The notes under the pieces: model-generated
The model's database searches: none
Seen by the model: the letters and a program-made list of their open reading frames with translations, nothing else
What the model was told of the DNA's origin: nothing
Position numbers and translations under genes: made by a program
DNA from: a virus
Lineage: Duplodnaviria > Caudoviricetes
Direction: 5' to 3' (one strand)
Virus record (IMG/VR): IMGVR_UViG_3300005077_000061
Location: 1-35,435 of that record
DNA length: 35,435 nucleotides
Part shown: one piece after another, positions 1 to 35,435 of the stretch
How positions within the stretch are numbered: position 1 is the first letter of the stretch
Layout of the letters: each line of letters begins with the position of its first letter

Positions 1-1
1 G

Positions 2-409
2 ATAATTGCGAAACAAAGAAAATGGGCCGATGAATATATAGCACATAATGAAAAGTATAAAGATAATAATAATGTGATTAATCCTGAAAAAGCAAAAGAA
101 ATATTGGCACAACAGAAAGAGAAATATTTTAGTAATTACGATGACAAACAATATAACGAATTTGTAGAGGCTGTACAGAAACATACATTTGATATGCGTG
201 ATTTCCACAGAAGTATTTATTTTGATGATTACATCAAACGTGCTAAGGAAGACGGCATTAAAATTGGTAGGAAAGAGCTTGCTAAAGAAATATCAAAAAG
301 CGGTTATGATGTTAAGTGGGAAAAAGAAGATAAGCCAGTTAACAATTATAACGCTAAAGATGCGTTCGATTTCCATAATTCAAGGAGTCGGACATTAAAT
401 GGATTATAG
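2..409 (+). CDS. 5'-truncated charged helical protein, probable capsid scaffolding protein (C-terminal part)
   Basis: Frame 2 is open from base 2 (IIAKQRKWADEY...) to TAG at 407-409, so the 74..409 ORF is a fragment of a gene that starts upstream. Rich in K/E/D and lies immediately before the major capsid gene. Function is inferred from position. Confidence 0.5.
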   Translation: MIAKQRKWADEYIAHNEKYKDNNNVINPEKAKEILAQQKEKYFSNYDDKQYNEFVEAVQKHTFDMRDFHRSIYFDDYIKRAKEDGIKIGRKELAKEISKSGYDVKWEKEDKPVNNYNAKDAFDFHNSRSRTLNGL

Positions 410-442
410 TGTTAGGTATTATACAATAGTTAGGAGCAAATT

Positions 443-1942
443 ATGACACAACCGCCAATTCATCAAATGGGTGAATCATGGTCTACCCTGATTACTTCGG
501 GTGATATGCCACAAGAATTAAGGCTTAAAGGTATAGACGAAGGAACCAGGTTGCATTTTTTGACACGTGACATATCCAAATTCTCGCATTTTATTCATAC
601 GAGATTCCCTAAAACCAGAAAAGTAAGTGACAGGGTATATCGTGTAATGGAGATGGATGAATTTGATAGATATTATACTGTCAAAATAGCATCAGCAGAT
701 GATTATCATAAGAAATTTGGATTATCGAATGCACAGGCTGCACAGATACAGCCACAAGACATATTGTTCTGTAAGAATATTTTTGCTACAATTAAGTACG
801 AAGATATGGTTGCAGGTCAGGTATATCCGGCAAGCGGAGGGACTCAGGGAACAAATATAGGGCCCGATTTAGGATATGATGTAGGTGGTAATCCGACTGA
901 AGTATTATATTCTCGAACTAAAGGCCCGGATGATAACGGAGAATATTTTACTGATTACGAACAGATAAAAGTAACACAGGTAGAAAAACCTGATTCAGCA
1001 GGTGATGGCTATGCATATGTCCATGTAGAGAGGTATTATGCAGGCCCTCATTCTCAAGATAAAGGCGGTAAGCTTGTTAACCGTGCATTAGTTAATACAG
1101 GGATTACTACTTATGTTACAGATGCAGCTTTCCAAGTTGGTGACATTTTGTTACGTGGCACGCCTACATTTCTTGAAGGTACTCAGGCCCCAAATGGTGT
1201 ATATAAAAATCCTGAATCGGATAATAATTTTACACAGGAATTTAAGTATGCTGCCGAGAAAACACGTGAGTCTGATATTCCTAAATTAAACATCAAAATG
1301 AAACCAATGGATATAAATAAGCATCTTGTTTCAAGAAGGATGAACAGGGATATAGACGTAGCAATGTTATTCAATAAAAAAGGTATGACAAGCAGAGCCG
1401 GTAAGGAAGAATACATTGTAGGCGGTGTACATGAATTTATTATAAAAGACCCTTTGCATTACTTAATATATCAGGGTAATTCTTTATCATGGCCCGGCTG
1501 GCTGGATATGGGTAAATCTATTTTCGGCCTTGGCGGTGGTGAAGAAAGGGTAATATGGACATCGATTACTGTTGATGCAGAACTTCGAAAAATGTTTTAT
1601 AACGATCAGCACATGCGTTTCAATCCGTCTATGAGCCAAAAGTTCAATATGGAAGTTAATTCAATTGTGGTATCTGGCGGAACTCTTCATATCATACCTA
1701 TGCAGATAATGGAAGAATCCGGTTTCGAATCTGAAATGATATGTCTTGACATGACAAAACCTGATGCTTTTGAACCTGTAACAAACGAAGGATGGGATAT
1801 GTTTGTCGATAAAGGCCCTAATGGAAGAGGTATACAGGAGCCGGGTGTTATGATTTACAAAGAGCAGATTATCGGCATGAAGGGTTTAATGAGAAGATAT
1901 AGGCCATATCATTGTATAATAGATTTATCAACAGTAATTTAA
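443..1942 (+). CDS. Major capsid protein, HK97 fold, SU10-MCP/DUF5309-like
   Basis: 499 aa with AGGAG SD. Contains an E-loop-like segment (RVYRVMEMDE), EGTQAP..NFTQEFKY resembling the EG..A...N.TQIF motif, RDIDVAMLF, GGVHEF, and C-terminal KEQIIGMKGL. Long beta-rich insertion after the E-loop. Confidence 0.8.
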   Translation: MTQPPIHQMGESWSTLITSGDMPQELRLKGIDEGTRLHFLTRDISKFSHFIHTRFPKTRKVSDRVYRVMEMDEFDRYYTVKIASADDYHKKFGLSNAQAAQIQPQDILFCKNIFATIKYEDMVAGQVYPASGGTQGTNIGPDLGYDVGGNPTEVLYSRTKGPDDNGEYFTDYEQIKVTQVEKPDSAGDGYAYVHVERYYAGPHSQDKGGKLVNRALVNTGITTYVTDAAFQVGDILLRGTPTFLEGTQAPNGVYKNPESDNNFTQEFKYAAEKTRESDIPKLNIKMKPMDINKHLVSRRMNRDIDVAMLFNKKGMTSRAGKEEYIVGGVHEFIIKDPLHYLIYQGNSLSWPGWLDMGKSIFGLGGGEERVIWTSITVDAELRKMFYNDQHMRFNPSMSQKFNMEVNSIVVSGGTLHIIPMQIMEESGFESEMICLDMTKPDAFEPVTNEGWDMFVDKGPNGRGIQEPGVMIYKEQIIGMKGLMRRYRPYHCIIDLSTVI

Positions 1943-1952
1943 GGAGGATGAT

Positions 1953-2504
1953 ATGAATAAGAAATGGTTATTATTATTGTTGTTGCCTTTAATAACAATA
2001 ATTACGATGTCATCGATTCCTTATGAACCTTACGATAATTACAAAATTGTTGATAAGACATTTAGAATTGGTGCTTCAGGTGGTAGTTCAGATACATTGT
2101 TATTTGATTTTACCAAATATATGGATGTTGACAATGATACTTTGTCATTTATTCTTGAATTAATGGATTGTGACAGTCTTGGCAGTTCAACAATTACAGC
2201 AACATCGACAACATTTTGTTTGAATCCGAGTGTAATTACTGAAAACAGCGAAGACAGTCTGGAAATAATCGGAGTATTGCAACCTGTATCGCCATCTAAA
2301 TTAACGGAAGATACATTAACATTTACCGGATTATATAGTAATTATAAAGCATTCCATAAGTATAACAATACCGGCAGAGTTGTTTTCGGACCGAAAGTTA
2401 ATTTACCTGTTGGATGTGGAGCTGCTAAATTGTGGGTAAAAGTAATTAATTTTTATAATTCTGCACAAGATGTTCATATTAGAATATGGCGGGTAAGAAG
2501 ATGA
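1953..2504 (+). CDS. Hypothetical beta-rich protein with N-terminal signal peptide/membrane anchor
   Basis: AAGGAGG SD. N-terminus MNKKWLLLLLLPLITIITMS has basic then hydrophobic residues. The remainder is T/S-rich with beta-strand patterning. Confidence 0.75.
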   Translation: MNKKWLLLLLLPLITIITMSSIPYEPYDNYKIVDKTFRIGASGGSSDTLLFDFTKYMDVDNDTLSFILELMDCDSLGSSTITATSTTFCLNPSVITENSEDSLEIIGVLQPVSPSKLTEDTLTFTGLYSNYKAFHKYNNTGRVVFGPKVNLPVGCGAAKLWVKVINFYNSAQDVHIRIWRVRR

Positions 2505-2932
2505 AAAGATTAATTCCGGTAATATTAATATTATGTCTAATCTTAAATAATATACTGTTTGGCTACGGGCCAAGCAGTTCAACATTAGATTCTTATAGTG
2601 TCAGTATAGGTTCTGGTACATGGGATACTACAATTATTACTAATGTAATGCCAAGTGGCGATTCAACAGGTATTATGATTGACATTAATCAGGACAGTAT
2701 ATCCGGGTATGTTTTGTATGATTATGTTACACCGAATGGTAATAGCAGTTCATCAACAATTTCGGAATATGATACTGCCATAACATTGAATGCTAATCTT
2801 AAAGGAGGATTTTCTTATGCTCTAAAAAGAAAAGCAGGTTCATATAAATTATATGTATATGTATTATTAAATAATATAAAAAGTGTAACACAGACTGTTA
2901 CTGTAACTCTTTATCAAATAAAATGGCAATAA
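2501..2932 (+). CDS. Hypothetical beta-rich protein with N-terminal signal peptide/membrane anchor
   Basis: ATG at 2501 overlaps the upstream TGA (ATGA), making it a likelier start than 2486. N-terminus MKRLIPVILILCLILNNILFG, followed by S/T-rich beta-sandwich-like sequence. Confidence 0.75.
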   Translation: MKRLIPVILILCLILNNILFGYGPSSSTLDSYSVSIGSGTWDTTIITNVMPSGDSTGIMIDINQDSISGYVLYDYVTPNGNSSSSTISEYDTAITLNANLKGGFSYALKRKAGSYKLYVYVLLNNIKSVTQTVTVTLYQIKWQ

Positions 2933-2945
2933 TAAAGGAATAAAT

Positions 2946-3230
2946 ATGAAGCAATGTTTTTTATTGAGAAGTCTTCATTCGTCACTTAACGGACTTGCCC
3001 CTGATGATAAAATAGTATTCATTAAACAGGGTACATTATCAGGAGGTTCATTGTCTGTAGACGTAAGTGATGAATTCGAAGATGGGGCAATATTAGAATA
3101 TGTATTACTCAAGAATTCTTCTGCTGTATCAAGTGGAGCAATAACAGTAACGAATACTGCAATTGCTGACACTGCTACAGTAGATGTAATGATTATTGGA
3201 AAATCTTGTGATTTAAGGCAGGACGATTAA
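2946..3230 (+). CDS. Small beta-rich virion protein, possible head decoration
   Basis: AAAGGA SD, 94 aa, located in the head module and coupled to the next gene by TAATG. Function is inferred. Confidence 0.55.
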   Translation: MKQCFLLRSLHSSLNGLAPDDKIVFIKQGTLSGGSLSVDVSDEFEDGAILEYVLLKNSSAVSSGAITVTNTAIADTATVDVMIIGKSCDLRQDD

Positions 3231-3985
3231 TGCTGTACAGATGGCAAGCACATAACGACTTAGCCCTATCTGTTGGTGATGCAATTACCATAACAAGTGA
3301 TATGGAAAATAATTTAGAAGCATTGCCTGATGGAGCAAGATTTAATGCTTACCATAGAGATAACGCATTATATAGGGCTGAATTAGAAATATTAAGGAAA
3401 ATAATATCTTCGATGATAAGCCTTGACAATAAAACAATAGCTACATTTTTACAGCGCATGCTACCCAATATGATATATAATTCAACAGACGCTAATTTTT
3501 CAGAAATGACAGAAAATATTTATGGGCTTAGGGAATTGCAGGCAACAGTAAGCAATGTAGCTATTGTTATAGATTTAATGTATATGGGAACTAATTATTG
3601 GTACCCGATACCAATCAAAGACAGGATTACCGCTCATGGATTATTATCAAGTAGAAACAATACCCAAATTCCTGATTTATTCGCATTACTCCACCAATTG
3701 AACGGCCAGACTATTATATCTGTTTATGATGGCAAGGAAGAAATAGAGTCTCTTGATACAATTAGATATTCATATATACCATATCCGGTACATCCATACA
3801 CTTTAAACAATAATGATTTAATAATAATGGAAGACGGCTATACATCAATGATGATAGCTTATGCAAAAATGTACTTATTAATTGATAGCCAAGAAATTGA
3901 TTCAGCATCATTTTTACAGCTTGAATTAGGAGGATATGAAAATGCCAATAACAGGTATTCAAACAACAATTTACCGCCTCAGTAA
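3230..3985 (+). CDS. Putative head-tail adaptor / tail ring protein
   Basis: TAATG-coupled start. N-terminal helices (DNALYRAELEILRKI) and C-terminal YSYIPYP...DLIIMEDGYTSMMIAYAKMYLL match the pattern of podovirus adaptor/tubular proteins. Confidence 0.55.
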   Translation: MLYRWQAHNDLALSVGDAITITSDMENNLEALPDGARFNAYHRDNALYRAELEILRKIISSMISLDNKTIATFLQRMLPNMIYNSTDANFSEMTENIYGLRELQATVSNVAIVIDLMYMGTNYWYPIPIKDRITAHGLLSSRNNTQIPDLFALLHQLNGQTIISVYDGKEEIESLDTIRYSYIPYPVHPYTLNNNDLIIMEDGYTSMMIAYAKMYLLIDSQEIDSASFLQLELGGYENANNRYSNNNLPPQ

Positions 3986-4778
3986 TGATTGGACCCACGA
4001 AAAAATTGCTAACGAAGCTCAGGTATTAACTAATACATTAGATAACGAATTCATACAATTATCTAATGTACGGGCACATATTAATGTTAACATATCTTAT
4101 CTTGCAGAATTATTAAATTTAGCGGCATTCCCTTTTTATCAGATATGGATGACAGGGGCATTCGAATCGGCATTACATCCATCTGGCCTTGAGTATATTA
4201 ATCTTGGAACAACCATTGGCGGTTATGTACCATTCAGGATTATATCATCAATAAGAAGAATTAATTTTGTAAAGAACGGTGAAGAATCAGATTGGTGTTT
4301 AAACGTTGCAAGACAGGATATAGCGAAATTAACATCATTAGCATCAGGACAAAATCTACAGTATTATCAATCCATTCTGTGGAATTGGTCTGGTAGCGAT
4401 TTATTATTTTATGTTGGCGATGATATAGAATCTGCCAACAGAGATATAACAGATGTAAGTTATGACATTACATCACAAGTAATAAACATTTTTGCTACAA
4501 GGAATCCATTGCTTGATGATATGCTGGCAGAAAATGTATCAACTACTTACAGGCAACCAATCGATTTGCCTGATAAATATGTAAAATTATTACTTGGTTT
4601 AGTACAAAAAAGTATACTAAATCAATTAAGCCGTGAACCACCGGCACAATTAGAAGCTGAAATCAATCAGGGGATAGCAATGATTAATCAGGAAATTGCA
4701 CAAGAGATACAGCACTCTCAGCAGATTATTGATAAATATGCTTATGGTAATTTATCACAACGGCAGGGGCAGATATAA
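3942..4778 (+). CDS. Putative head-tail adaptor / tail ring protein
   Basis: GGAGG at about 3929-3933 favours ATG 3942 over 3936; the gene overlaps the upstream one by 44 nt. C-terminal ATRNP...PIDLPDKYVKLLLGLV followed by a helical tail is an adaptor-like pattern. Confidence 0.55.
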   Translation: MPITGIQTTIYRLSNDWTHEKIANEAQVLTNTLDNEFIQLSNVRAHINVNISYLAELLNLAAFPFYQIWMTGAFESALHPSGLEYINLGTTIGGYVPFRIISSIRRINFVKNGEESDWCLNVARQDIAKLTSLASGQNLQYYQSILWNWSGSDLLFYVGDDIESANRDITDVSYDITSQVINIFATRNPLLDDMLAENVSTTYRQPIDLPDKYVKLLLGLVQKSILNQLSREPPAQLEAEINQGIAMINQEIAQEIQHSQQIIDKYAYGNLSQRQGQI

Positions 4779-5005
4779 TGAATTGTAAATATTTATATAA
4801 TGGAAGATGTTATAATAATAAAAGGATTGAAAATGCAAAGTTTTTTAGAAGAATTAATAAGATTGATGGAATCCCAACAACAAAAAATTGCAAAGACTGT
4901 GAATACAGAGACGAAGCTAAAACCAATCCAAATGTTATTATTACAGCACGCAAAAGAACATCTTGGAAACAAGGAAATATCGGGCAACAGGGGTTGGGCT
5001 TCTAA
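4778..5005 (+). CDS. Possible small basic Cys4 protein overlapping the amidase gene
   Basis: TAATG-coupled to the upstream stop, with AGGGG about 8 nt upstream. Cys pattern is C-x7-C...CxxC. Most of it overlaps the CHAP ORF in another frame, so it may be spurious. Confidence 0.4.
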   Translation: MNCKYLYNGRCYNNKRIENAKFFRRINKIDGIPTTKNCKDCEYRDEAKTNPNVIITARKRTSWKQGNIGQQGLGF

Positions 5006-5546
5006 AACTTTTCAAAAAGCAATGTCTGCTGCCGGATGGTATATGAAAGCTCCTTGGTGTGCATTCTTCCAATTATATTTATGGAAATTAGTATTTGCTA
5101 TAGTATGGCCTGATGACTATATGTTACAAAAAAGAATAAAAAAATTAGGTTCGGGAAGTTCAAAAAAGTTATGGTTTAATTATAAAGAATCGACTGATTT
5201 TAATACAGGAAAAATACCTGCGATTGGTGCAGTAGCAATATGGAACTATGGCAAAATAAAAGGTGATATTATTAAATTGGGGGCACATGGACATGTAGAT
5301 GCCTGTGTAAGCGAAGTATATGATGCTGAGAATTTCAAGTCTATTGGCGGTAATGTTAATGATAGAGTATCCGAAAGAGTAAGAGACACAAGAAATCATA
5401 ATAATACTATATTCTTAGGATTTATTTACCCCCCAGGTATATCAGAAGAAACAGCCAGAATACAATTATTAATATCACAACAGAACAAAGACAGAATGAC
5501 TATGGAACAGAATAAAGATAATCCTACATTGGAAGGAACGAGATGA
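4833..5546 (+). CDS. CHAP-domain peptidoglycan amidase/endopeptidase (endolysin candidate)
   Basis: PWCAFF (Cys codon 5058-5060), PAIGAVAIW, GHVD (His codon 5292-5294), SIGGN and LGFIYP form the CHAP signature. AAAGGA SD at 4821-4826 favours ATG 4833 over 4800. Confidence 0.85.
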   Translation: MQSFLEELIRLMESQQQKIAKTVNTETKLKPIQMLLLQHAKEHLGNKEISGNRGWASKTFQKAMSAAGWYMKAPWCAFFQLYLWKLVFAIVWPDDYMLQKRIKKLGSGSSKKLWFNYKESTDFNTGKIPAIGAVAIWNYGKIKGDIIKLGAHGHVDACVSEVYDAENFKSIGGNVNDRVSERVRDTRNHNNTIFLGFIYPPGISEETARIQLLISQQNKDRMTMEQNKDNPTLEGTR

Positions 5547-6622
5547 TTTCTGTTGAGCAAGTATTAAGCCATGTCCAAAATGAATTGACTGACCAATCAT
5601 TTGAAAGAGTTGCATTAGGTGAATATCTTGTATTCATGAATGAAATTGCTATGGATATAGCAGAATTGACAAGAATATGGATAGGAAGATACATTGCAAC
5701 TCCGACTCCATTGGAAATGGATTATGACGATACCGTTATATATTATGTTGGTGATATAGTAACTTATAATAATTTATTTTATATATCTATTTATACTAGT
5801 CAGGGCCAAGTACCTCCAAATCCTACCTACTGGAGAGAGGCTACGGAATGGGATTCAGGAACATCATACGCCGTCAATGATTATGTTTATTGGAACTATC
5901 CCAAAGTCTATTACAAGGCTCTGGCTGTTAATAGTAATATAGAACCACCAAATGATGATTATTGGTATGTAATAGGAGATACTTCTTTATATCAGCACAA
6001 AGTCAATATACCATATACTGATTTAGATGGCAACACAATTGCACCATTTAAATTCCTTCGTGTTAGTCGTGGCAATTCTCATGATGGTTACATGAATACA
6101 GAAGAGTACTCATTGCAGTCTATAGGACGTTATACATCTGACAGGCCTGCATTTTTGCCTAATGATATTACACATGATGCCAATTCGTTTTCAACACAAT
6201 TTTTAAACGATATTAATCCTTTAAGCCCTACAATAGATAATGGATTAACATTAAATTTTGCAGAACCATTTCAAACGAATGAACAGGTAGTAATAGATTT
6301 TGTTCAGGGTAAACCATTTACAATAACCAAATGGGGGACAAATCCATCATTATTGATTCCGGATTTTATGAGAAATGCTTTCATATGGGGAGTATTATGG
6401 AGGGCAATGTCAAGACTATACAATAACGGAGACGACAGAATGTTTCCCAGAATGCAAAATGCAGAATTGAAATATCAGGGCCTAAGATTTCAAGGCACAT
6501 TGGGTAAAGTAGGCGGCTATTTGAGAGAAGCAATGGGTTATGCACGTAATTTCAAAGATATAGGTTCATCTATGGCTCCGCAGCCTTTAAAATATTTACC
6601 AAGGACAAAGGATTTTCGTTAA
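5543..6622 (+). CDS. Putative tail ring/adaptor protein with inserted tandem CBM5/12-like modules
   Basis: ATGA-coupled. Adaptor-like N-terminus (FMNEIAMDIA) and C-terminus (LLIPDFMRNAFIWGVLWRAM). Two internal [YW]D....Y.V.D.V.[YW]....Y........P.....YW repeats. Confidence 0.6.
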   Translation: MISVEQVLSHVQNELTDQSFERVALGEYLVFMNEIAMDIAELTRIWIGRYIATPTPLEMDYDDTVIYYVGDIVTYNNLFYISIYTSQGQVPPNPTYWREATEWDSGTSYAVNDYVYWNYPKVYYKALAVNSNIEPPNDDYWYVIGDTSLYQHKVNIPYTDLDGNTIAPFKFLRVSRGNSHDGYMNTEEYSLQSIGRYTSDRPAFLPNDITHDANSFSTQFLNDINPLSPTIDNGLTLNFAEPFQTNEQVVIDFVQGKPFTITKWGTNPSLLIPDFMRNAFIWGVLWRAMSRLYNNGDDRMFPRMQNAELKYQGLRFQGTLGKVGGYLREAMGYARNFKDIGSSMAPQPLKYLPRTKDFR

Positions 6623-9600
6623 TGAAAAAAAAAGTAACGGAACAAGTCAGCTTTATACAGGGCATAGTAGAAAACATTAAACAGGATGTTTTTGAACAAC
6701 ACGGATTACAAGGCTGTTTATATTTAGAAAATTATGATCCTAATCTTGAATTATTGTCTGTTGTAAAAAGAGCTGGACAAATACCTCTAATTAGTAATGA
6801 AGATGAAACAGTAGAAGTTTATAATGAAATAGTTACTAAAAAAAAAGATATAATAATTCCGTCACTTCAAGTATATACACCTGACCTAAAGAATTTTGAA
6901 TATTATAATATATATGACAAAATATTTCACTCTACAAGATTAAAAGTAAGCAATCCCGATTACAACGATAATATCATATTGTTTTTCAGGAGATTAATCA
7001 GTGATACAAGGCATGATTTTTCTCCTTATACATTTGATGATGGATATTACAATATAACAGGTACAGGTATTGTTAGTTATAGTCAAAACTACAAAAATGA
7101 CACATTGAAATTTAACGAACCATTTTATGACAATATGCCAAGTCCGGGATGGTATCCATTAGGAACATTCAGAGATATTGCAAGATGGGGAGAAACATTA
7201 TTATTTGTAACAACACTTGAATATCTGAATGAACAATATCACGGCCAATATAAAAATAATACAACAAAATATGATTATTGTAATGAATTATACCCATTAT
7301 ATAAATGGTATTATTGGGATATAAGCAATAAAAGAGAAGATGGCAATCATAAATATTGGTTTGGAATTGATTTCATACCCGACTTAAATACATCTACAGA
7401 TAATCCTTATCGAACATGGAAAGTGAAATATCCTTCTTTGAAATTATTCAGAAATAATAATATAGTAGGACAGGCATATATACATACGGTAAGGGATTAT
7501 TATCAAAACCACAGTGTAACAAGTTTAAAGCCAAGACGTGGCTTATTTACAGGTACACAGGCAAATCCATCAAATATAATACCGGTTGCCGGTGAAGATC
7601 TGAATCAATATATTAATTTTGTTTTTTACGAACAGGATATAATGCAAGACCCTTATTTTTCAGAAAACCCTGATAGCAAGATATATCAGTCACAATCTGA
7701 TATGGATACTTATGCTTTTGCTTATCATAGATGTAAAATGATTACAACATTAGAATTAACTAATAATGAAATTTACAACAAATTAATACGTGGATTAACA
7801 TCTACGCAACATGATGGCAACATGCATACAATACCGCAACAAATAATATTCAGATTAAAAGACGGCCGTATAATAAATGGAATGGGGCATCAATATGAAG
7901 CAGACTGGGAAGATGGTGTAGTAGAAATTTATCAAAGTTTGATACCATTAATATTCCCAAACTATGTAGATGAAAAATTACCTCGGCCTTGGTTATATCA
8001 CGATCGTATTCCTTACTTACTTACAATGGTCATTGATGGTGTTGAAATTATACTAAAAAGAGATACATATGTAGTAGGTTCACAAAATAACATCATAGAG
8101 CCTAATTCAAGATATATAGGGTTTCCAAGCTTAATGGCTGAATATGATGCTATTAGCCCAAGTTTTGACGGTGCAGATAAAAGATATGCAAAAAAAGTTA
8201 ATTTATTAAATGAGTTATCAAAAGATGCAACGGACACGACTGCAAGAATGGATTTTTATTTGCTTCCATATCAGTATAGGGATAATTACAATAATTGTTA
8301 TTATTACTATCCTGACCCTTGGTGCATATTGCGTTATATGCTTACTATCACATTAGAAGGTAGGCAATTGTTAATTGAAAATAATGTGCAATCAATAAAA
8401 TTGTATGTATCGACACCTAATCTTGAGGGGAAAACATTATTCAAAACAATCGGTACATCATTGCAGGAGCCTAATCCCGGAGTTTATGCTTTTCCTACTG
8501 TAACTGAATCTATGCAAATAGAAGAAAATGATATTGATAATTATGCCTTGGTAAAAGAATATGTTTTTGATGGTGAAGGACAGACAATAAGTGATAGTTT
8601 TTTTGACAGTTACAATGGCGAACCGGTCAAAACAAATGCTTGGAATATGGAAACAGGTACCCATGGTATGGTAATTGTCAGCAAAGGATTAGTAAATGAC
8701 GGTACTTATACAGTCAAAGAACAGCAATGGATAAATCCTATGTTTAATTGTAACAGATGGCTTGAAAGCAGTTGGTACGGAGCATCAGGCCACAATTTTA
8801 CAAAAGAAACATACTGGAATCCTGACAATATATTATGGGATTATCCTATTGTATCAAAACCGTTGAATCTCAACAGTTCAGGTAAATATTGGGAAGGTAT
8901 GGGAGCAGGCTTAATATGTGTAGTTAAAGGAAGACCTTTTATTGGTAAAACAATAGACAAGGACGGTAATGAAGAGCAGGCATTATTAAGAATGGCAGCA
9001 ATACAAAACGGAGTTATTTCAAGTGACTTATTTAATGATGAAGATTTTTTTAAAGTAGGCCATTTACCATTTACTGCATTAATAGAGTACAGAGAAGAAT
9101 TAATAATATTTAACCGTGAAACCTATTACAGGCTACAATTACCGGAAATTGCGAATCCTTTAACATGGGAATTTGTCGAAGTGACACATGAACATGGTGC
9201 TTTTAATCAAAAGTGTGTATGTAACACGCCGCACGGTATATGTTATGCTAATGAAAGTGGTATATGGATTACTACGGGTGGTTTACCAGAATCATTAACT
9301 AACAATCTTGCAAAAAATTTATCCGTTAATTCTATTTATAAAACATTATCTACCAATAAGCCGTATCTATTTTTAGATAATAATTATATAGGTATACCAA
9401 GAATTGACCCATTTTTAAAATACAATGCTTATATGGAATTAATGTATGATAGCGAGAACAATGAACTCGTATTTATTGCCCCTGTTAATCAGTCAATAGA
9501 TGATAGTCAATTTTTGTATACCGAAAATGATATAGACTGGATAGAATATTGTAAAAACAATAATATCAATTATGAAGAAACAACAGACAACAAATTAAAA

Positions 9601-10446
9601 ATATTATTAATAAATGACAATGATGATATAGTACCTCTTACTCATGAAATAAGATTAATATTTAATTTTTCCAATCAAAATTGGAGGGTTGAGAAATATT
9701 CATTAGCATTCGATTACCCTGCTGTCACTGTCTATTCAAGAACAACTAATAAATACCATAGACAGCATTTTAATAAACAAGGTATAATCACAACAAGGTT
9801 ATATCCTCAATATGGCACAACGGAGAATAATCAATATGTAGATTTTGCTAAACCGGAATATAATTTATTTAAAGATTATTTTTGGGATGATAATGGAAAA
9901 TATTATCAAAGCAATGACATTTTGGGAACTATTATTACTCATGACATAGGTGATGGTATAAAAGATTATTTATTATATTCAGCATTAATAGAATGCACAC
10001 CAAGAGACTCAATGGAGATAATGTACAACAATGTTACATACACCTATGAAGGTTGGAATAATTACGTTTATAATATTAATAATGGTGATCCTAAATTGAT
10101 TTACGAACCGAGGGCAAGAACATACAGAAAACAAAATACAAATTTTGAAAACAACGAAACAAGCATGGATATGATAAGAAGAAATATGATAGCGAAAGGC
10201 GGTATTAATCCATTTAATAACAGAATGCAAACACCGTCAGAAGATGTTTATTCTTATTATATCAATGATTATACAAAATCTAATCCTACAATTGTCGATA
10301 AAATGACAGGCAGGGAATCATTAACAATTTTATCGCCGATACAAACAAAATTCAGAAGGAAAAGATTTAAATTCGTATCCGATGTAGTTGTAAAAATTCG
10401 TTCATTAATGTTTAATATGACTGAATATGGCAGAAGGAATATATAA
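6622..10446 (+). CDS. Large tail protein, probable nozzle/muzzle (P22 gp10/T7 gp12-like stabilisation protein)
   Basis: 1274 aa, TAATG-coupled at both ends. Segments FTALIEYREELIIFNRETYY and HGAFNQKCVCNTPHGICYANESGIWITTGG resemble the propeller blades of podovirus nozzle proteins. Follows the ring genes. Confidence 0.65.
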   Translation: MKKKVTEQVSFIQGIVENIKQDVFEQHGLQGCLYLENYDPNLELLSVVKRAGQIPLISNEDETVEVYNEIVTKKKDIIIPSLQVYTPDLKNFEYYNIYDKIFHSTRLKVSNPDYNDNIILFFRRLISDTRHDFSPYTFDDGYYNITGTGIVSYSQNYKNDTLKFNEPFYDNMPSPGWYPLGTFRDIARWGETLLFVTTLEYLNEQYHGQYKNNTTKYDYCNELYPLYKWYYWDISNKREDGNHKYWFGIDFIPDLNTSTDNPYRTWKVKYPSLKLFRNNNIVGQAYIHTVRDYYQNHSVTSLKPRRGLFTGTQANPSNIIPVAGEDLNQYINFVFYEQDIMQDPYFSENPDSKIYQSQSDMDTYAFAYHRCKMITTLELTNNEIYNKLIRGLTSTQHDGNMHTIPQQIIFRLKDGRIINGMGHQYEADWEDGVVEIYQSLIPLIFPNYVDEKLPRPWLYHDRIPYLLTMVIDGVEIILKRDTYVVGSQNNIIEPNSRYIGFPSLMAEYDAISPSFDGADKRYAKKVNLLNELSKDATDTTARMDFYLLPYQYRDNYNNCYYYYPDPWCILRYMLTITLEGRQLLIENNVQSIKLYVSTPNLEGKTLFKTIGTSLQEPNPGVYAFPTVTESMQIEENDIDNYALVKEYVFDGEGQTISDSFFDSYNGEPVKTNAWNMETGTHGMVIVSKGLVNDGTYTVKEQQWINPMFNCNRWLESSWYGASGHNFTKETYWNPDNILWDYPIVSKPLNLNSSGKYWEGMGAGLICVVKGRPFIGKTIDKDGNEEQALLRMAAIQNGVISSDLFNDEDFFKVGHLPFTALIEYREELIIFNRETYYRLQLPEIANPLTWEFVEVTHEHGAFNQKCVCNTPHGICYANESGIWITTGGLPESLTNNLAKNLSVNSIYKTLSTNKPYLFLDNNYIGIPRIDPFLKYNAYMELMYDSENNELVFIAPVNQSIDDSQFLYTENDIDWIEYCKNNNINYEETTDNKLKILLINDNDDIVPLTHEIRLIFNFSNQNWRVEKYSLAFDYPAVTVYSRTTNKYHRQHFNKQGIITTRLYPQYGTTENNQYVDFAKPEYNLFKDYFWDDNGKYYQSNDILGTIITHDIGDGIKDYLLYSALIECTPRDSMEIMYNNVTYTYEGWNNYVYNINNGDPKLIYEPRARTYRKQNTNFENNETSMDMIRRNMIAKGGINPFNNRMQTPSEDVYSYYINDYTKSNPTIVDKMTGRESLTILSPIQTKFRRKRFKFVSDVVVKIRSLMFNMTEYGRRNI

Positions 10447-11426
10447 TGGCAACGGGCAACAGCAAATCAAGTCATATAATAAACGACTATCAAACAAGAA
10501 AAGCTCTTGAGAGAAGGTATAAGCCTGTAGTATCAGACCCTGTCGTAATGGCCCCTAAAGGTGCTGATAGTACGAATAAAGTAATCAGCAGCGACCACAG
10601 TTTAAATATCACATTAAATAATCCACAGGATTTAACTGTATGGAATTTTGCAGAAAGTAAAGAAAGTTATTATTCAGATAGTACCGGGCTTCCAATTATG
10701 TATAATTATTCATCTTATGATGAAGGTTGGATACCATTAATATGTAGCGAACCACGTATAAACGATTACGAACCGCAAATAAGGCATTTTAGTAATAAAA
10801 GGTATACTTTTCCACCTTTAGAGCAATATAGGGATTATATGTACTTTATTGCACCGAGAGAAGGTGTTTACAGAGTAACGGTATCGTTGTTGTTGAAAAT
10901 AAAAAAAGAATTGACAGTAGAGAATAGGAACTGGCTATTAAAGGCCATATTAATTCTTGGTAAAGATGATTATAGTACCGTTTCAGATAGCAATTATATT
11001 TATAATCCTTATAAGAAATATTCAATATCAACATCTTCGTATTCTTCTGTTAATGGTGCAGAAAATATATTAGATTATTACTCTGCTAAAAATCTTGTAA
11101 ACAATATACCGTCACCTGCTACAACATTGTTAAATTCTGATTTAGCATTATCTGCATTAATGATGACTAACAATATAGTCCATTTGCAAGGGACTAAACT
11201 TGTATATTTAGAATTAGACCAAATCTTAACATCATGGTTTAAAATTAAAGGAGGTATATATGATGATGATGGTGTTTATTTAGAATGGGATAATACCGAT
11301 TTAATAACTAATATAATAGAATATTTTGATACGTTTCATATAAATTGGCAAGGTTACAATTATAAAGAAACCGGCTGGATAAGTACACATATACCTAATT
11401 ATAAAAATATTGTTAATAATTTTTAA
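10446..11426 (+). CDS. Virion protein with C1q/TNF-like domain
   Basis: FIAPREGVYRVTVSL and LQGTKLVYLELDQIL match the C1q-like patterns F.AP..G.Y.h.h and h.L...D.h. Confidence 0.55.
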   Translation: MATGNSKSSHIINDYQTRKALERRYKPVVSDPVVMAPKGADSTNKVISSDHSLNITLNNPQDLTVWNFAESKESYYSDSTGLPIMYNYSSYDEGWIPLICSEPRINDYEPQIRHFSNKRYTFPPLEQYRDYMYFIAPREGVYRVTVSLLLKIKKELTVENRNWLLKAILILGKDDYSTVSDSNYIYNPYKKYSISTSSYSSVNGAENILDYYSAKNLVNNIPSPATTLLNSDLALSALMMTNNIVHLQGTKLVYLELDQILTSWFKIKGGIYDDDGVYLEWDNTDLITNIIEYFDTFHINWQGYNYKETGWISTHIPNYKNIVNNF

Positions 11427-11434
11427 GGAATAAC

Positions 11435-12112
11435 ATGATACCTTCAATAATTGAACATTTATCATTACCGTTTAACAGATGTATTTATAAAATGAAAAAG
11501 CAATCTATGAGTTCTGACAATACATTAGCTATTTCCGCTATATCACAACATAGTGAACATGTTTTTAAAATAACATTTGATTCAGCAGTTAATTTATCTA
11601 GTTTCAAAGTTGATGATATAGTAATTTTAACAGGTTGCAGCAATAGCGAAAATAATAAAAAATTTGCAATATGCGGTAAAGATGATACACTTGATTACAT
11701 TTTAGTTGCTTCTAATTCTATGGTAGCAGAAACAGGCAGTTCAGGCGTATTAATTAATAAAAAGAATCTTGCAAACTACGATAATACATATCGTGAAATA
11801 CTTGATGCTAATAATAACGTTGTTGCTTATTCATACAATACAGCAGGTTCGTTTCTGTATATGTTAAATGAAGAAAAAGATTATTCCTGTATACAGATAG
11901 TAAATTTGAATGCAAGCAAGTCAATCAATTACGATATAAAAACATCATTAGATTGTATCCATTGGGATGATTTGCCTACTGCTGTTTCAGGCACACTGAC
12001 AGGGAATAATTCATTAACAATATGGCTTGACCAAATAAGTAAAAATGTTTATCTTAAATTAGACATTAGTTCAGTTACATCCGGTGCAGAATATTATTTA
12101 TTATTGAGTTAA
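11435..12112 (+). CDS. Putative tail-associated beta-rich protein
   Basis: AAGGA SD. FKVDDIVILTGCSNSENNKKFAI resembles the small beta-barrel (E1-FCCH-like) module seen in phage tail proteins. C-terminal jelly-roll-like segment KTSLDCIHWDDL. Confidence 0.5.
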   Translation: MIPSIIEHLSLPFNRCIYKMKKQSMSSDNTLAISAISQHSEHVFKITFDSAVNLSSFKVDDIVILTGCSNSENNKKFAICGKDDTLDYILVASNSMVAETGSSGVLINKKNLANYDNTYREILDANNNVVAYSYNTAGSFLYMLNEEKDYSCIQIVNLNASKSINYDIKTSLDCIHWDDLPTAVSGTLTGNNSLTIWLDQISKNVYLKLDISSVTSGAEYYLLLS

Positions 12113-12115
12113 AAT

Positions 12116-13342
12116 ATGGGAACTTCGATAGATACAAGGATAGGCGGTGGTGGTTCTGGAGATGCTACATCTATATGGGATAATGCTATAGCCGAACCTG
12201 AATCGGGTGATGATGAGGCTTATCTTTATTATGATCATGATACTAATACATTTGGTTACAAAGTACCATCAGGTGCTGCACATGACAGGCAGCATGCAAT
12301 AGATTCTACAAGTGACCATACGAGTACTATAACAGAAAACAATATCATCAGCGCTAATGCTAATGGTCTACCAGACGATTCCGGAATATTAAAAACTAAT
12401 GTATTTAATAAAAGTACTGATGACCTTGATGATATTAGCAATGGTACTACTTATGTTAAATCAGAAAATAATTTTACTGATACATTAAAATCAAAATTAG
12501 ACGGTATTGAATCTGGTGCTACTGCTGATTTGTCCGGTTCAGAAATAAAAACATTATATGAAAACGAATTAAACACTAATGCTTTTACTGATACTTTACT
12601 GTCAAAACTGAATGGTATTGAAGCGAACGCAACAGCGGACCAAACTGGTTCTGAAATTAAAACACTGTATGAAAACGAATTGAATACTAATGCTTTTACT
12701 GATACTTTGCTGTCAAAATTAAACGGAATAGAAGCGGGTGCTGACGTGACAGATTCAACTAATGTCAATACGGCTGGTGCAACTATGAATGCTGATAGTG
12801 ATATATCTGGATGTTCATGGTTTCTTGATGAAGATGATTTTTCAAGTAATTCAGCTACAAAAACAGCATCACAGCAATCAATATTAGCAAAATTAGTATC
12901 GTACGTAGCAGCAAATGCAATATCAAGTATATTAGCTGATACATCCCCACAATTAGGCGGTAATTTAGATATTAATGGCAAGGGGATTACAGATGAAGTT
13001 ACAGCAGGGGAATCAATAACAGCAAATAATTTATTATATTTTAAAGCAAGTGATGGTAAATTCTGGAAAACAGATGCAAGTGCAGAAGCAACAGCAAATA
13101 CACAATTGGCAATAGCCATTGACAGTGGTTCTGCTGATGATACTATAACTGTACTTATATATGGTAAGCATACAACAACAGGATTAACAGCAGGTACACA
13201 ATACGTCAGTGAAACGGCAGGTGCAATTACATCAACTAAGCCTACAACTTCAGGTGCAATACAGAGAATTATCGGCTATGCGCACAGCAGTACATCATTA
13301 TTCTTTTGTCCTTCCGGTTATTATCAAGAGGTGACAACATAA
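12116..13342 (+). CDS. Tail/head fibre protein with 37-aa shaft repeats
   Basis: KL[DN]GIE..ATAD..GSEIK repeats, DTSPQLGGNLDING fibre motif, and a C-terminal domain (AGESITANNLLYFKASDGK...GLTAGTQYVSETAGAITSTKP) common in phage fibres. Confidence 0.75.
   Translation: MGTSIDTRIGGGGSGDATSIWDNAIAEPESGDDEAYLYYDHDTNTFGYKVPSGAAHDRQHAIDSTSDHTSTITENNIISANANGLPDDSGILKTNVFNKSTDDLDDISNGTTYVKSENNFTDTLKSKLDGIESGATADLSGSEIKTLYENELNTNAFTDTLLSKLNGIEANATADQTGSEIKTLYENELNTNAFTDTLLSKLNGIEAGADVTDSTNVNTAGATMNADSDISGCSWFLDEDDFSSNSATKTASQQSILAKLVSYVAANAISSILADTSPQLGGNLDINGKGITDEVTAGESITANNLLYFKASDGKFWKTDASAEATANTQLAIAIDSGSADDTITVLIYGKHTTTGLTAGTQYVSETAGAITSTKPTTSGAIQRIIGYAHSSTSLFFCPSGYYQEVTT
12473..12746 (+). repeat. 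About 2.5 tandem copies of a 111-nt (37-aa) coding repeat
   Basis: TTTACTGATAC (FTDT) recurs at 12473, 12584 and 12695, exactly 111 nt apart. Copies 2 and 3 differ mainly at synonymous sites. Confidence 0.9.
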
Positions 13343-14556
13343 TGGACAAATACATCAAAGAAGGAACATTGTATGTAAATAAAACAGAAGAGTATCATAC
13401 CTACTTAGGCGGATATGGTAAGAAAAAATTCTATCCTGAATTCAGGCTTGAAAAATTAAACAATGAATTTAATTTTGATATATCATTCTTTGATAACACC
13501 AATATAATATCAGATGCCAATTATTATGTTGATAAAAATAATAAAATAATATTCAGTAACGGTGATACTTACACACGTTTATATCCTGTCAATAATAAAT
13601 TTGGCGAACAAAATGAATTTGAATATGAAATAGGGTTTAAAAATTTATTAGCCTTTACAGAATATTGTAAGCTTAAAAAAGGTTATTATGAAATTAAATT
13701 TAAAATAAAGAACAAAGGCCTTATATATATATGGCAGGGTGATGAAGATGATAAAGACTCTGCAAGGCCTGATAAAGTAGTTGGTTCATTTGCTGTTTAT
13801 TATGACGGCAAAAAACATAATAAATATAAATGCGGTAAGTTTGGCCATTTGTATACATTCTACATATTCGATGCTAATGGCAAAAAATACAAATGCGAAT
13901 TAAAACAAGATAGCATCAAGGGTAATACATTAACTATCTACATCAAACAGGACATAATAGAATCAGTATTATTCCCAATTATTATAGACCCTACATTTGG
14001 CTATACATCTGTTGGCGGAACGACACGTTCATTGAGGTCATTTGATTATACCGGAGGATTTACATTATCCGAAGCTGGTACATTAAGCAATGTGGTTATA
14101 TACATAAACAACCAAGGTACACAAAACCTTGATTTAAAGGCTGCTGTATGGTTGCAATCAGATGATACTTTAGTAGATAATAATATAAGTACAGGCATAG
14201 TTACACCGGGTGCAGACTGGCGTACGGTAACAATGAACTCGGTAGCATTATCAGCTACAAATTACTGGCTCGGAGGCTCAATTGATTTTAGTGCAAGCGG
14301 AGATACTTTAATTTATTATGATAGCTCAACAGGAGTTCCTTATGCTTATCAAACAAGAGCTTACAATGGCTTCCCCGAAGACCCTATGGTATATACTGAA
14401 TCAACTGGTAGGTATCTAAGTATGTATGCTAATTATACTACCGGTGGCAGCAGTTTAACGGTAAATAAATCAATAGGAACGGCATTAACAGGATTGAGTA
14501 AACATATAAATACATTACAATCTGAATTAAACAAATTTATAGGAACTGATATATAA
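13342..14556 (+). CDS. Two-domain putative receptor-binding/tail appendage protein
   Basis: True start is probably ATG 13342 (TAATG overlap, GAGG upstream) rather than 13306. Basic N-terminal domain ends in FPIIIDPT, followed by a T/S/G/aromatic-rich beta-sandwich. Confidence 0.55.
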   Translation: MDKYIKEGTLYVNKTEEYHTYLGGYGKKKFYPEFRLEKLNNEFNFDISFFDNTNIISDANYYVDKNNKIIFSNGDTYTRLYPVNNKFGEQNEFEYEIGFKNLLAFTEYCKLKKGYYEIKFKIKNKGLIYIWQGDEDDKDSARPDKVVGSFAVYYDGKKHNKYKCGKFGHLYTFYIFDANGKKYKCELKQDSIKGNTLTIYIKQDIIESVLFPIIIDPTFGYTSVGGTTRSLRSFDYTGGFTLSEAGTLSNVVIYINNQGTQNLDLKAAVWLQSDDTLVDNNISTGIVTPGADWRTVTMNSVALSATNYWLGGSIDFSASGDTLIYYDSSTGVPYAYQTRAYNGFPEDPMVYTESTGRYLSMYANYTTGGSSLTVNKSIGTALTGLSKHINTLQSELNKFIGTDI

Positions 14557-14936
14557 TGAATTTTAATGATGTAATTGATATAGTTGGTAATTTAATTTCG
14601 ATAGTTGCAGTAATGGTTGGTATAGTTCTTTATTTTAAAAAAATCAAAAACAAATTAGAAATATTTGGTAAAGATATATATAGTTTAAAAAAAACATGCG
14701 AAAAAAATGATATAAAAATGAAAGTACACGATAATAACACAAGCGATATAAGTTCCCTGCGTAACGAGTTGAAAGAATTAAACAATAATTTGGTTAGACT
14801 TACTACGACAAATGAAGAATCGTACAAAAAAATACTTGAGATGTTTCAATTAATCAATACATCTAATGAAGAACAGAATTTAAAATTAAGAGAGCATGAA
14901 ATTAAATTAAAAATGTTAATGAAAGAAAAGGAATAA
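14556..14936 (+). CDS. Single-TM coiled-coil membrane protein (holin/lysis accessory candidate)
   Basis: TM segment IVGNLISIVAVMVGIVLYF followed by KKIK and a heptad-rich coiled coil. TAATG-coupled start. Confidence 0.55.
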   Translation: MNFNDVIDIVGNLISIVAVMVGIVLYFKKIKNKLEIFGKDIYSLKKTCEKNDIKMKVHDNNTSDISSLRNELKELNNNLVRLTTTNEESYKKILEMFQLINTSNEEQNLKLREHEIKLKMLMKEKE

Positions 14937-14937
14937 T

Positions 14938-15600
14938 ATGGATTGGATGTCATTATTATCCGGCGGATTAGGAGCAGGTGTTAATTTGTTAACAAATGCA
15001 ATGGGTGGAACTAAATATGGCTATCACAAGGACCCATATGTACAAGATATGCAGTTAAGAAATGATGAAGTGTATAATGCAATATTGCAACAATCTCCTG
15101 AAGCACAAAGAAGAGCGCAGGCAATGTCATTGCAAAGAGGGAAAACTGATGCACAGGCAGGTGCATTAAATAGTGCATTGAGCCAAAATATAGCAACCGG
15201 CGGAGGGCAGGGAGATGCTAATACCGGAGCTGTAGCAGCAGGTGCAAGGTCGATGGCCAACAGTCTTGGTGCTTCAGCACAATATGACCAAGCATTAGGA
15301 CAAGGGCATCAGGTAGCATTAGAACAAGAACAACAAAAGCATCAGCAAATGCAAGCCAATGCAATGCAAGGTGCACAAATTGGAGATATGTTTATTCAAA
15401 ATACAGAAGAAACAGACCCAACTAATCCATTAGCGCAAATTACGGCAGGTGTTACTCAAGGTACCGGCTTGTTAAATCAATTAACAGGGGTTGGAAAAGA
15501 AACGATTGACAACAAAATGACAGAAGAAGAATTAATGAAATTATTAAATAAAAATTATATGCCAAGTTGGGCTACAAATGCTTGGAATCAAATATTTTAA
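14938..15600 (+). CDS. Putative small ejection/pilot (internal virion) protein
   Basis: AAGGA SD. Gly/Ala-rich hydrophobic N-terminus (LLSGGLGAGVNLL) and Q/A-rich helical body. First of three genes of increasing size, as in podovirus ejectosome operons. Confidence 0.6.
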   Translation: MDWMSLLSGGLGAGVNLLTNAMGGTKYGYHKDPYVQDMQLRNDEVYNAILQQSPEAQRRAQAMSLQRGKTDAQAGALNSALSQNIATGGGQGDANTGAVAAGARSMANSLGASAQYDQALGQGHQVALEQEQQKHQQMQANAMQGAQIGDMFIQNTEETDPTNPLAQITAGVTQGTGLLNQLTGVGKETIDNKMTEEELMKLLNKNYMPSWATNAWNQIF

Positions 15601-15611
15601 AGGATAAAATA

Positions 15612-17345
15612 ATGTCACAGATTAGCCATAGCAATAACCGTTCCGATCACATGCAACAGTTACAAATAACTGATGACCAGAGGAAACAACAAATAGCCGA
15701 TAATATTAAAAGAAGAGCCATACAACAGGCCATGGCTAATCAATTAAGAGAACAAATGGCATTCAATAAAAATCAATTTTTAGGTTCAGAAATAGATATT
15801 GACCAATATGGTGGTATTACGGGAAATGAAAGATTTAAAGAAGTATTAAGTTATATGAAAAATAATGCTGATTTATCAAGGCTTGGTACAGGTACAAACA
15901 CAGTGGCTAAAGAATATAGAGACAATGCACAAATGGCAAGTGATAAAGCATCTGAATTAAGACAAGAATACAATAGTGATCCAAATCTTAAAAACAGCAT
16001 CAATTATTCTGATTGGCTTAAACAAAGAGGGATGAATGCAGACTTATTAGGCGAAATAAATAAAAGATTAAATGAAAAGAAAGATAATATTCCTTCCAAT
16101 GTACCACCGGTTACAGAACCACCAGCTACTACACCACCCGTTACGGAACCGCCGGTTACTACACCGCCCGTTACGGAACCACCGGTTACTACACCACCTG
16201 TAACAGAACCTCCTGTTACAGAACCTCCTGTAAAACAGCTATCTGATACAGATGTAAACAATGATGGTGAACCTGATAAAGTTACTGATAACCAACAATC
16301 GGATAATGACAATCTACCCGGACAAGCTGCTCCAAGCGATAAAGAAAGGAAAAAACTGGAGAATGCAGGTTCAATGGGAGGGCAAGAAAAAGAAATACCT
16401 AAGAGAGCAAGTGAAAGCAAAAGTAAATCTAACAGCGAATCTGAATCATTGCAAAAGAATTTTGAAGTGGGAACAACTTATGACCAAGGTTCAGTAAATG
16501 TAAATGCTAAAAATGCTGTAAAATCAACAACGTTTAAAGACCCTGTTTTTAGAGATGAAATAAAAACATCGCTGTCTGATTTAGCTACATTAACAGGATT
16601 GGAGCAAGCAGGCAATATGATGGGTGAATCATACGGAGGCGGAAAGGTATACGCTTATAAAAACATGTATGATACGAGAGCAAAAAATCTTGACGATTAT
16701 AATAAAGCAATGTCAGAAGCAGGCCGAACTGAAATAATTGACCCCGGACAGGTATCGTATAATGTAGATGGTAAAAAGATAAGTACATCACAAAGAGAGG
16801 GCTATGCATCATCATCTTCGACATCGAATACATTCAGTTCATCTAGTAATTATGGAGATGGTAGTGCTAGAGGTAGTGGTAGTGGTAATAATGACAGAGA
16901 AGGTGATGAAATAATGTTAATGGGACTTGGCGGAGGTGAAGGAAATACAGGTACAAGATTGAAGAATGGCTACATACAATTAAAAACGAGCAATAAAACC
17001 ATTAATATGGATAGTTTCGTCGGTCCGGTTTCTATTAAAACTCATTCTGAGAAATTTGTAGAATTCAATAAAATTGAAGGAGTAAATGCAGTATGGAATA
17101 GTGCTGCTAAAAAAGGTGTAATAACATTTTATCACGAAGGTGATGAAAAAAGAGGCATACCTGCAGGTAAAAAGACATGTATAGTAACAATGACGCCTGA
17201 CGGTAAAAGTACATTATATAACAAAGATGGCATATTGCCTCCATTTATACATGGCCCGGTAGGTTATTCGTTCAAACATAAAACTGTCGGTGGCTATGGC
17301 AATGCTGACTCGTCTATACAAAATAATGATGCATTAACACAATAA
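15612..17345 (+). CDS. Putative ejection/cargo protein with Pro-rich repeat and low-complexity linkers
   Basis: AAGGA SD favours ATG 15612 over TTG 15567. Q-rich helical N-terminus, PPVT[ET] repeats, S/G-rich linker and small beta-rich C-terminal domain. Confidence 0.55.
   Translation: MSQISHSNNRSDHMQQLQITDDQRKQQIADNIKRRAIQQAMANQLREQMAFNKNQFLGSEIDIDQYGGITGNERFKEVLSYMKNNADLSRLGTGTNTVAKEYRDNAQMASDKASELRQEYNSDPNLKNSINYSDWLKQRGMNADLLGEINKRLNEKKDNIPSNVPPVTEPPATTPPVTEPPVTTPPVTEPPVTTPPVTEPPVTEPPVKQLSDTDVNNDGEPDKVTDNQQSDNDNLPGQAAPSDKERKKLENAGSMGGQEKEIPKRASESKSKSNSESESLQKNFEVGTTYDQGSVNVNAKNAVKSTTFKDPVFRDEIKTSLSDLATLTGLEQAGNMMGESYGGGKVYAYKNMYDTRAKNLDDYNKAMSEAGRTEIIDPGQVSYNVDGKKISTSQREGYASSSSTSNTFSSSSNYGDGSARGSGSGNNDREGDEIMLMGLGGGEGNTGTRLKNGYIQLKTSNKTINMDSFVGPVSIKTHSEKFVEFNKIEGVNAVWNSAAKKGVITFYHEGDEKRGIPAGKKTCIVTMTPDGKSTLYNKDGILPPFIHGPVGYSFKHKTVGGYGNADSSIQNNDALTQ
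16104..16232 (+). repeat. 15-nt coding tandem repeat, (PP[VA]T[ET]) x 8 plus PPV
   Basis: PPVTE PPATT PPVTE PPVTT PPVTE PPVTT PPVTE PPVTE PPV, 129 nt, locally C-rich. Confidence 0.95.
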
Positions 17346-17354
17346 GGGAATGAT

Positions 17355-20300
17355 ATGGGTGACGATCTTCAGTTCAGGCATAAAAAATCAAATATGGGTA
17401 ATTATTATGAAGATAATAGTGATGATTTACAATTAATACATAAAAATGATAAATTTAAAAAAAATTCAGTAACAGAAAAAGAAAAACAATGGTTTTCGGA
17501 TAAAGCTATAATAAAAGTAAACAGGCCTATTAGTACTAATAACCCATTAGATATAAATGCGATTACAGGAAGTATAGCAAACAGTGTCGTCTCGGGGTTA
17601 AGAAAAGAAGACCAAGAACAGTTTAGGCCATATTTGCAAAGAACAGCTAAATTAAACCAATTCAATAATGCAGATAAAAATAAATTCGTGTCATACATGG
17701 ATAGCAAATCTGATAAAATCAGTAAGATTGTTGGAAGCGACCCTACAAAATTTGACAATGATATATTGAATTATTTAAAAAAGAATCCTGATGATGAAGA
17801 AGTAGCTGATTTTTACAAGTCGTATAATTCTGACGATGGCAACTGGGATGAAACAATGCACCCTGACAATTATTTCACTTCAAAGGAGAATAAAACCCAT
17901 TTTTTAAACATGGTGTACCATAAGAAGCATAAGCAACAAAATGTTCAAAATAGCGGCGTTTCTGGAGCGATTAAGAACATTCAGCAAACAGCACAAAACA
18001 TTTCTTCTAATATAACGAATAAAAATATACAACAACCTGCTGATAAAGAAAAAAGTGCAATAGAAACATTGTACGGTGTAGTACAAACTGCTATACCTGA
18101 ATTAAAAAACACTAAATTTGATGATATTCCTAATCATGCTCTAAAAGCACTCAAAGAAGGTAGGGATTTATATAATAAAGATTATATGAATTCATTATCA
18201 CCTAAAGAAAAAGATTACATGATTGAATTATCTAAAAATCCTCATAAGCAAAACAGTAAAGAATGGATAAAATACAATGATATAGCCCGTGACAAGTTTA
18301 TGAAGAACCTTGAAAATGTCATGGATAAAGATGAATATGATAATTTAATCAAAACCAAAGAAAGCATAAAGGAGCAAATCAAAGAATTAGAAGCTGAATT
18401 CAATAACAGCAGAAGTATGTTGTCATTTATGCCTGTTTATTTTGATACTATGAACTATGCAGAAATTGCACCTGAAGAATTCAGAAAATTCAAATCAGAA
18501 AGAACAGGCAAGACTTTAATTGATTATGAAAAAGAATTGGAGAAAATTGAAAAAGCAGAATACATTGACCAATATTATATATTGAATGACAAAATTAGAC
18601 AATTCCAAGAACATTATTTCGATATAAAAGATGGTAAAATATCATGCAAAGACCCTAAAGCCATAGATGGATTAATAAATACAATTTTAACAGAAGGTTC
18701 ATTGCATGTAGGAAGAAAAAAGTGGGATAGGAGTAATTTTACTAATTATTTTGGGGAAACATCTGGTATAGCTAAGCAAATAGGAGAATCATTAGCGCCT
18801 GAAACATGGTATGAAGGTTTGGCTAAATATTCTGGTCCGGCAGGTCTCGGTATAACAACATTATTAGATTTTAAATATAAAGATGTACTACCTCATGAAA
18901 TGCAAGATTTTCTTGGTGTATCTGATTTCGAACCGGGCGAATTGGAATATTACAATTATATTAATACTAAAATAACAGAATTGAAGCAAATACAATCTCA
19001 TTTAAATAATTTCGGTAAAATAGATTTTAGTAAAAAGGATACCGGCGTATCCGGTGTAATAAGAGACATCGGTTCGTCATTATTTCGTGGCGCTACTGAT
19101 TGGGCCGATGATAAGATGAAAAGATTATGGTATGGGAATAATATCATTGATAAAGATATTGTATTTTCTAATAATATAGATACCAATATAGATGCTGCTA
19201 ATTATTTAAATCTTGCAAGATATAGTAATGCTGATATATTACAATCAACGCAGGGTTTATTATATAATATGGCAGAGAATAATGTAATTAGTCCTGAAGA
19301 ACTCAATAGCATTATAGAAGAAGGTGACTGGAAACGTACCGCTGTATTGTTTGGAGACAGAATAGGCGATATGATACCGGATTTAATTGTAGGCGGGTTC
19401 AAGATAGGAACGAAAGCTGGCGAAATGGTAGGTTCAAGGATATTAAATACAGCAGAAAAATTACGTGAACAAAATAATATAAAAAAAACATTATCATATA
19501 TTGATGAATTTAATGCTATAGATGATGTACCGCATATAGTTAATTTTAGAAAAAAAATGGGAATGTTTCTAAACCCGAAGGGGTATTTCCAATCATTAAA
19601 AGGCAGAAATGCAGAAGAAGGGATTGAAATAGCATCTGCATGGGAAATGGCTAATCCTATTTTGTCAACATCAAGAATATCCGGTGGTATGCTTGGAGCA
19701 ATGTTGTTTCGAATGGACCCTAACATGACAATCGAAGAAGCTATTGAAACAACTAAATCCGGTATAATGTTTGGTGCATTGACGTCTGCATTAGGAACTT
19801 ACTTTACTAATGGTGCAAGAAGTTTATCATTACAATCAAAGAACATAAATAATTTATCAAGAATAAATAAGATAAATGGCATTAGTGAATACCAAGCTGC
19901 AATAAACAAGAATATGATTACACTAAATACTGTCGGTAATACTTTGGGAGGCATAACCGGCACCACAGGTATTGGAAAAGTAATAGAGAATTGGTTTACT
20001 GGCGAAGAAGCACCGCCTGATTTTAATAATGAAGTTTTCCTTGAATTAGCGACAAATCTTGTTTTTTCGACACAGGAAGCCATGCATACAGCTAAATACG
20101 GAAGTGGCTTAAAAAAGATAAAAAAGATAAGGGATATACAACATGTAAAACATGAAAAGAAACTTCTTGACAACATCAATATTGATGAAACAAGTAATAT
20201 CGTAAGCATCATAAGTGATATAGAAACAAACAAAAGGAGCGGAGCACAATGGGAAGGTGACAAGTATGCAATTGTTGAAACCGTAGAAACAGGTGAACAG

Positions 20301-23300
20301 ATAATGCGCCGCTATGCTAATAAGGAAAACGGCGAACAAATAACGGTAGGAGATTTATTACACATAAAAAAACTTGTAAAAGGGAAAAAGAATTGGCCAG
20401 TTAAAAAAAGAGCAAAAGAATTTCTTGATAATTTGATTGAAAACAATAAAGATATGCCAATTGATTTTAAAGATATTGGCGATAAACATGCAGGCCAGAT
20501 AGATGCTGAAACGGGTAGAATTACAATCAATACAAGATTGTTTGACCCATACAATATGGACCCGTTAATGTCAGAATCAAATGCTGTTGATAGAATCATT
20601 TATGTAATGAGTCATGAATTGGGCCATAAGCCATTGATGGACGCATTTAATTCCGGTGACACTGAAACAATAACAAAATTGTCCAAAATATATAATGATT
20701 TTGTTGAGATGTATTACAACAACGATGGTGAAGGAATTGCATTAAAAATGAACAGCAATAAATTGAATTATGTCTTAAAATCCATGATGAATGAAAACGG
20801 CAAGATACCATATTATAATGTTGAATCTCCAACAAATGAACAAAGGTTAGTATTAGAAGAATTTTTTGCTCAAGTCAACGATTTGTCTATACCTGTATTC
20901 CATAAATATCTTAACAGAATGGGCATGAGATATAAGAATAACTCTATTGGTTCTGTCATGAATAACATGCGTAATTATATATTAGAAAAAACAGGGGCAA
21001 GTGAATATGTAAGAAATTATACTAAATCTGTAAATGATGCATTATTAGCATCATACGAACCCAATAGAATACAAAACACAGAAGTGTTAGAACACATAGA
21101 TAACAGTATCAGAAACATGAATATGAATTTCATTACCGATTCTTATAATAAAATAGAATTCAACGAATCAGTAAAAGAACAAATTGGCCGGGCCGTTAAA
21201 AACTATTATAAAACAGCAAGTATGGAGAAAAAACTGGAAAAACTTAACAAGCCTGTTACTATGTTTATAGATGATTTTATTAATAAGTATGGCGAAGATA
21301 TTACTAAATCACCTGTATTTGGGAAAGAACTAATCAAATATATAAAGAATGAAACTGATTTGTTAAGACAACCGGGGCAAAACAATCAAGCATATAATAT
21401 TCAGGATATATTGAGGGATTTAGATGAAAACGACCGTATTGATACTGAAACTGATTATAACGATATTAATTACACTCAAAAATACAAGTCAACTGATCCT
21501 CACATTAAAGAACTTCATCAGAGATTGGGCATTGAAAACACGTCGGACTTCAAAGAAAGATTTATTGGTAAAAAATCTGAGGAAATTTTCGAGGACGTAC
21601 ATAACTTACTTCAAGAAAAATATTCCGAAGAGATGAATGCTGACAAATTATTCAATTATGCCAATATTTTATCATTAGAATTATCTAATATGAAAACGGC
21701 TGAACCGATTCATTTGGATATAAATTTAAATGGTGAAGCATCTGCCACGCTATATATCAATGATAATGCTGCTGATTTCACACAAACCGACAATGTTATC
21801 GTCGAGCCTGTATATAGTAAGAATTATTGGGAAACAAGAACAAAATATTTTGACAATAAAAATTGGAATCAAAACTACAGAAATGCCATATCACATTTTA
21901 ATGAAGCTAAATATTCTAAGGTAGTAAGTTCTAAAACATCATACACTAATGATAGCAATAATTTAAAAACAAAAAGAGGGCACGGATTAACAGTTGATAT
22001 GCTGAAAAATAACGATACTAAATTATCATTATTTGAAAAGGGTTATTTTATACCGCCTAAGGAGAGTGGTTCTTTAATGTTCAAGATGCCCAAATCATTT
22101 AAAGCAATGTTAGCAACCAATACACCGGAACAATTACTTAAAATATCGAAATCAATTTTTCATTCAAATTTCAAAAGATTCTTATTATCAGATAACGTAT
22201 GGAATGGCTTATCAGATGGCAAAGATTTAATGAATAGAATAAAAAATGAATATGGCGTTATGAATTTTGATGAATTATACAAAGGAATAAAAAGCGAGGA
22301 GATGGACTATACGAAATTGTTTCCTAAAGCTGATAGCGATATAATTAATAAAAATAAAGATAATATTGATTCAATGATAATGCCATTTATAGAAAAGGGT
22401 AAAAAATATTATGATGATTGTGATGACCACCCATTAAACTGGGATGTTGAAGAACTAAAAAAAGACGGTGACAAAGAATTACGCAAACAAGCAATAAAAG
22501 CATTACATGCTGCATACAATGACACATGGCATTGGTCTCTTGACAATTCAGGCCAATCAAGAATGTATAACGATAAAGGTTCACAGAGAGAAACTGGTAA
22601 ATTATTTGAAAAATACATGAACGTCCACATGGGTAATTCAGCACGGAGAATGGCAAGCGGCAAAATATTTGAAACATTTATCGAAGGATTCGCAAAAGTT
22701 GATGATGTACAGGAATATTTACAAGGCAAAAACATAGTTAAAGAGGGCGATGATTATTTTATAAATAGCATGTTGTATAATCCTATAATGTTTGAACGAG
22801 CTGGCTTATTAAAAGGGCATTTTGATAAAGACCCTACAGATGGTGGTGCTTATGTATTTGATGATATAACGGAAGTATTGGATGCAATTAACGGAGAAGA
22901 ATCTGGTGTTATATCAATGTACAAACCCAAAGGTTATATAATAGATAACAACAACAATACAGTAATGCTAAAAGGTGCATTCCACAGATTGGATAAAAAT
23001 AAATTTACAGATAATTGGTCACGGGAATTTCCGGAATTTTTGGATAAATTTAAGTCACAAATATCATTAATGATACCTAACACTATGACAAAATCCGGAA
23101 ATTCATTTACCACGAATGTAAAGGAAATTCCCGAACTTAATATTAAAGTCGGTATCAATAATGCAGGTGAAATACTATGGACATCAAAAGACGGAATCAA
23201 AAAAGACACTAATAAGGAGATGATAGATGGTGTATATGATTATGCAATAGAGAAATTACAACAAGGGATAGTGCCTGACTTTATGAAATTGAAAATACCA

Positions 23301-26300
23301 TTAACCGGCAACAATGCTATAATGTTTGATACACCGTCACATCCGCTTGCAAAACCGACCAAACTTGCATTTGGGATAATGGACATACCTTACACCGTCT
23401 CAGAGAATGGTTTTTTTCAAGGCGAAACCGGAATGGCAGCAAGAGAAGCCATAAATAATTTGAAAAATAATCTTGTAAATAAGTATTATAAAAACATAAA
23501 AACCATAACATCGTTAAGAAATATCTTCAGAGAAGGAAAATATAATGTATCAGAATCAATTAATAAAGAAATAGGGACATTTATTAATGATATATTTACA
23601 GATTATATAACAAATGCTGATGATATGACATTGTCTAAAGTTACTAAATTAAACAAATCATCTGCACTGAATTTATTAAAAAGTTCAGTTTTGGACGGAC
23701 AGTTTCAACATGAATCATTCCCTAAATTATTAATGTATTTTCCTGATTTATTTGCTTCAAAACCACAAGGTAAGTATAATCCAGGTGCAGGCCATAATAC
23801 TACATTAGCAGATATGGTAGCAAATGAAATAGATAATTGTTTAAAAATGCGTACAACAGGAGCTACATTAAACCTAACTATTGAGAATAACACAAAAGCT
23901 AATATATTAAATGGTGCGCATTATAGTTATCATTCTTTAGTTGAGAACAATAAACGTTTATCAGATGAAACTAAATCTAAATCATTAAAATATTATTCAA
24001 GATTAGCACAAAGTTTATTAAATGAATATATAGACCCTAATACAGGGCTTTTAAAGGACTATTCCAACGGGATAATAGTATCAACTGACTATTTAGATGT
24101 AATGAACAAAGAACGCTTTAATAAGGGCTTAAAACCGCTGCAAATAGGCAGTAGGGTTCTTGGTGTTCGAACACCTGTAGATGGCCCTGATAGCATGGGA
24201 GCATTTATGATAGTAGGTGTATCGGAAAAGAAAGGCACAGTACAGATTAATCATAAGATGGGTATAGAAGTATTCGGAACAGACTATGATAAAGACGGAT
24301 TTGGATTGAAAGCAGATGATACTGAACTTGTAGAAAAAGATTTTAATGCAATATATGATTATTGGTTGAATTCGGGCGTTAATAAAGGCATATTGAAAAG
24401 CGATGCTAAATTGATGGCACAAGAAGAAAAAGAATTTAATGGAACTAATTACACGTTCCCGTCTAAATATGGCTTAAAAGAAGAAAAATATGATTATAAA
24501 CCGCAACAATTAAACCATTACGACGCTGCTGTTGGTGCATTGACAGGAAAGTCAGCAGCAATATCCAGAAGAACATTAATAGCAAGGGCTTTTGAAAATC
24601 TTGGTAAAAACGAATACGACATAATAAGCGGGCCATATAAAATAAAATTAAAAATCAACAATGAATGGACAGAGAAGAACGGAGTAAAATATAATATATT
24701 TTCATCATTATCAAACTATATAACACAAAAATCTGTTGATATAAATAACCAAAAAAATATAGCACCGGATAATGCTATGTACGATATGATTATTGATAAA
24801 GTTGAAATAAACAGGCCATCTGAAGAACAATCAGCAAACATGAATATTGATTATATGAATAATCCCTCATTGTATGGGAGAGTCCATGCTGCAATACAGA
24901 AGGAATTAACAAGAATTGCTGAATTTGATGTAGGTAAAGCAGAAAAATATACTAACAGAAACAGCTTGATGTATGATGCAATGTTTGAAAGCAGGCATAA
25001 AGATTCTTATCCTAACAATATCAATTCATTATTATATGATAAGGTAAATAACGATTACAGTAATATATTTTTGGGAGGGGATAAAAAACCTTATAGTACT
25101 GAAATGTTAAGACACAACATAAATGGAGAAATCAATAAAAGCATTATTGATATTAAAGATGAAAGATGGATAGATACTAAATTATTAACCGCCGATGATA
25201 TTAACAATATAGATATTGTAAAGAATAAAATTAATCGTTTATATTGGTTTATATCAGATAGAACTAAATCAAAACTATGGCGTAGTGGCAAAAAAGACGA
25301 TACATACGCAGAAAAAAGAGATATTTTTGATGAATTTAAAGCAGTAAAAGCAAGTAAAGAGAATAAATTCAAAGGAGTATATCAGACAAATGACCCGTTT
25401 GATATTGGCCTTGCCGATATGATAACAAGATATTATACTAAAAACGGATATTTAACAGATAAGGATATAATAAGGCAGTTGAAAAACGGGGATTTGATTA
25501 AATTTGATAAAGATAGTGGCTTGTTAAAGCATATAGTTAACAACGAAGTAGTTCATAAAACACGCATTAATAAAATATATGATGCTAATGGAAAAAGATT
25601 AGAATGGATACCTGATGAATTTATATTGTCGAATGACCAGCCGGGACGTATTTTAGGAGATATATTCGATAAAAAAATGCCACCAATGTCTAAAGATAAT
25701 CAAATCGAAGATATGGTATGTGACATGATTGACCATGCAATGAAAACAAAATATTCAGGGAATATATCTGAATCAAAAAAAGCAGCAATTGTTTCTTATA
25801 TGGCATTATCAGGTTTAAAAGGCAACCATGGGTTTAGTTCTACAATGCTTGGCTCAGGTTATAATAAAGGTATGTTAATTAATCCTTTGATGAATTTCAA
25901 TATAAATAAACATGTACAGGAAACTAAATATAAAAATGATATAAACAAAATAGCACAAGTAGCAAAAAACCATAAAGAAAGAAAAGAAGCCTATATTGAA
26001 CAAAGGAAAAAAGACTTTATGGATACGAGTGAGGAAGGTGCTATCTTTGATAGTGATGTATTTATGGAAAATGAAACTGCCGGATTAATATCGACAATGG
26101 CTATTAAATTAAATAATAAAGGCTATAAATTATATGTACCATCAGAAAAAGGAATGAGTAATATCCATAGCGTAATCAACAATATTAGCAAAAACTATGG
26201 TAATATGCTACAAAATAGCGAAATAACTGTCAATAAAAATTACATGCCAATGCGTAATATAATACCTGAAAGAGAATTGTCAATAAATAAGAAGTCGATC

Positions 26301-29300
26301 AACAAGCAAATGGGTATATTATTAAAAACAGGCAAGGAAAGCGGATTTAAAAATGAATTATACAAAATGAATAAAGACGAATTTTTTAGATGGACTAATG
26401 AAATATTAAAGAATTATTCGGTAATACCAGCATTTAAAAACATAGCCAAAAAATCCGGCTTCGAAAAGAATAGCCCTGAATATAACGAAGTGATGGACCA
26501 GGTGAATGTCTTTATGAGAGGTTTTGTAGGGAATCATTACGAAGCAATGCATAAATATTTTACTAATTCATTAACAGGTGACAGATACGTTAATCCTCAA
26601 TCTGTAGTATTTGCATTGCAAACATTAAAAAACATACAGGCGCAGCCAATATATAACAAATTTTTCCAATATGCAGGTTATCATTCAAGAAGAGCGAACA
26701 TGGTGATAGATGCTGCATCAGATGTAAGAGATAAAGACAATTATAATTCAATGTATGAAATAATGAAATTATATGATGTAACCAATAAGGGGCATACTAA
26801 CAGCAGAACATCATATAATATTGGTGATATAATAGAAACAAACACAAGCACCCAGTCACCTTATCATTTTATGAATAAAAATCAGATTAATTATATAATA
26901 CCACATAATTATATAATGGATACTAAGGATGCTGTATTTGGTGCATTAGCAAAAGCAAGCGACCATTTCAACAAAAACAGAAATAAATATAACTCTCTTA
27001 ATATGACTATAAAAAACGGTGTTGATATTATAGATAATAAGTATCAAGAATTAAGGGATATTATAGATTTCCAAACAGAATTTAGCAGGGGAAAACCTTT
27101 AACAGGGAAAATAATAATAAAAAATGCAATAGATAATGAAATGGCCGGAAATAGTGCTTACGATGCCTTATTAAAAAAAGATTTATCCGAAAACGATATA
27201 ACAGACCAAAACATTAAAGATTTCGTTGAAAGTACGATTAAAGCATACGAAACAGTTCACGGCGGGATAAAAGAAAAATATGATAATGACTCTATCAATG
27301 AATTTGCGTCAGCGTTTAAGGCTTATGCAGTATTAAAATTAAACTTTTCAAAAGCGGCGGATACTATGATGTCAATGGCATCAATGATAGCTGATAAATA
27401 TGATAAATGTACAGATGAATATAATCGTGGCCATATATTAACTTCAATAAAAGAATTGAAAAAATTCAGCAAGTTATTTTATGAAGCTGATTCAAAGACT
27501 ATGAGAAACATGTCAAGAGAGTTTTATAACAAAAAAGGCAACATTGATGTTCTCAGTGAATTAATAGGAGGATACAATGAAGACATGCAAAACGTAGCAG
27601 GCCAGGAGATGAACGAAAATAGCATATTTTATAATAAAGAAGCACATGATAAAGCATTACATATTGCAAGCGCAAAAATGGCTAAATTCAAAGGCTATGT
27701 AATTGGTACGAACGAAAGAGACCCTAATCCGGTTATAATGTATGGTAAAAGCATGTATAACAAGGGGATGGATAGGAATGATATTATTTTCAATATGGCC
27801 AAAATGCTTAATATGGGGAATAATAAAAAGAAATTAAGCGAATTGAAATTAACACCTGCTAAAATGGCAATTAAAATGTATTCGGCAATAGCTAATCATG
27901 ATATGATAGCAAATACTCACGGCGGATATATGTATAATATCTTAAACAGTATAGGTGCAAAAGGGTTCGAAAGGCCGTATCATACCCTTGATAACGTTGA
28001 TAAACGTGAATTCGAATCATTAGCAAACAACATAGTAAAAGACAAGATTGATAATATAATGGATTACCAGACTAAGTTACAAACTTATCAGCAGGGTAAT
28101 AAAAGCAAAATATATTGGCATCATACAGATATGGCAAAGGCAGATAAATTCTTTGAATTTAAAAAAGAAGATGATTTTGCCTACAATATAGATGCTTACG
28201 ATATTTTTGAACATTATATAGAAAGAAAAGAAGGTAATGAAGAAATCAACACTGATGAAATGTTCAGATATGATAATGTAATAATCAATAACAAAGTCGA
28301 ACAAATGTTTAAGCAGGCATTAATGCCTTATGAAACAGCAATGAGAAACGAATACCTTAAAAACCCTGACAAGAACGAAATATCACATCAGGTAATATTA
28401 GGTGAATTATCTACAATAGCGGGTAAAGAAACATTATTTAATAAAAGAATAGACCCACAAGTATTCCATGATGTATTAGACAAAATACCGGAGAACAATA
28501 AAAAGATTGCTGTAATGAATGAATTAAGGCCCGGCACTGACATTAATTTATCTTATATACATGGCGATAATATTGTTGATTATACCAATTCTAAGCAAAT
28601 GAAAGGGCCGAAAATGTTTAATATGACCGGTAAAATATTAGGCCTGCTCCAACCGGAAATAAAAGATATGACAACATATGACATGAACCCATATTCAGAT
28701 GCAGAATTTAAAACGGCTAATCCATTGCCTAACGAAAGGTATATAGCAATGTTAGGTACAGGCAGCAATAGTAATAAATTGTATGTAATAAATATCGATC
28801 ACGTAGTAGATTTGTATTCAGGCACTCCTTATAGTAAAATTGACAAAAGTATAGCTAAACATACTAATAAGGTAATGAATAAACACGCTTCTTCTTTATT
28901 AACTGAATTGCATGATAACGCAGATTTTAAAAATACTGAATATACAAAACATTTAAGGGAGTTACTTGGTGAGCTGCCTGAACAATTCAGCTTTAAAAAC
29001 AAAGAAACCAATGAATACAAGACAGTATATAATAATAGCAGAACAATTAAAAACAATGCTACTAAATTACATAAAGAAATAATCCAGATAAAAACTGATA
29101 ATAAAAAAGGCCTTGCAAATAAATTGAAAAAATTCCATAAATTCTACAATAAAATGCAAGCATGGGAAGTGTACCAAGGCGGTAAAAATGTTATAGAATT
29201 ATTAGCAGGGGCAGCGATAACCCCATTTGAACCGAATATCGGAACAAATTTAATGGTAGATGCTGCCGGCAAAATAGTAGGAAGAAACATTAAAATAGTT

Positions 29301-30797
29301 ACGCAGAATATAGTTGGAGTTACCGGCGATGTTTTAAGAAAAGGAACTTTTGAAGATATAGTCGATACATTCAATACTATAATTAACCTTGGTGGGGGCA
29401 GTAATAAAGAATCAACAGGTTTGCAAAAAACCTACGCATTACAAAAAGGCCATGGCAACAGGATGACAGAATTTAATGATATAATTAACAACATTATGGA
29501 CCATGATGTATTTTCATTAGATAAAAGAGGATGGAAAGCATTTGGCAATTTATTTAAAACAAAAGGGATTGTTGGCAAGTTTGAAAAATATGCTGAAGAA
29601 TTGTCAGAATTAGAACGTACACATTTCGCTGATTGGAGCGTTGAAATGAATGATACGTTTAAAAAACTTGGCAAAAAAATAGGCTTGTCAATGGTGAGCA
29701 CTAAAAATAACAATGTGTTTGCTATTAACGGATATACGCAAAAAGAAGCGCAAAAAGCAGCCATTAATATATTTGATATAGTCAACAATATAATGACATT
29801 AAACGGGATTTACAGCCGTATAGAAGGGCTTTCTACATGTAAAGCATATCAGGATATGGAGAAAGTAGCCGACAATAAATTAAACAACATTAAAACTGCA
29901 ATGTCTGAGATGGGTGAAAGTGTAAACAAAGACTATCATTTAATGTTTTTTGAAAATATGTTGGATGAAGGAGTAAAGAAATCGATAGGTGATTATACCA
30001 GAACATCATTGCATAATAGTAATTTGTCAAGAACATTAACAATGTTTGACAACTTCAGGCGTGAACGAAATATAGACCAATCAAAATATTTATACCAACG
30101 TAATCAAATAATTAATGCAGTATTACAAGATATAAGAACAGACAAGCAAGTTCTTGATATATTCAAAAAAAACAAAATAACAATGCCGTTAGGTGATAGC
30201 TTTATAACATCAGCTAAAAAAGAAATGATAAAAACATTTGCAGGCAGTGCATCGTTATCTATTTTAGGCCTTGGGTATGCATCAATATCATTACTGCCCA
30301 TCATATTCGACAGTAAAGCCGCTTATAGTATAACCAATAGTAAATATTCTGATACTGCAAATGACATTTTATCACCTCCATTTGAATATTACGCACAGGC
30401 ATTGGAAGTCTTGAAAGACATAGCATTATATATGACAGCCGAACCTGAAACAAAAAAAGACGGTAGCATTAAATCAGCTTATGCAAAAAAAGAAGAAACA
30501 TATTTGAATAAACTAACTTCGAACTTATCAGATGCAATTCCTCCGTTGTCAGGCATGGCAATGGATAACTTGAAAGATATAATGTATAAAACATTATTTA
30601 TAAAAACTGTAACAGAAATGAAGGTACACGGCGACGATGCAAAAAATTATTTTGAAAAAAGTCTAAATGAAAGTATATTGTCTATGGTGCCATTAGGCAA
30701 AACAGCACAACAAATTATGAAGGATTATGAAAAATATGAAGAAAAGCCTAAAAAAGAAAAAACTAAAAAAATAACTAATAAACGTTTGTTTAAATAA
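17355..30797 (+). CDS. Giant multidomain virion cargo protein with zincin motif and putative single-chain two-barrel RNA polymerase
   Basis: 4480 aa. HELGH at aa 1087 with downstream EEFFA. TDGG (Asp at aa 1829), YKPKG, LKGAF, RTP (aa 2272), GTDYDKD (Asp at aa 2310) and SVD (aa 2460) occur in the order expected for double-psi beta-barrel polymerases. Hydrophobic helices near both ends. Confidence 0.75.
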   Translation: MGDDLQFRHKKSNMGNYYEDNSDDLQLIHKNDKFKKNSVTEKEKQWFSDKAIIKVNRPISTNNPLDINAITGSIANSVVSGLRKEDQEQFRPYLQRTAKLNQFNNADKNKFVSYMDSKSDKISKIVGSDPTKFDNDILNYLKKNPDDEEVADFYKSYNSDDGNWDETMHPDNYFTSKENKTHFLNMVYHKKHKQQNVQNSGVSGAIKNIQQTAQNISSNITNKNIQQPADKEKSAIETLYGVVQTAIPELKNTKFDDIPNHALKALKEGRDLYNKDYMNSLSPKEKDYMIELSKNPHKQNSKEWIKYNDIARDKFMKNLENVMDKDEYDNLIKTKESIKEQIKELEAEFNNSRSMLSFMPVYFDTMNYAEIAPEEFRKFKSERTGKTLIDYEKELEKIEKAEYIDQYYILNDKIRQFQEHYFDIKDGKISCKDPKAIDGLINTILTEGSLHVGRKKWDRSNFTNYFGETSGIAKQIGESLAPETWYEGLAKYSGPAGLGITTLLDFKYKDVLPHEMQDFLGVSDFEPGELEYYNYINTKITELKQIQSHLNNFGKIDFSKKDTGVSGVIRDIGSSLFRGATDWADDKMKRLWYGNNIIDKDIVFSNNIDTNIDAANYLNLARYSNADILQSTQGLLYNMAENNVISPEELNSIIEEGDWKRTAVLFGDRIGDMIPDLIVGGFKIGTKAGEMVGSRILNTAEKLREQNNIKKTLSYIDEFNAIDDVPHIVNFRKKMGMFLNPKGYFQSLKGRNAEEGIEIASAWEMANPILSTSRISGGMLGAMLFRMDPNMTIEEAIETTKSGIMFGALTSALGTYFTNGARSLSLQSKNINNLSRINKINGISEYQAAINKNMITLNTVGNTLGGITGTTGIGKVIENWFTGEEAPPDFNNEVFLELATNLVFSTQEAMHTAKYGSGLKKIKKIRDIQHVKHEKKLLDNINIDETSNIVSIISDIETNKRSGAQWEGDKYAIVETVETGEQIMRRYANKENGEQITVGDLLHIKKLVKGKKNWPVKKRAKEFLDNLIENNKDMPIDFKDIGDKHAGQIDAETGRITINTRLFDPYNMDPLMSESNAVDRIIYVMSHELGHKPLMDAFNSGDTETITKLSKIYNDFVEMYYNNDGEGIALKMNSNKLNYVLKSMMNENGKIPYYNVESPTNEQRLVLEEFFAQVNDLSIPVFHKYLNRMGMRYKNNSIGSVMNNMRNYILEKTGASEYVRNYTKSVNDALLASYEPNRIQNTEVLEHIDNSIRNMNMNFITDSYNKIEFNESVKEQIGRAVKNYYKTASMEKKLEKLNKPVTMFIDDFINKYGEDITKSPVFGKELIKYIKNETDLLRQPGQNNQAYNIQDILRDLDENDRIDTETDYNDINYTQKYKSTDPHIKELHQRLGIENTSDFKERFIGKKSEEIFEDVHNLLQEKYSEEMNADKLFNYANILSLELSNMKTAEPIHLDINLNGEASATLYINDNAADFTQTDNVIVEPVYSKNYWETRTKYFDNKNWNQNYRNAISHFNEAKYSKVVSSKTSYTNDSNNLKTKRGHGLTVDMLKNNDTKLSLFEKGYFIPPKESGSLMFKMPKSFKAMLATNTPEQLLKISKSIFHSNFKRFLLSDNVWNGLSDGKDLMNRIKNEYGVMNFDELYKGIKSEEMDYTKLFPKADSDIINKNKDNIDSMIMPFIEKGKKYYDDCDDHPLNWDVEELKKDGDKELRKQAIKALHAAYNDTWHWSLDNSGQSRMYNDKGSQRETGKLFEKYMNVHMGNSARRMASGKIFETFIEGFAKVDDVQEYLQGKNIVKEGDDYFINSMLYNPIMFERAGLLKGHFDKDPTDGGAYVFDDITEVLDAINGEESGVISMYKPKGYIIDNNNNTVMLKGAFHRLDKNKFTDNWSREFPEFLDKFKSQISLMIPNTMTKSGNSFTTNVKEIPELNIKVGINNAGEILWTSKDGIKKDTNKEMIDGVYDYAIEKLQQGIVPDFMKLKIPLTGNNAIMFDTPSHPLAKPTKLAFGIMDIPYTVSENGFFQGETGMAAREAINNLKNNLVNKYYKNIKTITSLRNIFREGKYNVSESINKEIGTFINDIFTDYITNADDMTLSKVTKLNKSSALNLLKSSVLDGQFQHESFPKLLMYFPDLFASKPQGKYNPGAGHNTTLADMVANEIDNCLKMRTTGATLNLTIENNTKANILNGAHYSYHSLVENNKRLSDETKSKSLKYYSRLAQSLLNEYIDPNTGLLKDYSNGIIVSTDYLDVMNKERFNKGLKPLQIGSRVLGVRTPVDGPDSMGAFMIVGVSEKKGTVQINHKMGIEVFGTDYDKDGFGLKADDTELVEKDFNAIYDYWLNSGVNKGILKSDAKLMAQEEKEFNGTNYTFPSKYGLKEEKYDYKPQQLNHYDAAVGALTGKSAAISRRTLIARAFENLGKNEYDIISGPYKIKLKINNEWTEKNGVKYNIFSSLSNYITQKSVDINNQKNIAPDNAMYDMIIDKVEINRPSEEQSANMNIDYMNNPSLYGRVHAAIQKELTRIAEFDVGKAEKYTNRNSLMYDAMFESRHKDSYPNNINSLLYDKVNNDYSNIFLGGDKKPYSTEMLRHNINGEINKSIIDIKDERWIDTKLLTADDINNIDIVKNKINRLYWFISDRTKSKLWRSGKKDDTYAEKRDIFDEFKAVKASKENKFKGVYQTNDPFDIGLADMITRYYTKNGYLTDKDIIRQLKNGDLIKFDKDSGLLKHIVNNEVVHKTRINKIYDANGKRLEWIPDEFILSNDQPGRILGDIFDKKMPPMSKDNQIEDMVCDMIDHAMKTKYSGNISESKKAAIVSYMALSGLKGNHGFSSTMLGSGYNKGMLINPLMNFNINKHVQETKYKNDINKIAQVAKNHKERKEAYIEQRKKDFMDTSEEGAIFDSDVFMENETAGLISTMAIKLNNKGYKLYVPSEKGMSNIHSVINNISKNYGNMLQNSEITVNKNYMPMRNIIPERELSINKKSINKQMGILLKTGKESGFKNELYKMNKDEFFRWTNEILKNYSVIPAFKNIAKKSGFEKNSPEYNEVMDQVNVFMRGFVGNHYEAMHKYFTNSLTGDRYVNPQSVVFALQTLKNIQAQPIYNKFFQYAGYHSRRANMVIDAASDVRDKDNYNSMYEIMKLYDVTNKGHTNSRTSYNIGDIIETNTSTQSPYHFMNKNQINYIIPHNYIMDTKDAVFGALAKASDHFNKNRNKYNSLNMTIKNGVDIIDNKYQELRDIIDFQTEFSRGKPLTGKIIIKNAIDNEMAGNSAYDALLKKDLSENDITDQNIKDFVESTIKAYETVHGGIKEKYDNDSINEFASAFKAYAVLKLNFSKAADTMMSMASMIADKYDKCTDEYNRGHILTSIKELKKFSKLFYEADSKTMRNMSREFYNKKGNIDVLSELIGGYNEDMQNVAGQEMNENSIFYNKEAHDKALHIASAKMAKFKGYVIGTNERDPNPVIMYGKSMYNKGMDRNDIIFNMAKMLNMGNNKKKLSELKLTPAKMAIKMYSAIANHDMIANTHGGYMYNILNSIGAKGFERPYHTLDNVDKREFESLANNIVKDKIDNIMDYQTKLQTYQQGNKSKIYWHHTDMAKADKFFEFKKEDDFAYNIDAYDIFEHYIERKEGNEEINTDEMFRYDNVIINNKVEQMFKQALMPYETAMRNEYLKNPDKNEISHQVILGELSTIAGKETLFNKRIDPQVFHDVLDKIPENNKKIAVMNELRPGTDINLSYIHGDNIVDYTNSKQMKGPKMFNMTGKILGLLQPEIKDMTTYDMNPYSDAEFKTANPLPNERYIAMLGTGSNSNKLYVINIDHVVDLYSGTPYSKIDKSIAKHTNKVMNKHASSLLTELHDNADFKNTEYTKHLRELLGELPEQFSFKNKETNEYKTVYNNSRTIKNNATKLHKEIIQIKTDNKKGLANKLKKFHKFYNKMQAWEVYQGGKNVIELLAGAAITPFEPNIGTNLMVDAAGKIVGRNIKIVTQNIVGVTGDVLRKGTFEDIVDTFNTIINLGGGSNKESTGLQKTYALQKGHGNRMTEFNDIINNIMDHDVFSLDKRGWKAFGNLFKTKGIVGKFEKYAEELSELERTHFADWSVEMNDTFKKLGKKIGLSMVSTKNNNVFAINGYTQKEAQKAAINIFDIVNNIMTLNGIYSRIEGLSTCKAYQDMEKVADNKLNNIKTAMSEMGESVNKDYHLMFFENMLDEGVKKSIGDYTRTSLHNSNLSRTLTMFDNFRRERNIDQSKYLYQRNQIINAVLQDIRTDKQVLDIFKKNKITMPLGDSFITSAKKEMIKTFAGSASLSILGLGYASISLLPIIFDSKAAYSITNSKYSDTANDILSPPFEYYAQALEVLKDIALYMTAEPETKKDGSIKSAYAKKEETYLNKLTSNLSDAIPPLSGMAMDNLKDIMYKTLFIKTVTEMKVHGDDAKNYFEKSLNESILSMVPLGKTAQQIMKDYEKYEEKPKKEKTKKITNKRLFK

Positions 30798-30811
30798 TAA
30801 CAGGAATGACA

Positions 30812-31147
30812 ATGCTTGATATTATCCGTAAATTTACAGTCCGGTATGATGGAAAAGAAAGAACAGGATTAACCAAAGGAAAAAAATACGTCGTTATAGG
30901 AGTAATCAGTGATGGAGGTATTGAAAAGTTAATGGTAAGAGGTGACAATAGTAAAATATGCAAAATTGATGAAAAAGATGTATATGTAACATTCATAGAG
31001 GATGTTGACAAAGAAACAGATGTAATCAAAACAGTTATAAAACAGGAAGAACCTGTTGTTGACAACAGGACAGAGGAGGACATACGTACAGATGATATTA
31101 TTGATGAATTAACTACAGATAGAAGAAAAAGCAAAAAAAATTCATAA
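30812..31147 (+). CDS. Hypothetical protein, SH3-like small beta-barrel with charged tail
   Basis: AGGA at 30802-30805 favours ATG 30812 over 30806. LTKGKKYVVIG motif, then an acidic and basic disordered C-terminus. Confidence 0.55.
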   Translation: MLDIIRKFTVRYDGKERTGLTKGKKYVVIGVISDGGIEKLMVRGDNSKICKIDEKDVYVTFIEDVDKETDVIKTVIKQEEPVVDNRTEEDIRTDDIIDELTTDRRKSKKNS

Positions 31148-31165
31148 ACAATTGAATGCAATAAT

Positions 31166-31435
31166 ATGGCTATAGAACGAGTAAAATTAACCGATAAGCC
31201 AATACCTTCGCTTAGTGATAATTATAAAATAAACAAAGACTCACATAATTCTCATGTAGATGCTGAAAATAACAGAAGAGAACAGATTAATAATGATATA
31301 TTAAACACAATATGCAACATGGACCCGTCTTTGTTGGAAAAAGTATGGTTGTTAATTACTAATGGTGATACAGTTATAAAATTAGCTTATTATGTTATAT
31401 TAATAGTATTAAAAATTAAAGGATTATCAAAATGA
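31166..31435 (+). CDS. Hypothetical protein with hydrophobic C-terminus (possible lysis accessory)
   Basis: 89 aa, C-terminal VIKLAYYVILIVLKIK. ATGA-coupled to the holin-like gene. Confidence 0.5.
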   Translation: MAIERVKLTDKPIPSLSDNYKINKDSHNSHVDAENNRREQINNDILNTICNMDPSLLEKVWLLITNGDTVIKLAYYVILIVLKIKGLSK

Positions 31436-31659
31436 CAAGTGCTGAGATTAAAGATAAGGTAACGAACTACATGTCTTATTCTGTCGGTATATTAAGCGCA
31501 ATATATGGCATTATATCGATATTTGGCATTAATGTAGGCGAAGACATGAAAGAAGTAATAATAATAGCAGTTGAAGTGGTAATAACACTTGCAGTAATTG
31601 TTATAGGCTTTTTTACAGGTAAAAAAACAATTGATGATACAATGAAAATAAATGAATAA
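31432..31659 (+). CDS. Putative class II holin (two TM helices)
   Basis: 75 aa with AAAGGA SD. TM1 YSVGILSAIYGIISIFGI, TM2 VIIIAVEVVITLAVIVIGFF, charged C-terminus. Confidence 0.6.
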   Translation: MTSAEIKDKVTNYMSYSVGILSAIYGIISIFGINVGEDMKEVIIIAVEVVITLAVIVIGFFTGKKTIDDTMKINE

Positions 31660-33550
31660 AAATGATGACATATTGGTAGAAGTATGTGATAATACTGCTT
31701 CAATAGATAATTATAAAGAACTTGGGATTTTTAAATTTGCTAAACTCCACTTTCCAAATAATTTCTCATCTGATTTCGCCCAATTGCATTATGAAATGAC
31801 AATGTTATTATTCAGATTATTAGACCCAACAGTTACAAAGAGGACCGAAAGGCAATCGTATTTTGTAGTACACAGGGAAGCTGCAAAATCAACTGTCGGG
31901 TCATTTTTATTTCCTTTGTATTTGACTTATTTAAAAGGGAAAATAATAATAGTAAAAAGAAAACAATTGAAAAGAGTCGATGATTACGATTATGAAGGCA
32001 ACTGGATAGGAATAGGAGACCCTGATGAAATAATAAAGATACCAATAAATGAGAATTTTATAGTTATAGTATCTAAAACAGCATCTTCAGCAGAAGATTT
32101 CGTTATGGACATAAAAAACACTATAGATAAAAGAGCGGACCTTGCAAGAATATATGGTGAAAAAAATCCTAAATATATAGAAATTGATGATGATGACAGC
32201 CTGCCTGAAAGACAGGGGGATAAGAAATGGACTAAGCAGTTATTTATAACATCTGATGGCACTGTAATTAGAGGGCTGGGAACGAATCAGGCAGTAAGAG
32301 GCAGAAAAGTTAATAATAACAGGCCTACATTGATTATAGCTGATGATTTATATGATGAAGAAAATGTTAAAACAGAAGACAGAAGGAAAAATATAGAAAA
32401 ATGGTTTTTTAATGCATTAGTCAATAGTCTTGATGCTGATAAAGGCAAGATATTGTTTTTAGGCACTATAGTCCACCCGGATACAGTTATTAATACAATC
32501 ATGAAGTTATATAGCTGGTATGGTATAATAAGGCCTATAATCAGCATGGAAGAATTGCAGAGAGCAGTTCAGTATGTAAATAACCTAAACGGTTTTTCAT
32601 CAGAATGGTTATTAAAAAAAGAAAGCAAAAAAATATTATCAGAATATGAAGAAAATTTAGAAACATTATCTTGGCGTGATAAACATCCATTACATTATAT
32701 CATATCTTTATATAAAGAAAAATCAGACACGCATAATCTTAATTATTTTTATCAGGAGTACATGAATGAACCAATAGCTCCTGAAAACAAAATGATTAAG
32801 GATGATGCGTTTATTGAGATACCATTAAAAATAACCAACGAAAAAGGTAAACAAAGGATAGAATTTGAAAGAGACGGCTATATATGGTATGGGCCTGTAA
32901 TTCTTGATATAGGTGTTGATATAGCATCAAGTATAGCAATGAAATCTGATGATACTTGCATAACATTGTCAGGCATGGCAAGATGCTGGCCTAAAATACC
33001 TGGGTACGATTGGTCAATGACGGCTAACAGGCTAAAAGAGGGTAAAATATTCCCAATATTAGCCCATATAGAAGCAGGGAAATATGCAATAACAAATTAT
33101 GAGAACCTACCCGGTATAGCTGAAGCAATTGAAAATTTGACAAAAATATACAAAATAAACAAGATAAAGATGGAAGCTAATGGGCAGCAGTTACAAATTA
33201 TAAGAGAATGTAGAAAATATTTAAAAGAAAAAAATATAAATGTTTCTATATGGGAAGAGTATTTTACGATTAAGAAATCTGAAAGAATATTGTCAATATT
33301 GCACCCAATTATACAAAATTATAAACACATATTATGCCAGCCCAATCCATTAATTAGGAAATTATATATACAATTGCTTCAGGTAGGGATTGGTGATCAT
33401 GATGATTTGCCTGACAGCCTAAGTATATCATTTAAAGATTATATATTCCCCGGTATTATAAACGATATAATAGACAATAAAGATAAGAGTATGTCAAGAA
33501 GCAATTATATAGTAAAAAAATTCGGCCATAACGCATGGAAATATTTATAA
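31652..33550 (+). CDS. terL: Terminase large subunit
   Basis: Walker A-like HREAAKST, VRG..RPTLIIADDL (Walker B), FLGT coupling motif, FYQEYMNEP, RNase H-like IGVDIAS..SDDT, MEANG and HDDLPDSL. Confidence 0.92.
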   Translation: MNKNDDILVEVCDNTASIDNYKELGIFKFAKLHFPNNFSSDFAQLHYEMTMLLFRLLDPTVTKRTERQSYFVVHREAAKSTVGSFLFPLYLTYLKGKIIIVKRKQLKRVDDYDYEGNWIGIGDPDEIIKIPINENFIVIVSKTASSAEDFVMDIKNTIDKRADLARIYGEKNPKYIEIDDDDSLPERQGDKKWTKQLFITSDGTVIRGLGTNQAVRGRKVNNNRPTLIIADDLYDEENVKTEDRRKNIEKWFFNALVNSLDADKGKILFLGTIVHPDTVINTIMKLYSWYGIIRPIISMEELQRAVQYVNNLNGFSSEWLLKKESKKILSEYEENLETLSWRDKHPLHYIISLYKEKSDTHNLNYFYQEYMNEPIAPENKMIKDDAFIEIPLKITNEKGKQRIEFERDGYIWYGPVILDIGVDIASSIAMKSDDTCITLSGMARCWPKIPGYDWSMTANRLKEGKIFPILAHIEAGKYAITNYENLPGIAEAIENLTKIYKINKIKMEANGQQLQIIRECRKYLKEKNINVSIWEEYFTIKKSERILSILHPIIQNYKHILCQPNPLIRKLYIQLLQVGIGDHDDLPDSLSISFKDYIFPGIINDIIDNKDKSMSRSNYIVKKFGHNAWKYL

Positions 33551-33563
33551 ATATATATTGTCA

Positions 33564-33600
33564 CTTACTTCTTCCCCCCCCCCTGCCCTTTTCCTTCCTT
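33564..33600. other. Intergenic polypyrimidine tract containing C10
   Basis: cttacttcttCCCCCCCCCCtgcccttttccttcctt, with the C run at 33574-33583. Strongly atypical for this AT-rich window. Confidence 0.9.
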
Positions 33601-33653
33601 ACGCCTAAATAGCATAATTTGTTGTTAATTATATTATAAAATAAGGAGTAGTT

Positions 33654-33872
33654 ATGAATGAATATCGTATTGAAGACAAAGAAAAAATATTTACTGAAAT
33701 ATGCAGTGATATTGATTGTTGCGAAGATGACGAATTAAAACGTCATTATATGAAATGCTTTGATAAATATGGAGTCGATATACGACATTTTAAACAAAGC
33801 ATAATGGACATGGACCCGTACAAATTAGCGGATATGTATTGTGATATGAACCATAATAGGGTAGAATTATAA
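33654..33872 (+). CDS. Small acidic hypothetical protein
   Basis: TAAGGAG SD, 72 aa, D/E- and Cys-rich. TAATG-coupled to the next gene. Confidence 0.75.
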   Translation: MNEYRIEDKEKIFTEICSDIDCCEDDELKRHYMKCFDKYGVDIRHFKQSIMDMDPYKLADMYCDMNHNRVEL

Positions 33873-34603
33873 TGTTATTAATATATTCAAAAGCCGGAAA
33901 CAACGAAAGATATTACAAAGTATATGAATCTATAACCGAATTCCAGGAAAGTGACGACAAAAACAAATTAAACAAACTTGACCGTTGTGAAGAAGGTGAT
34001 TATATAATAACTGATAACGGCTATGTAGTACCTCTTATAAAAAAATATGTTTACGATTCAAATCCCAAGAATAAACATTATTTTGTAGATTTTGTATTTC
34101 CAAGAGCAAGGCACAGGGTGTGTTGTTATAATAGAAAATATTTTTTAAGAAAACCATTATTGTTTTTCAAAGAAAATATACCTAAACCAAAAAAAAAGAA
34201 TTTAACACATCAGATGCGGCTTTTCGCTATATATTTATCAAGGGGTATTGATATAGTTGATGCTTTTAAATTGTGTTATAAGGTAAGATACAGAAATTTA
34301 CATGTAGAAATAACAAGAATACTCAGTACAGATATATTTATAGATTATTTAATCAAGGAGTTAAAAATGCTGGATAAATTTAAAAATTCACTTAATGATA
34401 AAGGTGTGAATTATGACATGATAGCAGAATTTTACAAAAAGGAATTGAACAATGATAAGAACACGTTCGACCAGAGATACCAGATAGCAGAAAGAATAAT
34501 AGAAATTCATAGTATAGAAGACAAAGACACAGATAAAGAAGAAGACAACAGCTATCAGGCCAGATTGCTCAAAAAACACTCTAAAATCGACTGCAACAAT
34601 TAA
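33872..34603 (+). CDS. Putative terminase small subunit-like HTH protein with N-terminal extension
   Basis: LTHQMRLFAIYLSRGIDIVDAFKLCY...ITRILSTDIFIDYL resembles the TerS HTH pattern, followed by oligomerisation-like helices (GVNYDMIAEFYKK...DQRYQIAERIIEIH). Confidence 0.5.
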   Translation: MLLIYSKAGNNERYYKVYESITEFQESDDKNKLNKLDRCEEGDYIITDNGYVVPLIKKYVYDSNPKNKHYFVDFVFPRARHRVCCYNRKYFLRKPLLFFKENIPKPKKKNLTHQMRLFAIYLSRGIDIVDAFKLCYKVRYRNLHVEITRILSTDIFIDYLIKELKMLDKFKNSLNDKGVNYDMIAEFYKKELNNDKNTFDQRYQIAERIIEIHSIEDKDTDKEEDNSYQARLLKKHSKIDCNN

Positions 34604-34631
34604 ATACATGTAAATATATGCCTATATCGAT

Positions 34632-34669
34632 AAAAACCGTTATAAACGTATTTATGACGGTTTTTTTTT
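34632..34669 (+). terminator. Rho-independent terminator, possibly bidirectional
   Basis: AAAAACCGTTATAAA-cgta-TTTATGACGG-TTTTTTTTT forms a stem with one G:U pair, a 4-nt loop, a T9 tail and an upstream A5. Lies just after the 33872..34603 stop. Confidence 0.88.
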
Positions 34670-34696
34670 ATATTATACATTATGGAGAATAGAATA

Positions 34697-34936
34697 ATGG
34701 AATTAAATGAACTGACTCAAGATGATTTGGATAGCCTCAAAAACAATAGATATATTGTATTTATAGACAAATGCAGACAGGCCGGAGCGGATATATACAA
34801 TTGGGATGGTGGTATTGAAAAAATGAGCTTCGATGATTTTAAACTGATGTACGATGAAGATATATATAACGAGAGGCCAATTGATGATGTATTGGAGAAA
34901 ATATACTATTTTTATTGTTCACATTTTGATGATTAA
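34697..34936 (+). CDS. Small acidic hypothetical protein
   Basis: GGAG at 34684-34687 favours ATG 34697 over 34682. Strongly D/E-rich. Confidence 0.7.
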   Translation: MELNELTQDDLDSLKNNRYIVFIDKCRQAGADIYNWDGGIEKMSFDDFKLMYDEDIYNERPIDDVLEKIYYFYCSHFDD

Positions 34937-34979
34937 TATCTATATATTTAATTAATTAAAATAAATAAAGGAAACATTT

Positions 34980-35435
34980 ATGAAAGCATATAAAATATTC
35001 GAGCATGATTGGACATGCAGAGGATTTAAGTACGAAATTGGTAAAACATATGAAATTAATGAAGCACCAGAATTATGTGATTATGGTTTCCATGCTTGTT
35101 TGAACCCTGTTGATTGCATCAGGCATTATCCTCCTACTCTATATAATAAATTCGCAGAAGTTGAATTAATGGGGGATGTTATAGGTTTAGAAGGAAACAA
35201 ACAGGTATGTAATAAAATTAAAATAGTAAAAGAAATAGACTGGTATAGTTTTGTACATGATACAAATTATTCAAAACACAACAACAACATTAATTCAAGC
35301 CATAATGTAGAAAATGGTTATCTTATCTCATGCGGATCCAATATTAAAAATGGATGTAATATAAGGGCGGGAAACGACATCAGGATGGGTAACCATATAA
35401 CAGGAGGAGCTAATATTCACGGCGGATATTCTATA
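34980..35435 (+). CDS. 3'-truncated DUF7666-like protein with hexapeptide repeats (missing from the ORF track)
   Basis: AAAGGA SD. My translation gives MKAYKIFEHDWTCRGFKYEIGKTYE...LCDYGFHACLNPVDC...FAEVELMG...KQVCNKIKIVKEI, then xxIxxG repeats open to the window end. Confidence 0.8.
   Translation, partial: MKAYKIFEHDWTCRGFKYEIGKTYEINEAPELCDYGFHACLNPVDCIRHYPPTLYNKFAEVELMGDVIGLEGNKQVCNKIKIVKEIDWYSFVHDTNYSKHNNNINSSHNVENGYLISCGSNIKNGCNIRAGNDIRMGNHITGGANIHGGYSI

Follow-up and report, generated by a model that had tools for sequence, protein, structure and literature searches.

A putative virion-packaged two-barrel RNA polymerase that may draw one active-site basic residue from either of two places

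Layout of the locus

The window, that is, the whole stretch of 35,435 nucleotides analysed here, is DNA of an uncultured phage. Its largest gene is a 4480-aa open reading frame (ORF), the product of which is called P0001 (Table 1); homologues of P0001 are 4,009–5,379 aa long. Relatives carry two genes of similar size to the cargo-like pair at the same spot upstream of the giant gene, some of them weakly similar, and the order capsid, tail, two cargo-like genes, giant gene, terminase is common to all four complete genomes that were read. The HExxH signature was seen in 6 of 14 giant proteins of the family and is present too in genomes read later, and a profile search with the zincin-motif region gave no match. 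A segment with a Kyte-Doolittle value of at least 1.5 was found in 12 of the 14 giant proteins tested, in 11 of these 12 within the C-terminal fifth.

Table 1. Features of the giant gene and its surroundings (positions in the window).
Feature	Position	Strand	Evidence and remarks
Major capsid protein, SU10 type	443..1942	+	PF17236, E 8e-11
Two cargo/ejection-like genes, 220 aa and about 580–590 aa	14938..17345	+	Directly upstream of the giant gene; putative function
Giant protein P0001	17355..30797	+	ORF calling; zincin motif, two-barrel RNA polymerase core (predicted) and conserved C-terminal region
HELGH zincin-like metalloprotease motif, aa 1087–1091	20613..20627	+	Motif only
K1749 and K1753-Y1754	22599..22616	+	Conserved 20/20; likely counterpart of the QDE-1 helix before DPBB1 (R671)
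Predicted two-barrel polymerase core, aa 1751–2480	22605..24794	+	AlphaFold2; end-to-end alignment with QDE-1 673–1138 and gp66 892–1638
D1829-G1830, likely second-metal Asp (QDE-1 D709 type)	22839..22844	+	D 19/20; putative role
N-terminal-barrel lysines K1857, K1873, K1913	22923..23093	+	19/20, 19/20, 21/21
Catalytic double-psi beta-barrel (predicted), aa 2167–2321	23853..24317	+	Model residues 417–571 match isolated DPBB domains, Z 8.1, 1.9 Å, 83 residues
R2272-T-P2274-V-D2276, Pro-gate loop	24168..24182	+	P 21/21, D 19/21, R/K 10/21; R swaps
G2308-T2309-DYDKD catalytic loop	24276..24296	+	T2309 position is K/R in 11 relatives without the gate residue
V2461-D2462, trigger-loop VD	24735..24740	+	V 19/21, D 20/21
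Hydrophobic segment near the P0001 C-terminus, possible membrane helix	30252..30308	+	Kyte-Doolittle 1.83
Terminase large subunit	31652..33550	+	phrog_38, E 7e-49

Motifs of the core and their conservation

The original prediction placed a hidden single-chain two-barrel polymerase at 22800..24760 on the basis of six motifs, all of which are present in the ORF where it had put them. DPTDGGAYV starts at aa 1826 (D1829 at nt 22839), YKPKG at aa 1856, LKGAF at aa 1872, VRTPVDGPDSM at aa 2271 (R2272 at nt 24168), FGTDYDKDG at aa 2307 (DYDKD at aa 2310–2314, nt 24282–24296, the single D-x-D-x-D in all of P0001) and QKSVDINNQK at aa 2458 (S2460 at nt 24732). The range encloses these six but leaves the conserved K1749 and K1753-Y1754 just outside, and K1913 had been overlooked. 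The equivalence of the outlying residues to the QDE-1 helix is suggested by the ends of the alignment range and by PMC9508822.

Conservation was read from 21 aligned family cores with 15–31% identity to P0001, of which 20 are distinct and one lacks the N-terminal barrel; P0010, a fragment without the catalytic loop, was excluded from motif counts. Family members were collected through their similarity to P0001, P0012 and the terminase, which is not motif-neutral. The tabulation of homologues showed that conservation holds: D2310, D2312, D2314 and P2274 are each found in 21/21, and D1829 in 19/20. Two other motifs stood in part. The conserved lysine of YKPKG is the first (K1857, 19/20), while the second is K/R in 8/20 only; the trigger-loop motif likened to AVD..K retains its VD, but Lys at +3 after the VD occurs in none of the 21 cores. 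That the motifs exceed chance follows from this conservation and from the family profile, whose match in phi14:2 gp66 falls precisely on the R-I-P...DFDID stretch with 18.2 bits, against at most 6.0 bits in the controls (300 shuffles and one reversal).

At the sequence level, P0001 and its core had no match in Pfam, PHROGs or the PDB; PF05183 (eukaryotic RdRP) matched neither P0001 nor 13 core stretches, and for neither the core nor the capsid did tblastn against 50,697 phage records return a match. Several peptide-pattern scans brought up no relatives, and the two of them that covered GTDB genomes gave no host. The nearest named Atlas cluster lay at 0.81, which serves as a lead only.

Predicted fold

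A first model, built with ragged alignment ends, gave a pLDDT below 50 in the N-terminal barrel, low confidence upstream of aa 1751 and no Foldseek match at E<=1e-3. The AlphaFold2 model of aa 1751–2480 from a 15-row alignment reached pLDDT 75 and pTM 0.76. Searched with Foldseek against the PDB, it matched gp66 best (6vr4, E 1.5e-5), followed by QDE-1 (E 9.4e-4), and against BFVD it gave 21 matches at E<=1e-3, including giant proteins of cr50_1, cr130_1 and cr272_1. With VIA the highest score was obtained for QDE-1 (Z 13.0, 329 aligned residues, 4.1 Å), then P23-45 gp96 (Z 11.0), P74 gp62 (Z 10.4) and gp66 (Z 9.6, the longest alignment, with 461 residues at 5.6 Å); PolD scored only 5.8. Isolated DPBB domains matched the catalytic barrel only and none matched the N-terminal barrel. 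The second barrel, with D1829 and three conserved lysines in the same chain, is supported in the model by the whole-chain alignments to QDE-1, gp96, gp62 and gp66, which cover both barrels. The superpositions suggest that the motif residues would cluster round the metal site. At the level of predicted fold, the proposal of a two-barrel polymerase in one chain holds, with gp66 and QDE-1 as its nearest matches.

The lysine of the catalytic loop

The lysine at position 4 of DYDKD had been regarded as an unfamiliar departure from Gly that could mark a divergent lineage or a regulated active-site loop; the analysis gave no sign of regulation through this lysine. A non-Gly residue at this position is not new, because every crAss RNAP already carries Ile or Val there (bioRxiv 2020.03.07.982082). 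Position 4 among the 21 family sequences is K in 10, G in 6, A in 3, L in 1 and N in 1, with six changes on the family tree. As a lineage mark the lysine therefore holds for a sub-lineage but is not fixed; judged from the alignment, it is a sub-lineage trait at a free position rather than a fixed innovation, and of little importance in itself. The idea that it stands in for the absent trigger-loop Lys was rejected, since the latter is missing in 21/21 and the loop Lys is present in only 10.

In the supplement of PMC10770324, five PCH45-type jumbo-phage entries are given with DYDKD, and there are also DIDKD, DVDKD, DNDKD and DDDKD rows. DYDKD as an already-known catalytic loop was rejected on PCH45, one of the five: in its beta'-type ORF, taken as the listed accession on account of its length, DYDKD lies at residue 15, and the ORF contains a normal NADFDGD as well, at 419. 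A larger departure is the Arg swap in the relatives, which is invisible from the window alone.

One basic residue from either of two positions

The Arg of R-x-P is one of eight invariant residues of two-barrel polymerases, equivalent to E. coli beta' R425, yeast R446 and QDE-1 R962 (PMC2919709). The original prediction treated it as a standard motif, which is true of P0001 itself (R2272 kept, T2309 before the loop) but of only part of the family. Ten of the 21 sequences keep R/K in R-x-P, one of them as Lys rather than Arg, and have T/A/G/M before the first loop Asp; eleven have no R/K in R-x-P and carry K/R before the first loop Asp. Both or neither basic residue is found in 0/21. All five sequences found afterwards via the terminase fit the same rule, and the sister rows G006 and G009 (SH-aLRT 100) differ at both sites. 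It is likely, from the sequences compared, that the pre-loop K/R takes over the job of the missing gate Arg.

The chief rival accepts an active polymerase and takes the pattern for a phylogenetic accident, the gate Arg being dispensable and the pre-loop K/R doing something else. The trees require only two to three coupled switches (both later trees omit P0007, and the final one also G007, whose core is identical to that of G006, and P0029, which is near P0012), and in 44% of bootstraps an early tree was compatible with a single event. Yeast rpb1-R446A reportedly grows without defect (PMC2919709). Among 186,355 column pairs of a 16-row alignment, one more is a perfect K/R swap. However, an accident is less easy to reconcile with the absence of both-or-neither sequences and the fit of the five later ones, with the position of both sites in the same catalytic barrel and with the simultaneous change in the two sister rows. 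It is considered rather unlikely.

A published survey of phage RNAPs used the filter [RK]xPx{20,100}DxDxD (PMC10770324); of 13 family members compared with this pattern, 6 would not pass. If the swap is real, screens demanding this pattern overlook a class of polymerases. Natural sister enzymes with the basic residue at either place would also be a ready pair for probing the function of the Arg.

The phage group

Complete relatives have genomes of 54,195–57,165 bases, and all five terminase-found records searched carry the polymerase core. Crassvirales genomes are near 100 kb and encode a DNA polymerase of their own. The family matches PF17236, phrog_1328, 156 and 38, whereas phi14:2, the one phage used for the crassvirus comparison, matches PF23898, phrog_11589, 6547 and 6681; family profiles of 2–4 rows gave control-level scores on phi14:2 proteins. 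By these profile assignments, the capsid, portal and terminase of the group fall outside the phi14:2 families. A 13-mer repeat count gave no promoter motif common to the four complete genomes.

Proposed mechanism and alternatives

The best explanation overall, with a probability of about 0.8, is a likely packaged and injected two-barrel RNA polymerase with one basic residue from either place. The stretch of about aa 1750–2480 would be a single-chain, likely DNA-dependent enzyme, in which metal A would be bound by D2310, D2312 and D2314 and metal B with the help of D1829, and K1857, K1873 and K1913 would contact RNA and the phosphates of the NTP. To sense the ribose 2'-OH the enzyme would use R2272 of the Pro-gate loop, like R962 in QDE-1. 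In relatives without the gate Arg, the Lys/Arg immediately preceding the first Asp likely extends to the same place, which would leave exactly one basic side chain in the active site. The polymerase is likely packed in the phage head and likely ejected with the two neighbouring cargo proteins, after which it would transcribe early genes; packaging and injection are consistent with its position in the virion block, the cargo-like genes upstream and the zincin in the same chain. The zincin may cut the polyprotein, and, as has been suggested for gp66, a non-Gly residue at position 4 may bias the loop towards low activity until ejection.

An enzyme that is synthesised in the infected cell for middle or late transcription, and not carried in the virion, is improbable. 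Single-chain two-barrel enzymes of that kind exist, such as P23-45 gp64 (PMC10770324), and P74 gp62 is among the better structural matches, but the core described here belongs to a polyprotein of 4,000–5,400 aa, the gene for which follows cargo-like genes within the late structural block. A stand-alone form was not found among 7,994 candidates in a profile search of 616–2,000-aa proteins, which is weak evidence.

It is also improbable that the core is a degenerate, inactive fold, retained by the ejection machine for structural purposes or for pulling DNA. Such decay would suit the non-Gly loop, the missing trigger-loop Lys and the loss of the gate Arg in 11/21, and the non-Gly loop of gp66 was crystallised in a non-catalytic shape; yet gp66 is active despite its Ile (bioRxiv 2020.03.07.982082), and at 15–31% identity the Pro, K1913 and all three Asp of the loop never vary.

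A replication enzyme (a primase or PolD-like DNA synthesis) replacing a missing DNA polymerase gene is equally improbable: the four complete genomes have no non-structural ORF above about 460 aa and no typical DNA polymerase is apparent (PolA/PolB profile searches, which missed phi14:2 as well, are uninformative here), and half of the family lacks the 2'-OH-reading Arg, but the fold is nearer to QDE-1 and gp66 than to PolD, the gene sits in the virion block, P0001 keeps R-x-P, and a DnaB helicase, a recombinase and an exonuclease fit use of the host polymerase.

The broader statement, that an undescribed 54–57 kb phage group outside Crassvirales injects a two-barrel RNAP that works without the trigger-loop Lys/His, and in which a "universal" ribose-reading Arg, one of the eight, repeatedly changes place, from Pro-gate strand to catalytic loop or back, is held to be slightly better than an even bet.

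Comparison with known polymerases

From the alignments, the core would be a variant of the two-barrel polymerases, and the part that appears new is the either/or rule. The highest Z was obtained with QDE-1 of Neurospora crassa, which together with plant RDR2 (PDB 7Y7P, 2J7N, 7W84; PMC9508822) shares the single chain, the barrel order, a D709-like Asp, the R-X-P loop, the Asp triad and the trigger-loop V-D. QDE-1 is, however, a eukaryotic RNA-silencing enzyme with DYDGD, R962 and K1119, and lies outside any giant virion protein. Thermus phage P23-45 gp96, a tape-measure-fused virion RNAP compared alongside gp64/gp62 (PMC10770324), is likewise a two-barrel RNAP within a giant virion protein with a metallopeptidase. 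It differs in its DFDGD loop and in forming the tape measure of a long-tailed phage, one that has a second RNAP; no second RNAP was noticed in the complete genomes of the family, judged by ORF sizes and similarity.

The top Foldseek match, gp66 of Cellulophaga phage phi14:2 (PDB 6VR4), resembles the core in the spacing from the Pro to the first Asp (37 vs 36 residues), the nearly co-linear R-x-P to DxDxD stretch, a non-Gly position 4, the VD of the trigger loop, and its zincin and cargo neighbours, which are fused in some crAss phages. The gp66 protein, its zincin neighbour and the fused forms are virion proteins (bioRxiv 2020.03.07.982082). A domain that blocks the cleft, and self-inhibition, are further traits of the gp66 type. 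In contrast, identity in the structural alignments is 12–16%; position 4 is K/G/A/L/N in the family (Ile/Val 0/21) and I/V in crAss phages; and gp66 has VDNAK, the Lys of which the family lacks. Moreover, gp66 keeps R-I-P with Ser before its DFDID loop, whereas half of the family moves the basic residue, and the family phages are of 54–57 kb with other capsid, portal and terminase families. With this family, virion transcription of the crAss type would also reach phages that have another capsid type and genomes about half as large.

Predicted fold of the giant protein

The original prediction placed six motif strings of a single-chain two-barrel RNA polymerase in the ORF of P0001, the giant protein of the window, and every one of them is found where it was claimed to be. 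Searches of Pfam, PHROGs, PDB sequences and cultured phages gave no hit for P0001 or its core. The window, a virus record of 35,435 bases that CheckV rates as 64% complete, carries on one strand first the capsid gene (PF17236, E 8e-11), followed by genes for ring- and tail-like proteins and a tail fibre, then a pair of cargo-like genes, after these the giant gene and then the terminase gene (phrog_38).

Positions in the window and P0001, and motif sites in two relatives' genome records (G001, G002)
Feature	Location	Strand	Observation
Structural gene	3230-3985		Low-scoring profile match to gp083 (phi14:2 locus tag; 12.4 bits vs 2.4 in reversed controls); sole structural gene besides the polymerase with signal against phi14:2
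CHAP-like amidase gene	4800-5546		Within tail block; PF05257 E 0.002 (below cut-off), phrog_1259 E 2e-5; also conserved in G002 and G003
Tail-fibre gene repeats	12467-12742		phrog_24456; three 111-nt spaced repeats
PPVTE/PPVTT tract	16103-16252		Second cargo-like protein; encoded by 15-nt tandem repeats
Giant gene (P0001)	17355-30797	+	4480 aa
HELGH	aa 1087-1091		Zincin motif
DYDKD loop	aa 2310-2314		Sole DxDxD of P0001
Hydrophobic stretch	aa 4300
Ten-C run	33574-33583		Pyrimidine-rich gap 3' of terminase gene
Conserved post-terminase gene	33872-34603		233-282 aa across relatives, no profile matches; terminase strand in window and G005, opposite strand in L002, G001, G002, G007 and G008
GAAGAATAGCAAT motif	G002 10532, 11617, 12320	+
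GAAGAATAGCAAT motif	G002 29528	-
GAAGAATAGCAAT motif	G001 24645, 25736	+

The first model, built from 13 rows with ragged ends, resolved the catalytic barrel alone (pLDDT 54.7) and gave no Foldseek match at E<=1e-3; its VIA Z was about 10 against the plant enzyme RDR2 and against gp66, the virion RNA polymerase of the crAss-like Cellulophaga phage phi14:2. For the second model, which covers aa 1751-2480 and was built from 15 rows, pLDDT was 75 and pTM 0.76, with gp66 as the top Foldseek match (E 1.5e-5) and Neurospora crassa QDE-1 as the next (9.4e-4). VIA gave Z 13.0 against QDE-1 (329 residues, 4.1 A, model 6-730 on 673-1138), 11.0 and 10.4 against gp96 and gp62 of Thermus phages P23-45 and P74, 9.6 against gp66 (461 residues, 5.6 A) and 5.8 against PolD. 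BFVD returned 21 matches to this model at E<=1e-3, and several of them belong to cr-numbered phages. A model-independent 12-row family profile scored gp66 1317-1475 at 18.2 bits, with 301 controls at most 6.0. These comparisons support the two-barrel polymerase as the predicted fold.

Conserved motifs and the loop lysine

All 21 cores keep the Asp triad, P2274 and K1913; K1749, K1753 and Y1754 are each present in 20/20, and D1829, K1857 and K1873 each in 19/20. For QDE-1, PMC9508822 describes that D709 helps to hold cation B, that R671, R738, K743 and K767 touch phosphates, and that R962, D1116 and K1119 contact 2'-OH groups, the 3'-OH and the gamma-phosphate, respectively. The family lysines probably map one-to-one onto the phosphate contacts.

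The lysine at loop position 4 had been taken for an unusual variant. Among the 21 cores this position is K in 10, G in six, A in three, and L and N in one each; it switches six times on the tree, and P0012 (G) and P0029 (A), two family members, differ there despite 67% identity over that region. The gp66 preprint describes I or V in crAss enzymes, and an active gp66 whose loop nevertheless crystallised in a non-catalytic form (bioRxiv 2020.03.07.982082). Because the position varies freely and gp66 works with a non-Gly loop, the lysine is a sub-lineage trait rather than new chemistry; non-Gly loops are already known in virion two-barrel RNAPs. A full-text literature search for DYDKD, DFDKD or DxDKD together with "RNA polymerase" found no paper. 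DYDKD rows in the PMC10770324 supplement, considered as catalytic loops, proved to be an N-terminal motif in the one genome checked. Of the predicted AVD..K motif, the trigger-loop V-D (V2461-D2462) is kept, whereas a Lys three residues on occurs in 0/21 cores.

An either/or basic residue

K/R is mutually exclusive between position 2272, the Arg of the R-x-P Pro-gate loop, and position 2309, which immediately precedes the first Asp. In the gate type (10/21), residue 2272 is R (nine) or K (one) and residue 2309 is T, A, G or M; in the loop type (11/21), residue 2272 is N, L, V or I and residue 2309 is K or R. K/R at both sites or at neither was found in 0/21 cores. The rule was first seen on 13 sequences, and all those added later obey it, namely three more and five found via terminase (four distinct). 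Among 186,355 column pairs of a 16-row alignment there are two perfect K/R swaps, of which 2272/2309 is one, and four others with one mismatch.

The 13-row tree, with trait columns kept, needs two changes, and 44% of its bootstraps need a single one; the 15-row tree with them removed also needs two (a single one in 0/200 bootstraps). An 18-row tree from a quick search needs three, two forced by starred branches; in it the sisters G006 and G009 (SH-aLRT 100) differ at both positions. The trees are unrooted, with several long branches, and give no direction for the swap. An accidental covariation, which would be compatible with an active enzyme, is unlikely on our assessment. The R-x-P Arg is one of eight residues that PMC2919709 terms invariant across all two-barrel polymerases. 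No report of a replacement of this kind came up in literature listings, whose scope did not include the Supplementary Data 3 alignments of PMC10770324, the gp66 preprint's table image and supplementary files, or the journal article that followed it, all of which may bear on the point.

Relatives, genomes and host

Searching 1.84 billion representatives with phmmer yielded 13 proteins (E<=1e-3), P0001 among them; P0003, P0029 and P0030 came from word searches, and G001-G003 and G005-G009 from genome scans. Annotations give these members no name or "hypothetical protein", literature searches on the family found nothing, and it appears to be unnamed. The longer members P0002 (PF18760, PF12694) and P0030 (PF10686) carry extra Pfam domains, which we take to be ART-PolyVal, cpYpsA and YAcAr; such domains are characteristic of polyvalent injected proteins.

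The four complete relatives (54,195, 55,774, 56,215 and 57,165 bases) share the structural gene order, and each has a DnaB-type helicase and an exonuclease-like gene; none has a non-structural ORF above about 460 aa. The helicase-recombinase module lies on the structural strand in the complete genomes G003, G005, G007 and G008 and opposite to it in G002. Because the profile families of capsid, portal and terminase differ from those of phi14:2, the single crassvirus compared, these phages would not be filed in Crassvirales. AGGA precedes 16/23 window gene starts, counted by eye; such sites are seldom used by Bacteroidota, and therefore the host likely belongs to another phylum.

In G001 (L004) and G002 (L005, L007, L008), the palindrome GGTACC occurs throughout the records at 4-5 per kb (131 in 26.7 kb vs 4.8 expected), in all three frames and often just before start codons, and encodes 47/55 Gly-Thr pairs of the giant gene. 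The window and the other relatives counted have few copies or none. GGTACC resembles a highly iterated palindrome, although a literature search for it as such gave no match, and its abundance may point to host or methyltransferase. The 22-24-nt motif with the core GAAGAATAGCAAT sits 5' of small post-terminase genes and heads opposite-strand replication genes, never within the structural block of G001 and G002; no copy was found in either the window or G003. It is a candidate promoter for the polymerase of that clade.

Proposed mechanism and comparison with known systems

We put at roughly 0.8 the probability that P0001 is a polyprotein made late and packed in the head, which would be ejected after two cargo proteins and perhaps cleaved by its own zincin. 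Its predicted core would then transcribe early genes, with replication of the DNA left to host enzymes, and the ribose would be read by a single basic side chain, supplied by gate or loop. The motifs, their conservation, the synteny and the either/or pattern are direct observations and the fold is a prediction, while enzyme activity, packaging, cleavage and what the swapped residue does are inferred. Packaging is suggested by a gene context resembling that of virion proteins elsewhere. In phi14:2, gp66 and its neighbours, one with a zincin domain, are virion proteins, and in some crAss phages the gp66-type protein and those two neighbours form one fused chain (both from bioRxiv 2020.03.07.982082); in crAss001, two cargo proteins are packaged together with three proteins associated with the RNAP (PMC10172136). 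An enzyme kept out of the virion is very improbable, and a dead fold or a replication enzyme marginally more so.

gp66 is of the R-x-P type and keeps its basic residue at the gate; the swap and the absent trigger-loop Lys set the present family apart from known virion RNAPs.
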